This document shows positions 1-64,000 of a DNA stretch of 64,000 bases, piece after piece. The stretch is from Elusimicrobiota bacterium (GTDB lineage: Bacteria > Elusimicrobiota > Elusimicrobia > Elusimicrobiales > UBA9959), in the NCBI GenBank assembly GCA_016207645.1, contig JACQPH010000067.1, forward strand, positions 4,365-68,364. The letters are read 5' to 3'. Position 1 is the stretch's first letter. Each line of letters starts with the position of its first letter. The notes under the pieces are model-generated. The model searched no databases. It was not told the DNA's origin and was given only the letters and a program-made list of their open reading frames with translations. A program made the translations under genes and the position numbers.

Positions 1-1
1 C

Positions 2-103
2 GGCGACGAGGAGTGCGCGTGCCCGGAATGCGCGGCGAAACTCGCCGCCGGGGAACCCCTGCAAAAGAGAACGACAGCGGAATCTCCACCGGAAAAAGAA
101 TAG
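2..103 (+). CDS. C-terminal fragment of an unidentified protein (5' end outside window)
   Basis: Frame is open from the window edge to TAG at 101-103 (...GDEECACPECAAKLAAGEPLQKRTTAESPPEKE). Too short to assign a family. Confidence 0.25.
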   Translation, partial: GDEECACPECAAKLAAGEPLQKRTTAESPPEKE

Positions 104-162
104 CGCCCGGAAAAAAAGGCGCGATGTCGATACTCTATCAGCCTTTCAGGATATCTATCTTA

Positions 163-223
163 AGAAGACTGCGGTGATCGGGCAGGGCGGGTGAAGAAAC
201 AGATCTAGCCCGGCCCGGCTATT
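163..223. repeat. Direct repeat copy A (partner at 2921-2985)
   Basis: Shares GCGGTGATCGGG (171-182 vs 2930-2941), TGAAGAAACA (192-201 vs 2950-2959) and terminal CCGGCTATT (215-223 vs 2977-2985) with copy B. Same orientation, about 2.76 kb apart. Confidence 0.6.
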
Positions 224-1352
224 CCGCCAAGCCGATATCAGAAGTTACGGTGACGGTTAAACTGCCGAAAGCTTTTTTATATGGCTTTGACACGGGGCAA
301 AGCAGGAAATTTTCGCCTTTTGGGTAGACCGCGCGGAACACCTTCAGCGCGACGGGGGAAAATTCGTCCGGGCTCCATTTACACTCAAACACATCCACCT
401 CATCCCGTTCCCTGGGTATGACAAAATCCAGTTCCCTGCCGGCGGTGTCGCGCCAATAAAGGATCGTCCGCTGCGGATTCAGCGCCGTAAGATACTCCAG
501 CGCCAGATGTTCCCATAGCGTTCCGTTGTCCGATGCACGAAGCGGCTCCCAGCCGCGGAAGAAGCTGATAAATCCGGTATCGAAGGCGTATACTTTCGGG
601 GCCTTAACCAGTTCCTTCCGTCCTCCGCCGAAAAAGGGGCGCAGGATAGTCATAGCACCGGTAATTGTCATTGCCGCCAGGTGGTTTTCTATGGTGGGCC
701 GGCTTACGCCAAGTGCCGAAGCCGCTTTCGACGCCTCAAATATCCCTCCACTTTGTCTCATCAGGTATTCGAACAACAGGTTGAACTTAGATTGATCCCT
801 TAGACCAAAAAGCTTCTGTATATCGCGCGAAAAAAATGAGTCGGCCCATTCCCTGTAGAACGATGGGTCTTTTTTCCCGGCCAGCAGCGCCGGGGGCAGA
901 CCGCCGTGTAGAAGCCGTTTCTGGAGAGTAGCATCGAAAAGTTCCAGCTCGGGATAAAGAACGGGGGCGAGGTGGATCCGCCTTTTTCTTCCGGCCAGGG
1001 TATCCTTGAATTTTTTACCCGCCGCCAGCGTAGAGGAGCCCGTCGCCAATACTTTGATTTCGGGAAACATATCCGCTCCGATTTTAAGGAGGCGGCTCGG
1101 ATCTTTAAGCTGGTGTATCTCGTCAAAAATGACAAATTTGCTTCCGCAATTCCGGAAAAAGAATTCCGGATCTTTTACCATATCTTCAACCGCCGGCAGG
1201 TCACAGTTAAGGTAAAGAGTGTTTTCACCGTCCAGAATACCGGCCAAGGTGGTTTTTCCACAACGCCGCACCCCGGACAGCCAGACGATCGGTGCTTTAT
1301 CCCAGGCGGATTTTATGCTGTTTATCCAAAAAGGTCTGTTTATCATAACCAT
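219..1352 (-). CDS. AAA-family ATPase with DUF4143-type C-terminal domain
   Basis: 377-aa ORF with a Walker A-like GVRRCGKTTL near the N-terminus and a Walker B-like VIFDEIH. The layout matches AAA_14 + DUF4143 ATP-binding proteins. Confidence 0.8.
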   Translation of the reverse strand: MVMINRPFWINSIKSAWDKAPIVWLSGVRRCGKTTLAGILDGENTLYLNCDLPAVEDMVKDPEFFFRNCGSKFVIFDEIHQLKDPSRLLKIGADMFPEIKVLATGSSTLAAGKKFKDTLAGRKRRIHLAPVLYPELELFDATLQKRLLHGGLPPALLAGKKDPSFYREWADSFFSRDIQKLFGLRDQSKFNLLFEYLMRQSGGIFEASKAASALGVSRPTIENHLAAMTITGAMTILRPFFGGGRKELVKAPKVYAFDTGFISFFRGWEPLRASDNGTLWEHLALEYLTALNPQRTILYWRDTAGRELDFVIPRERDEVDVFECKWSPDEFSPVALKVFRAVYPKGENFLLCPVSKPYKKAFGSLTVTVTSDIGLAE

Positions 1353-1389
1353 ACCTTACATAAAATCCGATTAAATGTAAAGTATGGTT
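1347..1389 (-). promoter_or_regulatory. 15-bp inverted repeat spanning the ATPase start codon
   Basis: AACCATACCTTACAT (1347-1361), 13-nt spacer, ATGTAAAGTATGGTT (1375-1389); 14 of 15 positions are complementary. The left arm contains the ATG at 1352-1350. Confidence 0.4.
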
Positions 1390-1464
1390 ACCCGAGAACA
1401 CCGGCCGGATGTGAATAAATCGTCATAACGTCATATACGTCCCCGCTCTCCCATAATAATCCAT

Positions 1465-2184
1465 TCACAACCTCTCCAGTTCCTGCACCAGGATTTTAGG
1501 GAACTGCGGGAGCAGCGCCCATTGGCTCCGCGGAAGAAATTGTTTCAACTCGTTTTTCAGCATTTTGGGGTTTAACTCCAGCGCGCACTTTATTAGTCCC
1601 GCTTTGCGGGCCGCTATTTCCTTCACGCCAAGGCGGTTCCTAATTAGATAGTAAACATCGAAAAAATCGCGCGGTTCTTTCCGGCGGAACAGGGCCTCCA
1701 GTTTCTCGGCGGCCATGTCGGAAACGGGCAAAGCCCGCACGGAATAGGGCGGCCAGAGAGGCGTACTCACCAGCACCGTCTCGGAAAGCGGTGCCCCGCC
1801 GGCGCGCAGCGAGATATTCCATTCAACCCGGACCGGCCATTCGTGCACCTCGGTTTCCACAAGCGCGAACCAGCCGCCGCTGGTCTCGTTCGATTCAAGC
1901 GTCTTAAACGCCAGCCCTGCCCTGGAAGCCTCCTTTACGGCAAGTTCCACGTATCTTCCCGCGTGAAAGGCCTTCGCCCAGCCGGTAAAATCCAGGTCCT
2001 CGGAAAATCTCGGACTCCGGCGCAGCAGCCGCAGGGCGGTGCCGCCTTTAAAGGCCAGCTTTATGTCCTCATCGGCCCCGTACAGGGCGGAAAGCAGCAC
2101 ATGCTGCGCGTATTCACGCGCCACGTTCAATTCCTGCGTCTGCCACTTGGCGCCAAGCTCTTCAATCAGGGATTTTGAGATCAT
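1465..2184 (-). CDS. AbiEii/AbiGii-family nucleotidyltransferase toxin (type IV TA / abortive infection)
   Basis: FKGGTALRLL ... SEDLDF nucleotidyltransferase signature. Start placed at ATG 2184 (MISKSLIEELG...), which leaves a 23-nt overlap with the upstream AbiEi gene. The ORF-track start at 2238 is an alternative. Confidence 0.8.
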   Translation of the reverse strand: MISKSLIEELGAKWQTQELNVAREYAQHVLLSALYGADEDIKLAFKGGTALRLLRRSPRFSEDLDFTGWAKAFHAGRYVELAVKEASRAGLAFKTLESNETSGGWFALVETEVHEWPVRVEWNISLRAGGAPLSETVLVSTPLWPPYSVRALPVSDMAAEKLEALFRRKEPRDFFDVYYLIRNRLGVKEIAARKAGLIKCALELNPKMLKNELKQFLPRSQWALLPQFPKILVQELERL

Positions 2185-2758
2185 GAGCGTACCAGTCCAG
2201 CAGCCTTTTATTTTTAAAAGCGCGCAGATACCCGCCAAGCAGGCGCTTATTCGCGCCGCGCATGTTAAGGCGGGTATTCAGGCGCTCTTTTTTAAGAAAG
2301 ACGAAGTAAAGGTAATCCGCCAGCGCCTTTTCCTTTTCCGCCAGCAGCACGGTTTCCCCGCCTGTCTCTATGGTTTTATAGCCGCTGAAAGCGTCCTTTT
2401 TTACCGTGCGGTAAATGTAGGATGTGCCGTCAGCCTCGAATTCGCGGGTGGTTTTGGCGGTGACCGAAGTTACGGCGTAAACGGACTCGGGGATAAAGCC
2501 GTAGTACGAGAGGGCCGAGGCAAGCGAAATATAGGAGGGTTTATAAAGCCGGTTGGCTATGCCCCATTTTGAAGGCATGGCGGATCTTAAGGCGTAAAGG
2601 CCGCGCTTAAGGCGGCAGAGCAGCCCCCGGCGCGTATAGCGGATAAGCAGGAATTTGGCCGCAACCGCCCCGGAGCCGGTCACCTGACGGAATTCCCGCG
2701 CGCTGAAGAGGCGGAACCCGCCCCCCCGCAGCCTGGCCTCGATCTCCATCCATTTCAT
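2162..2758 (-). CDS. AbiEi-family antitoxin / transcriptional regulator
   Basis: 198-aa protein with the GLYAL ... PSYISLASALSYYGFIPE pattern typical of AbiEi antitoxins. Sits immediately upstream of abiEii and overlaps it. Confidence 0.75.
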   Translation of the reverse strand: MKWMEIEARLRGGGFRLFSAREFRQVTGSGAVAAKFLLIRYTRRGLLCRLKRGLYALRSAMPSKWGIANRLYKPSYISLASALSYYGFIPESVYAVTSVTAKTTREFEADGTSYIYRTVKKDAFSGYKTIETGGETVLLAEKEKALADYLYFVFLKKERLNTRLNMRGANKRLLGGYLRAFKNKRLLDWYAHDLKIPD

Positions 2759-2920
2759 ATAAGTAGCTATTCTGCTACTTTAATAGAATACATCACAGCG
2801 CGCCGGAAGTCAAGTGGCGTGGAGATCTTATTCCTCCCGGCTTTAGCGCGCCGCAGCCGGACGGTAGGGACGGGGCGCATATGACTTATTATCCTGTGCC
2901 GCCTCATGCCTAGCGCGTCG

Positions 2921-2985
2921 AAGAAGGCAGCGGTGATCGGGTGGGGCGGTGAAGAAACAAATCCAACCCCTTAAATCCGGCTATT
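2921..2985. repeat. Direct repeat copy B (partner at 163-223)
   Basis: See copy A. Lies in the 270-nt non-coding gap between the abiEi start and the BrnA-like gene. Confidence 0.6.
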
Positions 2986-3045
2986 TATGGTATATACTGT
3001 AAATACGGACTTTAACTAGGGCGACTCGTAGTGAAAGGAGGCAAT

Positions 3046-3339
3046 ATGAAAAAAATAAAGGAATTCCCCTTTAAGCAGGCTCATCGGGTTACAGGTAAAG
3101 AGGTGGAGATGGCCAGGAAGGCTATCGAAGCCAAGCTCGGCGTCAAAAGACCTTCCCGCGGGCGGCCTCTGAAAGGACCTGAGAAATATAAGTCCATTCA
3201 GATCCGGCTGAACCCTAAAGCGCTGGAATGGGCACTCGCTCAGGCAAAGCATCGCGGCATCGGCTATCAAACGCTTATCAATGAAATTCTCATGCAGCGC
3301 GCGACCGGGCGCCACGCTCACCACACCCCGCATAAATAG
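3046..3339 (+). CDS. BrnA/CopG-like antitoxin (no cognate toxin gene present)
   Basis: C-terminal KSIQIRLNPKALEWALAQAKHRGIGYQTLINEIL matches the ribbon-helix-helix BrnA-type pattern. ATG at 3046 is preceded by AGGAGG at 3036-3041. Confidence 0.6.
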   Translation: MKKIKEFPFKQAHRVTGKEVEMARKAIEAKLGVKRPSRGRPLKGPEKYKSIQIRLNPKALEWALAQAKHRGIGYQTLINEILMQRATGRHAHHTPHK

Positions 3340-3450
3340 CTCGTTCGTCTGGACTGAGGGGACGCATATGGCGATGTGGCCGTACGGGAAAACCCGGCGG
3401 TTCTATCCCTGCAGGGGCCGCCGGCTCGTTCATTTTATCCAGGCCGTCGG

Positions 3451-4002
3451 TTAAAAAAGAGCTTTGAGGTTTTTCAGGATTTCCGGCGCGGCTTTTATTT
3501 CCGCCAGGGGTGTCAGGCGTTCCAGGATATAGGTTTTATCCAGCCGCCCCGGGTCACGCTCTATTACCGTTTTAACATCGGCCCAGTCCCTTGTCCGGTT
3601 GGCAAATGATTTCATGACGATCAGGTCTTCGGCCGAGCAGGTTAGCAGGCGGAGCCCGGGAAGGAATTCGAAAACAGTCGCGCGGTCTACGGCCTCCTCC
3701 TCGAAAGGCAGGGCGGCAAGGGCGATGTCCAGCGCTATACCGCCGGCTGATTTAAGAAGCAGCACCCTGTTTTCCGCCGCGAAGGCGGCGGCGTCGGGGA
3801 TCCTGGAGCGATATTCCTTAAGAAGCGCGCGGATAAAAGGCGCCTCTCCGCCGTAGCCGGTAAGAAGCGTTACATCCACGTCTACGGTGACACGAGGTTC
3901 TCCCCAGCGCTGAAGCGCAATGCCGCCGATAAAACAGAACCGGTATTTTTCTTTTTCCAGGAAAGTCTGAAGTTCGGCCGCGGTCTGGAAGAGGGTTTTC
4001 AC
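3451..4002 (-). CDS. Nucleotidyltransferase-fold protein (unclassified, putative toxin/antitoxin component)
   Basis: 183 aa. FIGGIALQRWGEPRVTVDVDVTLL resembles the minimal nucleotidyltransferase G-x-A ... D-x-D signature. Confidence 0.6.
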   Translation of the reverse strand: MKTLFQTAAELQTFLEKEKYRFCFIGGIALQRWGEPRVTVDVDVTLLTGYGGEAPFIRALLKEYRSRIPDAAAFAAENRVLLLKSAGGIALDIALAALPFEEEAVDRATVFEFLPGLRLLTCSAEDLIVMKSFANRTRDWADVKTVIERDPGRLDKTYILERLTPLAEIKAAPEILKNLKALF

Positions 4003-4223
4003 CTTCTTAACCTCATGAACCAGCGCTGCTGTTCGATAAGGCCGGAAGAAGTGCGGGCGGGATAATTAAGAAGGGCCGACTGGAAAGAATCCTCGAGCTG
4101 CTCGATAGAGGAGCCGACAACGACCTGGCGCAGTTCCTGTAAGCGGATGCGCTCAAGTTCGGGGCCGGTTTTCCGCCACCGGGCAACCCACTCCCGCATG
4201 GCGTCTGTTTTTGGATCATTCAT
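3999..4223 (-). CDS. Small helical partner protein of the 3451-4002 nucleotidyltransferase
   Basis: 4-nt stop/start overlap with the downstream gene. Start is uncertain (ATG at 4223, 4247 or 4334). No family recognised. Confidence 0.45.
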   Translation of the reverse strand: MNDPKTDAMREWVARWRKTGPELERIRLQELRQVVVGSSIEQLEDSFQSALLNYPARTSSGLIEQQRWFMRLRR

Positions 4224-4377
4224 AAGCCCGATAATACATTTTAGCATTTTAAGGGCAGGGGTCCGGCGCGCCGCCCCGGGTTTACGTTTACAGGGGACCA
4301 ATTGACATGGTAGTTCCATCCCGGCCCTGAGCACAATTACAGCGCGTCACTGGATAGTAATTTGTATAATAACGCAG

Positions 4378-4710
4378 ATGAAAGTCGACGAGCGCAGGAA
4401 ATGGATCAAAGCGATCACTACGCGCATAGCTGAACAGGTCAACCCCGAAAAGATAGTTTTATTCGGCTCTTTTGCGTACGGAAAGCCGGGCCGTTCCAGC
4501 GATATTGACCTGCTGGTGGTATGCAACCGCCCGCAGGACAAAAAAAAGCGCTATAAGCTGGTGGACCTGGCCATTGGCAGCCATATTTTTCCTGTAGATG
4601 TGCTGGTGCGCAGTTCAGCGGAGATTTCGCGCCGCCTGGACATAGGCGACAGTTTTATCCACGAGATCATGAACCGCGGCAAAGTCCTGTATGAGTCCCA
4701 TATACATTAA
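4378..4710 (+). CDS. MNT-type nucleotidyltransferase (type VII TA antitoxin)
   Basis: KIVLFGSFAYGKPGRSSDIDLLVV is the canonical minimal nucleotidyltransferase motif. Overlaps the downstream HEPN gene by 20 nt. Confidence 0.8.
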   Translation: MKVDERRKWIKAITTRIAEQVNPEKIVLFGSFAYGKPGRSSDIDLLVVCNRPQDKKKRYKLVDLAIGSHIFPVDVLVRSSAEISRRLDIGDSFIHEIMNRGKVLYESHIH

Positions 4711-5095
4711 AGAGTGGGTCAGGAAAGCGGAAGCCGACCGCCTGGCGGCGCGGAGGGCGTTGAGCGACGCCAGGCGCCGCAAGGACCAGGCTGAAATAGC
4801 CTGTTTCCACGCCCAACAGTGCGCCGAAAAATACATGAAGGCTGTCCTCGCGTTCCGCGGCAAGCCGGCGCCCAGGACACATGACCTGCTGGCGCTGGCA
4901 AAAATGCTGGAAGATTGCGGGATATCCGCTGAGCCGATGAAAGCCGGATTCAGGGAATTGAACCGTTACGCCGTCGAGATCCGCTATCCCGGCGAAACAA
5001 CCACTGTAAAAGAAGCCTCCGAAGCGGTGCTCCTTATGGAAAAAACCGCTCTCTTTGCCTCAAAGATATTAAAACAGCGCCCGCCTACAGCATAG
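4691..5095 (+). CDS. HEPN domain protein (toxin partner of MNT)
   Basis: 134-aa helical protein containing an R-x4-H match (RYAVEIRYPGE region) in the classic MNT-HEPN gene order. Confidence 0.75.
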   Translation: MSPIYIKEWVRKAEADRLAARRALSDARRRKDQAEIACFHAQQCAEKYMKAVLAFRGKPAPRTHDLLALAKMLEDCGISAEPMKAGFRELNRYAVEIRYPGETTTVKEASEAVLLMEKTALFASKILKQRPPTA

Positions 5096-5113
5096 CAGGC
5101 CGCTTCGCCCGCC

Positions 5114-6481
5114 TCAGCCTTTCAATATATCTATCTTCCGCCACAGTCCCGAGCGGAAGCGCAGGCCGAAGAATACCGCCAGCAGGACCATGTAGAAGGC
5201 GCCCCAGGCCCAGGCGTGGATCAGCTCGCCGCCGGCGTAGTGGGTGATGTACCAGATACCGGGCACGAAGAGGAGCCAGGCGGCGGCGCTTCCGCCCAGC
5301 ATCTGGAAGCGCGTGTCCCCCGCCCCGCGCAAAGCGTCGGCGAAGACCATCCCTATCGCGTCGAAGAAGACGAACACGGCCAGGACTTTCATCACCGGCC
5401 TGCTCCTGGCCAGTATGTCGGCGTATTCCGCGGCGTTTCCGGAGCCGAAAATATTCACAAATACGCCCGGCACCGCCATGAACAGTACGCCGAGGAACAG
5501 GGCGTAGAGCGCGGCGAGCTTCGCCCCGTTATAGGCGACCCGCACCGCCGAGTCCGGCTTGCGCATGCCGATGTACTTTCCCACCACGGTAAGGGTGGCT
5601 ATGCCGAGCCCGATGACGGGCATGAAGGCTATCATGTTTATCGAGGCGATGATATTGCTGGCGGCCAGCGAGACCTTGTCCATCGCGCCGACGATGAAGA
5701 TGAAGGCGCCGAAGGAAGCCACGTCCAGGAAGAAGCCCACGCCGTTGGGCGCGCCATATTTCACGAGGCGGAGGAACAGGTCCTTGTGCACCCCCACCAG
5801 CCGGGCGGTGCGGTAGCGGCGGCGGTTCTCTGCGGAGAAGATCAGCGCGAGGTAAAGCGCCAGCATCAGCGCCTGGCCGGCCACCATGGCGAGAGCGGCG
5901 CCTTTTATCCCCATCGCGGGGACCGGCCCTGCGCCGAAGATCAGCAGCCAGGAAAGCAGCAAGCAGAGGGCGTTGCCGGCGATGTTGACGACCATCGGCA
6001 CCTTGGTGAGGCCGCGACCGGTGAAGAAAGAGGACAGGGCTGCGCTGGTGAGGTAGATGATCCCGCAGGAGTTCAGTACCAGGAAATACTCTTTCTCCAG
6101 CGCCCTCACCGGCGCGGCGTGGCCGGAATGGCCGATTATGTAGAACCCGGCCGGGGTGAGGGCCAGCAGCAGCAGCCCGGCGGCTGCGGCCAGCCAGACG
6201 CCCTGCCAGACGGCTACGGAGACACTGGCGGTTTTCCCCCTGCCGTGGTACTGGGAGACGAAGGCGTTGGTATACGAGACCACGCCGAAGAAGAAACAGC
6301 AGAAGACGAAGGCGAGCATGCCGGCCGGCACGCAGGCGGCCAGGGCGTCGGGGCTGTAATGGGCGAGGAAGAGCCGGTTGACGAACTGCATCACCGTGGT
6401 GGAGGCGGTGGACAGCATCATCGGGTAGGCCACCCCCAGCAGTTCGCCTATGCCGCCCTCGCCGCGGGTGAATAATTTCAT
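5114..6481 (-). CDS. MATE family efflux transporter
   Basis: 455 aa, about 12 hydrophobic helices. The N-terminal LLGVAYPMMLSTASTTVMQFVNRLFLAHY and internal GAGDTRF motifs are typical of MATE/NorM proteins. Confidence 0.85.
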   Translation of the reverse strand: MKLFTRGEGGIGELLGVAYPMMLSTASTTVMQFVNRLFLAHYSPDALAACVPAGMLAFVFCCFFFGVVSYTNAFVSQYHGRGKTASVSVAVWQGVWLAAAAGLLLLALTPAGFYIIGHSGHAAPVRALEKEYFLVLNSCGIIYLTSAALSSFFTGRGLTKVPMVVNIAGNALCLLLSWLLIFGAGPVPAMGIKGAALAMVAGQALMLALYLALIFSAENRRRYRTARLVGVHKDLFLRLVKYGAPNGVGFFLDVASFGAFIFIVGAMDKVSLAASNIIASINMIAFMPVIGLGIATLTVVGKYIGMRKPDSAVRVAYNGAKLAALYALFLGVLFMAVPGVFVNIFGSGNAAEYADILARSRPVMKVLAVFVFFDAIGMVFADALRGAGDTRFQMLGGSAAAWLLFVPGIWYITHYAGGELIHAWAWGAFYMVLLAVFFGLRFRSGLWRKIDILKG

Positions 6482-6497
6482 CGTTTAACGGAAGCGG

Positions 6498-6779
6498 TCA
6501 GAAATACCGCTCCATAATGTACGGAACAGCCATCAGCGCCGCGCCGATAAGCGTGATATACAGGGCGTTAGTGACAAAGTAGGGATAGAGCATGATGACG
6601 ACGCCGCAGACGGTCTTGACCGTATCGTTCTGGTAGCGCCCGCGCTTGTAATAAAAGAACCCGATGCCGGAGAACAGCAGCGAGGCCATCATGCCCCACA
6701 TGGTCATGCCGAAAAGGGTGCCCGGGGCCCCCTGCCCGCCGAGGCCGGCGGCGGCCGCCAGAACTGAAGTCTCGTCCAT
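6498..6779 (-). CDS. Small integral membrane protein, unknown function
   Basis: 93 aa with three hydrophobic segments, packed between the MATE gene and typA. No family recognised. Confidence 0.5.
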   Translation of the reverse strand: MDETSVLAAAAGLGGQGAPGTLFGMTMWGMMASLLFSGIGFFYYKRGRYQNDTVKTVCGVVIMLYPYFVTNALYITLIGAALMAVPYIMERYF

Positions 6780-6809
6780 CAGAATTCCCGGGCCGCCGCG
6801 AGGGACGGC

Positions 6810-8648
6810 CTAATCGTACTCTTTCTCGCCGCGCTTGCGCAGGCTGTGGTCCAGCACCTTCTTGCGCAGCCGCAGGCTCTTCGGCGTCACTTCCACGTAC
6901 TCGTCCTCCTCGACGTATTCGATAGCCTGCTCCAGGCTCATCACGCGGTGCGGGGTGAGCGCTATGGACATGTCCGAGGTGGAGGAGCGCATATTGGTCT
7001 GCTTCTTTTCCTTGCAGGGATTGGTGACCAGGTCGTTGGCGCGGCAGTGCTCGCCCACTATCTGCCCGGCGTAAATATCCTCGCCGGTGCCCACGAACAT
7101 GATGCCGTGGTCCTGCAGACCGTTCAGCGCGTAGCTGGCCGACCGGCCGGCTTCCTTGGCTATGAAGACGCCGTTGCGCTTGGGCCGGTTGAAATTGCCC
7201 TCGGGCAGGAAGCCGTGGAAGCTGTGGTGCATCAGGCCGGAGCCCTTGGTGAAGGTCATGAACTCCGACTTGAAGCCGATCAGGGCCTTGGAGGAGATGA
7301 CGTATTCGAAGCGGACGCGGCCGTCCTCGCCTATCACCATGTTCTTGAGCTGCGCGCCGCGGCAGCCCAGGCCGTTCATCACCGCGCCCTGGAACTCGGA
7401 GGGGGCGTCCAGCAGCAGGGACTCCACGGGCTCTACGGTGACGCCGTTCTCCTCGTGGGTGATCACGACCATCTTGGAGACGCAGAGCTCGAAGCCCTCG
7501 CGCCGCATGGTCTCGATGAGGATGGAAAGGTGCAGCTCGCCGCGGCCGGATACTTTAAAGCCGCCGTCGGGGAGCTCTTCCACTTTCAGGCCGACGTTGA
7601 TCTGCTGCTCCTTAAGGAGCCGGTCGCGGAGCTGGGTGGCGGTGACGAACTTGCCCTCTCGGCCGGAGAAGGGCCCGTCGTTGGCGTAGAATTCCATCGA
7701 GAGGGTGGGCTGCTCTATCTCGAGGCCGGGCAGCACGCCGGGGTTTTCCGGGGTGGAGATGGTGTCGCCGACTTCGATGCCTTCAAGCCCGGCCACGGCC
7801 ACGATGTCGCCGGAGCGGGCCTCTTTAATGACGCAGCGCTCCAGGCCTTTATAGCCCATGAGCTGCATGACCTTGCGGGTCTGCGGCAGGGAAGTGGGAC
7901 AGGCCATGGAGACCTGCTGGCCGGCGGCTATCTTTCCCTGCACTATGCGGCCGACGCCGATGCGCCCGGTGTAGGAGCTGTAGTCGAGCATGGTGACGAG
8001 CAGCCGGAGCGGCTGGTCGTCCAGGTCGAGCGGGCCCGGAACGGTCTTTATGATGGTCTCGAAGAGGTGGGAGAGGTCTTTGCCGGGCTTGTGGTAGTCG
8101 GCGGAGGCCCAGCCGTCGCGGCCTACGGCGTAGACTACGGGGAAGTCGAGCTGGGCGTCGCTGGCGCCGAGCTCCATGAACAGGGCGAAGACCTTGTCGA
8201 GGGAGGCGTGGGGGTCGCAGTTGAGGCGGTCGACCTTGTTGATGACGACGATGGGGCGCAGGCCGAGGGCGAGGGATTTCTTGAGGACGAAGCGGGTCTG
8301 GGGCATGGGGCCGTCGAGGGCGTCCACGAGGAGGAGCACGCCGTCCACCATGCGCAGCACGCGCTCGACTTCGCTGCCGAAGTCGGCGTGGCCGGGGGTG
8401 TCGACTATATGGATGGTGGTGTCTTTATAGCGGACGGAGGTGTTCTTGGAGAGGATGGTGATGCCGCGCTCTTTTTCGAGGTCGTTGGAGTCCATGATGC
8501 AGATGGCTTCCTCGCCGGATTTGTCGTGGTAGGCGCCGGTCTGCTTGAGCATGGCGTCGACGAGGGTGGTTTTGCCGTGGTCGACGTGGGCGATGATGGC
8601 GATATTGCGCAGGTCCTGCCGGCGCTTGGCGGCTGTTTCATGTTGCAT
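6810..8648 (-). CDS. typA: Translational GTPase TypA/BipA
   Basis: [24 protein letters not shown] and NKVDR G-motifs, with full-length (612 aa) BipA architecture. Confidence 0.95.
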
Positions 8649-8660
8649 GTGTTTTTTCCT

Positions 8661-10478
8661 CTACTGCGCGGCCGCGCCTTCTCCGCTTTCAAGCGCCTTC
8701 AGCTCCTCGGTGTGGGAGGTTATTTTGGTTTCCAGGGCGGTTATTTTATCGCCCAGCTCTTTGACCTGTTTGTAATCCGAGTGGATTTCGGGGGCGGACA
8801 TTCTGGCGGCGAGGCTTTCCACGGTTTTCCGGGAGTAGGCTATCTCTTTCCTGAGGGTCTCGGCGCGGCGCGTCTTTTTGCGGGCTTCGGCTTCCTGGCG
8901 CTTTTTCTCCTCGTAGCAGGAGTTGTCGGCTTTGGGCGGCGCTTTCGCCTCCTCTTTCTTTCTGGCGCCGGCGTTCTCGGCCTGGAGCTGGTTCTGGCGG
9001 TAGCGGAAGTAATCGTAGTTGCCGGGGTAGACGGTGGTCTTGCCCTGCTCGATGTGGACCACGGAGTCGGCGAGGGCGTTTATGAAATAGATGTCGTGGC
9101 TGATGAAGCAGAGGGTGCCCTCGAATTCCTTCAGGGCGGCTATCAGCGCGTCCACGCTGGCCATGTCGAGGTGAGTGGTGGGCTCGTCCATCAATATGAC
9201 GTTGGGCGGGTCCATCAGCAGCTTCACCAGCATCAGGCGGCTCTTCTCTCCGCCGGAGAGCACCTCGGTCTTCTTATAGACGTTGTCGCCCGGAAAAAGG
9301 AAGGTGCCGAGCACGGTGCGGACCGCCAGCTCCGGGTTCAGGCGGTCGTTGTCCATGGCTTCCTGCAGCACGGTCTTGCGCGGGTCCAGGATGCCTTCGC
9401 GGTGCTGGGAGAAATAGCCGGTCTTCACGTTCAAACCCGGCACACGCTCTCCGGAATCGGGCTCTATCACTCCGGCCAGCATTTTCAGCAGGGTGGATTT
9501 GCCGGCGCCGTTATGCCCGACGAAGGCCATCTTCTGGCCGCGCTGGAGCTGGAAATCGAAACCCTCGTAGACCGTTATGGGCTCGTGGTCCGGCACATTG
9601 TAGACCTTGCTTATGTTCCTGAGCTCCAGCACATTGGTGCCGGTGCGGTTGGGCTGCGGGAAGCGCATTTTCACTGTCTTGACTTCCTGCACCAGCTCGA
9701 TGCGCTCCAGCTTGTCCAGGCGCTTGATCATGCTCTGCACGCGCGCGGCGGTGGAGACGCGGGCCCGGTTGCGGGCTATGAAATCCTCCATCTGCGCTAT
9801 CTCTTCCTGCTGCAGGCGCCAGGCGGAATAGATCTTTTCCTTCTCGGACCGGCGCTGGGCCAGGAAATTCTCGTAGTCGCCGTGGTAGACGCGCAGGGTC
9901 TTGTCCTGCAGGGAGACGATGGCGCTGCAGATCTTGTTGATGAAATCGCGGTCATGGGAGATGACGAAGATGGCTCCCTGGTAGCCGTGCAGGTATTCCT
10001 CCAGCCAAAGCAGGGAGTCCAGGTCCAGGTGGTTGGTGGGTTCGTCCAGCAGCAGCAGGTCCGGCTTCTTGAGCAGCAGCTTCCCCATGGCCACGCGCAT
10101 GGCCCAGCCGCCGCTGAGGGTGTTGACCTTGCGGGTGAAGTCGGCGACCTTGAAGCCGAGGCCCATCAGTATGGCCTTGCCTTCGGCCTCTATGCGGCCG
10201 TCGTAATCCTCCACGCCGTCCAGCGTTTCCTCTATCACCGTGCGGTCCGACACAGGCGCGTTCTCCTGAGGCAGGTAGCCCACCACCACGCCCTTCTTGA
10301 ACTGTATCTCGCCGTCGTCGGCTTCCTCGGCCCGGAGCATCATCTTGAAAAGCGTGGATTTGCCCGCGCCGTTGGGGCCGACCAGCGCGAAGCGCTCCCC
10401 CTCGTTTATCTGGAGGGAGGCGTCCTCGAAAAGGACCTGCGAGGAGAAGGATTTGTATACGTTCCTGAGAGTTATCAT
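8661..10478 (-). CDS. ABC-F family ATPase (ribosome-associated, no membrane domain)
   Basis: Two ABC cassettes (GPNGAGKSTL and GHNGAGKSTL Walker A; LSGG signatures twice) joined by a linker, plus a C-terminal coiled-coil tail. Confidence 0.9.
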   Translation of the reverse strand: MITLRNVYKSFSSQVLFEDASLQINEGERFALVGPNGAGKSTLFKMMLRAEEADDGEIQFKKGVVVGYLPQENAPVSDRTVIEETLDGVEDYDGRIEAEGKAILMGLGFKVADFTRKVNTLSGGWAMRVAMGKLLLKKPDLLLLDEPTNHLDLDSLLWLEEYLHGYQGAIFVISHDRDFINKICSAIVSLQDKTLRVYHGDYENFLAQRRSEKEKIYSAWRLQQEEIAQMEDFIARNRARVSTAARVQSMIKRLDKLERIELVQEVKTVKMRFPQPNRTGTNVLELRNISKVYNVPDHEPITVYEGFDFQLQRGQKMAFVGHNGAGKSTLLKMLAGVIEPDSGERVPGLNVKTGYFSQHREGILDPRKTVLQEAMDNDRLNPELAVRTVLGTFLFPGDNVYKKTEVLSGGEKSRLMLVKLLMDPPNVILMDEPTTHLDMASVDALIAALKEFEGTLCFISHDIYFINALADSVVHIEQGKTTVYPGNYDYFRYRQNQLQAENAGARKKEEAKAPPKADNSCYEEKKRQEAEARKKTRRAETLRKEIAYSRKTVESLAARMSAPEIHSDYKQVKELGDKITALETKITSHTEELKALESGEGAAAQ

Positions 10479-10655
10479 AAAAAAAAGCCGCGCCTTACAG
10501 CGCGATCAGTAGTGATTTTTGCCGGGAACCGAAGGACTTCCGCTCAGGCCAGCCGGACCGTCTATATTATTATTTTAGCATTTTCCGGGCGGCTAAATTA
10601 TATCGCGCGTCCTTTTTATATAATTATGCGAGACGGTTTAGTCATGGAGGTCCCT

Positions 10656-10925
10656 ATGTCCGACACGGTTATAAATATCGCCTGGGCCGTGGTTTTCTCG
10701 CTCGTTGGCGGCGCGGCCGGAGCTTTTCTCCTCGTCTGGTTCTCCTCGCGCATCCCCGCCGTCTTCAACAAGATCACCCCGGACATGGACGAGGGCAAGG
10801 AAATAATCCGGGGCAACCGCGCCGTGGCCGAATATTTCGGGCGCATCGTTTCGGCGGCCATACTCGGCGTCAGCGTGATAATAGCGGCGGCCGTACTGGG
10901 CGGGCTGGTAGCCGCGCTGCACTGA
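10656..10925 (+). CDS. DUF350-family small membrane protein
   Basis: Two hydrophobic helices flanking a conserved-looking EGKEIIRGNRAVA loop. ATG 10656 is preceded by GGAGG at 10646-10650. An upstream ATG at 10626 is directly abutted by TATAAT (10619-10624), so it is less likely. This is the only credible part of the giant 6846-10925 ORF. Confidence 0.65.
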   Translation: MSDTVINIAWAVVFSLVGGAAGAFLLVWFSSRIPAVFNKITPDMDEGKEIIRGNRAVAEYFGRIVSAAILGVSVIIAAAVLGGLVAALH

Positions 10926-12787
10926 TGAAAAACCTGCTGTTCGCGCTTTTACTCGCGGCTCCTCTCTCCTCCGCCTGGCCCCGGGCCGGCGGCGGGGGCG
11001 GCGGCGGCGGAGGAGGAGGCGGCGGGGGCGGCTGCTTCCCGGCCGGTACGATCGTGGCCACCGACGCCGGCGGGGTTCCCATAGAAAAAATACGCCCCGG
11101 CGACAAGGTGCTCGCTTACGCCGACGGACGCCTGGTGCGCTCGGTGGTGAAGGGATTTTACGAGAAGAAAGACCGCCTGATGGTCATCCGCACCAATAAA
11201 GGCAGGCTGACGGCCACTTCGGAACATCCGCTGCTCACGCGCGCAGGTTTCACCGAGGTCCGCGACCTAAAAAAGGGCATGGAAGTGGCGGTGCTCTCCG
11301 AAGGCCGCCGGCTCTGGGCGAAAATAAAGTCCATTAAGCCGGGCGGCGTGGCGGCCGTCTACAACCTGGAGGTCGCGCCCCCCAACACTTTCATAGCCGG
11401 CGGCTTCATCGTCCATAACAAGGGCGGCGGTTCCTACGGCGGCGGGTACGGCGGCAGGGATCACGATCCCGGCTACGACAGCGGCTATTACCGCGGCGGC
11501 TATTACCGCGGCCGCTATCCGCACAGGAGGACCGCCGGGGATAATCTGCTGTACGCCATCGCGGGGACCGTCCTGCTGATCAAGGGCTTTCTTTTCTTTT
11601 CCGAACGCAGGGGCGGATATTCCGGTGGTTCCTCCGGCGGCCAGGGGAAAAGCGGCCTCCTGGCCAACGGCGACGTGATGCCGAGGGCCGACGCCACCCT
11701 GGACATTATTAAAAGCCTTTCGCACAGCGACCCGGAGTTCGAGCCCGGCGCGCTGGAAAGCCTGGTGAGGAACGTCTTCATACGCGTGCAGACCGCCTGG
11801 CAGGCCCGCGATTACAGCACGCTGGGCGGCGTAATGATGCCCAGCCTCCACGCGGGCCACAGCGCGAAAGTCGCGGCCATGAAGGAAAGGGGCGAGATAA
11901 ACATGCTGGAGGACCTCAATGTCCTCCACGTGGACTTCGTGCACGTGCGCTGTACGCCCGAGAAGGAAGGGCGTGCTTTCACGGCCCTGGTCACGGCCTC
12001 GGCTAAGGATTACACTATAAACGAAAGCACCGGCTTCCGCGGGGAAGGCAGCCTGGAGCCCTCGACCTTCCAGGAATACTGGACTTTCTACCGGAACGGC
12101 GGGAACTGGGCCCTGGCCCGCATCGACCAGCTGGGCGACCTGGACTTCCTGAACGCCCCGAACCTGCCGGCCGGGCCGCCGGCCGCCGGAACTTTCCCGC
12201 GGGCGGTCTCCGGCCCCGCCGCTCTCGCGGCCGCCGCCCCTTCCTCTTACCAGCCCCCGCTCCCCCCGGCGGCGGCAAGGGGCGGCGCCCCCGCCGCGCC
12301 GGACGGCCGCTGGGACAGGCAGAAAATGGAGATCGCGGCCACGCTGGCTTTCGAAAGCGTCTACGGGGCCTGGGGAAAGAACGACAGCTCCCTGCTGAGC
12401 GCGGATTTCGTCTCGGCGGAAGCGCTGGCCAGGCTGAAAAAAGTGATGGAGGCGCGGAGATCTGAAGGTTTGACCTTCGAGTTCAACAACCTGTTCGCGC
12501 GCAGGGCGGAAATAGTGCTGACCAGCCCCGCCGAAAAAAGCAGGCTGCGCCTCGACGAATTCACGGCCAGGATAACGGCCACGGCGTTGCGCGCGATGCT
12601 GCGCAACGGCAAGCCGCTCCACCGCGACGCGGCGCCGGAGCCTTTTACCGAATACTGGGTCTTCGGCCGTCAGAAGGACGACTGGAAGCTGCGGGACATA
12701 CTGCCGCGGATGGAGCAGGAAGGCGCGGACAATACCCAGGACGGGGCCCCGAGCCCCGCGCAGATAGAATGGTACTGGTCAGCCTAG
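10925..12787 (+). CDS. Exported/membrane protein: signal peptide - 15xGly - Hint (intein-like) domain - Gly/Tyr-rich linker - TM helix - two Tim44-like domains
   Basis: Signal-like MKNLLFALLLAAPLSSA. Hint blocks CFPAGT, TATSEHP, VYNLEVAPPNTFIAGGFIVHN. TM helix LLYAIAGTVLLIKGFLFF. Two C-terminal modules with a Tim44-like pattern (FEPGALESLVRNVFIRVQTAW...YWTF..NGGNWALARI and ...FTEYWVFGRQKDDWKLRDI). The ATG overlaps the DUF350 stop (TGATG). Confidence 0.8.
   Translation: MKNLLFALLLAAPLSSAWPRAGGGGGGGGGGGGGGGCFPAGTIVATDAGGVPIEKIRPGDKVLAYADGRLVRSVVKGFYEKKDRLMVIRTNKGRLTATSEHPLLTRAGFTEVRDLKKGMEVAVLSEGRRLWAKIKSIKPGGVAAVYNLEVAPPNTFIAGGFIVHNKGGGSYGGGYGGRDHDPGYDSGYYRGGYYRGRYPHRRTAGDNLLYAIAGTVLLIKGFLFFSERRGGYSGGSSGGQGKSGLLANGDVMPRADATLDIIKSLSHSDPEFEPGALESLVRNVFIRVQTAWQARDYSTLGGVMMPSLHAGHSAKVAAMKERGEINMLEDLNVLHVDFVHVRCTPEKEGRAFTALVTASAKDYTINESTGFRGEGSLEPSTFQEYWTFYRNGGNWALARIDQLGDLDFLNAPNLPAGPPAAGTFPRAVSGPAALAAAAPSSYQPPLPPAAARGGAPAAPDGRWDRQKMEIAATLAFESVYGAWGKNDSSLLSADFVSAEALARLKKVMEARRSEGLTFEFNNLFARRAEIVLTSPAEKSRLRLDEFTARITATALRAMLRNGKPLHRDAAPEPFTEYWVFGRQKDDWKLRDILPRMEQEGADNTQDGAPSPAQIEWYWSA
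10988..11032 (+). repeat. Imperfect (GGN)15 trinucleotide tract encoding 15 consecutive glycines
   Basis: ggc ggc ggg ggc ggc ggc ggc gga gga gga ggc ggc ggg ggc ggc, read in frame directly before the Cys codon at 11033. Confidence 0.95.
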
Positions 12788-13138
12788 AAGTCTCACTTTA
12801 TAGCCGGCGGCTTCGAGCTCGGTTCTTACGAAAGCCCGGCGGTCTCCCTGCAGCTCCAGCACCCCGTCCTTGACGGTGCCGCCGGCGCCGAGGCGCTTCT
12901 TGAATTTCTTCAGCAGCTCTTCCTTGCCCGCCGGGTGCATGGGAAGTTTCTCCACCAGAGTAAGCCCGCTGCCTTTGCCCGTCCTGCGGAAAGAGACGCG
13001 CACCGGCTCGGTCTGGTTCCTCTTGCGCACTTCCCCCGCCAGCCCCTCGGGGCAGGCGCAGGGGGTCTTCCCGCAGTTGGGGCAGTTCACTTTTCCATCG
13101 GGTCCGGTGGAATAGACCAGCCTGTCATTTTCTCCCAT
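12779..13138 (-). CDS. yciH: SUI1/YciH-family translation initiation factor
   Basis: 119 aa. The core (RVSFRRTGKGSGLTLV ... LKKRLGAGGTVKDGVLELQGD) matches the SUI1 fold pattern. Confidence 0.85.
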   Translation of the reverse strand: MGENDRLVYSTGPDGKVNCPNCGKTPCACPEGLAGEVRKRNQTEPVRVSFRRTGKGSGLTLVEKLPMHPAGKEELLKKFKKRLGAGGTVKDGVLELQGDRRAFVRTELEAAGYKVRLLG

Positions 13139-13151
13139 ATTTTCTCCTGAA

Positions 13152-14546
13152 CTAGAAATTAGAAACGTTCCACTCCGCCTCTTCCTCGGCCGGCGCAGGA
13201 GCGGGTTCGGGCCGCGGCTTTACGGCGGACCTGGTCTTCCAGCGCCCGGTATTGTAGTACGCCCAGGAAAGCCCGAGGCCGGCTATCCACGCCGCCGGCA
13301 CCCCCCACCAGATACCGTCCGTCCCCATGCGGCCCGACAGGTAGGTAGAGACAGGGACCCTGATGCCCCACAGGGCCAGGACGGTAACGAGCATAGGGAA
13401 AAAAGCGTCCCCCGCCCCGCGCAGCGCCCCGTTTATCACGAACATGCTCGAGAAAACGATATAGAACCCGCCGACTATAAGCAGGTAGCGGCTGCCTATG
13501 CTCACCACGGCGGGGTCGGAATTGAACATAGAAATAAGGTGCCAGCCGAAGACCACGATCAGCAGGGTGGTCAGCAGCGAAGCGGCCCCGGAGATATAGA
13601 GGGACATCTTCAAGCCCCTTTTCACGCGCTCCATTTTGCCGGCCCCTATGTTCTGCCCGACGAAAGTGGAGATGGCTATGGACAGGCTCATCGCCGGCAT
13701 CACGGCGAAAGTGTCCACGCGGCCCGCCGCGGTGAAGGCCGCCACGGCGTCGGTGCCGAAGCCGTTGACCAGACGGGTAAGGGCCATCATGCCGCCGGCC
13801 ACCAGCATCTGCTGCACTCCCGAGGGGAGGCCGATGACCAGGCTCTGCCTGAAGATGGTCCCGTCGAACTCGAGGCCCTTCACCCTGAACTTCAGCACCG
13901 GGTGGGTCTTATTAAGGTAGCGCGCCGCGAGAAGGAGGGAGAAAGCCTGGGCCAGCACCGTCGCCCAGGCCGAGCCGGCTATGCCCCAGCGCAGCCCCGT
14001 CACGAAAAGCAGGACCAGAACTATATTGAGGAGGCTGGAAAAAACAAGGAAATAAAGCGGCGTCCTGGAATCCCCGAGGCCGCGCAGGATGGAGCTGAGC
14101 GTGGTGTAGCTGAAAATAAAAACGAGCCCGGCGAAAGTGATGCGCAGGTAGGTCAGCGCCTCGGGGAAGATCTCCGCCGGCGTGTTCAGCAGCGCGAGGA
14201 TACGCCCGGAGAAAGCCAGGCCCAGCGCCGTCGTGAGCAGCGAGGAGAAGAAAAGGAAAAGATAGGCCGTGTCTATGGTCCGGCGCACCCTGGCCATGTC
14301 CCTCGCGCCGTAGAACTGCGAGATAAGTATGGAAAAACCCAGCGTTACGCCCATGAGGAGCGACACTAGCAGGAAAAGTATGGGAAAGCTGGCTCCCACG
14401 GCGGCCAGCGCGGATTTGCCTATGGCCCGGCCCACTATGACGCTGTCCACCACGTTATAGGACTGCTGGAAAACGTTGCCGATGAGCATCGGCAGGGTGA
14501 AGCTCCAGATCAACCGCCCTTCGCCGCCCGCGGTGAGGTCCTTCAT
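13152..14546 (-). CDS. MATE family efflux transporter (second copy)
   Basis: 464 aa, 12 predicted helices, N-terminal FTLPMLIGNVFQQSYNVVDSVIVG and GAGDAFFP motifs. Confidence 0.85.
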   Translation of the reverse strand: MKDLTAGGEGRLIWSFTLPMLIGNVFQQSYNVVDSVIVGRAIGKSALAAVGASFPILFLLVSLLMGVTLGFSILISQFYGARDMARVRRTIDTAYLFLFFSSLLTTALGLAFSGRILALLNTPAEIFPEALTYLRITFAGLVFIFSYTTLSSILRGLGDSRTPLYFLVFSSLLNIVLVLLFVTGLRWGIAGSAWATVLAQAFSLLLAARYLNKTHPVLKFRVKGLEFDGTIFRQSLVIGLPSGVQQMLVAGGMMALTRLVNGFGTDAVAAFTAAGRVDTFAVMPAMSLSIAISTFVGQNIGAGKMERVKRGLKMSLYISGAASLLTTLLIVVFGWHLISMFNSDPAVVSIGSRYLLIVGGFYIVFSSMFVINGALRGAGDAFFPMLVTVLALWGIRVPVSTYLSGRMGTDGIWWGVPAAWIAGLGLSWAYYNTGRWKTRSAVKPRPEPAPAPAEEEAEWNVSNF

Positions 14547-15244
14547 CTCTCCTCTTCGGCGAGCAGTCCCTTCAGGGTTTTCATATCGGCGCGGAAGGCC
14601 GGGCTCTTCTTATAGGCGCGGTAAAGCTTGTCGGCCAGTTCCTTCCCGGCCTCTATGTCCGACGGGTGGTGCGCCCCGCCTATTACCCGGTCCAGGCCCG
14701 CCTCCCCGGCGCGGGAAAAATAGGCTTTCCTCATGTCCGGCACGAGGTCGCCGAGCATCAGCGCGAAGAGCCGCGAGATGACGGCGTGGCCGCTGGGATA
14801 GGCCATGCCGCCTATGCGGCCCAGACAGGGTTCCAGCGCCGGGTCGCGGAGGAAAGGCCGCGGCCTTTTAAAGATATCCTTGACGTTCGCGGCGGCGCCG
14901 TCGGTCTCGGTCTTCACCCTTCCGAGGATGGCGGCGGCCTCCCGCGGCAGCGGCCTGGGGAAGGGACTGATGTCGCCGAAGAACTCCTCGAAGCCGGCGT
15001 GCGCCGCGGAGTTCGCCCTGGCGCAGTCCTCCGGGGTGCGCCTGCCCTGCCAGTCCAGCACGGCGGCCAGGTCGGCCTTGTCTTTTTTCGAGCCGTATCC
15101 CGGCGGCGGCGGGAAATCCGCGAATTTCTGCTGGTCCGCGCTTATATAATAAGTGGTGCGCGGGATCACCCATTCTTCGGAACGGGCAGGCGCCGGGAAC
15201 ATAAGGACCGCGGCGGCGACCAGAAGGAGATAGTTCGATACCAT
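14543..15244 (-). CDS. Class A (PAP2-type) acid phosphatase, secreted
   Basis: Signal peptide plus the PAP2 signature KRPRP ... PSGH ... GAHHPSD. 4-nt overlap with the downstream MATE gene. Confidence 0.75.
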   Translation of the reverse strand: MVSNYLLLVAAAVLMFPAPARSEEWVIPRTTYYISADQQKFADFPPPPGYGSKKDKADLAAVLDWQGRRTPEDCARANSAAHAGFEEFFGDISPFPRPLPREAAAILGRVKTETDGAAANVKDIFKRPRPFLRDPALEPCLGRIGGMAYPSGHAVISRLFALMLGDLVPDMRKAYFSRAGEAGLDRVIGGAHHPSDIEAGKELADKLYRAYKKSPAFRADMKTLKGLLAEEER

Positions 15245-15298
15245 AATTATTTTAAATTGTACAAAACAACCGGCGGCGCCTGGTCCCCGGGTACGGAG

Positions 15299-16195
15299 CT
15301 AAAAGTCTTCCAGGAAGGCTTTCTCGGCCGGGGCGGCGGCTTTGCCTTTCAGCCGGACCAGCGAGAGGCGGTTTATCAGCTCCGGCCTGCCGGTACGGAC
15401 CGCTTTCACCGAGCCGGACTTCAGCTCCTTCTCCAGCAGGTATTCCGGGACTATCCCCAGCCCGAGCCCCCCCTTGATGGCGTTCAGTATGGCCTGCACG
15501 CTCTCCACGGCCAGCACCACTTTCAGCCCCGGGAAGCTCCTGCCGTAATGATGGCGGAACCAGTCGACCAGGGCCTGCATGCCCGGGGAATAGTCCAGGA
15601 ATTCGCAGCCGGCCAGGGCTGTCGGGCTTACGGCCCCGCGCAGCCGCGCCGAATAATACCCGGCCGAGCAGGCCAGCACCAGCCTTTCGGTTATGACGGA
15701 GGAGACCGCGAAGGGCGGAAGGTTTCCGCCACCCCTGCCGGGGAAGATATCCGCGAAGACGAAATCCAGCTCTCCGGCCGCCAGCCTAGGGAGCAGCAGG
15801 TCCGGGTGGCCGAGCGAGATCTCGAAGAAGACGGCCGGGTGCTTCCGCCTGAAGGCCGCGACCAGTTCCACCAGGTTCCGGGAGCCGAATTCCACCGGCG
15901 CCCCTATCCTCAGCAGGCCGCGCGGCCCGGATTTCTCGGCTTCCAGCCAGGCCAGGCCTCCCTCCAGGTTCCGGACGAAAGGCTCGATGATCCCGTAAAG
16001 CCTGCCCGCCGCCGCCGTCGGCGCCAGCTTCTTATGCAGCCTGACGAAAAGCTGGTTCTTCAGCTCCCGCTCCAGCTTCCCCAGGCTCTGGCTGACGGCC
16101 GACTGGCTGATATACAGCTCCCGCGCGGCCGCGGCGGCGCTTTTATTCCGGTAAATGGTGTAGAAGACCTTGAGGCGGTTGAAATCGGTGAGCAT
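15299..16195 (-). CDS. LysR-family transcriptional regulator
   Basis: N-terminal HTH (AAARELYISQSAVSQSLGKLE) plus a substrate-binding domain. Divergent from ahcY. Confidence 0.85.
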   Translation of the reverse strand: MLTDFNRLKVFYTIYRNKSAAAAARELYISQSAVSQSLGKLERELKNQLFVRLHKKLAPTAAAGRLYGIIEPFVRNLEGGLAWLEAEKSGPRGLLRIGAPVEFGSRNLVELVAAFRRKHPAVFFEISLGHPDLLLPRLAAGELDFVFADIFPGRGGGNLPPFAVSSVITERLVLACSAGYYSARLRGAVSPTALAGCEFLDYSPGMQALVDWFRHHYGRSFPGLKVVLAVESVQAILNAIKGGLGLGIVPEYLLEKELKSGSVKAVRTGRPELINRLSLVRLKGKAAAPAEKAFLEDF

Positions 16196-16230
16196 AAGTA
16201 TTACTTAAGCAATGATTGTTATTTTTTAAT

Positions 16231-16259
16231 TTTACTAAATTGTGTCCATGGTGTACAAT
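16231..16259 (+). promoter_or_regulatory. Putative sigma-70 type promoter of ahcY
   Basis: TTTACT (16231-16236), 17-nt spacer, TACAAT (16254-16259). AGGAGG at 16282-16287 lies upstream of ATG 16294. Confidence 0.4.
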
Positions 16260-16293
16260 ATTATTAGGAAAGAAAGTTTACAGGAGGGCCGTT

Positions 16294-17727
16294 ATGAGCA
16301 CGATACTTAAGGAGAAAGCGAAAACCATGAAGAACGACTTTAAAGTGAAGGATATGAGCCTGGCCGCGCTGGGCCGCCGCGAGATCGAGATAGCGGAGAA
16401 AGAAATGCCCGGCCTGATGGCCCTCCGCGGGAAATTCGCGGCCAAAAAGCCCCTCAAGGGCGCCCGCGTGATGGGCTCCCTGCACATGACCGTCCAGACC
16501 GCCGTCCTCATCGAGACGCTCTCCGCCCTCGGCGCCGAAGTGCGCTGGTGCTCCTGCAATATTTTCTCTACCAGCGACCAGGCCGCCGCGGCCATAGCCG
16601 CCACCGGCATACCGGTGTTCGCCTGGAAGGGCGAGACCCTGGCCGAATACTGGTGGTGCACCGAGCGCGCCCTCGACTTCGGCGGAGGCAAGGGCCCCCA
16701 CCTGATAGTCGACGACGGCGGCGACGCCACCATGATGCTGCACCGCGGCGCGGCCGCCGAGAAAAGTCCGAAGCTACTCGACGCCAAGGCCGGCGGCGAG
16801 GACGAGCAGGAACTCAATAACTGCCTGAAAGCTATCCTCAAAACTTCTCCTAAGCGCTGGCAGGCGGCCGTGAAGGACTGGAAAGGCGTCTCCGAGGAGA
16901 CCACCACCGGCGTGCACCGCCTGTATCAGATGCACGAAGCCGGCCAGCTGATGGTACCGGCCATCAACGTGAACGACTCCGTGACCAAGTCCAAGTTCGA
17001 CAACCTGTACGGCTGCCGCGAATCCCTGGCCGACGGCATCAAGCGCGCCACCGACGTGATGATAGCCGGCAAGGTAGTGGTGGTCTGCGGCTACGGCGAC
17101 GTGGGCAAAGGCTGCGCCCGCTCCATGCACGGCTTCGGCGCCCGCGTCATCGTCACCGAGATAGACCCCATCTGCGCCCTGCAGGCCGCGATGGAAGGCT
17201 TCGAGGTGAAGACCGTGGAGGACACGCTGGGCGAGGGCGACATCTACGTCACCACCACCGGCAACAAGGACATCATCCGCCTCGAGCACATGCTGAAGAT
17301 GAAGGACCAGGCCATAGTCTGCAATATCGGCCATTTCGACAACGAGATCCAGGTGGAAGCCCTGAAGAGCCACAAGGGCGTGAAGCAGGTCAACATAAAG
17401 CCCCAGGTGGACCGCTTCGACCTCCCCGGCGGCCGCTCGCTGTACCTGCTGGCCGAAGGCCGCCTGGTGAACCTGGGCTGCGCCAAAGGCCATCCTTCCT
17501 TCGTGATGAGCAATTCCTTCACCAACCAGACCCTGGCCCAGATAGAGCTCTGGACCGGGAAGCACGAGATAGGCGTGACCCGCCTGCCCAAGCACCTGGA
17601 CGAGGAGGTGGCCCGCCTGCACCTGGAGAAGATCGGCGTGAAGCTGACCAAACTCACCAAGGAGCAGGCCGACTATATCGGCGTGAAGCAGGACGGCCCC
17701 TACAAGCCGGACCACTACAGGTACTGA
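16294..17727 (+). CDS. ahcY: Adenosylhomocysteinase
   Basis: Full-length match to the AhcY pattern ([49 protein letters not shown]). Start moved to ATG 16294, which has a strong SD. Confidence 0.95.
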
Positions 17728-17742
17728 GCCTTAACAAGAGGT

Positions 17743-17780
17743 AAAAAAGCCGGGCCCCTTGCGGAGCCCGGCTTTTTTTA
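17743..17780. terminator. Bidirectional intrinsic terminator between convergent ahcY and lipoprotein genes
   Basis: A6-GCCGGGC ... GCCCGGC-T7 hairpin. Confidence 0.6.
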
Positions 17781-17793
17781 TCCTTCCACGCTG

Positions 17794-18549
17794 TCAGCGG
17801 CAGTCGCTCTGGTAGGTGTAGACGGTCTCGTTCTGGCTGGAGTGGCCCTTGAAGGAACCGAGGGTCTTCCCGTTCTGCACGAAGCCGGCGTCTATGTCGC
17901 GGTGCGTCGTCTCTATGTAGTAGCGCACGTAGCGCTGACCGGGGCGGCTGACCCAGACGGTGTGGCAGACCGGCGTATGGGGCGGCGCGACATTGCCCGG
18001 GTAAGGGCCATGGCGCAGGTCGCCGACCAGCTCGGGGTTGGAGGCCTCGGGGGTCTCCACTGCCTCGACGGCGGCGAACCCGGAGGCATCGGCGGCCAGG
18101 GTCTCGCCGGCGGCGGCCTCGGAAGCGCTCTTGGCGCCGCCGCGGCAGACGGTCTGCGGGTACTGGTAGGTGCAGCCCTCGTAAGTGGAATACTCGGGGG
18201 ACTTTTCCACCTGGGTGGCCATGGTGCCGGCCAGGTCGAAGTTCTGGCCGAGCTGGGAGGCGGTGACGTTGAAGGTCCCGCCTATATTGATGTTCTTGTC
18301 GAACTCCAGCTTTACGGTGGTGGCGGGATCGGCGTTCTTGATCTCCAGCTTTATCTTCTTCTTGCCGCCGGACTGGCCAAGGGTGACTTTGGCGCCGAAC
18401 TGGCCGGGGGCGACCACCACGGTCTTGTCCTGGCCCTGGCTGAAGGTCATCTGCTCAAGCACGTTCATGCTGCCGTTGAACTTAACTTCGTCGCAGCCGG
18501 CCAGGAAAAGAGCCATGGCGGCTATACCGATATTTTTCATCTGTTTCAT
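17794..18549 (-). CDS. Lipoprotein, unknown function
   Basis: Lipobox in MKQMKNIGIAAMALFLAGC. 251 aa, no family recognised. Confidence 0.6.
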   Translation of the reverse strand: MKQMKNIGIAAMALFLAGCDEVKFNGSMNVLEQMTFSQGQDKTVVVAPGQFGAKVTLGQSGGKKKIKLEIKNADPATTVKLEFDKNINIGGTFNVTASQLGQNFDLAGTMATQVEKSPEYSTYEGCTYQYPQTVCRGGAKSASEAAAGETLAADASGFAAVEAVETPEASNPELVGDLRHGPYPGNVAPPHTPVCHTVWVSRPGQRYVRYYIETTHRDIDAGFVQNGKTLGSFKGHSSQNETVYTYQSDCR

Positions 18550-18713
18550 CTATTCTGTCTCCTGTGTCTCTGGTTTCTAGTCTGCGGAATCGTAATTCCC
18601 CCAGGAAATAATTAAACAAATAAAAGCCCGGGGACCGTAAGAAGCAAAAGACCTATCTCTTAATAGGTCTTTAGGGCAACGGTTCAGGAGGCTCCGGGGG
18701 GCGGCTATCCCGG

Positions 18714-18742
18714 CGCCCCGGGAAGAAACGGGGCGTTTTTTT
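18714..18742 (+). terminator. Intrinsic terminator-like hairpin inside the 5' leader of the EEP-hrpB genes
   Basis: CGCCCCG - GGAAGAAA - CGGGGCG followed by T7. It ends 26 nt before ATG 18769. Confidence 0.55.
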
Positions 18743-18768
18743 GTTATTATAAAGGCGGGGACCGGGCA

Positions 18769-19521
18769 ATGACGATCAAACTCCTGACCATAAACCTGCA
18801 CAAGGGCTTTTCGCCGCTGAACAAGCGCTTTATCCTGCCGCAGTTGAGGCGCTGCATACACTCCACCAGCGCCGACGTGATCTTCATGCAGGAAGTGGTC
18901 GGGGAGAACCTCCGTAAAGCCGCGAAGCACAAGGACTGGCCCGACCGGCCGCAGCACGAATATATAGCCGGGGAAGCCGGCTTCGACCATGTCTACGGCA
19001 AGAACGCCGTCTACACTTTCGGCCACCACGGCAACGCTATCCTCTCCCGCTACCCGATACTTTTCTTCGAACAGGTGGACATCTCCACCAACAGGCTGGA
19101 GAAAAGGGGCATGCTCTACGCCAAGCTCAAGCTGCCCGGAAAGGGCGGCGGCCTGCACTGCGTCTGCATCCACCTCGGCCTCCTCCACCGCTCCCGCAAA
19201 AAGCAGTTAGGGAAGCTGAGCGAATTCATACGGAAGCTGGTGCCCGGGGACGAGCCGCTGATAGTGGCCGGAGATTTCAACGAATGGCGCCGGGGAAAGA
19301 AGGACGAGCTGGAAACGCGCCTGTGCATGAAGGACGCCGGGCTGGAGCTTTACGGCCATAAGCTGCGCACTTTCCCCTCCGTACTCCCGGTCTTCCCGCT
19401 GGACCGTATCTACCTCCGCGGTTTCAAGACCCTCACGGCCGCCGTCGTGGATAAAGGCTGCTGCGCCCGCCTCTCGGACCATGCCGGCTTCTTCGCCGAG
19501 GTGGAACGTATTCAGGCCTAG
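18769..19521 (+). CDS. Endonuclease/exonuclease/phosphatase (EEP) family protein
   Basis: 250 aa with FMQEV, GNAILSRYPI, AGDFNEW and LSDHAGFF motifs typical of the EEP fold. Confidence 0.8.
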   Translation: MTIKLLTINLHKGFSPLNKRFILPQLRRCIHSTSADVIFMQEVVGENLRKAAKHKDWPDRPQHEYIAGEAGFDHVYGKNAVYTFGHHGNAILSRYPILFFEQVDISTNRLEKRGMLYAKLKLPGKGGGLHCVCIHLGLLHRSRKKQLGKLSEFIRKLVPGDEPLIVAGDFNEWRRGKKDELETRLCMKDAGLELYGHKLRTFPSVLPVFPLDRIYLRGFKTLTAAVVDKGCCARLSDHAGFFAEVERIQA

Positions 19522-19594
19522 CCGCCTGTTGGGTTCGGCCTGGCCCTCCACCTTAGCAGTTACCCCGCGGGCCTTTTTTTAGGATAATATAATT

Positions 19595-22078
19595 ATGTCG
19601 CTGCCCATACAGCGGAGCGCGGGGCGGATAATCGAAGCCGCGGCCAAAAGCCGCCGGCTCATTATCTCCTCCCCGCCGGGCTCCGGCAAATCCACCAAGG
19701 TCCCGCAATTGCTGCTGGACCGCTGCGGGCTGAAAGGCCGGATAGCCGTCCTGGAACCGCGCCGCCTGGCCGCGCGCATGCTGGCCGACCGCGTGGCGAA
19801 AGAGCGCGGCGGTACCGCCGGCGGCGAGGTAGGCTGCCGGGTGCGTTTCGAGGACAGGACCAGCCCCGGCAGCAGGATAATTTTCGAGACCGAAGGTATC
19901 CTGCTGCGGGAACTTGTCACGGACCCGCAGCTGAAGAAATATTCCGCCATTATCCTGGATGAATTCCATGAGCGGCATATCCACGGGGACATAACCCTGG
20001 CCGCCTGCCTGGCACTGCAGAGCGGTGCGCGGCCGGACCTGCTGGTGGTAGTGATGTCCGCCACGCTGGAAGAGAAAAAGCTGGCCGCCTACCTGGCGCC
20101 CTGCGAGACCGTCCTGGCCGAAGGCCGCGCCTACCCGGTGACCATAGCCTACTGCGGCCCCGAGACCGCCAAGCTCCCCTCCTGGGAGGCCGCGGCGAGT
20201 ACCTGCGCGCAGGTACTGCCGGCGGTCAAGGAAGGCCATGCCCTCGTCTTCCTGCCCGGCGTCTACGAGATAAACCGCGCCGCCTCCGCCATCGCCGCGC
20301 TGCCGGCGCTTTCGGGCTTCGCCGTAATGCCGCTGCACGGTGAGCTGTCCCCGCGCGACCAGGACGCGGCGCTGGCCCCTTCCGCCCGCCGCAAAATAAT
20401 AATAGCCACCAATATAGCGGAAACCTCGCTTACCATAGATGGCGTGACCGCCGTGATAGACAGCGGCCTGGCCCGCATAGCGCGCTACGACGGCGGGCGC
20501 GGGATAAACACTCTTTTTACCGGGAACATAGCGGCCCCTTCGGCGGCGCAGCGGGCCGGGCGCGCGGGCAGGACCAGGCCCGGGGTCTGCGCGCGGCTCT
20601 GGACCGAGCGCGAGAACGCCGGCCGCCCGGTCTCGCTGGAGCCCGAAATACTGCGCCTGGACTTAAGCGAGGCCCTGCTGACGCTCAAGGCCTGCGGCTT
20701 AAGGGGTTTCAGTTCGCTCAGCTGGCTGGACCCGCCCCGCGCGGCGGACGCGGACCGGGCCGAAGCCCTGCTGAAGGACCTCGGCGCCGTCGACGCCGAA
20801 GGCGCCCTGACGCCGGAAGGCCGTGCCATGTCGAAATACCCGCTTCACCCGCGCTATTCCCGCATGCTGGCGGAAGGAGTCCGCCTGGGCTGCGCCTATG
20901 AATGCGCCCTTATCGCGGCCGCGGCGCAGGGCCGGGGCCTGTGGCTGGAAGAAGGCGGACAGGCGGGGAACCGCTACGCCGAACTGCGCTCGGACCTGGC
21001 TGCCGTAATTAAAGCGCTGGAATACTGCGCGGATTCCGGTTTCGACCCCTCTGCCTGCCGGCGCGCCGGCCTGAAGCAGGCCGCCGCGCGCGACGCCTGG
21101 AAACTGGCCGGGCGGCTGGCCGGCGGCGCCGGGCCGGCCGGCGGAAAGGCTTTGGCGCCGGCCTCGCAATGCTTCCTGCGGGCCTTCCCCGACCGCGTGG
21201 CCGCGCTGTTCTCCGCCGAGCGCGGCCGCTACCGGCTGCCCGGCGGCCGCCGGGCGCGCCTGAACCCCAAAAGCGCGGCCTCCGGCGCACCGATAATCTG
21301 CGCCGGAGAGGCCCTGGAAAGCCTGCGGAAGACTGGCGCGGACATCACTCTTTCCTTCGCCGCCGAGATAAAAGAGGACTGGCTGCTGAAAGCCTTTCCG
21401 GCGGACATAGAGAAAGTCTCCCGCCCCGCGCTCGACGAGAACATGCTCACCCCGGTGACGGAGCACCTTACGCTTTACCGCGGCGTTACCATAAGCAGGG
21501 AAGTGACCGCGGCCGAACCGGGCAAGCCCTCCTCCGACCTGATAGCTGAGGAATTCATAGAAGGCCGCCAGAAACTCCGGCACTGGGACGAGGAAGCGGA
21601 AGACTGGCTGGCCAGGGTGGAGTTCCTGTCCGGGGCCTGCCCGGACTTAGGCCTTGAGCCTCTTTCCGAGGAGGACAGGAAGCTCCTTATAGCCGATATC
21701 TGCGCCGGGGCGCGCAGCGTGGCCGAGGCGAAGACCCGCCCCGTGATGCCCGCTTTACAAGAATGGTTCGGCTGGGAGAAAACCCGCCTTATAGAGAAGC
21801 ACGCCCCCGCCCGCCTGGAAATGCCCGGAGGGCGAAGGGCGAAAATAAAATATCCCCGCGGCCGGGAACCCTACCTCGAAGCTAAGATCCAGGACCTGTT
21901 CTCCGTCACGGAAACTCCGCGCGTAGCCGCGGGCCGCGTGCCGCTGGTGGTGCACATCCTCGCCCCCTCCATGCGCCCCGTGCAGGTCACGAAGGACCTG
22001 AGGAGTTTCTGGGCCGAGAGCTACCCGAAGCTGAAGCCGGCCCTTTCGCGCCGCTATCCGCGGCACAAGTGGCTCTGA
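19595..22078 (+). CDS. hrpB: ATP-dependent RNA helicase HrpB
   Basis: DEAH-box helicase motifs (SPPGSGKST, DEFHER, SAT, TNIAETSLTI, QRAGRAGR) and the HrpB-type C-terminal domain. 827 aa. Confidence 0.9.
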   Translation: MSLPIQRSAGRIIEAAAKSRRLIISSPPGSGKSTKVPQLLLDRCGLKGRIAVLEPRRLAARMLADRVAKERGGTAGGEVGCRVRFEDRTSPGSRIIFETEGILLRELVTDPQLKKYSAIILDEFHERHIHGDITLAACLALQSGARPDLLVVVMSATLEEKKLAAYLAPCETVLAEGRAYPVTIAYCGPETAKLPSWEAAASTCAQVLPAVKEGHALVFLPGVYEINRAASAIAALPALSGFAVMPLHGELSPRDQDAALAPSARRKIIIATNIAETSLTIDGVTAVIDSGLARIARYDGGRGINTLFTGNIAAPSAAQRAGRAGRTRPGVCARLWTERENAGRPVSLEPEILRLDLSEALLTLKACGLRGFSSLSWLDPPRAADADRAEALLKDLGAVDAEGALTPEGRAMSKYPLHPRYSRMLAEGVRLGCAYECALIAAAAQGRGLWLEEGGQAGNRYAELRSDLAAVIKALEYCADSGFDPSACRRAGLKQAAARDAWKLAGRLAGGAGPAGGKALAPASQCFLRAFPDRVAALFSAERGRYRLPGGRRARLNPKSAASGAPIICAGEALESLRKTGADITLSFAAEIKEDWLLKAFPADIEKVSRPALDENMLTPVTEHLTLYRGVTISREVTAAEPGKPSSDLIAEEFIEGRQKLRHWDEEAEDWLARVEFLSGACPDLGLEPLSEEDRKLLIADICAGARSVAEAKTRPVMPALQEWFGWEKTRLIEKHAPARLEMPGGRRAKIKYPRGREPYLEAKIQDLFSVTETPRVAAGRVPLVVHILAPSMRPVQVTKDLRSFWAESYPKLKPALSRRYPRHKWL

Positions 22079-22109
22079 GCCCCGTTCGATAAGTTTTCGC
22101 TATTTAACC

Positions 22110-22637
22110 TTACCAGCGGACCAGCCGCCAGAGCAGGACGAGCTGGACGAGCACCGCGGGGACGCTGCCGGCGAGCAGGAAACGCTGTTTGCGGGTGGCT
22201 ATACGCGCATTCACCACTATCTGCCCGACGATATCCTCGTAATAGGGAGTAGCCGTGACGCCGCCGCCGAGATACTTGTCCAGCAGGATGACCAGTTCCA
22301 CCTGCGGGTATTTGGCTATATCCGGCGCGTAAATAAGGCAGTCCCCGGCGCGCCGCTTGTCCATCCGCGGGTCCAGCAGCGAAAGCTGCCTCTGCGCCTC
22401 CATTAAGGGCGACAGCGTTACGAGACCCGCTACCACTACCGCCGCCAGCAGGAGCAGGGCCGGGTAAGCCTGCGGCAGCCCCGGCAGCGCGAATTTTATA
22501 AAAGCGGCCTCGGCGGCGGCGAAGGCGGTGAGCGCGCCCAGCTTAAGGTCGGCCCGTTCCACCGCGCGCCGCATATTCCCGTGCATTATCCAGAGCCGCC
22601 GTTCGGGTTCCGGGTTGAGGTGTGAAGATACGCTCAT
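22110..22637 (-). CDS. Small membrane protein, possibly DUF5706 / Pycsar-effector-like (PycTM)
   Basis: 175 aa: a cytoplasmic N-terminal helix (WIMHGNMRRAVERADLKLGALTAF), a hydrophobic hairpin, a soluble segment (CLIYAPDIAKY ... VNARIATRKQRF) and a terminal TM helix. The family call is from remembered architecture only. Confidence 0.45.
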   Translation of the reverse strand: MSVSSHLNPEPERRLWIMHGNMRRAVERADLKLGALTAFAAAEAAFIKFALPGLPQAYPALLLLAAVVVAGLVTLSPLMEAQRQLSLLDPRMDKRRAGDCLIYAPDIAKYPQVELVILLDKYLGGGVTATPYYEDIVGQIVVNARIATRKQRFLLAGSVPAVLVQLVLLWRLVRW

Positions 22638-22651
22638 ATTTCGCTCCCGCG

Positions 22652-24877
22652 TCAGTTATCCTGCAGGCGGCGCAGTTCTCTGTCCGCGTCCCGGAGGCGC
22701 AGGGCCTCCACGGTGGACAGGCGCTGGAAGAAAGCCGCCCCTACGCCGGGATAACGCCTGGCAACGGCGTCGAAAGCCTCCCGTCTGATGACGTACATCT
22801 CGGTATCGTCAAGGGCGATGGCGTCGGCCGTCCTCGGCGTGCGGGCGAGGAAGGCCACCTCGCCGAAGAAGTCCCCCGGCCCGAAGACGGCGAGATGGTG
22901 CTTGCGGTGCGTGCCTTTAAGGGGCAGCACTATGCGCACTCGTCCCCTGCGGATCAGGAAAAGCCCGCTGCCCGGCTCCTTGCGCAGGAAGACCGGCTTT
23001 CCGGCCTCCACGCGCAGTTCCTCGGCGGCTTCGCGGAGGGCCGCCAGGGAGGCGGGGTCCGTTTCCTTCAAAAAATCTATCTGCGGGAGGCTCAGCAGTT
23101 CGCCGGCGGACTCGCGCCCGAGGCCCGCTTCTTTAAGGACGTTGTCCTCCGCCCATTCCAGCGCGTCGTGGAGCGTTTCGAAGATGCGGCCCCTCCCCTC
23201 GTGATGCGCCAGGCCGAGGTGGCTGAAATAAGCGCGCAGGTCCTGCCCGGTGGGAAGGCTGGGAGGCAGATGGGAGAAAACGAGCGAGCCGCCGCGCTCC
23301 GCCAGCGTTCCGTCCACCTGCTCCAGCATGTGCACGGCGGTGAAGTCCACCGAAGTCACGCGGCGCAGGTCCAGGATAAGCCGCCTGCAGCGGCGCAGGT
23401 CGCTCTCGATCTCCGAGAGGAGTTGGTCGGTGGTGCCGAAGAAAAGGCTGCCCTGCAGTTCCACCACCAGGGTTTCGCTCCCCAGTTCCGCCAGTACCGC
23501 GCGCTCCGCCGGCAGGCGCTGCTGCTTGGAGGAGATCTCCGCCCCCGTCGTTTTGCGCCTGACCACGGCGAGGTTCATCTGCTCGCGGATGAAAAGCAGT
23601 ATCGACAGGGCTATGCCCGCGCCGGCGGCCGCTATGAGGTCCACGGCCAGCGCCGTGCCTGTGACCGAGACGATGACGCAGAAATCGAGCAGGGTGGAAC
23701 GCCGGAGCGCCAGCCTCACGCTGGAGCGGTCTATCATGCGCGCCCCGACCACGGCCAGGATGCCGGCCAGCGCCGCCAGCGGTATGCGCCCGATGGCGGC
23801 TCCGAGCGCCAGCGCTGCGACGAGGGCGAAAGCGCCTTCCAGGACGCCGGCCGTCCTGGTCCTTCCGCCGCTGGCGAGGCTGACCATGGTAGCGCCCAGA
23901 GTGCCGGCCCCGGGCATGCCGCCCAGCACCGCGGAAGCGATGTTGCCGGCGCCCTGCCCGGTGAGCTCGCGGTTGGAATCGTGGCGGGAGCGCACTATCG
24001 AATCAGTGACAACGCAGGTCTTGAGCGTATCTATGGAAAGGAGCACGGAAAGCGTCAGCGCCGGACCGAGCAGCGCGTATATATCCTTAGGCCCCAGCTG
24101 GCGCAAGGCGCCGAAACTGGAAGAGATACCGCCGAGCACCGCGCCCGGGCTGGCGGAAACCGCGCCGATGATGAAAGGGTTGGCTTCCAGGGCCAGGAGC
24201 TGCGGCCGCAGGAGCCCGGCAGCCAGGTGAGCCAGAATACCCGCCGCCAGGCCGAGTATGGCCGCCGGGACCTTCTTCGTGAAGCGCGGGGCTGCCAGCG
24301 TAGCCGCTACGGTGACAAGGGCCACGAAAACCGCCGGCCATTGCCAGGCCGCCGGCGTAAGCAGTCCCGCCAGCGGCTCGGCGCTCTTGGCCAGGCCCAG
24401 GAAAGGAACGACCTGTTTGAACATTATAAGCAGGCCGACGCCGCTCATGTAGCCGGTCACTACGGGATAGGGGATATATTTGATAAGGCGGCCGCCGCCG
24501 AGCGCTCCGTATACGGCCTGCAGCAGGCCCGCGAGCAGGCCGACCAGGGCCAGGGAAACGATAACACTCTCCGGCGAGGAACCTGCGCCTATCAGCCTTA
24601 CGCACAAAGCGGCCATGACGGCCGCCGCCGGGGCGCAGGGAGCGGAAATAAGGCGCGGGGCCCCGCCCAGAGCAGGGGCTATAAAGCCTATCGCCACCGC
24701 GCCGAGAATACCCGTAACCGCGCCCGCGCCGGCGAAACCGGGCCCGAGCGGCGCGTACATCGCCACGCCGAAAGCTATGGCCGAGGGCAGCGCCACCAGC
24801 ATGGCCGCCAGCCCGCCCCAGGCGTCCCCCCAATCGAATTTAGCGGCTGCCGGAAGGGCGCCGTCGGTGCCCGTCAT
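22652..24877 (-). CDS. SulP-family anion transporter with C-terminal STAS and cyclic-nucleotide-binding domains
   Basis: SulP membrane core, then a STAS-like segment (LVVELQGSLFFGTTDQL), then a CAP-type cNMP-binding domain (FGPGDFFGEVAFLARTPRTADAIAL). Confidence 0.85.
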   Translation of the reverse strand: MTGTDGALPAAAKFDWGDAWGGLAAMLVALPSAIAFGVAMYAPLGPGFAGAGAVTGILGAVAIGFIAPALGGAPRLISAPCAPAAAVMAALCVRLIGAGSSPESVIVSLALVGLLAGLLQAVYGALGGGRLIKYIPYPVVTGYMSGVGLLIMFKQVVPFLGLAKSAEPLAGLLTPAAWQWPAVFVALVTVAATLAAPRFTKKVPAAILGLAAGILAHLAAGLLRPQLLALEANPFIIGAVSASPGAVLGGISSSFGALRQLGPKDIYALLGPALTLSVLLSIDTLKTCVVTDSIVRSRHDSNRELTGQGAGNIASAVLGGMPGAGTLGATMVSLASGGRTRTAGVLEGAFALVAALALGAAIGRIPLAALAGILAVVGARMIDRSSVRLALRRSTLLDFCVIVSVTGTALAVDLIAAAGAGIALSILLFIREQMNLAVVRRKTTGAEISSKQQRLPAERAVLAELGSETLVVELQGSLFFGTTDQLLSEIESDLRRCRRLILDLRRVTSVDFTAVHMLEQVDGTLAERGGSLVFSHLPPSLPTGQDLRAYFSHLGLAHHEGRGRIFETLHDALEWAEDNVLKEAGLGRESAGELLSLPQIDFLKETDPASLAALREAAEELRVEAGKPVFLRKEPGSGLFLIRRGRVRIVLPLKGTHRKHHLAVFGPGDFFGEVAFLARTPRTADAIALDDTEMYVIRREAFDAVARRYPGVGAAFFQRLSTVEALRLRDADRELRRLQDN

Positions 24878-26049
24878 TTATATTTTTCCGCCACTTTCCT
24901 GTAAGCGTCCCTGAAAGGTAGCCCTTTGGCCACCAGCCTGTAGACTTCCTCGGTCGCGAAGAGCTCTTCGGAAAGAGCGCAGTTCTTCTCGTCGAAGCGC
25001 AGGCCCTCCACGACCACGGACATGATGCCGAGCGCCGCCAGCGCCGCGTCCAGGCAGGCGAACAGCGGGCCTTTGGCGAGCTGGATGTCCCGGTTATAGC
25101 CGGAGATCAGGTTCCCGGCCAGGCTCTTCAGCTTGAATTCCTCGCCGAGCGCGATATGGTATTTGCCGCGCACCAGCTCCAGCACGTCGGGATTCTTCTT
25201 CTGCGGCATGATGGAGCTGCCGGTGCAGAAAGCGTCCGGCAGTTTCACGAAGCCGAACTCCGGCATGCTGTACATGATCAGGTCGGAGGCCAGCTTGTTC
25301 AGGTCGAACAGGACCTGGGAACAGAGATGGGCTATGGTGGCCTCGAACTTGCTCCGGCTCAGCTGGGCGTAGATAGGGTTCTCCATGGTCCTGGAGAAGC
25401 CCATCAGCGAGGCGGTGTAGCGCTTGTCTATCTTCAGCACCGGCACGCCGTAACCCGCCGCCGAGCCCAGCGGGGACTGGTCTATCAGCTTCAGGACGAA
25501 GTCCGCGAACAGGGCGTTATCGCGGCCCGAAGCGGAGAAGCAGCCCAGCCAGGTACCGACGTCGGTGGGCATGGCCCGCCGCATATGGGTATAGCCGGGA
25601 AGCGGTATCTTCCCCTGCTTCTTTTTGGCGGCCGCGAGGGAAGCCCCGAAGGCGGCCAGCTTCTTCTTCAAAAGGCCCAGGCTTTCCTTCTCGTAGAGCC
25701 GCAGGGCCGTGAGCACCTGGTCGTTGCGGGACCGCGCGGTGTGGATCTTCTTTCCGGCGTCGCCGTATTTCGCCACCAGCCAGTTCTCGATGGCGGTATG
25801 GCAGTCCTCGTCCTCTTTTTTTATGACGAAGGCGCCTTTTTCGTCCAGCTTTATTATTTCCCGCAGGCCTTTTTCCAGGCGGGACAGCTCGGTTTTGGAC
25901 AGCAACCCTATCTTCCGCAGCATCTTCGCGTGGGCGAGGGACGCGGCGCAGTCGTGTTTCACCAGCCGCCGGTCCAGCAGGTAGTCGTCCCCGACGGTGA
26001 AGGACTCTATCTCCCTGTTCAGTTCCCCGCCTTTGTCCCAGAGTTTCAC
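24874..26049 (-). CDS. argH: Argininosuccinate lyase (short form, 391 aa)
   Basis: [19 protein letters not shown] and [12 protein letters not shown] fumarate-lyase signatures. It ends soon after the [12 protein letters not shown] segment. Confidence 0.85.
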
Positions 26050-27287
26050 TTTTTACCGCCGTGTTTCTTCATGATGGCGCTGTGCGCCATCAGGCGCGTG
26101 GCGTGGATCTTGATGAAGCCCTCGGAATCCTTCTGGTTGAAGCCGCCCTCGATGTCCATGCTGGAGAGGTCCTTGTTGTAGAGCGAGCTGGCGCTTTCGC
26201 GGCCGGTGATGATGACATTGCCCTTGTAAAGTCTCAGGGTCACTGACCCGTCGATAACCTCCTGGCTCTTGTTGATGGCCGACATCAGGAAATCCATCTC
26301 GGGGCTGAACCAGAAACCGTTGTAGACGAGCTCGGCGAACTTCGGGGAGAGCATGTCGCGCAGGCGCATGACCTCTCTGTCCATCGCTATGCCTTCTATG
26401 TCCTTGTGCGCGGCGAACAGGATGGTCCCGCCGGGGGTTTCGTAGATGCCGCGGGACTTGATGCCCACGAAGCGGTTCTCGACCATGTCTATCCTGCCTA
26501 TGCCGTTCTTCGCGCCGAGCTCGTTGAGGAAGGTGAACAGCCTGAGCGGCTCGGTCTCGGACCGGCCTTTGTCCAGGTCCGTGACCTTCACGGGTACGCC
26601 GTCCTTGAACTGGATCCTGAGGCGGGTGGATTTGTCGGGGGCCTTCTCTGGCGAGACGGTCTTCGAGAAGATATCCTCCGTCGGCTCATGCGCGGGGTCT
26701 TCCAGGATGCCGGCCTCGTGGCTGATGTGGAGGAGGTTGTCGTCCTCGCTGTAAGGTTTCTTTATGGTGGAGCTGATCTCTATGCCCTTGGCCTGCGCGT
26801 AATTGATGAGGTCGGTGCGGCCTTTGAACTGCTGCAGAAAGGAGTCCATCTTCCAGGGGGCGAGCACCTTTATCTTCGGGTTGAGCGCGTAATAGGCCAA
26901 CTCGAACCTGACCTGGTCGTTCCCCTTGCCGGTGGCCCCGTGGGAGACGAAGCCGGCTTTCTCTTTGGCCGCTATCTCTATCTGCCTTTTCGCGATGATG
27001 GGCCTGGCGGCGGAAGTGCCGAGCAGGTAGCGGCCCTCGTAAAGCGCGTTGGCCTTGAAGATAGGGAAAATATAATCCGTGACCAGTTCCTTCTTCAGGT
27101 CTTCGATATAAACTTTCGAGGCGCCGACCTTCAGGGCTTTCGCCTTCGCCTTTTTGAAATCGCCGGCCTGCCCGACGTCGGCAATATAGGCGATGACCTC
27201 GTATCCCTGCTCCAGAAGCCATTTCAGGATCACCGAGGTGTCCAGGCCGCCGCTGTACGCCAATACCACTTTCTTATTTTCGCTCAT
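26046..27287 (-). CDS. argG: Argininosuccinate synthase
   Basis: [24 protein letters not shown] and further full-length ArgG patterns. 413 aa. Confidence 0.95.
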
Positions 27288-27371
27288 CTAAAATCTCCTT
27301 GAAAGCCGCTCTACAACTCCTAATTATAATGCCGGTCACTTAAGCCGCCGGGGACGCTATCCTGCAGGCTT

Positions 27372-27461
27372 CCTCCCCCCCCCGTGGGGGAGGATCGAGG
27401 TGGGGGGCTCAACGGAGCGCCATTCCCCCCCATCCTAACCTTCCCCCACAAGGGGGGAAGG
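27372..27461. repeat. Pair of C-tract/G-tract hairpins in the argG upstream / Mo-hydroxylase downstream spacer
   Basis: CCTCCCC(N8)GGGGAGG at 27372-27393 and CCTTCCCCC-ACAA(G)-GGGGGAAGG at 27439-27461. Confidence 0.5.
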
Positions 27462-27492
27462 AATCTACCCACTAGCCCGTCATGAGCCTAAA

Positions 27493-29817
27493 TTATACTA
27501 AAGCTGAGAGGACGGCCTTCTCTACCAGGGCCTTTACGAGCTGCACCTTGAAACGGTTCTTCGCGAGCGGGCGCGCCTCTTTTACGGCGAGCTCGGCGGC
27601 CGCCGCGGCCGTCTTTTCTCCGGGAGGCTTCCCTTCCAGGTATTCCTCCACCGCCTTCAGCCTGAACGGGATCGGGGCCACGGCGCTCAGCACCAGTCTC
27701 GCGTCCCGGATCTTGCCTCCTGCCGGGTTGAAAACCCCGGCCAGGCCGGCTATCGGGAAATCTATGGAGTTCCGGATCCTGAACTTATGATAGCCCTGCC
27801 TGCTGCCGGACCTCTGCGCCGGCACCCGGATTTCCTCCACCAGTTCGTCCCGGTCCAGCACGGTGCACCGCAGCGCTCCGGCGGTGAAGAACTCGCCGGC
27901 CGGTATGGTCCGCTTCGTGGTTTTCACGCTCGCGCCGAGCGCCTCCAGCGCGGGCGCCAGGTCCGAGGCGTTCACGGCGACGCAGCTGCAATCCATGCAG
28001 CGCTCCGCCTCGTCGGCCAGGCCTTCCGGGGTGAAACCCCGGCTTTCGGAATGCCAGGTCCGCGCGCAATGCGCGGCGCAAGCGGAATTCAGCGGGAGGA
28101 GCGGGCTGACGGCGGCGTGGACTTTCTTCGCGGGGCGCTTCCGCTCCCCGGACAAATACGCCCCTATCGCCAGCGCGGCCCTGCGCCCGGCGGCGATAGC
28201 GTGGATCACCGAGGCCGGGCCGCTGACCGCGTCCCCCCCGGCGAAAACGCCGGGCAGGTTCGTGGCCTGGGTGGCTTCATCAGCGGCGAGCAGGCCCCGC
28301 CGCGTCCCGACACCGTAGGCGTAGCCGAGTTCTGCAGCCTGCCCTACGGCCAGGATCACCTGGTCGGCTTTCAATGCCCGACGGCGCGAACCGTCGAAGA
28401 CCGGGTTAAAGCGGCCTTCCGCGTCCAGGACGGAAGCGCAGGCGGTAAATTCCATTCCTTTGACCTTCCCGCCGGTCTCGAGGACCCTCTGCGGGCCCCA
28501 GCCGGCCAGGATGCGCACGCCCGCCTTCACCGCCTCGGCTAGCTCCGCCGGGAAAGCGGGCATGGCGTCCCTGGCCTCGAGACAGACCATGGTCACTTTC
28601 CCCGCGCCGGCGCGGCGGGCGGTGACGGCCACGTCCACCGCCACATTCCCGCCGCCTATCACCAGCACGTTCCGCCCGACGGAGGGCTTGCTCTCCGTCA
28701 GGAAAGCCATGCCCGAAGTGAGGAGTTCCTCTTTCTCCAGGCGGATATGCTTTTGCGCCCAGGCGCCGGTAGCCAGGAACACGCCGTCATAAGCCTTGCG
28801 CAGCGCGCGCAGCGAGGTCCCTATTCCGCCTATTTCCGCGTTGAGCTTGAATACTATCCCCATCGCTTCCAGCGCCGCCACCTGGACGGCCACCAGTTTC
28901 CGCGGGAGCCGGCAAGCCGGGATGGCGTAAGCCAGCATCCCCCCGGCTCGGGGCAGCCTTTCGAAGACCGTGACCTGGTGGCCGGCCGTCCTGAGGTAAT
29001 AGGCCGCGGCCAGGCCGGCCGGGCCGGAGCCGACCACCGCGATCTTTTTCCTGCCCTGCTTCGCCGGCGGCCGCATGAGTTCGGACGCGTGCCTGAGAAC
29101 ATAGTTCCCGACGAACTGTTCCATGGCGCGGATAGAGACCGCTTCGTCGTATGCGCCGCGGTTGCACTTGCTTTCGCACAAATGCGGGCAGACCCGGCCG
29201 GTCAGGGCCGGGAGCGGGTTGTTAGCCAGGATGCCGGCCGCGGCGCCGTTCAGGTCGCCCTTTCTCACCTTGCCCAGGTAGTCGGCTATCTCGACGTTCC
29301 CCGGGCAGGCCGCGGTGCAGGCCGGCGGGGACACGCGCACGCCGCCGAATACGGAATGGTAGCGGTTCTCGCCCGGCAGCGCGCCGCAATGCGTGCCGCC
29401 CTTCCGCAGACAATGGAACCGGTCGTCCGGGCTGCGGTAATACCAGCACCGGGGCTCCTGGCAGAGATTCCCGGCGACAGTACCCATGTTCCTGAGCTGC
29501 GGGGAAGCCACGCTGCGCGCCGCCTCCGCCAGGACCTTGTATTTTTCGGCTACGGCCCTGTGCGCGGCCAGCTCGCGCAGCGGCGTCAGCGCGCCGATGC
29601 GCAGCCCGCTTATGTCCTCGGAGATATAGCTCAGGCCGGGAATGGTTTTAAGGTCCACCACCAGTCCGGGGCTCTCTTCGTGGATCTTGTCCTTGAGCGC
29701 GCCCAGCGCGTCGGTGCCGCCCGCTACGGCCAGGACCCGGCCTTCTGCCGCCGCTATGACCGCCGCCGCCTCTTTGAGCGACGTCGCGGACGCGTGTTCG
29801 AATTTTTTCATCGCCAT
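27493..29817 (-). CDS. Molybdopterin-dehydrogenase FAD-binding subunit with an inserted GltD/YgfK-like Fe-S + NAD(P)H flavoprotein module
   Basis: N-terminal FAD_binding_5 pattern (AGGTDALGALK ... RNMGTVAGNLCQEPRCWYY). Then NPLPALTGRVCPHLCESKC, KIAVVGSGPAGLAAAYYL, VLVIGGGNVAVDVA and GVFAGGDAV (glutamate-synthase small-subunit-like). Then the FAD subunit resumes (CVAVNASDLAPALEALGA ... CO-dehydrogenase flavoprotein C-terminal-like). Confidence 0.8.
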   Translation of the reverse strand: MAMKKFEHASATSLKEAAAVIAAAEGRVLAVAGGTDALGALKDKIHEESPGLVVDLKTIPGLSYISEDISGLRIGALTPLRELAAHRAVAEKYKVLAEAARSVASPQLRNMGTVAGNLCQEPRCWYYRSPDDRFHCLRKGGTHCGALPGENRYHSVFGGVRVSPPACTAACPGNVEIADYLGKVRKGDLNGAAAGILANNPLPALTGRVCPHLCESKCNRGAYDEAVSIRAMEQFVGNYVLRHASELMRPPAKQGRKKIAVVGSGPAGLAAAYYLRTAGHQVTVFERLPRAGGMLAYAIPACRLPRKLVAVQVAALEAMGIVFKLNAEIGGIGTSLRALRKAYDGVFLATGAWAQKHIRLEKEELLTSGMAFLTESKPSVGRNVLVIGGGNVAVDVAVTARRAGAGKVTMVCLEARDAMPAFPAELAEAVKAGVRILAGWGPQRVLETGGKVKGMEFTACASVLDAEGRFNPVFDGSRRRALKADQVILAVGQAAELGYAYGVGTRRGLLAADEATQATNLPGVFAGGDAVSGPASVIHAIAAGRRAALAIGAYLSGERKRPAKKVHAAVSPLLPLNSACAAHCARTWHSESRGFTPEGLADEAERCMDCSCVAVNASDLAPALEALGASVKTTKRTIPAGEFFTAGALRCTVLDRDELVEEIRVPAQRSGSRQGYHKFRIRNSIDFPIAGLAGVFNPAGGKIRDARLVLSAVAPIPFRLKAVEEYLEGKPPGEKTAAAAAELAVKEARPLAKNRFKVQLVKALVEKAVLSALV

Positions 29818-29818
29818 A

Positions 29819-32245
29819 TTATGCCTTCCCTAAAGCTTTCAGGACCTTCTCGGGCTTCACCGGTATCTCGTCTATCCTTACGCCTATGGCGTTGTATATC
29901 GCGTTGAGCACCGCGCGCGGGGTGCAGGTGACCGTGCCTTCGCCAATGCCGCAGGCGCCGTATTCCCCGGCCCCCCTCCAGACTTCCAGCAGCGCCGGGT
30001 CTATCTCCGGCATATCGGCCATGGTCGGGATCTTGTAATCCAGCCAGTTGAAGTTGAGCGGGACGCCGGTGATCTCGTCGTAGATTATCTCCTCGGTAAG
30101 GGCCTCGCCGACGCCTGTCACCTGGCCGCCGATCTGCTGGGCCTCGGCGCCGGAAGCGTACATCACGGTGCCGCAGTCGTTGAGCACCACCAGTTTAAGC
30201 ACCTGTACCCGGCCCGTGGCGGTATCCACTTCCACCTCGGCGAAATTGGCGATATACGGAACGCCTGTCCTTTCGGCGTTGGGCTCCCTGCCCATTTCTA
30301 CTACTACCGGGAGCATATCCCCCTTCATAAAAACATCCTTGACCGCCATGCTCTTGCCCGGGGCGGCCTTGCGGAACACCCGCCCGTCGAGGATATCCAG
30401 GTCTTCCGGTTTCGCTTTCAGCAGTCCGGTCGCTTTTTCCAGGATCAGCTTCTTCACTTCCAGTGCGGCCCGGGCGACCACTTCGGACTGCAGATAGGAA
30501 ACGGCGCTGTCGGTCTGCACGCAATCCTTCAGGCTGGTCTCGGTATCTACGGTGTGAGGCCAGACTATGTCTTCGGCGCTGATGCCGAGGAAAGCCAGCG
30601 CTTCGGCGCAGCCCAGCACATTGCAGGTGTTGGAGCCGGTGCCGGTCTCCACCGTGGGCGCGTCCAGCACGACGCTGCAGTCAGGGTTCACGGTCAGCCT
30701 GATGCGTATCTCTCCCCGGCGCGCCTCCTGCCACTCGGCGTGCCAGGCGGGATGGAAAGAGAAACCCACGCCGCGCTTTTTGGTCCTGTCGAAGACCGGG
30801 CCTTTGCCCGGTTTGTGGCGCTTTTCCTTCCAGCCTATCCTTTTCGCCCCCTCGCCCAGCACTACGGTCAGGCTCTTGTCGGGCAGGCCGCCCCATTCGT
30901 GGCCGAAGTTCTTCAGCGCCAGGTCTATGGGGTCCATGCCCAGCTTCTCGGCGAGCATGTCCACGACGTGCCCGAAGATCAGGTTGAACTGCGAGTTCCC
31001 CACCCCGCGCATCATGCAGGCCGGCAGCTTGTTGGTATAGACGCCGTAGGTTTCCATCCTTACGTTGGGGATATGCGCCAGCGCCACCTCGGTGATCTCG
31101 GTCGGCGCGAACTTCATGGCGAACATGGTATGGTCGGCGTAAGCCCCGGAATTCCCGATGCCTTTGAAATACATCGACGTGATGGTGCCGTCTTTTTTGG
31201 CGCCGACCTTGCCGGTATAAATGGCGGGCTGGCGGGAGTCGTGGAAGCTTTCCCGGCGGCTGTGCCTGAACTTCACCGGCCTGCCGCTCTTTTTCGAGAG
31301 CAGCGCGGTGAAAAGGAAGAAAGGCTGGTCCCCGGTGTCCCCGCGGCCGAACTGGCCGCCGACATAGGAGCTGATGACGCGGACCTTATTGAGGGGCAGG
31401 CCCAGCATCTGGCTGATATGCATCCTGCTCTGGTCGGCTTCGTAGGAATTGGACAGCACGGTGAGCTTGTCGCTCTTCCAGTCCACCAGGCAGCACCAGT
31501 TGTCCAGCGAGGACTGCGTGGCGTTATGGTGAACCGACTTCGCTTCGACCACGGCGTCCGCCTCCGCGAAGCCTTTCTCGGCGTTCCCTTTGTCCACGAA
31601 AATATCCGCCCCGCCGACCGGGTCTTTGGGCAGGATATTGCGCGGGGCTATCTCCGGATGGATGACCGGCGCTCCTGGCTTCATAGCCTCGATGGGATCA
31701 AGAACAAAGGGGAGTACTTCCCATTCCACCTTAATGAGCCTGAGGGCTTCCTCGGCTATCTGCTCTGTTTCGGCCGCGACTACCGCGCCCACTTCGTCGG
31801 TGGCCCAGCAGGCGTGGTCGCCCAGCACGCGCCGGTCGCGGAAATGCCGCCACATCATGCGGTCGTAGGAAACGGTATCCACGCCGTCGGTCCAGCCGGC
31901 GCTGGTGGGCTTCAGCGAAGAGACTTCGGGGTCTTTGCAGGTGAGCACGGCTTTCACTCCGGGGAGCTGTTCGGCTTTGGAGGCGTCTAGGCTTTTGATG
32001 CGCGCGTGGGCGTAGGGGCTGCGCAGCACCTTGGCGTACAGCATGCCGGGGAAACGGCTTTTCAGCGTAATATCGTCGACGAACTGCACTTTGCCGGAAG
32101 CCTTCTCGATGGCGTCGATGCGGGGGCGGTAAGCGCCGATGAACTTCCGGGGGACGCGCGGGGTGTAAGGGCGGGGCGGGGTCACCCCACCACCTCCTTG
32201 CCCGCGGGAAGCGGGCCTTCGGCCCGAAGGGGGTGGTGGGGTCAT
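29819..32245 (-). CDS. Xanthine dehydrogenase-family molybdopterin-binding subunit
   Basis: Aldehyde oxidase/xanthine dehydrogenase a/b-hammerhead and Mo-binding patterns throughout. ATG 32245 overlaps the 2Fe-2S gene stop (ATGA). An alternative GTG at 32185 has AAGGAGG upstream. Confidence 0.85.
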   Translation of the reverse strand: MTPPPPSGRRPASRGQGGGGVTPPRPYTPRVPRKFIGAYRPRIDAIEKASGKVQFVDDITLKSRFPGMLYAKVLRSPYAHARIKSLDASKAEQLPGVKAVLTCKDPEVSSLKPTSAGWTDGVDTVSYDRMMWRHFRDRRVLGDHACWATDEVGAVVAAETEQIAEEALRLIKVEWEVLPFVLDPIEAMKPGAPVIHPEIAPRNILPKDPVGGADIFVDKGNAEKGFAEADAVVEAKSVHHNATQSSLDNWCCLVDWKSDKLTVLSNSYEADQSRMHISQMLGLPLNKVRVISSYVGGQFGRGDTGDQPFFLFTALLSKKSGRPVKFRHSRRESFHDSRQPAIYTGKVGAKKDGTITSMYFKGIGNSGAYADHTMFAMKFAPTEITEVALAHIPNVRMETYGVYTNKLPACMMRGVGNSQFNLIFGHVVDMLAEKLGMDPIDLALKNFGHEWGGLPDKSLTVVLGEGAKRIGWKEKRHKPGKGPVFDRTKKRGVGFSFHPAWHAEWQEARRGEIRIRLTVNPDCSVVLDAPTVETGTGSNTCNVLGCAEALAFLGISAEDIVWPHTVDTETSLKDCVQTDSAVSYLQSEVVARAALEVKKLILEKATGLLKAKPEDLDILDGRVFRKAAPGKSMAVKDVFMKGDMLPVVVEMGREPNAERTGVPYIANFAEVEVDTATGRVQVLKLVVLNDCGTVMYASGAEAQQIGGQVTGVGEALTEEIIYDEITGVPLNFNWLDYKIPTMADMPEIDPALLEVWRGAGEYGACGIGEGTVTCTPRAVLNAIYNAIGVRIDEIPVKPEKVLKALGKA
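32185..32245 (-). other. Structured 60-nt palindromic element at the 2Fe-2S / Mo-subunit junction
   Basis: On the coding strand, ACCCCACCACC ... GGTGGTGGGGT forms an 11-bp inverted repeat enclosing the CCTTCGG-GC-CCGAAGG hairpin. The 3' arm abuts the AAGGAGG SD and GTG 32185. Confidence 0.4.
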
Positions 32246-32784
32246 TTCTTTTCTCCTTCCGGAACGGTATCTTCCGAGGCGTGCTGCACGGCCCGCGCTA
32301 TCCCGGCATAGCAGCCGCAGCGACAGATATTCCCGGAGAGGCCTTCTTTTATCTCGGCCAACGTGGGTTTGGGATTTTCGTTCAGCAGGCCTTTGGCGGT
32401 CATCACGAAGCCGGGGGTGCAGAAGCCGCACTGGAGGGCGGTGCCGTAGCCGGGCTCGCACTGGTCGGCGAAGGCCCGGATGACGGGGTCGTCTTCGGGC
32501 AGGCCTTCTATGGTCAGTATTTCATGTCCGTCGGCCTGCACGGCGAGTTTCATGCAGGAGAGTACCGCCCTGCCGTCCAGCAGCACGGTGCAGGCGCCGC
32601 AGGCGCCCTCGTCGCAGGAGACCTTGAGGCCGGTATAGCCGAGTTTTTCGCGGAGCAGGAAGGAAAGGGTGGTTTCCGGCTCCAGGTCGCGGCCCCGCTC
32701 GAATTCATGCCAGGCGCCGTTGACCATTATTCTTACCGGCGGCTTTTTCACCTCGCGCGGTCGCTTTACGTTTTTTTTCGCCAT
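32242..32784 (-). CDS. [2Fe-2S]-binding small subunit of the molybdenum hydroxylase
   Basis: CDEGACGACTV and CGFCTPG ... CRCGCY cysteine motifs of the two 2Fe-2S domains. Confidence 0.9.
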   Translation of the reverse strand: MAKKNVKRPREVKKPPVRIMVNGAWHEFERGRDLEPETTLSFLLREKLGYTGLKVSCDEGACGACTVLLDGRAVLSCMKLAVQADGHEILTIEGLPEDDPVIRAFADQCEPGYGTALQCGFCTPGFVMTAKGLLNENPKPTLAEIKEGLSGNICRCGCYAGIARAVQHASEDTVPEGEKK

Positions 32785-32799
32785 GATTACCCCCCGAAC

Positions 32800-34362
32800 T
32801 TAGATCTTTCCGCCGGCCAGGATGCCTTTTGCGAGCAAACTCAGAATTCCCTGGCCGCTTTTATAAGGCTCGCCTTTCAGAAGAAGCTGTTCGACTTTCA
32901 GTTGTAAAAGTTCGGCCGGCTTCAGCGCCAGCGGGTTCCGGTCCAGTATGACCATATCGGCGATCTTCCCGGCTTCGAGGCTGCCGCGCTCTTTCTCGTC
33001 GAAAGACGCCCAGGCCGCGTTATAGGTGAACAGCTTCAGCGCCTCCGCTATGGTCAGGGATTGGCCGGGCACAAAATGATTACAGGCGGCGTGTATGCCG
33101 GCTATCGGGTCCGGCAGGGTGCAGGGAGCGTCGGAGCCGCCGCTCAGCACAATGCCCATTTCGGTCATCCGCTTCAACGGCGAGAGTTCCCCGGCCCGCT
33201 CTCCGAGGATGGAGCGGAGATATTCCACCGGCTCCAGCTCCCAGACCAGGAAGGAAGGCTGTAGCGGGACCTGGATGCCGAGCCCGGCGCATTTCCGCAG
33301 CCCTTCCTCCGTCGGCAGGCAGGCGTGGATGATGCCGTGGCGGTGGTCCGCCCTCGGGAAGTCCTTCAGGGCGGCCTCCAGGGCCAGGACGGCCTGGTCG
33401 AAGGCCGCGTCGCCGATGGCGTGCATCTCTATCTGGAGGCCGGCGCGGTTGGCTTCCTTGGCGAACTTCACTACCTGTTCGTCGCTGTAGAACAGAACGC
33501 CCCTGTTGGAGGGCTCATTGGTATAAGGCAGGTGCAGCGCCGCGTCCCGGCTGCCGAGGCCGCCGTCCAGGGCCGTGGCGAAACAGCCTCCCACGCGGGG
33601 CAGGTTCCGCCTTCTCACTTTACCGAGGTCCATGGTCTGGAAGAAAAGCCGCGTCTGGAAGCCGCTGTTGAGCCCCCTGCCGAGCAGCGTTTCCAGCGTG
33701 ACGTCGAGGTCGAAGGGAAAGCCAACGCCGGAGACGGTATGCATCAGCCCTATCCCTTTCAGCGCCAGTTCGTCCACGGCGGTCAGCATATTCCGCAGAG
33801 TGCGCGGCAGGGATATTTTTTTAGTTACAAGATCGGTGACGGCGAAAAAGGCTTCCTGGTTCATTTCGCCGGTGTCGCCGTGGAAACCGCGCAGGCTCTT
33901 TATCCCGGCCGGCAGCAGGGCTATCATGCGACTGTTCAGGACGCAGGCGTGTCCGTCGTATTTTACCAGGTAGAGCGGCCTGTCGGGGCAGGCGCCGTCC
34001 AGTTCCTCCCTCGAGATCAGGCGGCGTTCCGCCACGCCGTGCGGCGAGACCCCGAACCCCATCAGGATGCCGTCCCGGCTTCCGGCGGCGAATTTCATTA
34101 GCCGCAGGCGCAGCTCGCGCAGGGTCCGCGCCGACCGCACGTCCAGCCCGGAATTGAAGAGGGCATAGGAAGCGAAGTGCAGGTGGCTGTCGCCGAAACA
34201 CGGGAGCAGCGCCCGCTCCCCGAGGGCTGTCTGCGGCGCGCCTTTATAGGCCGCCGGAAGCTCCGCCCCGGCGTAAACGATCCGGCCCTTGTCTTCCACA
34301 AGGTATTTATGAACGCGGTTCTCCCGGTCGCAGGAAATAATAGTGCCGTTATAGATCTTCAT
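32800..34362 (-). CDS. Amidohydrolase-family metal-dependent hydrolase (YtcJ-like)
   Basis: FGDSHLHF metal-binding motif, HAIGDAA, GGSDAP. 520 aa. First gene of the Mo-hydroxylase operon. Confidence 0.8.
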   Translation of the reverse strand: MKIYNGTIISCDRENRVHKYLVEDKGRIVYAGAELPAAYKGAPQTALGERALLPCFGDSHLHFASYALFNSGLDVRSARTLRELRLRLMKFAAGSRDGILMGFGVSPHGVAERRLISREELDGACPDRPLYLVKYDGHACVLNSRMIALLPAGIKSLRGFHGDTGEMNQEAFFAVTDLVTKKISLPRTLRNMLTAVDELALKGIGLMHTVSGVGFPFDLDVTLETLLGRGLNSGFQTRLFFQTMDLGKVRRRNLPRVGGCFATALDGGLGSRDAALHLPYTNEPSNRGVLFYSDEQVVKFAKEANRAGLQIEMHAIGDAAFDQAVLALEAALKDFPRADHRHGIIHACLPTEEGLRKCAGLGIQVPLQPSFLVWELEPVEYLRSILGERAGELSPLKRMTEMGIVLSGGSDAPCTLPDPIAGIHAACNHFVPGQSLTIAEALKLFTYNAAWASFDEKERGSLEAGKIADMVILDRNPLALKPAELLQLKVEQLLLKGEPYKSGQGILSLLAKGILAGGKI

Positions 34363-34467
34363 CGGTAGCGCGGAGGTTTCCCCCCGTAAACTCTACCAGT
34401 TTTGCCCGCCGGTTTCCAGAGCGGGATTTATGATAGAATTACCGTATAAGTCCAAGGTGAAACGGTT

Positions 34468-34878
34468 ATGGCGAAAATACTGATAGTGGAAGACGAAATA
34501 TCCATCTCGGAGATGCTGAAGACCTGCCTGGAAAAGCAGGGCTATATGGTCATCACGGCCGAGAACGGCGCGAAGGCGTTGAACTGGGTAAAAGAAGTTA
34601 AACTGGACCTGGCCATAGTGGACCTGGGCCTCCCGGACATAAACGGTCTCGAAGTCTGCGCGGCTATCAAGGACGATCCCCGGACCAGTTGCATCCCCAT
34701 AATGATCCTCACCGGCAACCTCAGCAACGAGGCCCGGATAAAAGGCAACCTCGAAGCCAAAGCCGACCTCTACCTGAACAAGCCTATAGAGCTGGCCGAC
34801 CTCAGGGCGGCGGTCGGCACGTTAATAGGTAGAGCGGAAAAAAAGAAGCTGCTGCTCAGGAACGTTTATAAGAACTGA
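34468..34878 (+). CDS. Single-domain response regulator (receiver only)
   Basis: CheY-like pattern: ILIVEDE, phospho-acceptor context LAIVDLGLPD, ILTG, NKP. Confidence 0.85.
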   Translation: MAKILIVEDEISISEMLKTCLEKQGYMVITAENGAKALNWVKEVKLDLAIVDLGLPDINGLEVCAAIKDDPRTSCIPIMILTGNLSNEARIKGNLEAKADLYLNKPIELADLRAAVGTLIGRAEKKKLLLRNVYKN

Positions 34879-34897
34879 AGCGAGCCGCTGTCCGGTT

Positions 34898-34932
34898 AAA
34901 GACCCTGGCGGAGACACCAGGGTCTTTTTATT
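34898..34932 (+). terminator. Intrinsic terminator after the response regulator gene
   Basis: AAAGACCCTGG - CGGAGACA - CCAGGGTCTTT followed by a T-rich run. Confidence 0.7.
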
Positions 34933-35011
34933 TCACCTCCCCCCCCTTTTTCCACAGGTAATATATTATCTACAATCTGAATACTGTTTTCATAACGGAT
35001 GAGGTGACAAC

Positions 35012-36883
35012 ATGAAGGAATTGAACTGGCGGCTGCTGTTGCTCGGAGGTTTGTTGTGCGCGGTGGCCGCGGCCGCTACCCCTTACGTGACGCTGAAGCT
35101 CGGGCAGAGCGTGGACCTGACCATAGGCGGCATGTTCCTGGCCGCCTACGTGCTGGGCAAGCGCATGGAGGGCCAGGAGCTGGCCATCGAGCTCAATATC
35201 ATCCAGACCATGATAGGCCTCGTGTCCAGCATCGCCTTCATGGTGGTCATCCTCTCGGCATTCTTCTATATCCAGAACGTCTTCGGCCGCGACATCGGCT
35301 TCGACCTCACCACCTGGCAGATGTTCCTCTGGCTGCTCATCTCCGCCAACCTCGGCGTGTTCATGGGGATCTTCCCGAGAAGTTCCATCCTGAGGGACCA
35401 CTCCCTCCCCTGGCCGGCCAGCAAGGCCACCCTGAGCGTGGCGCAGACGCTGACCGACCCGAAGGCGACGCACACCACGAAGGCCAAGCGCGCCGTGCTG
35501 CTGCTCAGCACCGGCGGCGCGGGCTTCCTGACCTTCCTGCGCGACGGGCTGGGCGTCCTCTCGCCGATAGTCGGCAACCCGGCCCTGAACATCGCGCTGG
35601 GACCCGAGTTCGCGGCCTTCGGCATAGGCATGCTGGTGCCGCTCTCCGTGGGTCTCTCCGGCCTGCTCGGCACCTGGCTGGTCAGCGCCTTCGGCGAGAA
35701 GGTGGCTCAGTACTCCGCCCTCTCCGGCGTGGCCAGGGATAACTTCGATAGCTGCCTGAAGACCCTCAACTCCGTGGGCGGCCTGGACGGCGCGGCAAAG
35801 ACGCAGGCGATGGACTTCCTGAACGCCACCTGCGGCAAGGCCGCGGAGTTCACCGGCGCCTCCTCCCACTTCAAGTACGTGGTGCAGTGGATGATGTGGC
35901 CGGCCACGGCCATGATGATAGCCGCCGCGCTGACCAGCATTATCGTCCCGATAGTCCTCCATTTCCTGCACAAGGACAGGGTCAAGTTCGAGAAGCACGA
36001 GTTCAAGTCAATGGCCGACGAGGAGATACCGCTCTGGTGGACCGTGACGGGCATCAGCGTCAGCGTGGCGCTGCTGGTCTGGGTGACCAGCGCCTGGTTC
36101 AATATGCCCTGGACGCAGGTGCTGCTGGCGGTAGCCATACAGCCTGTCCTGATCATCGCCGGCCTGCGCGTGCTGGGTATCACCGGCTCCGGGCCGGTCT
36201 CGCTGATGGCCAACGCCACGCAGTTCCTGTTCGGCATCATCTGGCCGGCCCAGATCAGGTCCAACCTGACCGCAGCCTATGTCAGCGCCAACCCGCAGGC
36301 CACCTCGGAGAACGTCGTGCCGTCGTTCTGGGTGGCCCAGCGCCTGGGCGGCAAGTTCAAGACCCTGATCCTGGCCCAGCTGTTCGTGATCCCGATCGGC
36401 GCCCTGCTGACCCCCATGATGTTCAATATGCTGGAGCGAAGCTACGGCATAGGGCTCAACCCGGGCCAGCTCGCAGCCCCGACCGGCCTGAAGATCGCCA
36501 CGCTCGCCATAGTGATGGAGAAGGGCCTGTCGTACCTCCCGCACGGCGCGCTGCAGGCGTCCATCATCGCCATCTTCATCGGCGTCTTCTTCGAGCTGCT
36601 GCTCGCCTTCAAGAAGACCAACGAGAAGGGCCACGAGGTGAGCCGCTTCTGGTGGGTGCCGATACCGGCGGCGCTCGGCTTCGCGCTGATCCTGCCGCCC
36701 TCGCTGAACATCGGCATAGCGGTGGGCAGCGTGGCCGCGGCCGTCTGGGGCCGGCTCTCCACCGAGGAGGGCGGGTCGTTCAGCCTTTTCGCCACCCCCC
36801 TGGCCTCGGGCCTGGTCGCCGGCGAGGCGATGGTGGGCGCCATCCTGCTCCCCGCCCTGGCGGCCTTGATGGAACTGTTCTAA
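35012..36883 (+). CDS. OPT-family oligopeptide transporter
   Basis: 623 aa, many TM helices. LTIGGMFLAAYVLG, SLPWPASKAT and GEAMVGA are typical OPT motifs. Confidence 0.85.
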   Translation: MKELNWRLLLLGGLLCAVAAAATPYVTLKLGQSVDLTIGGMFLAAYVLGKRMEGQELAIELNIIQTMIGLVSSIAFMVVILSAFFYIQNVFGRDIGFDLTTWQMFLWLLISANLGVFMGIFPRSSILRDHSLPWPASKATLSVAQTLTDPKATHTTKAKRAVLLLSTGGAGFLTFLRDGLGVLSPIVGNPALNIALGPEFAAFGIGMLVPLSVGLSGLLGTWLVSAFGEKVAQYSALSGVARDNFDSCLKTLNSVGGLDGAAKTQAMDFLNATCGKAAEFTGASSHFKYVVQWMMWPATAMMIAAALTSIIVPIVLHFLHKDRVKFEKHEFKSMADEEIPLWWTVTGISVSVALLVWVTSAWFNMPWTQVLLAVAIQPVLIIAGLRVLGITGSGPVSLMANATQFLFGIIWPAQIRSNLTAAYVSANPQATSENVVPSFWVAQRLGGKFKTLILAQLFVIPIGALLTPMMFNMLERSYGIGLNPGQLAAPTGLKIATLAIVMEKGLSYLPHGALQASIIAIFIGVFFELLLAFKKTNEKGHEVSRFWWVPIPAALGFALILPPSLNIGIAVGSVAAAVWGRLSTEEGGSFSLFATPLASGLVAGEAMVGAILLPALAALMELF

Positions 36884-36903
36884 AGGCCGCGGCGCTAAAA
36901 GCG

Positions 36904-36939
36904 GAAATCCCCGATCTCTCATCGGGGATTTCTGCTTTT
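36904..36939 (+). terminator. Intrinsic terminator after the OPT gene
   Basis: GAAATCCCCGAT - CTCTC - ATCGGGGATTTC followed by TGCTTTT. Confidence 0.7.
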
Positions 36940-37021
36940 CCGCACTTACAGAAAATAGCTTTAAGTGGCTTTCTGTCATTGAAGCCCTGCATCGCCAGCG
37001 CCGGCAGCGGTGCGCGAGAAG

Positions 37022-37150
37022 ATGAGCGCATTGTGCCGCGAGTACGGCATATCCAGAAAAACGGGGTACAAATTCCGGGACAGGTACCGGTTGTGCAGCG
37101 CCACAGGGCTATTACTGCACGATAATTCTCACCGGCTTGGAAGAAAAAGG
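37022..37150 (+). pseudogene. N-terminal remnant of an IS481/IS3-like transposase (HTH segment only)
   Basis: MSALCREYGISRKTGYKFRDRYR..GLLLHDNSHRLGRK resembles the HTH start of IS481-type transposases (xLCRxFGISRKTGYKW..RY...GL.GL.DRSRRP). No integrase core follows, and the frame runs antisense into the pbpC 3' end. Confidence 0.4.
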
Positions 37151-39535
37151 CGCGTCAGGAAGTCTTGCCTGTATAGTACGCTCTCCGGAAGTGAGCGTAA
37201 GGCGCACCGTATAGGGATAGTCCGCAACCTTGAACGGCTTGCCGTCGACATACCAGACCAGTTGCGGAACAACGGGATCGACGACGGCCCTCAAGGCCAG
37301 CGTTGACTGCTCTTCAGGCGTTTCAGGGTCGCGAATCAGACTCAAACCGTTTTCAGGGGAGATGATGCTCACTTGAATTTTCTTACCGCGCGGCATAAGC
37401 GGCGTTTCCTCCGGCCCCGGCGCGAACAACGCCAGGTCATCCGGTCTTTTGGGCGGCTCGCTCAGTCCGGCCGCTTTTGCCCACTCGGCGTACCGGGGAG
37501 GCAGGTCTACAAAGGTCTTCACGGTTATGAACTCACGGGGCGTTGCGGACGATGCCTGCCCCCCCGTGCGCATGTCCGCGGCGATCCGGACATGAGCCCG
37601 GCAGTGGTTGACGGGGTGTTCCGTGGGCCTGAACCACTCAAGGGAAACCCGGTCGCAGGCGTCCGTTGCCAGGTCGCCGGTCAGCGCACAGATGCGCGCC
37701 GCTTTAAAGCCCCGGGGCGGCGGGAATGACAGGTCGTGCAGGCCTGCCCGCTGATCTGCATGAAGAGTCAGCAATATGTTTTTTACCAGTTCCGCCGCGG
37801 AGGTGGAGCCGGTCAGGTGGTTCATGGGCTGAAAATCCGGGTCCCCCACCCATACACCCACGAGATACCGGACCGAGAACGCCAGCGCCCAGGCGTCGCG
37901 AAAACGGGACGACGTACCGGTTTTGATCGCCACTGGAAAAGGAAATTCGAGCGCGCCCATGCGTGAGAATCCCGGCATACGGCCCAGCGGATCGGACAAA
38001 AACAGCGCGAGCTGCCTGGTCGTATTTTCGGACAGGACGCGTCGGGATACCGGTTTCACCTGCCCCTCGAACCAGAGCAGGTTGTCCAGGCGGCCCTCTC
38101 GTGAGAGCACGGAATAAGCCTGTACCAGCTTTTCCAGCGTAACCGGGAGGTTGCCGATAGACATGCCTACGCCGTACCGGCTTGCGGGCTCAATGCCGTT
38201 GTGCAGGCCGAGGGTGCGGAGAAAATCATAGCCTTTTTCAATACCGATCTTCTCAAGGAGCGCCGCGGCGGGGACGTTGCGGGAATTGGCTAGAGCGATT
38301 CTGGGCAGTACGGGCCCCATGAACAGGGCGTCGGCGTTCACAATCCCGCCCGGGCCGCGCTGCAGGTCGTCAAGAATGGTTGAGGGCGTTATCTCGCGCG
38401 ATTCCAGGGCGAAGGCGTAGAAGAACGGCTTTAAGGCGCTGCCCGGCGATCGCGGGACAGCGGCGTAATCAATTGCGCCTGAATGGTTTTCGTCAAAATA
38501 ATCGGTGGAGCCGATCCAGGACCGTATCTCGTTGCTTTCCCGGTCAACGATAATAGCCGCCGCGTTCCTAGCGCCCGAGGCGTCCCATTTCCGCACGGTC
38601 TCGTACACCAGGCCGCTCATGGCATTCTGCAGATCCAGATCGAGCGTGGTCGTGACAAGGCGGCCCGCCTGCGGCGAAAGCCGCGCTGACCTGTCCTTCA
38701 ATATCTGATCCATTCGCAGCAAAGCATGCATAGCCTGTTCAGGCCTGATGCCCGGGCGCGGAACAGGAAGGTCCGAGATCTGGAAACAGGCTAGTTCGTA
38801 TTCCTCCCGGCTCATCGCTTTGTCGCGGTACAGGATGTCGAGAATGCGTTTACCCCGGAGGGCCGCGCGCCTCTTCCCCTCGCCGGTAAAAGGGTTCATG
38901 TGGTTCGGGGCCTGGGGGATCGCGGTCAGAAAAGCGGTTTCAGCCCAGCTGAGATCGTCAACAGGTTTGTCGAAGTAACGGCGCGCGGCATAGGCGATGC
39001 CGTGGACCCGGTTCCCGTAGGGGACGATGCGCAGATAGTGTCTCAGGATATCCTCTCGGCTGCGCCGCGCCGTGAGGATGAGCGCCGTCAGCGCTTCCAC
39101 GGCCTTGCGCAGATAGCCGCGGGAGCCCGGGTTCTGCATACGGCTGACCTGCATGGCGATCGTGGACGCGCCGGACGAACGTTTCAGATGAATGGCGTTC
39201 TGGCACATTGCCCTTACGATCGCAAGGACATCCACGCCGGGATGGTCCCGGAACCTGCGGTCTTCCACGGCGAGCGTTGCCGTCATGACGCGCGGGGGCG
39301 GCGCTGCCAGCTCCCAATAGCCGTACTCGCCGTCGGGCGGCGCGCCGGCCTCGCCGAGAAATCTGCCGTGCCGGTCACGCAAGAAATAGGTGGAGTCAGG
39401 CGAAACCAACCGGGCGCGCGAAGCCGCGATCACGGCGAGCAGGACGATAACGGACGAAAGGACCGCTCCCGCGAAGGCAAAACATATAAACTGTCGTCGG
39501 ACAAAAAGGTTACGCATACGCTGCTGATATCTCAT
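37112..39535 (-). CDS. pbpC: Penicillin-binding protein 1C (glycosyltransferase + transpeptidase + PBP1C C-terminal domain)
   Basis: GT51 motifs EDRRFRDHPGVD and GASTIAMQV. Transpeptidase motifs SPGSALKP (SxxK), SRN and KTGTS. 807 aa. Immediately downstream of the alpha-2-macroglobulin gene. Confidence 0.9.
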   Translation of the reverse strand: MRYQQRMRNLFVRRQFICFAFAGAVLSSVIVLLAVIAASRARLVSPDSTYFLRDRHGRFLGEAGAPPDGEYGYWELAAPPPRVMTATLAVEDRRFRDHPGVDVLAIVRAMCQNAIHLKRSSGASTIAMQVSRMQNPGSRGYLRKAVEALTALILTARRSREDILRHYLRIVPYGNRVHGIAYAARRYFDKPVDDLSWAETAFLTAIPQAPNHMNPFTGEGKRRAALRGKRILDILYRDKAMSREEYELACFQISDLPVPRPGIRPEQAMHALLRMDQILKDRSARLSPQAGRLVTTTLDLDLQNAMSGLVYETVRKWDASGARNAAAIIVDRESNEIRSWIGSTDYFDENHSGAIDYAAVPRSPGSALKPFFYAFALESREITPSTILDDLQRGPGGIVNADALFMGPVLPRIALANSRNVPAAALLEKIGIEKGYDFLRTLGLHNGIEPASRYGVGMSIGNLPVTLEKLVQAYSVLSREGRLDNLLWFEGQVKPVSRRVLSENTTRQLALFLSDPLGRMPGFSRMGALEFPFPVAIKTGTSSRFRDAWALAFSVRYLVGVWVGDPDFQPMNHLTGSTSAAELVKNILLTLHADQRAGLHDLSFPPPRGFKAARICALTGDLATDACDRVSLEWFRPTEHPVNHCRAHVRIAADMRTGGQASSATPREFITVKTFVDLPPRYAEWAKAAGLSEPPKRPDDLALFAPGPEETPLMPRGKKIQVSIISPENGLSLIRDPETPEEQSTLALRAVVDPVVPQLVWYVDGKPFKVADYPYTVRLTLTSGERTIQARLPDAPFSSKPVRIIVQ

Positions 39536-39579
39536 GGCGCTTGCTGCCCGGTATAACCGTTCCGTTGAACTGCGTTCAG

Positions 39580-42500
39580 TTACTCCCCGGCCTTGCTTTT
39601 CACCAGGACCTTCGCCCCATTCGACAGCCCGAAAACCGCCGCATCGTACATCATCTCCGCCTTGGCGCCGGGCTGGATGAAAGTTCCGGCAACGGTCGCC
39701 CTGGTCCTGAAATAGAAATCATACGTCCCGGCCGGAAGCACATTGTAATAGAACGCCGCCTGATCGTCCTGATAGGATAAATCGGGGGGGCTGAGGGTCT
39801 TATTTCCCGCGGGCGCCGCCTCCGGCGCCGCCGTCCGGAGATCAGGGTTCAGCGGTTCCATGCCGGCCGCGAGCGGCGCGCTCACAGCCACATAATGGCG
39901 CTCCTTGGGATTCACGACCTGCACATGCTCTTCAACGACGTCCCCGACCGCGAAGGTCTGCGTCGTGCCCGCTTCGGTCAAGGGGAACTTCACGGGCGGC
40001 GCGTCTTTCCTGACCAGGAGCAATTCCCGTGTCACCACGAAACCGCTGCTCTGCGCCGCCACCCTGCTGCCATCCTCGGCGGGAATATAGGACGTGTCCA
40101 CGCGCACGGCGATCGGCCGCGGGCCTGCATTGCTTTGCAGGACCGCTTCCCCCGCGCCTGTACCGGTTCCAGATACAAAGCCCAGCGGGAGGTCCGGCCC
40201 CAGGCGGATCGTCTGTTCTTTTCCGTCGAGCGTGACGCGGACCCGGGCTTCTTTGGCGCCGGAATAGGGCGGCCTCAGTATTTCCGACAACGCCAGAAGC
40301 GCTTCGGCATTCGCGTTAGTGGTCCCCCACCCGTCGTCCTGGCCGAGCGTTACAAGGGAATCAACGAGCAGCGGAAGCCGCTGGTTCTTCGCATCGTAGC
40401 GCGCAACAGCCCGTGTCATCTGCGCGATCGTGCGCGTTTCGGTCGGCAGGATGAGATCGTTCCGCGTCGGATTTTTCTCCTGCAAGCCTCCGTACATTTC
40501 CCGGCCCTGGTACAGGCGCACCACGATACCGTCCCAGAGCGCTTTTTCGAGCTGCGCCGCCGTTGACGAATCCTGCTCCGCCAAGGCGAAGGAATAGAGG
40601 ACCGTCGCTATGCTTTCCAGGTTCAGGAACTGCGCTTTTCTCGCCAGCTCGGCGGCGTAGGCTGAGTTGTATTTGCCCGCCCGGGTCAGGGCAAGGAGCG
40701 CCCACACCCGCTCGGCAAATGATTCTCCGTCTATGAACCGGCTGTAATCCGACCGCAGGGCCCGTTCAAGGGAGTTCGTAAGCCGGCCGAGGATCTTTTC
40801 ATCTATCGTAAAGCCGGCTTCTTTTGCCTCCACCAGGAACTGCAGGGTCCAGGCCGTCAGGCTGACATATCCCCGTGATCCCGGCCAGAACGCGACCTGG
40901 CCGTCCCCGTCGATCACCGTGGGGATCAGGTTCAGGACCTCGCTCACCGACTGTTTCATCTCCCTGTCCGAACCCTCCTGTTTCAGCAGCGTCCGGAACT
41001 TCCGCAACGCCATGTACACGCGGGCGCGGCTGAGCTGCTGTTCCGTGCACCCATAGGGATAGTGCATGAAGAAATCTAATCCCGCCGCCATCTTGATAAG
41101 GCCCGGCTGGTCCGAGAGCAGCACCGAGCGCGTAAGCGTGCCGGGCCGGACGGTTTCCTCCACCGCGGCAATGACGAGCGGCTCCGAAGACTTAAGCTCC
41201 GCGAACATCCTTTTCGATACCCTGCCCCGGTCCTCGCGGAGCGGCAGCCTGACCTCGAAGGCGTCCTTTGCATTATCCGAATTCCTGCGCACACCGACGG
41301 TAAACGTCACGTCCTGGAGCGCCGGCCTGCCCTCGGCGGTATAGGCCGGGGAAGCCGCTTCCACGGGGAATTCGATGCGCAGCGGCTTGCTCCCGGTCCA
41401 TTGTATGTCCTGCTTCGCGGGGCCGTTGATCTTCAAGCCCTGCACTTTATACTCTGTCTGCCCGGGCCCGTCATGTCCTTCCACGATCCTGCTGATCGCC
41501 GCCGCCGTGAATACGTCTCCGGGCCGCACAAAGCGCGGCAGGGCCGGCTGCACGATGAGCGGCAACCGCACCGCCAGATGTCCCACGGCATAGCCGAACC
41601 GCTCGGGGCCGGCTGCGGCCTTGGCGCGCAGTTTGAAGTTCGTCAAGTCGTCGGAAAGCGTGATCTCCACGACCGCCTTCCCGTCGGGACCGATCGTGAT
41701 GAGCGGATTGTAGTACGGCACGGTCTTAAAGTTCTTGCGCACCGTAACTTTATCCAGCAGCGGCTCCGCCGCGCCCTCGTCGCCGCCGGGGTTTTCCGCA
41801 AAGGGCAGACTGCCTAAGGCCAGGTTGCGGGAATCATGGACCTTGAGAAAAGAGTTGACCTGCCTGATGAAATCAGGCACCGGATCGAGGCGCTGTTCCT
41901 TGCCCAGGGACAGCACGGCCTGGTCGACGAGCCAGAGCGTCACCTCTCCGGACAAAGGCCCGCCGGAAGGGTCTTTAAGCGAGACGGCAACCTTGATCTT
42001 TTCTCCCGGCCGGGCCACGGGCGGATATTCGAGCGCCAGCTTCAACTGTTGCGCCAGGGGATTAACGTCTAGCCACGCAGTTGCCGCCATGGTTTCCGGC
42101 TTGCCCGCATCCATGCCGCCGGCCGGAGCGGGACCGGCGCCGGCCAGCCTGCCGCGCATCAGGATAAAGTGGACCGGCAGGCGCGGCGCATAATTGCCTT
42201 CGATCGGATGGGAAAAGACGGCCACGCCTTTGTCGACGTCAAGCCATTGATACTTGTTGCCGTCGGGCGTTTCGACTATGGCAAGAGCCCTGGCTTTCTG
42301 GAACGGACTCTGAAGAACGATCCTGGCGGTCATGCCGGGATCGTATTTTGCCTTATCAGGCGTCACGGTGAATACGCGCGTGAAAGGCTTGGGCCAGGCT
42401 ACGCGCTCGTCCCCGCCGGCATACAGATCGACGCGTACCACCTGCGCGCGGTCCAGCTTGTCGTGCGCTTCCAGTTCTACGATGTACACGCCGGCTCGGG

Positions 42501-45420
42501 GGACCGGGAACGTCACCGTCACCGGTTCAGCGGCGCTGGTGATCGTATTCTCGGAAACCTTTTCGTCGACCACGTCGGTCACGTAGCGGGCCACGCCGTC
42601 GGAAAAATCGCTGGCTTTGAGCGCCGAGTGCCACTCCCGCCGCAGAAGCCGCACCGTCACCTCCTTGCCCGCGAGCAGCGCGTCATCAGGCCCCGTGACG
42701 ATGATCTCCGGGGAGATCTCTTTTGCCCGCTCGATATAGCGCGGAACCTTCAGCCCGAGCACAAAGGCGGGCAGCGCGGAGATGGATTTCGAGGCGCTTA
42801 CGGTCTGATCGTCAGCCCCGGTGACCGTGGCCTCCACCAGGTAGGTCCGCGGCTGCGCGGTCAGCTCCAGCGCGGGATTGAGCAGGACCCCCGCCGAGCC
42901 GTTCTCGTCCGTCGTGTCCTGCTTCTCCAGACGAGGCGACGCCTGGAACCGCTCGGTCCGCGAAAAACGTCCGTCCGATGAGTAGAGGAATCCCTCCCGC
43001 TTCTTCGGCGTCCATGCCAGCGGAAACTGCGTCACGCGCCATTCTACGGGCTGGCCCCCGACCTTGCCGCCCGCATAATAGGAGGCCGTAAGTTTGACCT
43101 CGAATTCCTTGTCCAGCGACGTCTGGTCCGGGCCGTGCAAGTCAACTTCAAAGAGCGGGAGCCGGTAAGCCTCCAGCTGGAAGGTGACCCGGCCGTAGCT
43201 TTCCGTGCGGTCCTGGTTTTCAAGATGGGCCGAATATGTTCCCGTGGGAAGGTCTTTTTCCGAGAAGGCATGGTAAAAGCTGCCGAGCTCGGTCAGGACC
43301 GCGGGATATTTCCACGATATCTCGCCCGGACCTTCGACGATCAGCCAGCCTGCCGCCCTGACCGGCGTGAGACGCCCTTTTTCCCGCTTGCGCAGGTATC
43401 CTTTGATATGCACTTCCTCTTCGGGCCGGTACATGGGCCGTTCCGTGAAGATATGGCTCACTATCTGCGGTTGTGCCCCCCGGCCGGCAAGCGATTCCTG
43501 CGTCCATTGCAGCCAGGCCGACCGGTCAACGGACCATTGGTTGTCGTAATAGACATCAGGCGGGTTCGCGGGGTCCAGCACGAGCAGGTCTTTGTCTTTC
43601 TCCACCGTGATCCGCCGTACTGTTCTCTGCTCGCGGGAGGGATCGCGGCCCGGCGCGCGCCAGCGGAATACGCCTTCCCCGTCAGTGGTCCCCTCGGCCA
43701 GGGTCGTCCAGGATGTCCTGCCGCGATCGTACAGGGTCCCTTCGACGCGCACACGGGCATTGGGAACAGGCTGGGCCGATTGGAGCGACGTGACGATATA
43801 TCTGACCGCATCGGGTTCTTCTACCGTAGTGAGCGACAGATCCGTGACCTGCAGCCGCATCCACGACCTTCTGCTTCCCGCGGCGACGTCGCGCAAGCCG
43901 ATGAGATAGGCGCCCGGCCGCTCATGACCGGAAAGCCTTGCCAGGTGCGGCGTAAGATCGAGGCCGAAGGAAGCGGAACCGCCTTCCTTTTTGAGCGGCA
44001 GCGGAACGAGCGCCGAGACTGGCGGCGATCCCAGGATGGAGATCTGGCGCGCCAGTTCGCCGGCGCCGGCCGATTGATCCGGCGCGCTAAAAGGCATGGG
44101 CTCTTCGCCGGGTCCTGGCGGACGGCTGCCGTCATCCGTTTCCAGCGGCTGACCGGTGAAAGGCCAGAACGACCGGTCGAGCGGCGGCAGCGGATATATA
44201 CGCAGATCCACGCGCTCTTCCCCTCTGCCTTCGACGGGGATCATCTGCTTGCCGAACCGTTCGGCGATGCCCTGTCCGGCCCTCAGCCGGACATAGCTTC
44301 GTTCGCGGGGGAAATACACGAACACCTCGCTCGCGCCTTTCATCTCAAGTTGCTTCCCGCGCTGGTCCCTGACCGGCGTAGGCGATAGCGACACCCGGTA
44401 TAGCGTGTCACGGCGAAAGTCGCCGGTTATGATCAGCCTGCTTCCTTCGAGCCGGTAGGAGAGTTTGGCCACCGCGGGGGAAAACCTGACAAGGTTTCTT
44501 CCCGTCACCACCAGGGCGTCATCCGCAAGGTCCGGGGAAGCGGAAAATTCGGCCACAATGTCCAGGGCCGAGGAGTCGCCGCGTATGGCCTGCTCCTGCG
44601 TATAATGCGAACCTTCGGGGGTAATGGGGTATCCGCTCCGTCTGGTTCCCAGGGACACTACCCGGAAAGGCTCGGCGGTGGAAAAAGAAAAATCGCGAAA
44701 GGATTCCGTATCCTGGTCGGCGAGCGCCAGGCGCATGTGGACGTTCGTCCTGATGCCGGGGGGAATGGGCTCTTTGAGCGTCAGCACGTACGAGGCTTTT
44801 TCAGCGCGGGACCGGCGCTCCACTACCTTGACGGTAAAGTCGTTCTTCGCCAGCCACCGCGACGCAGCGGAGCCCACGCCGGGCAAAGGGCGCAGTTCGA
44901 GCGATATCATGCCTGCCAGGGCCCCGGGATCGAGCGGCTCGGCGAAAGTCAGCGTGATGTTCTTCACCTGTTCCAGTCCCTCGGCCAGGTCCGCCGGGTC
45001 CGTCAAGACCGGCGCTTCCATCAAGGTAAAGAGCGCGGTTGTTTTTTTATCCGCGGTCCAGATGAAGCGCGACAGCGACGGCCATGGTTCGGAGGGCTGG
45101 AATTGGAGCGTCCTGCCGTCAAGCCAGCGGTAGGAGCCCGGATGATCCGTATCCACGGTGACGAATCTTTCGGGCTGATCTTCAGGACCGCCTTCCTTCG
45201 GCCCTCGTTCCTGGGAAAAGAAGATCGTTACCGGATCCCAGCGCCGGAGAAAATGCTCCGGGATAACCGTGGTTTCCGTAACGAACTCCGGCCGGATGTT
45301 AGTTGCCGCCTGCCGTGCTTCACTGCGGGCGACAACGGGCGCGCTGAGGATCAACAGGGCCGGAATAATTCCTGAAAGACCGCTGTTCCTGGCTGCTCTC
45401 GAAAATACTGTCGTGTTCAT
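39580..45420 (-). CDS. Bacterial alpha-2-macroglobulin family protein with intact thioester motif
   Basis: YPYGCTEQ thioester site (CTEQ codons at 41038-41049), a long series of MG-type beta-sandwich regions, and a signal peptide (MNTTVFSRAARNSGLSGIIPALLILSAPVVA). ATG 45420 has GAAGGAG upstream. The ORF-track start at 45450 is an alternative. Confidence 0.9.
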   Translation of the reverse strand: MNTTVFSRAARNSGLSGIIPALLILSAPVVARSEARQAATNIRPEFVTETTVIPEHFLRRWDPVTIFFSQERGPKEGGPEDQPERFVTVDTDHPGSYRWLDGRTLQFQPSEPWPSLSRFIWTADKKTTALFTLMEAPVLTDPADLAEGLEQVKNITLTFAEPLDPGALAGMISLELRPLPGVGSAASRWLAKNDFTVKVVERRSRAEKASYVLTLKEPIPPGIRTNVHMRLALADQDTESFRDFSFSTAEPFRVVSLGTRRSGYPITPEGSHYTQEQAIRGDSSALDIVAEFSASPDLADDALVVTGRNLVRFSPAVAKLSYRLEGSRLIITGDFRRDTLYRVSLSPTPVRDQRGKQLEMKGASEVFVYFPRERSYVRLRAGQGIAERFGKQMIPVEGRGEERVDLRIYPLPPLDRSFWPFTGQPLETDDGSRPPGPGEEPMPFSAPDQSAGAGELARQISILGSPPVSALVPLPLKKEGGSASFGLDLTPHLARLSGHERPGAYLIGLRDVAAGSRRSWMRLQVTDLSLTTVEEPDAVRYIVTSLQSAQPVPNARVRVEGTLYDRGRTSWTTLAEGTTDGEGVFRWRAPGRDPSREQRTVRRITVEKDKDLLVLDPANPPDVYYDNQWSVDRSAWLQWTQESLAGRGAQPQIVSHIFTERPMYRPEEEVHIKGYLRKREKGRLTPVRAAGWLIVEGPGEISWKYPAVLTELGSFYHAFSEKDLPTGTYSAHLENQDRTESYGRVTFQLEAYRLPLFEVDLHGPDQTSLDKEFEVKLTASYYAGGKVGGQPVEWRVTQFPLAWTPKKREGFLYSSDGRFSRTERFQASPRLEKQDTTDENGSAGVLLNPALELTAQPRTYLVEATVTGADDQTVSASKSISALPAFVLGLKVPRYIERAKEISPEIIVTGPDDALLAGKEVTVRLLRREWHSALKASDFSDGVARYVTDVVDEKVSENTITSAAEPVTVTFPVPRAGVYIVELEAHDKLDRAQVVRVDLYAGGDERVAWPKPFTRVFTVTPDKAKYDPGMTARIVLQSPFQKARALAIVETPDGNKYQWLDVDKGVAVFSHPIEGNYAPRLPVHFILMRGRLAGAGPAPAGGMDAGKPETMAATAWLDVNPLAQQLKLALEYPPVARPGEKIKVAVSLKDPSGGPLSGEVTLWLVDQAVLSLGKEQRLDPVPDFIRQVNSFLKVHDSRNLALGSLPFAENPGGDEGAAEPLLDKVTVRKNFKTVPYYNPLITIGPDGKAVVEITLSDDLTNFKLRAKAAAGPERFGYAVGHLAVRLPLIVQPALPRFVRPGDVFTAAAISRIVEGHDGPGQTEYKVQGLKINGPAKQDIQWTGSKPLRIEFPVEAASPAYTAEGRPALQDVTFTVGVRRNSDNAKDAFEVRLPLREDRGRVSKRMFAELKSSEPLVIAAVEETVRPGTLTRSVLLSDQPGLIKMAAGLDFFMHYPYGCTEQQLSRARVYMALRKFRTLLKQEGSDREMKQSVSEVLNLIPTVIDGDGQVAFWPGSRGYVSLTAWTLQFLVEAKEAGFTIDEKILGRLTNSLERALRSDYSRFIDGESFAERVWALLALTRAGKYNSAYAAELARKAQFLNLESIATVLYSFALAEQDSSTAAQLEKALWDGIVVRLYQGREMYGGLQEKNPTRNDLILPTETRTIAQMTRAVARYDAKNQRLPLLVDSLVTLGQDDGWGTTNANAEALLALSEILRPPYSGAKEARVRVTLDGKEQTIRLGPDLPLGFVSGTGTGAGEAVLQSNAGPRPIAVRVDTSYIPAEDGSRVAAQSSGFVVTRELLLVRKDAPPVKFPLTEAGTTQTFAVGDVVEEHVQVVNPKERHYVAVSAPLAAGMEPLNPDLRTAAPEAAPAGNKTLSPPDLSYQDDQAAFYYNVLPAGTYDFYFRTRATVAGTFIQPGAKAEMMYDAAVFGLSNGAKVLVKSKAGE

Positions 45421-45480
45421 AACAGGTCGCGCTCCTTCGGTGTGGAACATCCCCGCTCACCGCATTCCATTCAATTTAAC

Positions 45481-48400
45481 TCATTCCCCGGTTTCTCCCT
45501 CGCCATTCTCTTCTCCGTATTCCGGTTCAGCAGCAGGCGTCGGGCTGTCAGATGTCTGTTCACCCTGACTTTCGTAACCCATGTCCTGCGAGCCCCTGCG
45601 GCTCGAATACGCGGCAGGCATTTCCGCTTCAGGGGAGAGATATCTCGTGATCTCCTCAGGCGGAGGTCCCGAGTCGGGAGCCTTAAGCCCCACAAGCGCC
45701 GGCCGCACTTTTACCGGCGCCGCGGCGTCGGGGGCGCGCAGTTTCATCAGGTAGGGGCCCGGTTTCAATCTGAGCATCTGGGCCACGCCCTTGCCCAGGA
45801 CCGCGCCCGCGCTGTTCAGAATTTCCATATCGATGCCGTCGGAATCAGCCTTCACGCCGGCGCCGATCATGCCTTCCTGCCGGACCGTGAACGAAAAGAG
45901 CCTCGCTGAACCGGGCGCGAGCAGCGCCTCGGGCCCCAGACCTTCGTCCGTCGGGGTGACGCTTGAACCTGAAATGGAAACCTGTCCCGACATGCCGCCT
46001 CCGGCAAAAGCGCGCAGCCGAAGCTCCGCCGAGCCCCCGGGCAGATAGGCGTCAAGCGTGACTCCCCGGGAATGGACCTCTACTTCGGGCGTCTTTTCGC
46101 CCCGGGCCAGGTACGTTACGAGGGGTGCGGCGCTGCGCACGTGAAGCATGACGGGGTTTGCCGCCTCGATCCGGTACGCGCGAAGTTTTCCGTCAAGAGG
46201 CAGGAGAGCGGGTAATGTCACCGCTGTCCTGTCCGGCTTTTCGCTTGCAGCCCAGAGATCCGCGGCTTCCTCCCCCGGTCTGTCCAGCCAGGCCAGCAGC
46301 GCGCCGGGGCCGTGCTCAACGACCAGCGTGCCGCCCTGTTCGCCGATCTCCATGTCATTGGCCGCGGAGACGGCGCCGGTCTTGTCCGTAAAGACCGCGT
46401 TCCTGCCGCCCCTGACATGCAGGGTCCTGCGGTTTTCAATGGGCGTTTTTCCCGCGGCAATGGAAAGCCGTGATCTTCCCGAGTTGAGCATTATCCGCTC
46501 AAAGGGCTGCCCGATCGCAAGAGGGGCGGTGAACAGCGCATCGGCAAGGGGGGCGTGATCGATGGAAAAATAGTCCTCCCCTTCCCGGGTATGAAGCAAA
46601 AGCAGGCGCTGGGCATCGGTTTCGCAGGTTTCCGTAAAGGCTTTCCCTTCAGCCCAGTGAACGCTGGCGACGGTGCCGTCTTTCAGCAGCGCGGCGACAA
46701 GGGCTTCTCCCAGGGAAAGCTGTATTCGTTTTTTGCCCTGCGGGAGTTCGTACAGCCGCGCCTTCTTCCCCTCTATCGCGCCATGCAGACCGGCCTTGCC
46801 GGAAGCGGTTTCAGGCGCGTGAAAACCTAACTGCATAACACGCGCTTCAAATGGTTCATCAACGGGAGAAGCGGCCCAGAGCCGCGCAACGGGATTTTTC
46901 GGCTGAAGCGACAGACTGAGGGAGCCGTGCTCGCCGACCATAAATTGGCCGGTATTCACCGGCTCGTTCCCGCCCTGCTCGATGAGCTCGACAGCCGGCC
47001 GCCCGGCGCGCGCTGAAGCGATGACGAGAACAGGACCCTGGCCGTCGCTGGCAAGATCGCACAGCATCTTTTCACGGCCCCGCATCCTGAGTTGAACGGC
47101 TTTATTCACGCCCGATCCGAGTCCCAGGCGCTCCGCCCGGGCAACGGGAACCGGGCCGCGCGTCGCTGTTTCCCCGGTGATCCAGACAAAGCCCGGCTGA
47201 ACAGGCAGGAAGTTTTCCGGCTGCTCGCAGGCGCGGAGTACTCCTGCCGACCAGCGCAGGCTTCGGAATTCTTCCGGTATGCGCAGCAAGCCGCCGCGTT
47301 CAAACCTCACTGCCGCGGCGGCAATGGCTGTCCTGGCCCCCTGGGCAAGGGACAGGTCTATTCCCCTTTTCAGATCCCCTTCGGTGAACTGCGGCGGTGA
47401 TACGAACAGTGCGGAGAGTTCCACTGACGTAGCGCGCCGGTCCATGGACCAGAGGCGCAGGCGATACCGGACATTTGACGGCGGCGCCAGGGGCTCGCGA
47501 AGCGGCACCTCAAGGCGCGCGTCGCGTCCGGATGCCGATCCGATGGTTTTCCAGCCGTCCTGTTCAGCGACTTCAACGGCCATCCCGATGTTTTCCGGCG
47601 CCCGTGCGGACAGCATCAGGAGCTCTCCCTGGGCGGGCAGTGTGAGCGGAAAAAGCTGGACGGAATCAGTCAGCGTTATGCTCGCGTTCGCCGGCAGGAG
47701 GAGCGCTTTTTTCCCCTCTTCTTTAGGGACTCTTACCGATACGGTGCAGGCGCCCTGTCCGGGCCCGACGGGTTCGACATGCAATCTGTAATTTCCCGGT
47801 TTCAGCGCCGCGGAGATATGGAAATTCCAGTCATCGGGCCGGTCGTCGTTTTCAGCGATCAAAAGCCCGTCTTCGGTCGTCAACCGCGCCTTCACGTCAA
47901 CGCCGCCGAAAGACGACAATTCCACCAAACCCGCCCGGCCGATCGCAACAGGAACTACGGACGGCGCGCCGACATCGCGGCTGAGCCCGGCCATCAGGGG
48001 TACAGGCCGGACGGCCACGCGGTAAGCAGCCTGGTTGTTGACGCGCACTGAGGCCGCGTCGATGCGGTACGAACCCGCCTGCAGCCTGCCCTGCCAGCCG
48101 CGCGCAGGCGGGATGAAGGCGGCGCGTTTCGAAGTGCCGCCGGGATTGATCCTTAAAAGCTCGCCCTGCATCTCTCCGGTCAGTTCTACCGAGACCTCGC
48201 CGTCAGCTGGGAGTTCGAAATTCCACTGGTCGGGCCGGCGCTCTTTTTGCGATTCGGGCTCCCTCCAGGTATGATCCACGGCAACGGCCAGCGGCAACCG
48301 GTGCGGGCCGTGTCCCTTGAACCGGCGCGGCGGCTGCACCGGTTCGATCAATGTCACGAGCCGGGCGTCCGTGTTTTCCGGCAGGAGGATCAACCGGTAC

Positions 48401-50880
48401 CTGCCCTTCTCGAAAGTGCGCGTGAGGTCCGCATCGCTGTTGGGAGTCACGACCGGCCAGCCGTCCTTGTCTTCAAGCCGGCATTTTGGCGTCCTTGCGA
48501 GACCGAAGGCCCGGACCCGGTATTCGCCGGGGTTGGTGATGATGAATTGATATGCCGCCGCTTTTCCCGCTTCCAGCGACAGGCGCGCAGGCGTGCGGCT
48601 AGTGAGAAAACCGGCCTGGATCAAACCGCTCTTGTCCATGATAAGACCGAGATGTCCTTTTGACCGCCCTTTGCCCGCGACAGTAACCTGGTAATCGCCT
48701 TCATGCAGGTACTGCCTGATAAAGAAGTTCCTGCCTTTGCCGTTCTCCGATTCCCGCACGAGCCGGGGCGTGGTCCTGCTGCGAAGATCGCCTTCCGTTG
48801 CCAGAAGCCCAGTGGACTGAACCTGATAGAGGGCTGATTTGTCCGCCTGAAGGTTGAAGGTCAAATTAGAATTGCGCTCCAGGTCGAAAAAGAGCGGTTT
48901 GCCGTCCGTCAGTACCGGAAAATTCGGGAGGCTGTCGAGTACCGCCTGCGAAAGGGCGGGCAGCGGGGTCCCGGCGCTCAACCTGCGCGGTTCCAGGAAG
49001 AGAGCGTAATTGATCGTGTCCTTTGCCGTTGATCGCACGGATACGGAGTGTCTGCCCGTCCCCATGCTGTACATTTTCTGCCAGGGCCCATTGTCCACCG
49101 ACAGGTCCATGTACGAACCGTCTTCAACTTCCGCCCGGAGCGTACCTTCTTCGGAAACCAGGAACGGAACGGTCACGGTTTCGTCGGGCCGCTGCGTCAT
49201 GGGCAGCGGATCAGCCAGGTTCAACGGCAGGGAGCGGATCACGAGCCCTGTTCTGACTTCGGGTTGCCGGTTCATGTGCATTGTGTACCAGCTATAACGA
49301 TTCAGTGAAACCTTCGGGAAACGAACGGCGGCCCGGACCGGCGGCGCGATTTTTCCTTTATCCGGGGCGAGCTTTCCCCATACCCAGCTGACCCAGGATG
49401 CGGGACGGATGATCAGATCCATTATCCCCTTCTTCTCAGGTTCAATGGTCAGTACATAGTAGCCGGCATCGAGGTCCCACGTAGAGCCCCCGGGCCGGGT
49501 TTTCGGCTTTGCATAATACATGGGCACTGACGTGAAAAATGGTTCTATGCGAACACGGGCTTCAACCCCTTGCGAGAGGACCTGGTATGCGCCTTTCGCG
49601 TTGATCTTGAGAAAGAGCGTAAGCGGATCCAGCAGATTTGCGCGGCGCGAATATCCAGTTGCCTGGTCCAGCTCGATCGTCTGCTCGAACAAGGGCCGCG
49701 TGCTGTACGTGTCTGCGCCCGACACCAGGACAGCGGTAGAGTCTACCGAGTCCTGCGGATGACCCGAGTGAACGCTCGATATCCAGTATTCGCCCGTCCC
49801 TTGAAATGAATAGCGGTCATTAGATTCAAAGTGCTGGAATACATATGGTGTGCCGGACTCGCCGGTGATGACGACAAGGTGCTTTGCGCTCTGGTTTCCC
49901 TCCGTCAGCAATTCGGCCACGGGGGGGGAGGAGTTCTTCCTGATATTGCTGTCTGGTCCGTTGTTGCTGAATGGATCGCTTTTATTGAACCAGCCTGCCT
50001 GAAGCGACAACTCGCGCGCTTCCGCCAGTTCTACCCTGAAGTATGTGCTCAAACCGGGAACGATAAAGCGGTCCGTCCCGAACGGGCTGAGCGTGAACCG
50101 TTTCCGGGTCACCGAACCCAGTTCGGGAATGCCGTGCCTCAGGTAGAAAGGATGAAGGCCGCTGTCTTCGGCCCAGGGGAGGGCAAGACCGCCGTATGCG
50201 GAGAGAAGATAGAGTCCCGGATCAAGCGCGACGGCGAGGCGGCAGACCCGCAGAGGCCGGCCTGTTATCGGCTGCACTGTTGTGATAACCGGTGCCGCAT
50301 CCACCAGCCAGGCGCCGTCTTTCCACAACCGCATATCAGCCAGACTCCGTCCCGCTGCTTCCAGAAGCACGAGTTTGCGCTCCCTGATTTCAAGCCAGTA
50401 AGACGCCTGTTCAAAATCCTTGAGCTCGGTTTCGTTCAGCTTGTATTCAATAAGCGCCGGCAGCTGCGGGGCATTCCGGTCCTGAAACGGATGCGCTTCC
50501 AGGCGCGCGCTCCCGGACGCCTTTTCATGTCCATGAATGACAATCTTATATTCGCCCCGCTCCAGAAAGAGATCGAGCCTGCCGTCCCGCTCGCCCGCAA
50601 CGCCGGAAATAGTTCCAGGTCCGGCCATGCGGTCAATGAGCTGAAGTCCCGTTCCTTGCTCGCTCCTGACGGTAACGGCATAACGTCCGAACTTTTTAAT
50701 CGTGAGAATGGCTTCCTGGCGGCCCCGGGCGGGAATATCGGATCTGCTCAATACGGCGGAAAAGTCCGGCGACTCCGCATGCAGAGCGGCAGGGGATAAG
50801 CAATTCAGCAGGAGAAGAACCGGTACGACATAACGCAGGACGGATAACCTTAGGCGATGTACCCGGCAATTCACCTTCAT
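45481..50880 (-). CDS. Giant secreted repeat protein (about 1799 aa), family unknown
   Basis: The uninterrupted ORF is the first gene of the alpha-2-macroglobulin/PBP1C operon. ATG 50880 is preceded by GGAGG at a 6-nt spacing. It has a signal peptide (VVPVLLLLNCLSPAALHA), a recurrent 'G-x-Y-x-hydrophobic' beta-sandwich-like module and an acidic C-terminal tail. Confidence 0.75.
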   Translation of the reverse strand: MKVNCRVHRLRLSVLRYVVPVLLLLNCLSPAALHAESPDFSAVLSRSDIPARGRQEAILTIKKFGRYAVTVRSEQGTGLQLIDRMAGPGTISGVAGERDGRLDLFLERGEYKIVIHGHEKASGSARLEAHPFQDRNAPQLPALIEYKLNETELKDFEQASYWLEIRERKLVLLEAAGRSLADMRLWKDGAWLVDAAPVITTVQPITGRPLRVCRLAVALDPGLYLLSAYGGLALPWAEDSGLHPFYLRHGIPELGSVTRKRFTLSPFGTDRFIVPGLSTYFRVELAEARELSLQAGWFNKSDPFSNNGPDSNIRKNSSPPVAELLTEGNQSAKHLVVITGESGTPYVFQHFESNDRYSFQGTGEYWISSVHSGHPQDSVDSTAVLVSGADTYSTRPLFEQTIELDQATGYSRRANLLDPLTLFLKINAKGAYQVLSQGVEARVRIEPFFTSVPMYYAKPKTRPGGSTWDLDAGYYVLTIEPEKKGIMDLIIRPASWVSWVWGKLAPDKGKIAPPVRAAVRFPKVSLNRYSWYTMHMNRQPEVRTGLVIRSLPLNLADPLPMTQRPDETVTVPFLVSEEGTLRAEVEDGSYMDLSVDNGPWQKMYSMGTGRHSVSVRSTAKDTINYALFLEPRRLSAGTPLPALSQAVLDSLPNFPVLTDGKPLFFDLERNSNLTFNLQADKSALYQVQSTGLLATEGDLRSRTTPRLVRESENGKGRNFFIRQYLHEGDYQVTVAGKGRSKGHLGLIMDKSGLIQAGFLTSRTPARLSLEAGKAAAYQFIITNPGEYRVRAFGLARTPKCRLEDKDGWPVVTPNSDADLTRTFEKGRYRLILLPENTDARLVTLIEPVQPPRRFKGHGPHRLPLAVAVDHTWREPESQKERRPDQWNFELPADGEVSVELTGEMQGELLRINPGGTSKRAAFIPPARGWQGRLQAGSYRIDAASVRVNNQAAYRVAVRPVPLMAGLSRDVGAPSVVPVAIGRAGLVELSSFGGVDVKARLTTEDGLLIAENDDRPDDWNFHISAALKPGNYRLHVEPVGPGQGACTVSVRVPKEEGKKALLLPANASITLTDSVQLFPLTLPAQGELLMLSARAPENIGMAVEVAEQDGWKTIGSASGRDARLEVPLREPLAPPSNVRYRLRLWSMDRRATSVELSALFVSPPQFTEGDLKRGIDLSLAQGARTAIAAAAVRFERGGLLRIPEEFRSLRWSAGVLRACEQPENFLPVQPGFVWITGETATRGPVPVARAERLGLGSGVNKAVQLRMRGREKMLCDLASDGQGPVLVIASARAGRPAVELIEQGGNEPVNTGQFMVGEHGSLSLSLQPKNPVARLWAASPVDEPFEARVMQLGFHAPETASGKAGLHGAIEGKKARLYELPQGKKRIQLSLGEALVAALLKDGTVASVHWAEGKAFTETCETDAQRLLLLHTREGEDYFSIDHAPLADALFTAPLAIGQPFERIMLNSGRSRLSIAAGKTPIENRRTLHVRGGRNAVFTDKTGAVSAANDMEIGEQGGTLVVEHGPGALLAWLDRPGEEAADLWAASEKPDRTAVTLPALLPLDGKLRAYRIEAANPVMLHVRSAAPLVTYLARGEKTPEVEVHSRGVTLDAYLPGGSAELRLRAFAGGGMSGQVSISGSSVTPTDEGLGPEALLAPGSARLFSFTVRQEGMIGAGVKADSDGIDMEILNSAGAVLGKGVAQMLRLKPGPYLMKLRAPDAAAPVKVRPALVGLKAPDSGPPPEEITRYLSPEAEMPAAYSSRRGSQDMGYESQGEQTSDSPTPAAEPEYGEENGEGETGE

Positions 50881-51405
50881 AAACACCCTCCCTGAGGCTT
50901 TTGCGAAGCAGTCCCCTGCGATTTAAAATATCATCGGGCGGCCTTTGTCGCCATTTCAGGATGTCAAATATTTCTGTTGAGGCAGTTCTTGATTGGCCGA
51001 AAGAACCAGAAAGGGGTTTTTTCAGCAGACTGAAAACAGGTTGCCGTCCCCAATTTCCCCCCAATTTCCCAAATACTTTTCCCTGTCTACTTACTTTGTA
51101 GTTGCAAATACTGTCAGGTATCTAAACATATTTTAGCCGCGACAGTCTAATTTTCCGCTTTTAAAAGGCACCCATTTATCCCACCCCGCCCCGGGCGATG
51201 GAATCCCTGCCACCAAGATTAGGACCAATTGGTATTAAGGTGAATCTGTCTTTATTATGAAATTCCCCCCGAAGAACTGAATCTCGCGGGGGAAAGTTCG
51301 GAAAAGAAGAAAATTGGCTCCGTGACCAGGACAGTGCATCCTCCGAAGCGAGGCAGGATAGCGTAGTCGCGCGAACCGGGAAGTGGAACGCCTGGACCGA
51401 TCCCG

Positions 51406-51443
51406 GAGAAAAATTCAGGCCCCTTACGGGGCCCAAATTTTTT
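51406..51443. terminator. Hairpin terminator directly 3' of tRNA-Gln (T-runs on both strands)
   Basis: GGCCCC-TTAC-GGGGCC (51418-51433), flanked by A5 upstream and T6 downstream on the + strand. Confidence 0.5.
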
Positions 51444-51514
51444 CTCCGGGACTAGGATTCGAACCTAGAAAAGGGGATTCAGAGTCCCCCGTGATACCGT
51501 TTCACCATCCCGGA
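51444..51514 (-). tRNA. tRNA-Gln (anticodon CUG)
   Basis: Hand-folded cloverleaf: acceptor TCCGGGA/TCCCGGA (U1-A72), D stem GTGA/TCAC, anticodon stem GGGGA/TCCCC with loop CTCTGAA, T arm CTAGG-TTCGAAT-CCTAG, discriminator G. CCA is not encoded. Confidence 0.9.
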
Positions 51515-51566
51515 ATATTTGTTATTATATATTTTTCGCGGCCGTTAGCAAAATCCCGGGGGGAAC

Positions 51567-52883
51567 TTGTTCGAATTATCCACGGAAATCATAATAATTT
51601 CCATCATGCTCGCCTTTAACGGCTTCTTCGCGGCGTACGAGATGGCGCTGGCCTCGGTTTCCAAGCCGAGGTTAAGGCATCTGAAGGAAAAAGGCGTACC
51701 GGGAGCCGCCGCCGCACAGTTCATGAAGGAGCGGATGGAGGCCAGCCTCTCCCTTATCCAGCTCGGCATCACGCTGGCCGGCGCGATAGCCGCCGCAACG
51801 GGCGGCGCCGCCGTCAACGAATACCTCTCTCCCGCCCTGAGCGAACGCCTCGCGCTCTCCCTGGTCACGGCCGAAATACTGGGCCTTACCCTTTTCGTGC
51901 TCCCCCTCAGCTTCCTGACGATAACCTTCGGCGAACTGGTCCCGAAGATTTTCGCCATCGAGAACAAGGAATTCATACTTTTCCATTTCTCCCCGTTCTT
52001 CCGGGCCATATACGTTCTAGTTTCCCCCGTGCTGCAGGTCTTCGAAATAGCCATTAAAGGGATAATTACCGTCATCAACGCAATACTGCCGGCCAGGAAG
52101 AACCACCATGAAAAAGCCGCGCTGGCCGAACTGAGGCTGGCCGCCGCCCAGGCCAGGGACGAAAGCCTTATAGGAAAAATGGAGGAGCAGATAGTGAACT
52201 CGGCCGCGGCGCTGGCGCTGCGCAAGGTGGAGGAACTGATGATCCCGGTTTCGGCCATCTCCTACATACCGGCGGGAATGTCGCTTTCCGAGGCCATGAT
52301 CCGCGCCCATATGGACCTGCACACCCGCTTCCCGGTCACGAAGTGGGACGACAACCCCGGAGAAATAGTGGGCTATATCAATTTCAAGGACATAGTGAAC
52401 GCGCTCAAGATGCAGGCCAAGTCCCCCGATGTGGCCGGCATCACCAGGCCCATCCACAAGATACCGGAGGGGACGGCGGTGCCTAAGGCGCTGGAGGAAA
52501 TGATCTCGAAAAGCGTGCATATGGCGGTGATCACCGGCGCCGACGGAAAAGTGCTGGGCCTGCTTACGCTCGAAGACATCATAGCGCAGCTGGTGGGGAC
52601 GATAAAGGACGAATACGACCACCTGCCCTCTTATCTTTACCCGGCCGGCGGAGGCCTGATGGCCGGCGGCGGCGCGGATATGGCTGAAATTTTACGCAGG
52701 CTGGACCTGAACCCCGACACCGGCAATGTTTCCCTCGCGGTCTGGGTGGAAAGGCAGTTGAAGCGCCACCCCCGCGGCAGCGAACTCCTGAAGCACGGCC
52801 AGGTAAGGATCCTCGTCAGGAAAACCCGGAGGCACAAGGTCTCCGAAGCCTTCATAAGAAAGCTCCCCCCCACGCATATATAG
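51567..52883 (+). CDS. CNNM/DUF21 + CBS-pair membrane protein (hemolysin-family / divalent-cation efflux-like)
   Basis: DUF21 N-terminal TM region (NGFFAAYEMALASVS) and a CBS pair (VEELMIPVSAISYIP ... VHMAVITGADGKVLGLLTLEDI). TTG start at 51567 keeps TM1 intact. Confidence 0.8.
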   Translation: MFELSTEIIIISIMLAFNGFFAAYEMALASVSKPRLRHLKEKGVPGAAAAQFMKERMEASLSLIQLGITLAGAIAAATGGAAVNEYLSPALSERLALSLVTAEILGLTLFVLPLSFLTITFGELVPKIFAIENKEFILFHFSPFFRAIYVLVSPVLQVFEIAIKGIITVINAILPARKNHHEKAALAELRLAAAQARDESLIGKMEEQIVNSAAALALRKVEELMIPVSAISYIPAGMSLSEAMIRAHMDLHTRFPVTKWDDNPGEIVGYINFKDIVNALKMQAKSPDVAGITRPIHKIPEGTAVPKALEEMISKSVHMAVITGADGKVLGLLTLEDIIAQLVGTIKDEYDHLPSYLYPAGGGLMAGGGADMAEILRRLDLNPDTGNVSLAVWVERQLKRHPRGSELLKHGQVRILVRKTRRHKVSEAFIRKLPPTHI

Positions 52884-52939
52884 TAAAATATTTCCCCCGT
52901 AAGCCCGCGCGCCTACCTTCTTTAGCAAGCGCGGGTACC

Positions 52940-53092
52940 TTATAAGGGGGGTTCAGCGAGCGGACCGCCGAAGGCGGTAGAGCGAGCGACGATGAACGGG
53001 GGGCTTAGCCCCCCTTGTGGAGCGCCTGGCCGATCACCTTATGAGGCCAGGTTGTATTCAACCCTTCGCATCGGATGCGAAGGGCGCGACGA
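52940..53092 (+). other. Cluster of four stable stem-loops upstream of tRNA-Pro (unclassified)
   Basis: Hairpins at 52964-52978, 52998-53014 (GGGGGGC-TTA-GCCCCCC), 53025-53051 and 53062-53084. The first is flanked by the direct 8-mer AGCGAGCG (52955-52962, 52981-52988). Confidence 0.35.
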
Positions 53093-53164
53093 CGGGGCAT
53101 AGTGAAATGGTTCTCACGCGTGCTTTGGGAGCATGAATTCCGAGTTCGATCCTCGGTGCCCCGA
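53093..53164 (+). tRNA. tRNA-Pro (anticodon UGG)
   Basis: Hand-folded cloverleaf: acceptor CGGGGCA/TGCCCCG (C1-G72), D stem GTGA/TCAC, anticodon stem CGTGC/GCATG with loop TTTGGGA (G37), T arm CCGAG-TTCGATC-CTCGG, discriminator A. CCA is not encoded. Confidence 0.9.
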
Positions 53165-53185
53165 TCTTCCCCCACAGGTAAGAGA

Positions 53186-53962
53186 TCAAAAACTTAAGAC
53201 CGCGGACGCACCGGCGTACGCGGGTGAAAATACCGGCAGCAGCAGGACCGAAGGCGTCCCGGCCTTTTCCTTTGCCGCCACCCAGCGCCCGACGGCCGTT
53301 CCTATGACCGCTCCCGCCAGGGTGTCGGAAGCCCAGTGTTTGTCGGCGTAAACCCGCTGCAGAGCTACCGACGAGGCCAGCGAATATGCGAGAACCTTCA
53401 CCGCGCGGGACTCCGAACGCGCGGCGAACACCGAAGCCACCGAAAAAGCGCTGACAGTATGCCCGGAGGGAAAAGAAGTGCGGGCGGTCTTGAACCTGAA
53501 AGGAGTGAACCGGCGCTTGCCGTCCCCGGCGTACGGCCTGGCGCGCCCGACGGAATACTTGAGCAGGGTTCCCGCGGCGTTAGCCGCCAGAAAGGACTCG
53601 GCCGCTAGCAGGGAGGTATCCCGCATCCGCTCGTTCTTCAGGAGCAGCCCCAGGCCGCCGTAAGCGGCCACTATAGCCGCGTCGTAGCCGCCGTTCCCCA
53701 GTTTCTCGGCCTGCTCCGAGATATCGTCGTTCAGCTCCGACCGGCTCCTGCCGAAGGCATGCCTGAGCTGCCCGTCCAAGGAATAAAGGACCAGGCCACC
53801 GGCGGCCACCGCGCCGAGGACCGGCAGGTCGGCCCCGCTTATCCGCGCCGGGGAGGTGACCACTTTTCCGGCGGAGCCGAGGACCTCGCCCGGGAAGCCG
53901 GCCGCCGCGAGGGAAGGGCAGAGCAGCAGGAAAGCCGGGACGAGCGGCCGGTGAAGCCTCAT
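53186..53962 (-). CDS. PAP2-family membrane phosphatase
   Basis: KYSVGRARP ... PSGH ... ADKHWASD PAP2 signature. Start placed at ATG 53962, which shares one base with the upstream stop (TGATG). The longer ORF-track start overlaps the GT2 gene. Confidence 0.75.
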   Translation of the reverse strand: MRLHRPLVPAFLLLCPSLAAAGFPGEVLGSAGKVVTSPARISGADLPVLGAVAAGGLVLYSLDGQLRHAFGRSRSELNDDISEQAEKLGNGGYDAAIVAAYGGLGLLLKNERMRDTSLLAAESFLAANAAGTLLKYSVGRARPYAGDGKRRFTPFRFKTARTSFPSGHTVSAFSVASVFAARSESRAVKVLAYSLASSVALQRVYADKHWASDTLAGAVIGTAVGRWVAAKEKAGTPSVLLLPVFSPAYAGASAVLSF

Positions 53963-54696
53963 CAGCGTTTTCCCCCGTAAAAGATCCTGAGCCTGGACGG
54001 GTCCCTGACGGCGCTGAAAGGGCCGCGCAGGAAGGTGAAGAGTTCCACGATGCATTCCCAGGCGCCGTACATCCTGAACTTCCTGGCGGAGCTGAGATGC
54101 GGCGCGGAAACGATTATCCTGAAATCCAGGCCTCTCGCTTTTCCCCAGCGCTTGAGCTCTTCGGAAAGCGCTATCTCTTCGGCGGCGTAAAGCCAGGGGC
54201 TGAAACCGCCCAGCGCAACGAAGGCGTCGCGGCGGCAGAAGAGATAGGAACCGGCGGCCAGCTTGAAAGTCCGGGAGAGGGAGTTCCAGAACCAGGTAAG
54301 CGCCGCCCCCCAGGCCGGAGGCGCCGGGTCGAAAGCCACCAGCGCCCCGCCGCCGCAGCAGGTCCCCGACCGCATAAGGCGCAGGGTTTCGGCCAGCGTG
54401 GCTGCGGACAGGCGGGAGTCGGCGTCGATGAAGAGGAGCCAGTCGCCGGAAGCGGCCGCCGCGCCGCGGTTGCGCGCCCCGGCTATCCGGTTCAGCGGCT
54501 CGAAAACGGTTCCGACACCCTTGGCCGCGGCCAGGGCCGCGGTGCCGTCGGTGGAGTTGTTGTCGCAGACGATAAATTCGTGCTCCGGGGCGCCCGCCTG
54601 CGCGGCGAAAGCCGCCCGCGCGCTGTCCAGGCAGGCGCCGAGCAGTTTTTCCTCGTTAAAAGCCGGTATCACAACGGAGACTTCCATTATCGTCAA
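53962..54696 (-). CDS. Family 2 glycosyltransferase
   Basis: VSVVIPAFNEE, DNNSTDGT and FIDADS motifs of GT-A fold GT2 enzymes. Confidence 0.85.
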   Translation of the reverse strand: MTIMEVSVVIPAFNEEKLLGACLDSARAAFAAQAGAPEHEFIVCDNNSTDGTAALAAAKGVGTVFEPLNRIAGARNRGAAAASGDWLLFIDADSRLSAATLAETLRLMRSGTCCGGGALVAFDPAPPAWGAALTWFWNSLSRTFKLAAGSYLFCRRDAFVALGGFSPWLYAAEEIALSEELKRWGKARGLDFRIIVSAPHLSSARKFRMYGAWECIVELFTFLRGPFSAVRDPSRLRIFYGGKR

Positions 54697-54764
54697 TTAT
54701 AATATATATCGGCCCAAATCCATTTTTTGATAGGATAGAGTATTACCGGATATGGACGCCTTAA

Positions 54765-56699
54765 GTGAAAATCCCGATAGCGTTTATCTTAACCCTTCTG
54801 CTTATGCCCGCATACATTAAAGCCGCCCCGGCGGAGGCCGCGGCGCCGCGCTCCTGGACCCTGGTGCATTTCCTGCCCGGAGATTTCAAGGACGCCGGCA
54901 CGAAGAATTTCATCCCCGCTTCTTTCCCCGAAGGCGTTTTCACGGTGGAGGACTCAAGCCGCCCCGCAGTGCTCACCTCGGCGCAGCTCGACGCCGCTTT
55001 CCCTTTCGACGAGCTGCTGCTCTCGGCGGACGCGATTTTTCCCGGCGGCGGCGGGCTGGAGGCCGAAGCCCAGGTAAGGACGGCCGATGGCTGGAGCCCC
55101 TGGTTCAGCTTCGGGAAGTTCAACGCGGCCGGCGGCGGGGCCAGCGCGGCCCCGCAGCAGAACGAGTTCGGCGCCCTCGAGATAGACAAGCTGAAGCTGA
55201 AGAAAAAAGCCTCGGCCCTGCGCTACCGCTTCACGCTGACCGCCGCGGGCAGGCCCGCCGTGCTGCGCCTGGCGGCCGTTTCCTATACCGACTCGGGCGC
55301 TCCTTATTCCCCCGCCGCCGCCTACAAGCCCGCCGGCTTCAAAGCGCGGAAGCTCTCCCTGCCGCGCCGCTCGCAGATGCTGCAGCAGGTGAATTACGCC
55401 GGCGATATCTGCAGCCCCGTCTCGCTCTCGATGGCACTGTGCGGCCTGGGCCTGAGCGCCGAACCGCTGGAAACCGCCGAAGCCGTGCTCGACACGGCGC
55501 AGAACATCTACGGCAACTGGTTCTTCAACACGGCCCATGCCGGGACCCGCGGGCTTTACGCCTTCACGGCCCGCCTCAATTCACTGGAAGAAGCCGGGAC
55601 TTTCCTGGACGCCGGCGCGCAGGTGGTGGCCAGCCTCACCTACGGCCCCGACGAGCTGAAGAACTCCCCCCTCAAAAAGACGAAAGGCCACCTGCTGGTG
55701 CTGGCCGGCTTCACCGCCAAGGGCGACGTGATAACCCACGACCCCGCCGCGCCCGACGAAGGTACCGTAGAGCGGGTCTACGACAGGGCGCAGTTTGCCC
55801 GGGCCTGGCTGAAGAACAAGTTCGGAACTTCATACATAATAGCGAAGGACCTGAACCGCTTCCTGGCTGTGAAGGAAAGGGCCGCGGAACTCTTTTCCAT
55901 GCCGCCGGGCCCGGGCGACGGGGAGCGCGAAAAGCTGCGGGAAAGCCAACTTCTTTTCAACGAGCGGGTAGAGCTCCTGGAGGTATCAGGGCCCTGGGCC
56001 CGCGCCCGGGCCGCCGAGCAGACCAGCCTGCTGCCCGACGATAAGACGCTGGCCCCGTACGAGGGCTGGCTGGAGCTGGACAGCCTGGCCTTCAGCATCC
56101 CGGCCCCGGACACGGCCGTGATAAAGACCAAGACGGCCAAAGCCGGCGGCCTGGAACTTTCGCTGGGCGTGCGGCTGCGCGTGATAGACGGCCCCGGCGG
56201 GGCGAAGGCCTTCCCGCCCGGCGGACCGGCGCTGAACCTCTCCGAAAAAGACCTCAACCGGCTGCCGCGCAAACCCGCGCCCGCCGGACTGCGCCCCGCG
56301 ATACTAGAGACGGCCCGCTTCTTCCTCGGGGACAAATATTACTGGGGCGGGCGCAGCGCCTGGGGCATAGACTGCTCCGGCCTGGTGAACCTGGCCTACC
56401 GCGCCTGGGGCCTGGAACTGCCGCGCAACGCCGACGACCAGTTCGCCGCCTCCAGAAGCGTCAGCCGCGAGAACCTGAAACCGGCCGACCTGATCTTTTC
56501 CGCCGAGGCCTCGAAACCCGGCTTCGTCAACCACGTGATGCTCTATGCCGGCGGCGGGAAACTGATAGAGGCCACCGGCGAGACCAACTCCGTAAGGGAG
56601 ATCTCCTTCGCGGAGAAATTCGGCGCCGACTTCAAAAAGGCGAAGAACGGCATGGTGGCCGGCGGAAAAAAGATCTTCTTCAGGAAAGTTATCAACTAA
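54765..56699 (+). CDS. Secreted two-peptidase protein: C39-like cysteine peptidase domain + SH3-like linker + NlpC/P60 (C40) domain
   Basis: GTG start with a signal peptide. The GDICSPVSLSMAL / GHLLVLAGF pair resembles a papain-like C39-type domain. The C-terminal YYWGGRSAWGIDCSGLV ... NHVMLY is classic NlpC/P60. Confidence 0.8.
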   Translation: MKIPIAFILTLLLMPAYIKAAPAEAAAPRSWTLVHFLPGDFKDAGTKNFIPASFPEGVFTVEDSSRPAVLTSAQLDAAFPFDELLLSADAIFPGGGGLEAEAQVRTADGWSPWFSFGKFNAAGGGASAAPQQNEFGALEIDKLKLKKKASALRYRFTLTAAGRPAVLRLAAVSYTDSGAPYSPAAAYKPAGFKARKLSLPRRSQMLQQVNYAGDICSPVSLSMALCGLGLSAEPLETAEAVLDTAQNIYGNWFFNTAHAGTRGLYAFTARLNSLEEAGTFLDAGAQVVASLTYGPDELKNSPLKKTKGHLLVLAGFTAKGDVITHDPAAPDEGTVERVYDRAQFARAWLKNKFGTSYIIAKDLNRFLAVKERAAELFSMPPGPGDGEREKLRESQLLFNERVELLEVSGPWARARAAEQTSLLPDDKTLAPYEGWLELDSLAFSIPAPDTAVIKTKTAKAGGLELSLGVRLRVIDGPGGAKAFPPGGPALNLSEKDLNRLPRKPAPAGLRPAILETARFFLGDKYYWGGRSAWGIDCSGLVNLAYRAWGLELPRNADDQFAASRSVSRENLKPADLIFSAEASKPGFVNHVMLYAGGGKLIEATGETNSVREISFAEKFGADFKKAKNGMVAGGKKIFFRKVIN

Positions 56700-56710
56700 T
56701 TGGAGACAAA

Positions 56711-58456
56711 ATGCGCATTTTACTGCTCGCGGTCCTCATAGGCGGCCTCCCTCCCGGCGCCGAAGCCCAGGAGCTGGCCCCTGCCACCAGGGCCGAAACC
56801 CTGCTCTACGCCCATATGGGCGAAATAGTCACGCTGGACCCCGTCTATCCTTACGACGCCATCACGCAGGGGCTGCTGTTCAACGTGTATGAAACGCTGA
56901 TCAGGTTCAGGGGCTCCAGCCTCACGGCCTACGAGCCCGTGCTGGCGGCCAAGGTCCCTTCCACCCAGAACGGCCTGCTCTCGGCCGACGGCCTCACCTT
57001 CAAATTCCCGGTACGGAAAGGCGTGAAGTTCCACAACGGCGACGCCCTTACTCCGGAAGACGTCGGATATTCCCTGCTGCGCTTCATGTTCACCGACCCC
57101 CCCGGCGGGCCGGCCTCGCTGCTGCTGGAGCCCGTGTTCGGCCTGGCCTCCAGCCGCGGCGCCGACGGCAAGCCCGCCGTGACCAAGGCCGAGTTCGAGA
57201 GCGCCGTGAAGGTGCAGGGCGAGAACGTGGTGGTGCGGCTGAAGCGCCCCTTCGCCCCTTTCCTTTCCATCATGGCGCGCTGGTCCTACGTGCTGGACAA
57301 AAAATGGTGCGTCTCCAAAGGCGAATGGGACGGCTCCTACGAGACCCTGCCCTCCTTCGCCAACCGGCCCAAGGAAAAGTCCGGGCTTTTCAACGCCGCC
57401 AACGGCACCGGGCCTTTCCTGGTGGCCCGCTGGGACAGCAATACCAAGCAGGCGGCCCTCGGCGCCAGCCCTAATTACTGGGACAAACCCCCGCGCCTGA
57501 AACGGATCATCATGAAGACCGTGCAGGAATTCGGCACCAGGCGGCTGATGCTGGAGGCCGGCGACGCGGACATCATAGACCTCCCCCGCCCCTACGAGCC
57601 GCAGGTGCGCGGGCTCAAGGGGGTCGCGCTCTACGACGATCTGCCGCGCCTGATGACGGACCCGGTGTTCTTCTTCACCTTCAAGGTGAACCCGGTGGCC
57701 AACCCGGACATCGGCTCCGGCAAGCTGGACGGCGCCGGCATCCCGCCCGACTTCTTCTCCAGCCTCGACGTGCGCAAGGCTTTCGCCTACTCTTTCGACT
57801 ATAACGGCTACCTCAAGGACGGGCTGAAAGGCAAGGCCACGCTGGCGAAGGGCTCCATCCCCCCGGGGATAGCCGGCTATGACCCCGCCACCCCCGGCTA
57901 CGTCTTCGACCGCGCCCGCGCCACCGAGTATTTCCGCAAGGCCTACGGCGGCGAGGTCTGGAACAAGGGCTTCCGGTTCACGCTCACCTACAATACCGGC
58001 GGCGACGTGCGCCAGCTGGCCTGCGAGGTGCTCAAGCGCGGCGTGGAGGCCGTCAACCCGCGCTTCCACATAGACCTGCGCGGCGTGGACTGGCCGGTCT
58101 ACCTCGAGAAGACCCAGAACCACAAGATGCCGCTCTTCACCCGCGGCTGGACCGGGGACTACCCCGACGCGCATAACTTCATTTTCCCCTTCTATCATTC
58201 GAAAGGCCGCTACGCCATCGCCCAGGCCTATTCCAACCCGGCGCTGGACAGGCAGATAGAGGCCGCCGTTACGGAGATCTCCCCGGCGAAGCGCGCCGCG
58301 CTGTACGCGAAGATCCAGAAGGCCGCCTACGAGGACGCCGTGCAGCTCTACACGGTGCACCCGCGCGGGCTTTACGCCGCCAGGGAGAGCCTCAAGGGCT
58401 TTTACGACAATGCGGTGTTCATGGGGATATATTTCTACCCGCTGAGCAAACAGTGA
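56711..58456 (+). CDS. ABC transporter substrate-binding protein, family 5 (peptide/nickel type)
   Basis: 581 aa with a signal peptide and a family-5 SBP pattern (LDPVYPYD, FKFPVRKGVKFHNGD, GWTGDYPDA). Confidence 0.85.
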   Translation: MRILLLAVLIGGLPPGAEAQELAPATRAETLLYAHMGEIVTLDPVYPYDAITQGLLFNVYETLIRFRGSSLTAYEPVLAAKVPSTQNGLLSADGLTFKFPVRKGVKFHNGDALTPEDVGYSLLRFMFTDPPGGPASLLLEPVFGLASSRGADGKPAVTKAEFESAVKVQGENVVVRLKRPFAPFLSIMARWSYVLDKKWCVSKGEWDGSYETLPSFANRPKEKSGLFNAANGTGPFLVARWDSNTKQAALGASPNYWDKPPRLKRIIMKTVQEFGTRRLMLEAGDADIIDLPRPYEPQVRGLKGVALYDDLPRLMTDPVFFFTFKVNPVANPDIGSGKLDGAGIPPDFFSSLDVRKAFAYSFDYNGYLKDGLKGKATLAKGSIPPGIAGYDPATPGYVFDRARATEYFRKAYGGEVWNKGFRFTLTYNTGGDVRQLACEVLKRGVEAVNPRFHIDLRGVDWPVYLEKTQNHKMPLFTRGWTGDYPDAHNFIFPFYHSKGRYAIAQAYSNPALDRQIEAAVTEISPAKRAALYAKIQKAAYEDAVQLYTVHPRGLYAARESLKGFYDNAVFMGIYFYPLSKQ

Positions 58457-59094
58457 TCATGGAAGACAAAAAAACAGCCGGACTGGTTTCCCTCCTGAAA
58501 AAAGCGTACCCGGCCGCGGAGTGCTCGCTGGACCACAAGGACGCTTTCCAGCTCCTTATCGCCACCATCCTTTCGGCGCAATGCACCGACGAGAGGGTGA
58601 ACAAGGTCACCCCCGCGCTATTTAAAAAGTATCCCGGCCCGGCTGAAATGGGAAAGGCCCCGCTGGGGGCCCTGGAGGAACTGGTGCGCTCCACCGGCTT
58701 CTACAAGAACAAAGCCCTGTCCCTCAAAGAGGCCTCGAAGGCGATAACGGAGAATTTCGGCGGCGAAGTCCCCAGGACCATGGAGGAGCTGCTGACCCTG
58801 CGCGGCGTGGCCAGGAAGACCGCCAACGTGGTGCTGGGCTCGGCCTACGGCATAGCCGCCGGCGTGGTGGTGGACACGCACGTGAAGCGCGTGGCCTTCC
58901 GCCTGGGCCTGACGAAAGAGACCGACCCGGCGAAGATAGAGCGGGACCTGATGAAAGCCCTCCCTAAAAGCGAGTGGATCTGGTTCGCCCACGCCCTGGT
59001 CCTGCACGGCCGCGCCGTCTGCGCCGCCCGGAAGCCGGATTGCCCGCATTGCCCGCTGAACGAACTTTGTCCTAAGCTCGGCATAAAAGAATAA
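58453..59094 (+). CDS. nth: Endonuclease III
   Basis: HhH-GPD motif (LTLRGVARKTANVVL, VDTHV) and a C-terminal 4Fe-4S cluster loop (CxxxxxxCxxCxxxxxC). Confidence 0.95.
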   Translation: MIMEDKKTAGLVSLLKKAYPAAECSLDHKDAFQLLIATILSAQCTDERVNKVTPALFKKYPGPAEMGKAPLGALEELVRSTGFYKNKALSLKEASKAITENFGGEVPRTMEELLTLRGVARKTANVVLGSAYGIAAGVVVDTHVKRVAFRLGLTKETDPAKIERDLMKALPKSEWIWFAHALVLHGRAVCAARKPDCPHCPLNELCPKLGIKE

Positions 59095-59118
59095 GCCGCG
59101 GCCTTCGCCGCGGCTTAT
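59091..59118. terminator. 12-bp perfect hairpin between convergent nth and GAF-PAS genes
   Basis: ATAAGCCGCGGC - CTTC - GCCGCGGCTTAT. Confidence 0.6.
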
Positions 59119-59135
59119 CTTCAATTCCCCCCCGC

Positions 59136-59990
59136 CTACAGATTGGTGATATCCTGGAAGATGATGCCGGCGCCTATCACTTTGCCGTCGACGCCCTTGA
59201 TATTGATGGAGCTGTAGCCGATGGTCTTGTCCCTGCCGTTGACCCGGCATTTGAATTCCTGCCGGCGCACGGTCTTGCCCTGCTTCAGCACGTCGCTTAT
59301 GGCGTTGACTATATCCGGGCAGAGCTGGAAAAGCTCCACGACGGGCCGGTTGAGGTATTGCTGCCCGCCCTCGAAGATCTCGGCGGCCTTGGGGTTGAAG
59401 AACGTGACCTTCCCGTCCATGTCCGTGCCGATGAAGCCGCCGGAAAGGTTGTTGATGGTGCTCTCGCCCTTGAGGTTGAGCTGCTTGATGGTGGCCTCCA
59501 GCTTCCTGATATAGACGTCGCGCGCCACCAGCGCGGTCACCAGCTCCGCCGCCTTGAGCTCCTCGTCCGTGAAAGCGCCGGCGATGGAGTTGATGTATTC
59601 CATCACGCCCAGCAGCTCGCCGTTGGCGATTGCCGGCACGGCGATCACGGTCTTGGTCTGGAAGCCGGAGCCCTTGTCCACCTTCTTGGTGAACAGCGGG
59701 CTGTTCGGGGCGTCGTTTATCAGCAGGGATTTCCTGGATTCGGCGCAGAAACCGACCACGCCCTGGTAGGGGAAGCTGACCCCGACGAGGTCCGCTCCCA
59801 CGGGGCCGATGCTCTTCTTGAAAGTGAGGCGGTGCTTCGCGTCGTCGGCCTCGAAGAAGCTGCCGGCGAAGCAGTTGACTATGCCGGCGCCGCGCCGCGC
59901 CAGGTACTCCCACAGCGCGTCCTCGCCCTTGGCGCCCTCGGCGGGCAGGTCCTCGGAGAATTTAGTAAGGAACGTGATCATGTCGCTCAT
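59136..59990 (-). CDS. GAF + PAS sensor protein without output domain
   Basis: 284 aa from ATG 59990 (MSDMITFL...), which overlaps the amidase stop (ATGA). GAF-like N-terminal half and PAS-like C-terminal half (GGFIGTDMDGKVTFFNPKAAEIF). The upstream part of the ORF-track entry overlaps the amidase gene and is rejected. Confidence 0.75.
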   Translation of the reverse strand: MSDMITFLTKFSEDLPAEGAKGEDALWEYLARRGAGIVNCFAGSFFEADDAKHRLTFKKSIGPVGADLVGVSFPYQGVVGFCAESRKSLLINDAPNSPLFTKKVDKGSGFQTKTVIAVPAIANGELLGVMEYINSIAGAFTDEELKAAELVTALVARDVYIRKLEATIKQLNLKGESTINNLSGGFIGTDMDGKVTFFNPKAAEIFEGGQQYLNRPVVELFQLCPDIVNAISDVLKQGKTVRRQEFKCRVNGRDKTIGYSSINIKGVDGKVIGAGIIFQDITNL

Positions 59991-61828
59991 TGTTTGCCCT
60001 TTTTCGCGGAGGCTGTCCGCGCCGGAACGTCCAGGAACTCCAGCACCCCTTCGGCGATCGCGCCGGACAGCTCCTCCTGGAAGGCGGGGGTGTTGAGCTG
60101 CTCCTCCTGGCGCGGGAGTATCATGTAGGCGTTCTCTATCAGCACGGCCGGCATCCAGGTCATGCGGGCCACCAGGAAGTCCCCGTAGCGCAGGCCCTCG
60201 TCGGGCAGCTCTATGTTCTTCAGATAGGAGCGGTGCACCGCGGCGGCCAGCGCCCCGCTGTGGCGCTGGTAGTGGTAGATGGAGAAGCCGCGCGGCAGCG
60301 CGAACGGGTCCTCCCCGTCGCCTATGGCGTTGTTGTGTATGCTGAGGAAGAGGTCGCCGCCCAGTTCTTTCGCCAGCTTCGGGCGGTCGGCCAGGTCCAC
60401 GTTCTCGTCGCCGGAGCGGGTCAGCCGCACCTGGGCACCGAGGTCGAGGAGCTTTTCTTTCAGCTTGAGCGCGATGGCGAGGTTCACGTTGACCTCGAAA
60501 GTCTCCATGGGGCCCACGGCCCCGTCGAGGCTGCAGCGCGCGGAGGCCTGCAGGGCGCTGTAGCGGATGTCGCGCAGCGGGGGCCTGCTGTTGTTGTCGC
60601 ATTTAAGATACGGGGAATGGCCCGGGTCCAGCACCACGGTCAGCCCGCTCAGCGGCTTCGGCCAGGTGAGCGCGGCCTTCGGGCGGGCGCGGAGCTCCAC
60701 CTGCAGGGTCCTGGAGGAACCCGGGTAGGAGATATTATAGCCCCAGAAAGCGCCGGGCTCGGTCTCGAAGTCCAGTTCCACCTTGTTATAGGCGGCCTGG
60801 CGGAAAGCGACGTTCTTCACCAGAGTATCGGCCGAATCGTAAACCACCGTATTGGTATGCAGGTTGGCGTAATAAAGCGTCACGCGCAGGCCCCAGGGCA
60901 TGACCTCGGCGGTATAGGGGAGCCTGTCGTACAGCGTGACCGAGGCGGCGGAGCCGAAGTCCGTCTTCCTGAACCGTATCGCGCCGGTCTCGCTGCCGTA
61001 GGAGAAAGGGAACTGCGCCCCGGGCACGGCCTGGACCTTGGAATCGTCCACCCAGCCGGCTTCGTTATTGGAAAGGAAGACGCGGCGCAGGCCGTTGGAG
61101 CGGCCGTTGGAAACCAGCTTGATCCCTTTGGACAGGAACATCATATAGCCGCCGTCCGCGGCGTTCTTCAGGATGACGGTATCGGTGGAGGTTTCCACGA
61201 GCACCGGCTGCTTAAGGACCTTTATTTTTCCCCTGGACCTGGCGGCGGCGCCGTGCGCGAACAGCCCGGCCTTGAACCGGACCGCGAGTTCCCCGCCGGG
61301 ACCGGTATCGGAGTCCTTCACCCTGTAAGAAGCGTAATATCTGCCGGAGCCCTGCGGCATTTCGGCCATGGGGAGGTCCTTGAAAACACCCTCCAGCGAG
61401 CAGACCGCCTCGCGCGAAGGAGTTCCCGCGGCCGTGATCTTGAGATAGTCGCCGGCAAAAACCTCGGAATCGGAGGCGTAGGAGGTGAGCTCCACCCTGA
61501 GCGCGCCCGTGGAGGGAGCGGCTTCGGCGGGCTGGCGCACCTTGAGCAGGCGCTGCGCGGTGGCGCCGTCCTCGAGAGTGCCGGTGAAAATGAAATCGCC
61601 GGGGGCCACCGGCAGGTAGGCTATGAAGCCGCCGTTGGAATGCACGGCTATTTTCTCCCCGTTTATGGCGAAGGCGGCCGTGGACGGGGAGATATTGCCG
61701 AAGATGAAGGTTTTAGGGACGGCGGGGATGGAAGCGCCCTCCTGCGGATAGACGAAGGTGATCTGCCCGGCGCGGGCAGGAAGGCCGGAAAGGAGCAGTA
61801 ATGCCGCGGAATACGCGATACGGTTCAT
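59987..61828 (-). CDS. N-acetylmuramoyl-L-alanine amidase (Amidase_3) with large N-terminal beta-rich region
   Basis: Signal peptide. C-terminal VVLDPGHS, DLFLSIHNNA and ENAYM motifs of zinc amidases. Confidence 0.85.
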   Translation of the reverse strand: MNRIAYSAALLLLSGLPARAGQITFVYPQEGASIPAVPKTFIFGNISPSTAAFAINGEKIAVHSNGGFIAYLPVAPGDFIFTGTLEDGATAQRLLKVRQPAEAAPSTGALRVELTSYASDSEVFAGDYLKITAAGTPSREAVCSLEGVFKDLPMAEMPQGSGRYYASYRVKDSDTGPGGELAVRFKAGLFAHGAAARSRGKIKVLKQPVLVETSTDTVILKNAADGGYMMFLSKGIKLVSNGRSNGLRRVFLSNNEAGWVDDSKVQAVPGAQFPFSYGSETGAIRFRKTDFGSAASVTLYDRLPYTAEVMPWGLRVTLYYANLHTNTVVYDSADTLVKNVAFRQAAYNKVELDFETEPGAFWGYNISYPGSSRTLQVELRARPKAALTWPKPLSGLTVVLDPGHSPYLKCDNNSRPPLRDIRYSALQASARCSLDGAVGPMETFEVNVNLAIALKLKEKLLDLGAQVRLTRSGDENVDLADRPKLAKELGGDLFLSIHNNAIGDGEDPFALPRGFSIYHYQRHSGALAAAVHRSYLKNIELPDEGLRYGDFLVARMTWMPAVLIENAYMILPRQEEQLNTPAFQEELSGAIAEGVLEFLDVPARTASAKKGKQ

Positions 61829-61913
61829 AAGAGCACAGCGCCGTTCTTTAAAGAAAACGAAATATTAATTTAATACCCGTCAGATACAATTATAATATAT
61901 TCGGCATGAGGCT

Positions 61914-63227
61914 ATGAACAAATCCACCCTGCTCGCCCTGTCGGCCGCCCTGCTTTTCCCTCTTTCCGGGTACGCCTCGGATTTCACCTATGTGCGCCCC
62001 TGCGCCAGGGCCAATGCCATGGGCACGGCTTTCTCCACCCTGGCCGGCGACGCCTGCGCGGTCTTCTACAACCCCGCCAACCTGACCACGCTTTCGGACC
62101 TGGAAGTGCGCCTGGAGACCGCCCGCAGGCTGGCCGCCGCCGCCCCGGAAGGGGAGGTTTCCCTCGCCTACATCCGCCCCGTGCCCGACGTAGAGAACAA
62201 GGTGGCGGGCATAGGCTATTACTCGGTGCGGCAGAAAGGCGGCTTCGGCATGGACTCCCTGGTCTTCAGCCTGGGCGACCGCACCACGATAAAATACCTG
62301 CAGAAACCGGTCTATTACGGCATGGGCGTGAAGCTGATGAGCCTGCGCGTCCTCGGCAAAAGCCACCTGGGCCTGGGCGCTGAAGGCGGGCTCCAGCTGG
62401 AGAACACTTCGGCCTTCAGGACCTCCCTGGTGCTTTCCGACCTGCTTTTCGGCACGGGCAGGTCGCTGATGACCGTGACCCTGGGGAACTCCTACCGCGT
62501 GAAGAACACGCTGCTGGCCGCAGACCTCCGCGCGCGCGGTTCCCATTCCGAATTTTTCCTGGGCGTGGAGCACACCGTCTTCAACGGGCTCGTGCAGGCG
62601 CGCGCCGGCAAAGGCCTGGCGCTGGGCGGCGGCGACTTCCTGGCCCTGGGCGTCGGCATAAACACCCTTCCCTGGACCATCGACCTGGCCTGGTCCCTGC
62701 CCTGGGGCGGCTATAACAGGAATTACGGCTACTACGGCGTCAACGTCGGCTACCGCTTCGGCTCCCGGACCTTCAGCGAAAAGCTCGTCGGCGACGCGGC
62801 GCGCCAGTCCGAAGCCCTCAGGGCGCAGATAGACGACCTGCGGACCCAGCGCGCGAACCTGGAAAGCTCCATAGCCACCTACCGCGTTAACAAGAGCATG
62901 CTGGAGACGGACGTCACCATGCTGCAGGGCCGCATGCGCGAACTGGAGACCAATATAAAAGAGCTGGAGGTGCAGGCTCTGGAAGCGCTGTACAGGAAGG
63001 AAGGAGCGAAGCCGGGCAAAGTCTACGTCCCCCCCCCGCCGGAGCGCTGGCCCAAACTGCACAAGGCCGCGGCCGGAGAGACCCTGCGCTCCCTCGCCGG
63101 GAAGTATTACGGCAACCCGAACCTTTGGGAGAGGATCTACCAGGCCAACGAGAAGCACGTCTCCAAGGGCCTGCCGGTGGAGGGCGCCGTGCTGACGATA
63201 CCCGCCCCGCCGGCGGAGAACAGGTAA
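61914..63227 (+). CDS. Outer-membrane beta-barrel-like domain + coiled coil + LysM domain protein
   Basis: Signal peptide. An N-terminal ~290 aa with alternating beta-strand pattern ends in GVNVGYRF (an OMP-like terminal motif). Then heptad-rich SEALRAQIDDLRTQRANLESS...ELETNIKELEVQ, then LysM (HKAAAGETLRSLAGKYYGNPNLWERIYQAN). Confidence 0.7.
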   Translation: MNKSTLLALSAALLFPLSGYASDFTYVRPCARANAMGTAFSTLAGDACAVFYNPANLTTLSDLEVRLETARRLAAAAPEGEVSLAYIRPVPDVENKVAGIGYYSVRQKGGFGMDSLVFSLGDRTTIKYLQKPVYYGMGVKLMSLRVLGKSHLGLGAEGGLQLENTSAFRTSLVLSDLLFGTGRSLMTVTLGNSYRVKNTLLAADLRARGSHSEFFLGVEHTVFNGLVQARAGKGLALGGGDFLALGVGINTLPWTIDLAWSLPWGGYNRNYGYYGVNVGYRFGSRTFSEKLVGDAARQSEALRAQIDDLRTQRANLESSIATYRVNKSMLETDVTMLQGRMRELETNIKELEVQALEALYRKEGAKPGKVYVPPPPERWPKLHKAAAGETLRSLAGKYYGNPNLWERIYQANEKHVSKGLPVEGAVLTIPAPPAENR

Positions 63228-63231
63228 AACC

Positions 63232-64000
63232 ATGTTCAACACCATACAGGTGATCTGCTCCTCCGAGAAAGACAGGCTCATCCTCGCCGGCATCTTCAGG
63301 AACCTGGGCGCGGACGCGGTCTTTTCGAACGACCTTAACGACGCTCTCTCCATATTCGAGAAGGCCAGGCCCGCCGCCGTGTTCATAGCCGACGGCGGGG
63401 AGCCCCCGGCGGAGATACAGCTGCGGGAGCTGCGCCGCGCCGCCCCCTTCATCCCGCTGATCCCCCTTTTGAAACGGCGCGACGCCAGCCGCGCCGTGGA
63501 CCTGATGAAAGCGGGCGCGCTGGACTGCGCGCAAAGCCCCTGGACCGAGGAGGAGCTGCGCCCCCTGTACCGGAAGGCGCTGAACCTCGGCGGCACCGTG
63601 CTCGAGCTGGATTCCTTCGCGCTGCGCCGGAGGCGGCGTTCCCTGGCGCTGGCCCTGGCGGCGGCCTTCGGCTTCGCCGGTTTCGCCGGCGGCCTCTATT
63701 ACGGCTTCCACAAATTCTCCCCCCACGCGCCGCCGCCGGACAGCTTCCACCTGCCCTACTCGCATCCCAGCGGCATAGTGATAAAAAAGGATTCCGTCCT
63801 GATCAGCGACTGGTACAGCCAGGCTCTTTACGAGCACGGCGGAAAGAATTTCGGCATCAGGCGGGTCACCAGCCTGCCCGACCTCACGCCGGTGGCCATG
63901 ACCGCCTCCCAGGACGCTCTCTGGCTGACCGGCACGAACGGGGCCGTCGAGAAGCGCCTGCTGGACGCCGGCTACACCAGGGTTTCGAAGACCGCCGCTT
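63232..64000 (+). CDS. Receiver-like domain + TM helix + periplasmic domain protein (3' end outside window)
   Basis: Frame is open from ATG 63232 to the window end (translated by hand): MFNTIQVICSSEKDRLILAG...AVFIADGG...LMKAGALDC, then the TM helix LALALAAAFGFAGFAGGLYYGF. Not in the ORF track because no stop is reached. Confidence 0.55.
   Translation, partial: MFNTIQVICSSEKDRLILAGIFRNLGADAVFSNDLNDALSIFEKARPAAVFIADGGEPPAEIQLRELRRAAPFIPLIPLLKRRDASRAVDLMKAGALDCAQSPWTEEELRPLYRKALNLGGTVLELDSFALRRRRRSLALALAAAFGFAGFAGGLYYGFHKFSPHAPPPDSFHLPYSHPSGIVIKKDSVLISDWYSQALYEHGGKNFGIRRVTSLPDLTPVAMTASQDALWLTGTNGAVEKRLLDAGYTRVSKTAA

Follow-up and report, generated by a model that had tools for sequence, protein, structure and literature searches.

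Bacterial intein-like (BIL) domains cleave, and sometimes ligate, in vitro. To our knowledge, why cells keep them has been an open question since BILs were first described. They are sited in non-conserved regions of bacterial, often secreted, proteins (PMC7765530). Type A BIL domains end in His-Asn and have no nucleophile at the +1 position (PMC4031507). They mostly cleave; in splicing, the freed amino group attacks the thioester (PMC4031507, PMC7664689). Here, we analyze a Hint domain of this kind in a Tim44-like membrane protein of an Elusimicrobiota bacterium, encoded in a window of 64,000 nucleotides (the whole stretch of DNA analyzed). The protein belongs to a large (Hint)n–Tim44 family that has apparently not been described before, and a full-text literature search returned nothing relevant on Tim44-like proteins with Hint domains, bacterial TimA/Tim44, or tandem Hint/BIL arrays.

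Gene organization and domain architecture

The ORF at 10925–12787 on the forward strand encodes 620 amino acids, and 11033–11419 corresponds exactly to codons 37–165, from CFPAGT to FIVHN (Table 1). From the N terminus, the protein is composed of a signal peptide, WPRA–Gly15, the Hint domain, a Lys-Gly/Tyr linker, one transmembrane (TM) helix, and two Tim44 domains, and the original prediction had described the parts flanking the Hint domain in the same way. The signal-like layout of the N terminus is common to nearly all homologues. The signal peptide and topology were judged by eye and hydropathy, without a dedicated predictor. Signal peptidase probably cuts before Trp18, and 19 residues lie between this likely site and Cys37. 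A lipoprotein signal was ruled out, because there is no conserved lipobox Cys. At its 5′ end, the linker is encoded by GGC GGC GGT repeats, a mirror of the Gly run upstream of the Hint domain.

Table 1 Features of the Hint–Tim44 locus, with positions in the window
Feature	Position	Strand	Evidence
Gene of ~90-aa two-TM DUF350-like protein	10656..10925	+	Orthologue identity, conserved position, two hydrophobic segments
Hint–Tim44, whole gene, 620 aa	10925..12787	+	ORF list, Pfam, ~80 homologues, three globular domains confident in the full-length model
Signal-peptide-like N terminus, residues 1–17 (MKNLLFALLLAAPLSSA)	10925..10975	+	Lys2, hydrophobic core 4–15, S-S-A before Trp18
N-extein WPRA + Gly15, residues 18–36	10976..11032	+	GGN codon run encodes the Gly stretch
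Hint (type-A BIL-like) domain, residues 37–165, 129 aa	11033..11419	+	Pfam, PDB search, model, Foldseek, family profile
Cys37 (Cys1), predicted thioester-forming nucleophile	11033..11035	+	Cys in 212/220 family Hints
Block B Thr98-Ser-Glu-His101 (then Pro)	11216..11227	+	Thr in 203/209, His in 206/209 family Hints
Asn147, block F position 4 (VYN-LEV)	11363..11365	+	Asn in 201/209 family Hints, Asp in 1
His164-Asn165, block G pair, predicted Asn cyclization site	11414..11419	+	HN in 220/220 family Hints
Lys166 (+1), part of the Hint cassette	11420..11422	+	Lys in 213/220 family Hints, else Tyr or Arg
Gly/Tyr/Arg-rich low-complexity linker, residues 166–206	11420..11542	+	Disordered in model
Single TM helix, residues 207–226	11543..11602	+	Kyte-Doolittle scan; helix 207–226 in model
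First Tim44-like domain, residues ~248–403	11666..12133	+	Pfam PF04280, best stretch 263–402; confident model segment
Second Tim44-like domain, residues ~465–593	12317..12703	+	Two Pfam Tim44 stretches; Tim44_TimA_adap 471–584 below cut-off; model

Pfam Tim44 (PF04280) matched the C-terminal part in two stretches with 88.8 bits (threshold 29.6, E = 5e-25), and the TimA equivalog NF033778 of NCBIfam scored 25.8 bits, below its cut-off of 200. The protein as a whole had been called exported. This description suits the N-terminal tail, which is the only part expected to leave the cytoplasm; the Tim44 domains should be cytoplasmic because they are positioned after the stop-transfer helix. The charge on either side of this helix is not decisive for its orientation.

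A small gene precedes Hint–Tim44, and its TGA stop shares one base with the Hint–Tim44 ATG. Translation probably starts at the ATG at 10656 (MSDTV...), with an in-frame ATG at 10644 also possible. This partner gene is found directly upstream in 34/34 loci for which upstream DNA is available, and its product is 54–89% identical to that of the corresponding gene in other loci. Its DUF350 affinity is assigned through the orthologues, because three of five match Pfam DUF350 (best E = 6.7e-7); the copy beside this Hint–Tim44 gene gave no match.

Identification of the Hint domain

The Pfam models PT-HINT (32.4 bits, cut-off 27.7) and Hint_2 (31.9 bits, cut-off 28.4) and the NCBIfam model intein_Cterm (17.4, cut-off 15.6) all passed their thresholds, and the Pfam models Intein_splicing (30.3 versus 35.8) and Hint (26.7 versus 29.7) remained under theirs. 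The AlphaFold2 model of the 129 Hint residues had a pLDDT of 97.4. Foldseek aligned it with class 1 mini-inteins at TM scores of 0.90–0.92 (0.92 for the NpuDnaB and RecA mini-inteins), followed by the BIL domain 2lwy of Clostridium thermocellum (0.87), BIL2 of Tetrahymena BUBL (0.85), and Hedgehog Hh-C (0.82). When the full-length model was used, Foldseek returned intein matches only and nothing for the Tim44 part. With the Hint fold and curated Hint HMMs above threshold, the segment is confirmed as a genuine Hint domain and not a chance match, in agreement with the original prediction.

The ranking of BIL domains and inteins depended on the query. With the single Hint sequence, a phmmer search of the PDB placed the Mtu RecA mini-intein (E = 2e-7) before the C. 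thermocellum BIL (7e-5), whereas the Hint family profile placed the BIL (2lwy, 87.7 bits, E = 8e-24) before the best intein (RecA, 64.7 bits, 1e-16). The latter result, together with a shared block-F Asn, strengthens the BIL-type assignment that had been made from motifs. The segment combines Cys1 and the block B TxxH with a C-terminal His-Asn and has no Cys/Ser/Thr at +1; it is a mini domain without a homing endonuclease, located in a non-conserved Gly-rich tail, and its family profile is closer to BILs than to inteins. These are the features of type A BILs.

Other Hint classes fit less well. None of the 220 family Hints has the +1 Cys/Ser/Thr of class 1 inteins, and the insertion site is not a conserved one (linker identity of 0.51 versus 0.57–0.67 for the domains). 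As to Hog Hints, the domain here ends in His-Asn and is directly followed by Lys and a disordered linker. As to pretoxin-HINT proteins, two Tim44 domains are found downstream and the neighboring genes are SUI1, MatE, and PAP2. A polymorphic toxin was ruled out, as neither toxin nor immunity genes are present.

Conservation of the catalytic residues and junctions

Residues were counted in 209–220 Hints from 132 Tim44-linked proteins, using HMM-based domain boundaries. The junctions, Gly/Cys at the start and His-Asn/Lys at the end, are nearly invariant in these 132 relatives, with Gly at −1 in 213/220 Hints. The motifs noted from the sequence, Cys37 in CFPAGT, Thr98-Ser-Glu-His101-Pro, and His164-Asn165, are all present, and the homologues bear out Cys1 (212/220) and His-Asn (220/220) as conserved positions. 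Cys37 is the sole Cys of the exported part, the only other Cys of the protein being residue 343.

In canonical inteins, position 4 of block F is Asp. Alignments show Asp at this position in the RecA intein and Asn in the C. thermocellum BIL, as in the protein analyzed here. The C-terminal motif reads VYNLEVAPPNTFIAGGFIVH164-N165 and is followed by Lys166. Position 154 within it is Asn (PPNTF), whereas most relatives have PPHTF (His 126, Asn 42, and Gly 28 of 209). The replacement of this common block-F His (60% of relatives) with Asn might make Asn cyclization slower here.

The +1 residue had been read as Lys instead of Cys/Ser/Thr, and this holds both here and in the relatives (Lys in 213/220). 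Lys+1 is the sole Lys of the periplasmic tail in 101/118 proteins, and it is missing from the Gly-rich stretch of the Hint-less orthologues. All seven Cys1-less Hints have Tyr or Arg in its place. Cys1 was lost three times (90% of bootstraps) or twice, and in every case the N-extein of poly-Gly and Lys+1 disappeared with it, while His-Asn was kept. The seven relatives without Cys1 retain a well-conserved Hint domain (~57% identity). In them, either C-terminal cleavage alone is enough or the role of the Hint domain is non-catalytic.

Descent of the (Hint)n–Tim44 family

The 132 relatives contain from zero to five tandem Hints per protein. The Hint domain is ancestral to the family, and three to five losses gave rise to the Hint-less forms; therefore, no recent insertion took place. 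The suggestion that a Hint domain had inserted into the Gly-rich linker is thus correct as to location, but the change within this family ran in the direction of loss. Mean pairwise identity is 0.61 for the Hint and 0.57 and 0.67 for the two Tim44 domains, and the pairwise identities of Hint and Tim44 are correlated (r = 0.85). The GC content of the Hint region equals that of the remaining gene. A recent horizontal insertion was rejected because of this equal GC content and the correlation of Hint and host distances. Tandem copies within one protein are only 37% identical and have position-specific orthologues. Judging from these sequence comparisons, the Gly/Cys...His-Asn/Lys cassette, the proposed functional unit, is ancient and has been maintained by vertical descent under purifying selection.

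A Hint-less orthologue (P0055) occupies the same syntenic locus, in the order ABC-F, small gene, Tim44 gene, SUI1, MatE, and PAP2. Alignment to the Hint-less orthologues at this locus, which the original prediction had proposed, gave the insertion point, and the tail of P0055 resembles the predicted ligated product minus Lys. The existence of such orthologues indicates that the host protein works without a Hint domain. Related Hints are also present in unrelated proteins.

Proposed mechanism

Here, we propose that the segment is a type-A-BIL-like mini Hint domain that functions as an autoprocessing module in the periplasmic tail of an inner-membrane Tim44-like protein, and we put the probability of this reading at about 0.7. 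We infer the activity of the domain, its periplasmic location, its products, and its host-level purpose from sequence. The DUF350-like and Hint–Tim44 genes are translationally coupled, as shown by the one-base overlap of stop and start and by their conserved order. Sec would export the N terminus, the signal peptide would be cut after Ala17, and helix 207–226 would halt the transfer. The Hint domain would then fold outside the cytoplasm, where, by homology, Cys37 assisted by Thr98 and His101 may convert the Gly36-Cys37 bond into a thioester. Asn165 probably cyclizes with the help of His164, cutting the Asn165-Lys166 bond. The thioester could be resolved in two ways. Attack by water would lead to cleavage, releasing an Arg/poly-Gly peptide of ~19 residues and a free 14-kDa Hint domain. 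Alternatively, an amine of the freed Lys166 may attack, as proposed for type A BILs; the poly-Gly stub would then be rejoined to the linker, and the mature protein would be like the Hint-less orthologues. Two roles had been envisaged for the domain, self-processing and transfer of an activated poly-Gly peptide, and self-processing appears to be the better supported.

Alternative explanations

The Hint domain may instead be a selfish passenger of no benefit to the host, kept by its clean self-removal from a tolerant linker, with the copies drifting between zero and five. This is unlikely. Such drift would account for the variable copy number, for the Hint-less orthologues at the same locus with three to five Hint losses, and for the unrelated proteins that carry related Hints, and the GGN codon repeats on both sides of the Hint plus Lys could readily give rise to deletions or duplications in frame. 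However, no homing endonuclease is present, and therefore the Hint lacks a driver of its spread. The tandem arrays are old and position-specific, not recently amplified, the conservation of the Hint equals that of the Tim44 domains, and its distances correlate with those of the host. Moreover, a low-complexity linker should tolerate or delete an inactive insert, whereas the catalytic residues here show almost no variation across phyla.

A bolder and decidedly unlikely reading is that the cassette serves as an ATP-independent periplasmic ligation device and not for mere self-removal. The adjacent Lys amine (possibly the ε-amine, giving an isopeptide-branched tail as in BUBL) or an external amine of the envelope would capture the Gly thioester. 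With up to five Hints in an ordered array, each molecule could then make several transfers as a DUF350/Tim44-like system of the envelope goes through its working cycle.

Thioester transfer in the manner of Hedgehog or BUBL, in which an external amine or hydroxyl resolves the Gly36 thioester to yield a poly-Gly conjugate or an isopeptide, is improbable. In its favor, Gly-1 and Lys+1 are nearly invariant and are lost along with Cys1, the rest of the tail avoids Lys, and BIL2 of BUBL (TM 0.85) does splice to form an isopeptide bond with a Lys ε-amino group (PMC8616854). The hypothetical acceptor would be a Lys side chain (including the ε-amine of Lys166), a polyamine, peptidoglycan, or phosphatidylethanolamine, and envelope operons related to polyamines repeatedly contain DUF350/YjfL genes (PMC11237479). 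Against this reading, no adduct-recognition region follows the Hint domain, and the N-extein consists only of Arg and poly-Gly, which the lineages without Cys1 can spare. The "extein" between tandem Hints can be just Lys-Gly, which is an unlikely cargo.

A catalytically silent Hint, retained as a folded module or spacer in the periplasm, would be in line with the seven Cys1-less relatives that hold the domain at ~57% identity and with Asn154 in place of the common block-F His here, but it is highly improbable, because the forms without Cys1 are few and derived and the retention of the catalytic residues (His-Asn in 220/220; Cys1, Thr, and His each in at least 96% of Hints) means that a purely structural role is not expected.

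Significance

The (Hint)n–Tim44 family offers a natural experiment on the purpose of BILs and on what a cell may gain from a removable domain, or even from five, with orthologues at one locus carrying 0, 1, 2, 3, 4, or 5 copies. Its assets are the near-invariant junctions, the linked and independently repeated losses of Cys1, poly-Gly, and Lys+1, a predicted periplasmic compartment, and a conserved partner gene, and it has at least one cultured host, Legionella massiliensis, whose orthologue carries three Hints. The family allows one to ask whether the thioester is resolved by nucleophilic attack of Lys+1, whether this yields a peptide or an isopeptide, and whether self-processing is important for a Tim44-like/DUF350 membrane module that is widespread. 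Protein engineering could also profit from such a compact Hint, which is Cys-only and adapted to the periplasm and has Gly and Lys at its junctions.

Comparison with known systems

Among solved structures, the type A BIL of C. thermocellum (2lwy) is the closest in sequence to the Hint family profile. Both share the Hint fold, Cys1, block B TxxH-P, block F:4 Asn, and the terminal His-Asn, and both lack an endonuclease and a +1 Cys/Ser/Thr and are set within variable stretches of exported bacterial proteins. However, type A BILs reside in hypervariable secreted proteins, whereas the host here is a Tim44-like membrane protein that is conserved and has a DUF350-like partner, and the present family differs in its fixed Gly/Cys and Asn/Lys junctions, its vertical descent across phyla, and its ordered arrays of up to five copies. 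BIL2 of Tetrahymena thermophila BUBL (6tmm, 6y75) resembles the cassette in the Gly-ended segment that precedes it, and its thioester is resolved by a Lys amine (PMC8616854), as may happen here; it is eukaryotic and cytoplasmic and is flanked by ubiquitin-like cargo, whereas the N-side here consists only of Arg and poly-Gly.

Class 1 mini-inteins (NpuDnaB, Ssp DnaB, and Mtu RecA) have the closest folds and share blocks A, B, F, and G. They need Cys/Ser/Thr at +1, usually have Asp at F:4, and occupy conserved sites of essential cytoplasmic proteins; the Hint domain here has Lys at +1 and Asn at F:4 and lies in a low-complexity exported linker. Hedgehog Hh-C has in common the Gly/Cys-Phe cleavage site, the thioester at a Gly carbonyl, and the exported compartment, the latter two being predicted for the present domain, but it includes a region for sterol recognition and lacks the terminal His-Asn, whereas the present domain ends in His-Asn with the rest of the protein beyond. 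Of the Pfam Hint models, pretoxin-HINT (PF07591) scores best on this domain and likewise represents an extracytoplasmic self-cleaving Hint, cleavage being predicted in the present case. In those proteins, the C-terminal part is a toxin domain and an immunity gene is adjacent; here, Tim44-like domains follow the Hint, and toxin domain and immunity gene are absent.

Domain organization of the Hint–Tim44 protein

The segment at 11033–11419 is a Hint domain. It coincides exactly with codons 37–165 of the ORF, running from CFPAGT to FIVHN and followed by Lys166, as in the original prediction, which had given these coordinates and a Lys after the terminal Asn. Cys37 is preceded by MKNLLFALLLAAPLSSA, WPRA, and then 15 Gly residues. 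ORF reading, Pfam, and an AlphaFold2 model recovered the proposed order of signal-peptide-like N-terminus, Gly linker, TM helix, and two Tim44-like domains. In the full-length AlphaFold2 model, the Hint and the Tim44-like pair form three confident globular domains, and the linkers, including the poorly conserved one between the Tim44 domains (pairwise identity of 0.42), are disordered. The HMM check gave PT-HINT at 32.4 bits and Hint_2 at 31.9 bits, both above the curated Pfam cut-offs, and NCBIfam intein_Cterm also exceeded its cut-off.

Features of the Hint–Tim44 gene and its neighborhood
Feature	Position	Strand	Remarks
BipA gene	6810..8648	-	
ABC-F gene	8661..10478	-	
Region between ABC-F and partner genes	10479..10655		AT-rich; GC ~0.50 versus 0.63–0.69 around
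Terminator-like hairpin and T-run	10505..10488	-	after ABC-F gene
DUF350-like partner gene	~10656..10925	+	~90 aa, two TM; directly upstream of Hint–Tim44 gene
Hint–Tim44 gene	10925..12787	+	620 codons
Hint domain	11033..11419	+	codons 37–165
Block-F His position	11384..11386	+	Asn154
Gly/Tyr/Arg-rich stretch			C-side of Hint
Hydrophobic (TM) helix	residues 207–226		single; also in AlphaFold2 model
Tim44-like domains	residues ~248–403 and ~465–593		Pfam E 5e-25, two stretches; AlphaFold2 model
Pro/Ala-rich linker between Tim44 domains	12131..12316		low complexity, GC up to 0.75
SUI1/YciH-like gene	12779..13138	-	convergent; ends overlap Hint–Tim44 gene by 9 bp (12779..12787)

Family distribution and descent of the Hint

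A word-indexed search yielded ~80 homologues, chiefly from Elusimicrobia metagenome bins, and a profile of the Hint alignment, searched exhaustively, added many more. Using Hint boundaries set with HMMs built in this analysis, the double-Tim44 C-terminus was found in 132 proteins carrying none (10 proteins), one (60), two (25), three (28), four (8), or five (1) Hints, always flanked by a signal-peptide-like segment and a TM helix. Source databases name the members only "TIM44-like domain-containing" or "hypothetical." When one genome per species was scanned, 36 loci were found, nearly all in Elusimicrobia bins. One belongs to the cultured gammaproteobacterium Legionella massiliensis LegA, and the remaining loci found were all from uncultured bins. 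In the L. massiliensis locus (L037, 2689..5565), a three-Hint double-Tim44 gene comes after a DUF350-like gene and has the junctions RGGGG/C, HN/KG/C, HN/KGGG/C, and HN/KGGGG. Related Hints also form tandem arrays in Tim44-less proteins (P0094, P0120, P0137, P0142, and P0158); P0137 combines a subtilase, a PKD domain, and four Hints, and P0094 carries roughly seven Hints or more. Their junctions are often His-Asn/Lys-(Gly/Cys)-Cys, and Lys occupies +1 in 96 of the 163 Hints of Tim44-less proteins, some of which are probably Tim44-family fragments.

The Hint is conserved to the same degree as the Tim44 domains. Among 48 single-Hint orthologues, mean pairwise identity is 0.61 for the Hint, 0.57 and 0.67 for the Tim44 domains, and 0.42–0.51 for the linkers; pairwise identities of Hint and Tim44 are correlated (r = 0.85), and the GC content of the Hint equals that of the rest of the gene. 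In three-Hint proteins, the nearest relative of a Hint is usually the same-position Hint of another protein, and copies within a protein are 37% identical; the arrays are therefore old rather than recently amplified. The window Hint is slightly nearer to the last position of triple arrays (0.38 versus 0.33–0.34).

The window, its 72%-identical relative (L001), and the Hint-less protein P0055 (locus L003) share a common neighborhood of BipA, ABC-F, the ~90-aa gene, the Tim44 gene, SUI1, MatE, and PAP2. Comparison with the Hint-less homologues marked the insertion site: the Hint-less tail reads signal peptide, ARAG-S-GGG-FSSGGGYY..., which is both flanks joined with the Lys missing, and no Hint-less protein has a Lys in the Gly-rich stretch. 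The Tim44 region was used to build a bootstrapped neighbor-joining tree with its root on the three-Hint clade, which was scored by parsimony over 100 replicates. The Hint was ancestral in all 100, with three to five independent losses (four in 92 replicates). The earlier proposal of a Hint inserted into the linker was right about the site, but within the family the tree gives loss rather than gain. In the window, the Hint plus Lys166 lies between GGN codon runs, through which it could plausibly be lost in frame. The pattern of conservation speaks against a Hint that is purely selfish or dead, and the viable Hint-less orthologues argue that any benefit from it is not essential.

Conserved junctions and catalytic residues

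The junctions of 220 complete Hints are near-invariant. Gly is found at position -1 in 213, Cys at position 1 in 212 (Ser once), His-Asn at the last two positions in all 220, and Lys at +1 in 213; tandem Hints are linked by Lys and one to seven Gly, most commonly Lys-Gly. In 209 aligned Hints, the block B Thr and His are present in 203 and 206, respectively, and 201 have Asn at block F position 4. The residue at the block-F His position is variable (His in 126, Asn in 42, and Gly in 28). The window protein reads PPNTF here versus PPHTF (His in ~60% of the family), and the 42 Hints with Asn retain every other catalytic residue.

Seven Hints have Gly or Leu instead of Cys1. All seven have no poly-Gly N-extein, because a signal-peptidase-like site abuts the Hint, and have Tyr or Arg rather than Lys at +1, while His-Asn is kept in each. 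The tree places the joint loss of Cys1, poly-Gly, and Lys+1 at three events in 90 replicates and at two in the other 10. Of 118 proteins, 101 have no Lys in the periplasmic tail other than the one at +1, and positive charge comes from Arg. Because Lys is nearly absent elsewhere in the tail and is lost with Cys1, Lys+1 appears to belong to the Hint cassette, and this covariation suggests that the thioester-forming Cys is needed for Lys+1 to be retained. Two independent cleavages would fit the covariation less well than resolution of the thioester by the Lys amine.

Partner gene and neighborhood

The partner-gene stop and the Hint–Tim44 ATG overlap by one base. Wherever the DNA extends far enough (34 loci), the partner lies directly upstream, and in one further locus it lies downstream; the window copy of the partner is 54–89% identical to its counterparts in Elusimicrobia and Thermodesulfobacteriota loci. 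Pfam DUF350 matched three of five partner orthologues and did not match the window copy. A 1359-aa ORF (6846..10925, plus strand) is mostly a high-GC antisense artefact opposite BipA and ABC-F, and only its last ~90 codons, the partner, are real. The AT-rich region between the divergent genes is likely the promoter region of a two-gene operon; a consensus scan of it gave no clear sigma-70 match.

In locus L030 (3265..4690), which holds a Hint-less member, the DUF350-like gene follows the Tim44 gene rather than preceding it. Two close relatives (L001, 9817..10479; L002, 2501..3163) carry an additional gene, for a Bax1-I (BI-1/YccA-like) membrane protein, between the Tim44 and SUI1/YciH-like genes. 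In a Thermodesulfobacteriota locus (L004, 5114..5620), a LemA gene immediately precedes the DUF350-like gene and its three-Hint Tim44 partner; the usual partners of LemA are TPM/YgcG-type membrane proteins, likewise with Gly-rich tails. DUF350/YjfL proteins are found repeatedly in operons related to envelope stress and to polyamines (PMC11237479).

Proposed location and mechanism

The Hint is probably located outside the cytoplasm, because the N-terminus is signal-peptide-like in a layout kept across the family, a single TM helix follows downstream, and the exported part has only one Cys. The analogy with mitochondrial Tim44, which is on the matrix side, points the same way.

In type A BILs, which end in His-Asn and lack a +1 nucleophile, cleavage is dominant, and splicing occurs via a freed amino group attacking the thioester (PMC4031507, PMC7664689). 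By homology, the reaction would begin with an N–S acyl shift at Gly36-Cys37, proceed through cyclization of Asn165, and end with hydrolysis or with aminolysis via Lys166. Tetrahymena BUBL BIL2 directs the thioester to a Lys ε-amine, so a BIL can do so (PMC8616854).

Comparison with known inteins and BILs

Full-text literature searches did not find the Tim44-like/DUF350 module as a Hint host context, fixed Gly/Lys Hint junctions, ordered tandem Hint arrays of up to five, or the loss of Cys1, poly-Gly, and Lys+1 together on more than one occasion. Both the type of domain and its chemistry are already known. Among solved structures, phmmer matched the window protein to the Mtu RecA mini-intein (E 2e-7) and the C. 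thermocellum BIL (E 7e-5). Structure prediction of the 129-residue Hint, with a model built on 42 related Hints, gave a pLDDT of 97.4. TM scores for superposition of this model are 0.92 with the NpuDnaB and RecA mini-inteins, 0.87 with BIL 2lwy, 0.85 with Tetrahymena BUBL BIL2, and 0.82 with Hedgehog Hh-C. The family profile matched the BIL domain best (E 8e-24, 87.7 bits), with the RecA intein at 64.7 bits. The C. thermocellum BIL has Asn at block F position 4, as in the Tim44-linked Hint family, whereas the RecA intein has Asp.

Follow-up and report, generated by a model that had tools for sequence, protein, structure and literature searches.

A giant protein of 1,799 amino acids, named BIG here, is predicted to consist of about 16 β-sandwich domains in a row. 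It is probably a third component, so far undescribed, of a macroglobulin-based cell-envelope defence system. Its gene lies in a stretch of DNA of 64,000 nt (the window; Elusimicrobiota bacterium, UBA9959, assembly GCA_016207645.1, contig JACQPH010000067.1, positions 4,365–68,364 of the forward strand), where it is followed by the genes for a thioester α2-macroglobulin and penicillin-binding protein 1C (PBP1C). We favour, with a probability of about 0.5, a reading in which BIG, without being an enzyme, serves as a scaffold in the periplasm and works together with the macroglobulin at the cell wall. This reading is preferred because the number of domains is fixed across phyla, the linkage to a macroglobulin is obligate and some relatives are fused to LprI or OmpA domains, which also argues against a surface layer or an adhesin.

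The coordinates of the locus are collected in Table 1. ATG 50880 is likely the real start of BIG, rather than GTG 50886, since a AGGGAGGG ribosome-binding site is found ahead of it at 50886–50893; the resulting length (mass ~190 kDa) agrees with the end coordinate of the original prediction. The tRNA-Gln gene and the hairpin with its T-run that lie upstream imply that BIG must have its own promoter within 50894–51417. From its N-terminus the protein is predicted to be Sec-exported, and its homologues carry signal peptides of the signal peptidase I type at the same end. No conserved lipobox cysteine was found in the family when the N-termini of the homologues were compared.

Table 1. Features of the BIG locus, with residues numbered along BIG and nucleotides along the window.
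Feature	Residues	Position (nt)	Strand	Description
Upstream boundary		51418..51515	minus	tRNA-Gln 51443-51515, then GC-rich hairpin and T-run 51418-51433
BIG, listed ORF		45481-50886	minus	begins at GTG 50886
BIG, coding sequence	1-1799	45481..50880	minus	1,799 aa and stop, from ATG 50880
Predicted Sec-type signal peptide	1-35	50776..50880	minus	...SPAALHA/ES; from homologue N-termini; helix 15-27, low pLDDT
D1	38-134	50479..50769	minus	8-stranded sandwich; repeat family; carries GRYAVTV, GEYKIVI
D2	138-252	50125..50469	minus	repeat family; carries GLYLLSA
D3	253-406	49663..50124	minus	larger β domain, not in repeat family
D4	407-496	49393..49662	minus	repeat family
D5	514-636	48973..49341	minus	repeat family
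D6	655-752	48625..48918	minus	repeat family; carries ALYQVQS, GDYQVTV
D7	753-850	48331..48624	minus	repeat family; carries AAYQFII, GEYRVRA, GRYRLIL
D8	862-961	47998..48297	minus	repeat family
D9	963-1052	47725..47994	minus	repeat family
D10-D15	1053-1628	45997..47724	minus	six β domains, less conserved
D16	1629-1733	45682..45996	minus	repeat family; carries GPYLMKL
Conserved C-terminal motif and short helix	1734-1750	45631..45681	minus	...PPDTGPP.EVIR.YL
Tail	1751-1799	45484..45630	minus	acidic, disordered, poorly conserved
Thioester α2-macroglobulin		39580..45420	minus	1,946 aa from ATG 45420; next cistron, 60 nt downstream of BIG
PBP1C (transglycosylase, transpeptidase, BiPBP_C)		37112..39535	minus	third cistron; N-terminal membrane anchor

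AlphaFold2 models of two overlapping pieces were built from 43-sequence alignments, one covering residues 1–960 (pLDDT 89.8, pTM 0.78) and the other residues 850–1799 (pLDDT 86.3, pTM 0.72). Both pieces are nearly all β-strand, with almost no helix, and they return with confidence the β-sandwich array that had been anticipated from the sequence. Judged from pTM alone, the domains may be "rigidly packed". D2 is the most conserved of them, with 31% of its columns at least 90% conserved. Some homologues have an insertion in a loop of D3, near residues 324–338, and the 17 residues that follow D4 (497–513) form a variable linker of low model confidence. D9 contains an invariant cluster (D995, D1012, D1013, D1017, W1018 and N1019), whose acidic residues are possibly a Ca2+ site, and it gave weak matches to the NCBIfam models FDP_fam (E=0.019) and MalQ_N (E=0.046). 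In the C-terminal motif P1739, P1740 and Y1747 vary little or not at all. The tail, which had been described as acidic and disordered, has a pLDDT below 50 and 13 acidic residues against two basic ones, and is acidic in 80% of the homologues.

The original prediction also described a two-part motif recurring along the chain. All 14 of the peptides it quoted are present in BIG, each motif pair falls inside a single β-sandwich domain of the models (D1, D4, D6, D7, D8, D9 and D16), and the stretch singled out as the clearest copy corresponds to nt 47770–47883, within D9. The pattern G-x-Y-x-h-x-h occurs ten times, compared with 0.54 ± 0.73 by shuffling (maximum 6 in 5,000 shuffles), and all ten sites are kept in 110 homologues, with the glycine in at least 97% and an aromatic residue in at least 85% of them. 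Internal repetition is significant at the level of profiles: 10 of the 120 pairs of domain profiles outscore the best of 240 reversed-profile controls (E=6.5e-7 for the pair of D7 and D9), and iterative merging unites nine domains, D1, D2, D4–D9 and D16, with E-values from 8e-8 to 7e-5. These nine form one repeat family, and only they, among the about 16, detectably do so; D10, D14 and D15 are borderline kin and D11–D13 lie outside it. As had been expected of copies so diverged, the gene contains no repeats at the DNA level besides one 43-nt match of 72%. That match pairs the RPD.WNF motifs of D8 and D9, which are located in different strands of the respective domains.

The modules had been said to resemble closely the pre-peptidase C-terminal (PPC) domain, a likeness that is real at the level of the modelled fold and sub-threshold by sequence. 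Domain pairs of the BIG model were matched by Foldseek, with a probability of 1.00, to the ColG collagen-binding domains (5iku), CUB, HA70 D3 and the SIDT1 ectodomain, the TM-score on the tandem ColG domains being 0.34–0.35 for both halves of the protein. As in PPC, ColG and CUB domains, each module is an 8-stranded sandwich in which an early aromatic strand, an acidic loop and a late G-x-Y-h-x-h strand follow one another. By score, neither BIG nor 27 relatives reach the Pfam gathering cut-off for PPC (PF04151, 25.9 bits). Whole BIG has no Pfam match at E≤1, and ten isolated modules gave no PPC match at E≤10; 9 of the 27 relatives have sub-threshold matches, the best of 25.4 bits at D8/D9, with the N-terminal part of the model placed on D8. 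Unlike PPC domains, which stand in one or two copies C-terminal to a secreted peptidase, the BIG modules number at least nine, have diverged from one another, keep a constant order and are joined to no peptidase domain or motif. The proposed array of PPC-like modules is thus borne out in its arrangement, fold and repeats, with only nine of about 16 domains in one family, whereas the close resemblance was overstated for the sequence.

As far as can be judged from its sequence, BIG is apparently non-enzymatic, which is in line with the all-β models and with the earlier description of a giant array without a catalytic motif beside a protease trap. HExxH and CxEQ are both absent, nothing reached threshold when whole BIG and the ten isolated modules were searched against Pfam and NCBIfam, and no match in Pfam, NCBIfam, PADLOC or the PDB sequences names an enzyme. 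The family profile returned 0 matches at E≤10 against all PDB sequences, and the PADLOC defence models matched neither BIG nor the macroglobulin nor PBP1C. No conserved set of catalytic residues was found in the family: the only His, Cys or Ser residues that are at least 95% conserved, H857, S990 and S1145, are each in a different domain. A single GxSxG (GRSKG) was rejected as a nucleophile motif, as it is placed in a hairpin that connects two strands of D6 and not in an α/β-hydrolase elbow.

In the window, the macroglobulin that follows BIG starts at an ATG behind a GAAGGAG site, has CTEQ at residue 1468 of a 1,956-aa open reading frame and contains a signal peptide, no lipobox, and MG, bait-region, A2M and bMG10 domains. 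A thioester macroglobulin of roughly 1,950 residues is encoded next to BIG, on the same strand, in all 68 of the 68 species-level loci with downstream sequence, and the start and stop codons of the two genes overlap by 4 nt in 25 of them. The linkage holds in the reverse direction, BIG being found upstream of 4/4 independently chosen long macroglobulins. PBP1C comes after the macroglobulin in about 48 of 56 loci, and about 7 of the 56 lack it in the flank; it is dispensable at BIG loci, and the macroglobulin is never absent. The flanking genes vary. Apparent fusions of BIG with the macroglobulin (open reading frames of up to 3,648 aa) were rejected as over-extended frames in genomes of 70–76% GC.

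Two types of bacterial macroglobulin are distinguished: Type I proteins have a thioester, are lipoproteins and are paired with PBP1C, whereas Type II proteins lack the thioester and belong to a mag operon with accessory proteins. The neighbour of BIG has the CxEQ motif and the adjoining pbpC of Type I, in the same order of thioester macroglobulin and then pbpC as in E. coli yfhM-pbpC and Salmonella Sa-A2M, and its profile matches ECAM and Sa-A2M with an E-value of about 1e-24; its divergence is nevertheless so great that phmmer found no relative in the PDB. BIG itself, a third gene in first position, is unreported in the literature for Type I systems. BIG-linked macroglobulins are about 290 aa longer than ECAM and extend beyond Sa-A2M by about 260 residues at the N-terminus. 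ECAM carries a lipobox and is a lipoprotein (PMC3328433), as is Sa-A2M according to the PDB molecule names, whereas a lipobox is present in 0 of 54 BIG-linked macroglobulins, including that of the window. The C.EQ motif is found in 54 of 61 macroglobulin homologues. Taken together, these sequences suggest a deep-branching, non-lipoprotein clade with a thioester.

The BIG family comprises 1,247 clusters at 50% identity and is found in 354 species genomes, and its members are annotated solely as hypothetical proteins. The carriers are free-living Nitrospirota, Acidobacteriota, Binatia, Myxococcota, several classes of Proteobacteria and other groups, with at least one cultured representative, Dongia sedimenti R-7. 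Across phyla the proteins are collinear and about 1,700–1,850 aa long, as judged on 177 aligned relatives and the 150 best representatives. A subclade has gained an LprI domain (PF07007; cut-off 22 bits) at its N-terminus: 41 of the collected homologues, including that of Dongia sedimenti, carry it at residues ~20–113, with 34–41 bits and four conserved cysteines. Stand-alone LprI genes were found near BIG neither in the window nor at the other loci. In some homologues a peptidoglycan-binding OmpA domain (PF00691) that scores above the cut-off interrupts the chain precisely at the D9/D10 junction, which also takes other insertions. Elsewhere, the LprI domain is found in periplasmic proteins linked with the control of peptidoglycan hydrolases or with immunity (PMC7933661, PMC9796082); the cysteines of one of these, ScwA, make periplasmic disulfides, and the lysozyme-inhibitor role of the domain is putative (PMC7933661). 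The fusion ties the BIG family to the periplasmic biology of peptidoglycan hydrolases, as a bona fide PF07007 domain is shared between the 41 homologues and the LprI/DUF1311 proteins (M. tuberculosis LprI, Salmonella ScwA and predicted T6SS orphan immunity proteins). Unlike these, BIG of the window has no LprI domain, and it also lacks an anchor and an OmpA domain, so that the idea of tethering leans on a minority of the relatives.

In the mechanism we propose, the nine related domains would descend from one PPC/CUB-like module, and BIG would be the dedicated partner of the non-lipoprotein thioester macroglobulin clade. One operon would make BIG, the macroglobulin and usually PBP1C, the first two often translationally coupled. 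BIG would bind the soluble macroglobulin and retain it at the peptidoglycan layer, near the membrane-anchored PBP1C, substituting for the lipid anchor of E. coli ECAM, and it may offer a large multivalent surface for meeting lytic enzymes (proteases, muramidases) as they come in. The analysis shows the domain architecture, the signal for export, the missing enzyme signature, the obligate neighbourhood of the genes and the fusions; binding, tethering to the wall and capture of enzymes are what we infer, and the gains of LprI and OmpA would point to the site and the target of this action. Gene linkage by itself would also be expected if BIG were a regulator or chaperone, or a second arm of defence that acts independently.

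Among the alternatives, BIG could be a regulator, lock or chaperone that binds and stabilises the soluble macroglobulin or controls access to its bait region or thioester as long as the envelope is intact, a role that we regard as doubtful. It draws on the same evidence as the scaffold, the obligate linkage and the frequent 4-nt overlap, and the extra N-terminal residues of the macroglobulin relative to Sa-A2M could be a docking site. The Type II systems (P. aeruginosa magABCDEF and the E. coli yfaS operon), in which a macroglobulin is likewise accompanied by accessory proteins of the same operon, are the nearest functional analogy for BIG. MagD depends on its operon partners for stability and localisation, its stability and cleavage being MagB-dependent (PMC5764988), which is a precedent for such control and also for the scaffold reading. 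In contrast to BIG-linked macroglobulins, however, MagD has no thioester, and the Mag partners are small, one having a membrane helix, whereas BIG is a soluble array of 190 kDa and 16 domains, much bigger than a lock or chaperone requires. Nor is BIG related by homology to any of the Mag/Yfa accessory families, which we take to be DUF1175, DUF2138, DUF2135 and DUF2300, and the acquisition of OmpA and LprI suggests contact with the cell wall rather than control of the macroglobulin.

A more elaborate proposal, which we consider unlikely, would make BIG, the thioester macroglobulin and PBP1C a complement-like periplasmic immune complex of three parts, in which the multivalent PPC/CUB-like surface of BIG is the recognition arm that binds foreign lytic enzymes and hands them over to the thioester trap, and PBP1C repairs the wall. 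The targets would be proteases, muramidases and perhaps T6SS or predator effectors, met at the peptidoglycan, and LprI would sometimes extend the binding surface.

It is distinctly unlikely that BIG acts on its own as a secreted or surface protein (an adhesin, S-layer-like sheet or matrix component) whose gene adjacency reflects co-regulation only. The large β-sandwich array, the acidic tail and the signal peptide are consistent with it, and PPC and collagen-binding-like folds frequently bind insoluble polymers; however, the constant number and order of domains across phyla differ from the variable repeat number of adhesins, and the searches gave nothing above threshold that would anchor or secrete it (no autotransporter barrel, RTX, LPXTG or sorting tail). 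The linkage in both directions, with its overlapping start and stop codons, and the periplasmic nature of the LprI and OmpA modules also speak against it. A sacrificial decoy or bait, abundant in the periplasm and absorbing proteases or signalling when cleaved, is very unlikely: the gene does adjoin a protease trap, and the variable linker and the disordered tail are candidate cleavage sites, but the strong conservation of about 1,700 structured residues, together with the compact, confident fold, exceeds the needs of a decoy, and BIG has no long variable bait-like region such as macroglobulins have. Of the roles originally listed for the array, scaffold is favoured by the linkage, the fixed domains and the fusions, surface layer is disfavoured, and decoy and bait found no specific support. 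Finally, BIG can hardly be an extremely diverged macroglobulin/TEP paralogue that traps without a thioester, despite a length close to that of its neighbour and whole-chain Foldseek top matches that include A2ML1, C5, CVF and C4 (E 1e-6 to 4e-8), since the TM-scores of 0.06–0.09 are those that generic strings of sandwich domains give, CxEQ is absent, the models contain hardly any helix and no helical thioester domain, Pfam matches to MG domains are stray and sub-threshold, with no A2M match above threshold either, and the profile-profile score (hhalign) against the neighbouring macroglobulin family, 25.9, is below the reversed control, 30.5.

The locus represents a third, widespread macroglobulin arrangement, in which a soluble thioester macroglobulin is always found with the 190-kDa β-sandwich protein BIG. 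If the scaffold reading is right and BIG is the partner of the macroglobulin, this would explain how a macroglobulin without an anchor is retained, it would link protease trapping with anti-muramidase defence through the LprI and OmpA fusions, and a large family of "hypothetical proteins" would acquire a function; the cultured carrier Dongia sedimenti R-7 makes the idea testable. Should the complement-like proposal be true, BIG would correspond, in bacteria, to the animal CUB-domain recognition proteins that work with proteins of the C3/C4 family.

The listed GTG start of BIG, the giant exported protein, overlaps the ribosome-binding site AGGGAGGG, so translation likely begins two codons further in, with the ATG at 50880. 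Translated from this ATG, which coincides with the end coordinate of the original prediction, BIG has 1,799 residues and is identical to database entry P0001. All 14 peptides quoted in that sequence-based reading are present, and the repeat copy it considered clearest maps to nt 47770–47883. A leader or promoter region of ~520 nt separates the tRNA-Gln terminator hairpin from the BIG ribosome-binding site; its GC content is ~0.55, compared with ~0.62 for the window, and an Rfam scan of it at the gathering score found no family.

BIG had been described as carrying a recurring two-part signature, too diverged to be detected in the DNA. BIG contains ten copies of the late-strand motif G-x-Y-x-h-x-h, against 0.54 ± 0.73 (maximum six) in 5,000 shuffled sequences, and all ten sites are conserved across 110 homologues. 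AlphaFold2 models of two overlapping halves, each based on a 43-sequence alignment, are confident (residues 1–960, pLDDT 89.8, pTM 0.78; residues 850–1799, pLDDT 86.3, pTM 0.72) and consist of β-strand nearly throughout. Their strand pattern was parsed into a predicted array of ~16 sandwich domains (D1–D16), most with eight strands, and each of the motif pairs originally listed falls within a single domain (D1, D4, D6, D7, D8, D9 and D16). When profiles sliced from the 110-sequence family alignment were compared all against all with hhalign, 10 of the 120 domain pairs outscored the best of 240 reversed-profile controls, led by D7–D9 (E = 6.5e-7) and D6–D9 (E = 1.3e-5). Iterative profile merging united nine domains (D1, D2, D4, D5, D6, D7, D8, D9 and D16) in one family, with joining E-values of 8e-8 to 7e-5, each better than the controls of the same round; D10, D14 and D15 were borderline, and D3 and D11–D13 did not join. 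The signature is therefore real, and the repeats are not visible in the DNA. The gene has a single echo at that level, a 43-nt stretch (72% match) encoding DDRPDDWNF in D9 and RRPDQWNF in D8, and these two motifs occupy different positions in the fold (strand 6 and strand 2, respectively). The chain ends in the acidic, disordered tail that had been anticipated (residues 1751–1799, pLDDT <50, 13 acidic and 2 basic residues). The tail is acidic in 80% of relatives, its sequence itself not being conserved, and directly follows a conserved motif, PPDTGPP.EVIR.YL.

In both halves, Foldseek matched domain pairs with probability 1.00 to the tandem collagen-binding domains of ColG (5iku; PPC fold), to CUB pairs of PCPE-1, neuropilin and enteropeptidase, and to HA70 domain 3 and the SIDT1 ectodomain. 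At the sequence level, Pfam gave no match to the whole protein at E ≤ 1, PPC none to the isolated modules at E ≤ 10, and NCBIfam matched only D9 (DVUA0089/FDP family, 15 bits). PPC matches in 9 of 27 relatives stay below the cut-off, the best reaching 25.4 of the required 25.9 bits, at D8/D9. The close resemblance to PPC domains first proposed thus holds for the fold but not for the sequence, and because the fold matches are strong and the sequence likeness marginal, the modules are called PPC/CUB-like in their predicted fold and are not classed as Pfam PPC members.

The reported lack of a catalytic motif was borne out. HExxH and CxEQ are both absent from BIG, the family profile found nothing among all PDB sequences at E ≤ 10, and the PADLOC defence models gave no match. 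Residues conserved in at least 95% of 177 relatives are mainly G, P, W, Y and L, together with acidic and arginine clusters; Cys is not among them, and His and Ser are represented only by H857 and by S990 and S1145, respectively. Since these three lie in separate domains, no catalytic set is evident in the alignment. A single GxSxG, which sits in a β-hairpin of D6, was rejected as an enzyme motif. An invariant cluster in D9 (D995, D1012, D1013, D1017 and N1019) looks like a putative cation site.

A word-indexed search returned 423 relatives, the best 120 of which are mostly full-length and all named "hypothetical protein" at source. Exhaustive phmmer with residues 1–1100 found 1,247 clusters (50% identity) at E ≤ 1e-3 and 677 at E ≤ 1e-30; the best 150 relatives are collinear and, fragments aside, mostly of 1,700–1,850 residues. 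When each species was represented by a single genome, relatives were detected in 354 genomes, with carriers among Nitrospirota, Binatia, Myxococcota, Desulfobacterota, Elusimicrobiota, Acidobacteriota (Thermoanaerobaculia, Vicinamibacteria, Holophagae and Terriglobia) and Alpha-, Beta- and Gammaproteobacteria, all of them diderm groups; Dongia sedimenti R-7 is a cultured carrier. Family N-termini are signal peptides of the signal-peptidase-I type with no conserved lipobox, and conservation peaks in D1–D9, D16 and the C-terminal motif, being lower in D10–D15. The closest relatives of the window are groundwater Nitrospirota bins (78% identity), and the window itself is present in groundwater metagenomes. 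In one bin labelled Elusimicrobiota (L002/L010, MAG JBAZKS010000001.1) the three genes are 72–82% identical to the Nitrospirota-like window, far above the identity of other phyla, which suggests that the cluster was recently transferred horizontally or that the contig was misbinned.

Several homologues carry additional modules. A search with the Dongia protein, named "lysozyme inhibitor LprI family protein" in RefSeq, returned many BIG proteins of 1,840–2,010 residues with an N-terminal LprI/DUF1311 domain (PF07007, 34–41 bits, cut-off 22) at residues ~20–113, directly past the signal peptide; the LprI carriers are a subclade of the BIG homologues. An HMM built from these LprI segments detected the domain in 41 collected homologues and in 3 of 80 species loci, one of them in a Terriglobia genome. 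Three proteins (P0395, P0397 and P0399) have an insertion of ~175 residues exactly at the D9/D10 junction, which in the latter two contains an OmpA-family peptidoglycan-binding domain (PF00691) above cut-off. Unrelated insertions occur at the same junction in P0095 and P0100 (70–85 residues) and in a D3 loop (P0001 residues 324–338) in P0167 and P0169 (~130–190 residues). Wall-related modules have been gained recurrently by the family, and the LprI and OmpA fusions would place BIG in the periplasm, beside the peptidoglycan. Published work describes LprI domains in disulfide-bonded proteins of the periplasm that are linked to the control of peptidoglycan hydrolases, such as ScwA, which controls MltD, and in predicted orphan immunity proteins against lysozyme-like T6SS effectors; an inhibitory activity of the domain itself is unproven (PMC7933661, PMC9796082).

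The gene for an alpha-2-macroglobulin of 1,946 residues occupies 39580–45420 on the minus strand, starting 60 nt downstream of BIG with no terminator-like site in between, and is followed by the gene for penicillin-binding protein 1C (PBP1C, pbpC). The limits of this three-gene unit are tRNA-Gln with a hairpin on the upstream side and a convergent OPT transporter gene on the downstream side. Two minus-strand frames overlapping the latter (323 and 342 residues), without Pfam match, were discarded in favour of the plus-strand transporter gene, which makes pbpC the last gene of the operon. The other neighbours are unrelated housekeeping genes. Elsewhere in the window, two genes of cell-wall hydrolase type lie at most 10 kb upstream of BIG, and a 1,359-residue frame without Pfam match abuts a 620-residue protein with Hint/PT-HINT (pretoxin) and Tim44-like domains, which may form a locus of polymorphic-toxin type.

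In all 68 non-redundant loci whose sequence extends 1.5 kb or more past BIG, the next same-strand gene encodes a homologue of this macroglobulin. The BIG stop overlaps its first in-frame start by 4 nt in 25 of these, an approximate count, as starts in high-GC loci were taken as the first in-frame start codon and some frames are inflated. Conversely, four long macroglobulins chosen from the macroglobulin's own match list all have a large Pfam-less gene directly upstream; in the three loci whose DNA was compared, this gene proved to be a BIG homologue. Given 68/68 forward and 4/4 reverse, BIG and the macroglobulin are, in this clade, an obligate pair whichever of the two is taken as the starting point. 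PBP1C is common but not required: of 56 loci, ~48 have it after the macroglobulin, about seven lack it in the flank and one (L062) has it upstream of BIG. Genes flanking the unit vary from locus to locus. At one locus a DUF2059 gene follows in place of PBP1C, and at a distant one (L001) BIG and the macroglobulin gene are ~1.2 kb apart, with a 77-residue gene (weak RHH_1 match) between them.

Coordinates of features in the window and in homologous loci
Feature	Sequence	Position	Strand	Detail
BIG frame as listed	window	45481-50886	-	GTG start
43-nt echo within BIG	window	47810-47852 and 48206-48248		
Leader or promoter region	window	50894-51417	-	
OPT oligopeptide transporter	window	35012-36883	+	623 aa; E=9e-45
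Discarded frames	window	34970-36979	-	
Frame and pretoxin-type protein	window	6846-12787	+	stop/start overlap 1 nt
Peptidase_C39_2 + NlpC/P60 protein, then SBP_bac_5 binding protein	window	54765-56699	+	644 aa
Amidase_3 protein	window	59987-61828	-	613 aa
LprI-bearing BIG	L048 (Dongia sedimenti)	9497-15178		P0383
LprI-bearing BIG	L053, L065			
BIG and macroglobulin, no PBP1C in flank	L087, L023, L047, L050, L054, L063, L075, L081			
DUF2059 gene	L087	13896-14378		
RHH_1-like gene	L001	15331-15564		

The linked macroglobulin contains bMG3, MG2, bMG6, bait-region, A2M and bMG10 domains and the thioester motif CTEQ; with its thioester and its position beside pbpC, it falls within the working definition of Type I macroglobulins. 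The protein is so diverged that a phmmer search of the PDB found no relative; only a profile, built from 24 sequences, reached YfhM/ECAM of Escherichia coli and Sa-A2M of Salmonella (E about 1e-24), with an alignment offset of ~260 residues that corresponds to an extra N-terminus relative to Sa-A2M. The protein is ~290 residues longer than ECAM. In the window copy a Big_5-like domain lies within this extra part, and a highly conserved segment, ...VVVPDHFLRRWDPVTIFF, directly follows the signal peptide. All 54 linked macroglobulins lack a lipobox, whereas ECAM carries one (PMC3328433) and the PDB entries of YfhM/ECAM and Sa-A2M are named as lipoproteins. Judged by sequence, the linked macroglobulins form a clade of their own.

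BIG is an exported, fixed, non-enzymatic scaffold of 16 β-domains that invariably co-occurs with an anchor-less thioester macroglobulin, and the two are probably co-translated. We consider it about an even chance (0.5) that BIG serves the macroglobulin as a scaffold or partner in the periplasm, and hold any specific sub-mechanism to be much less probable. In one such mechanism, BIG would bind the macroglobulin and thereby keep it at the wall, close to PBP1C with its membrane anchor, and BIG may also offer a multivalent surface to incoming lytic enzymes. The proposed tie between BIG and the macroglobulin would have a parallel in MagD, which depends on MagB and further proteins encoded in the same operon (PMC5764988). 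That BIG instead regulates or locks the macroglobulin seems unlikely. A free-standing adhesin or S-layer protein is a distinctly improbable reading, given the linkage to the macroglobulin gene, the absence of an anchoring module and the fixed architecture of the family, in which, unlike in adhesins, domain number and order are constant. A decoy or bait has no specific support and is very improbable. BIG is hardly a diverged macroglobulin, as profile comparison of the two families gave no similarity beyond the reversed control and hence no detectable paralogy.

Full-text searches, with incomplete journal coverage, turned up only the two known arrangements, Type I accompanied by PBP1c and Type II as part of the mag operon, and nothing on a third, giant partner gene, although an earlier description is possible. 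The BIG locus is a three-gene form of the macroglobulin–PBP1C system, and the component added to it represents an uncharacterised family with a known fold.
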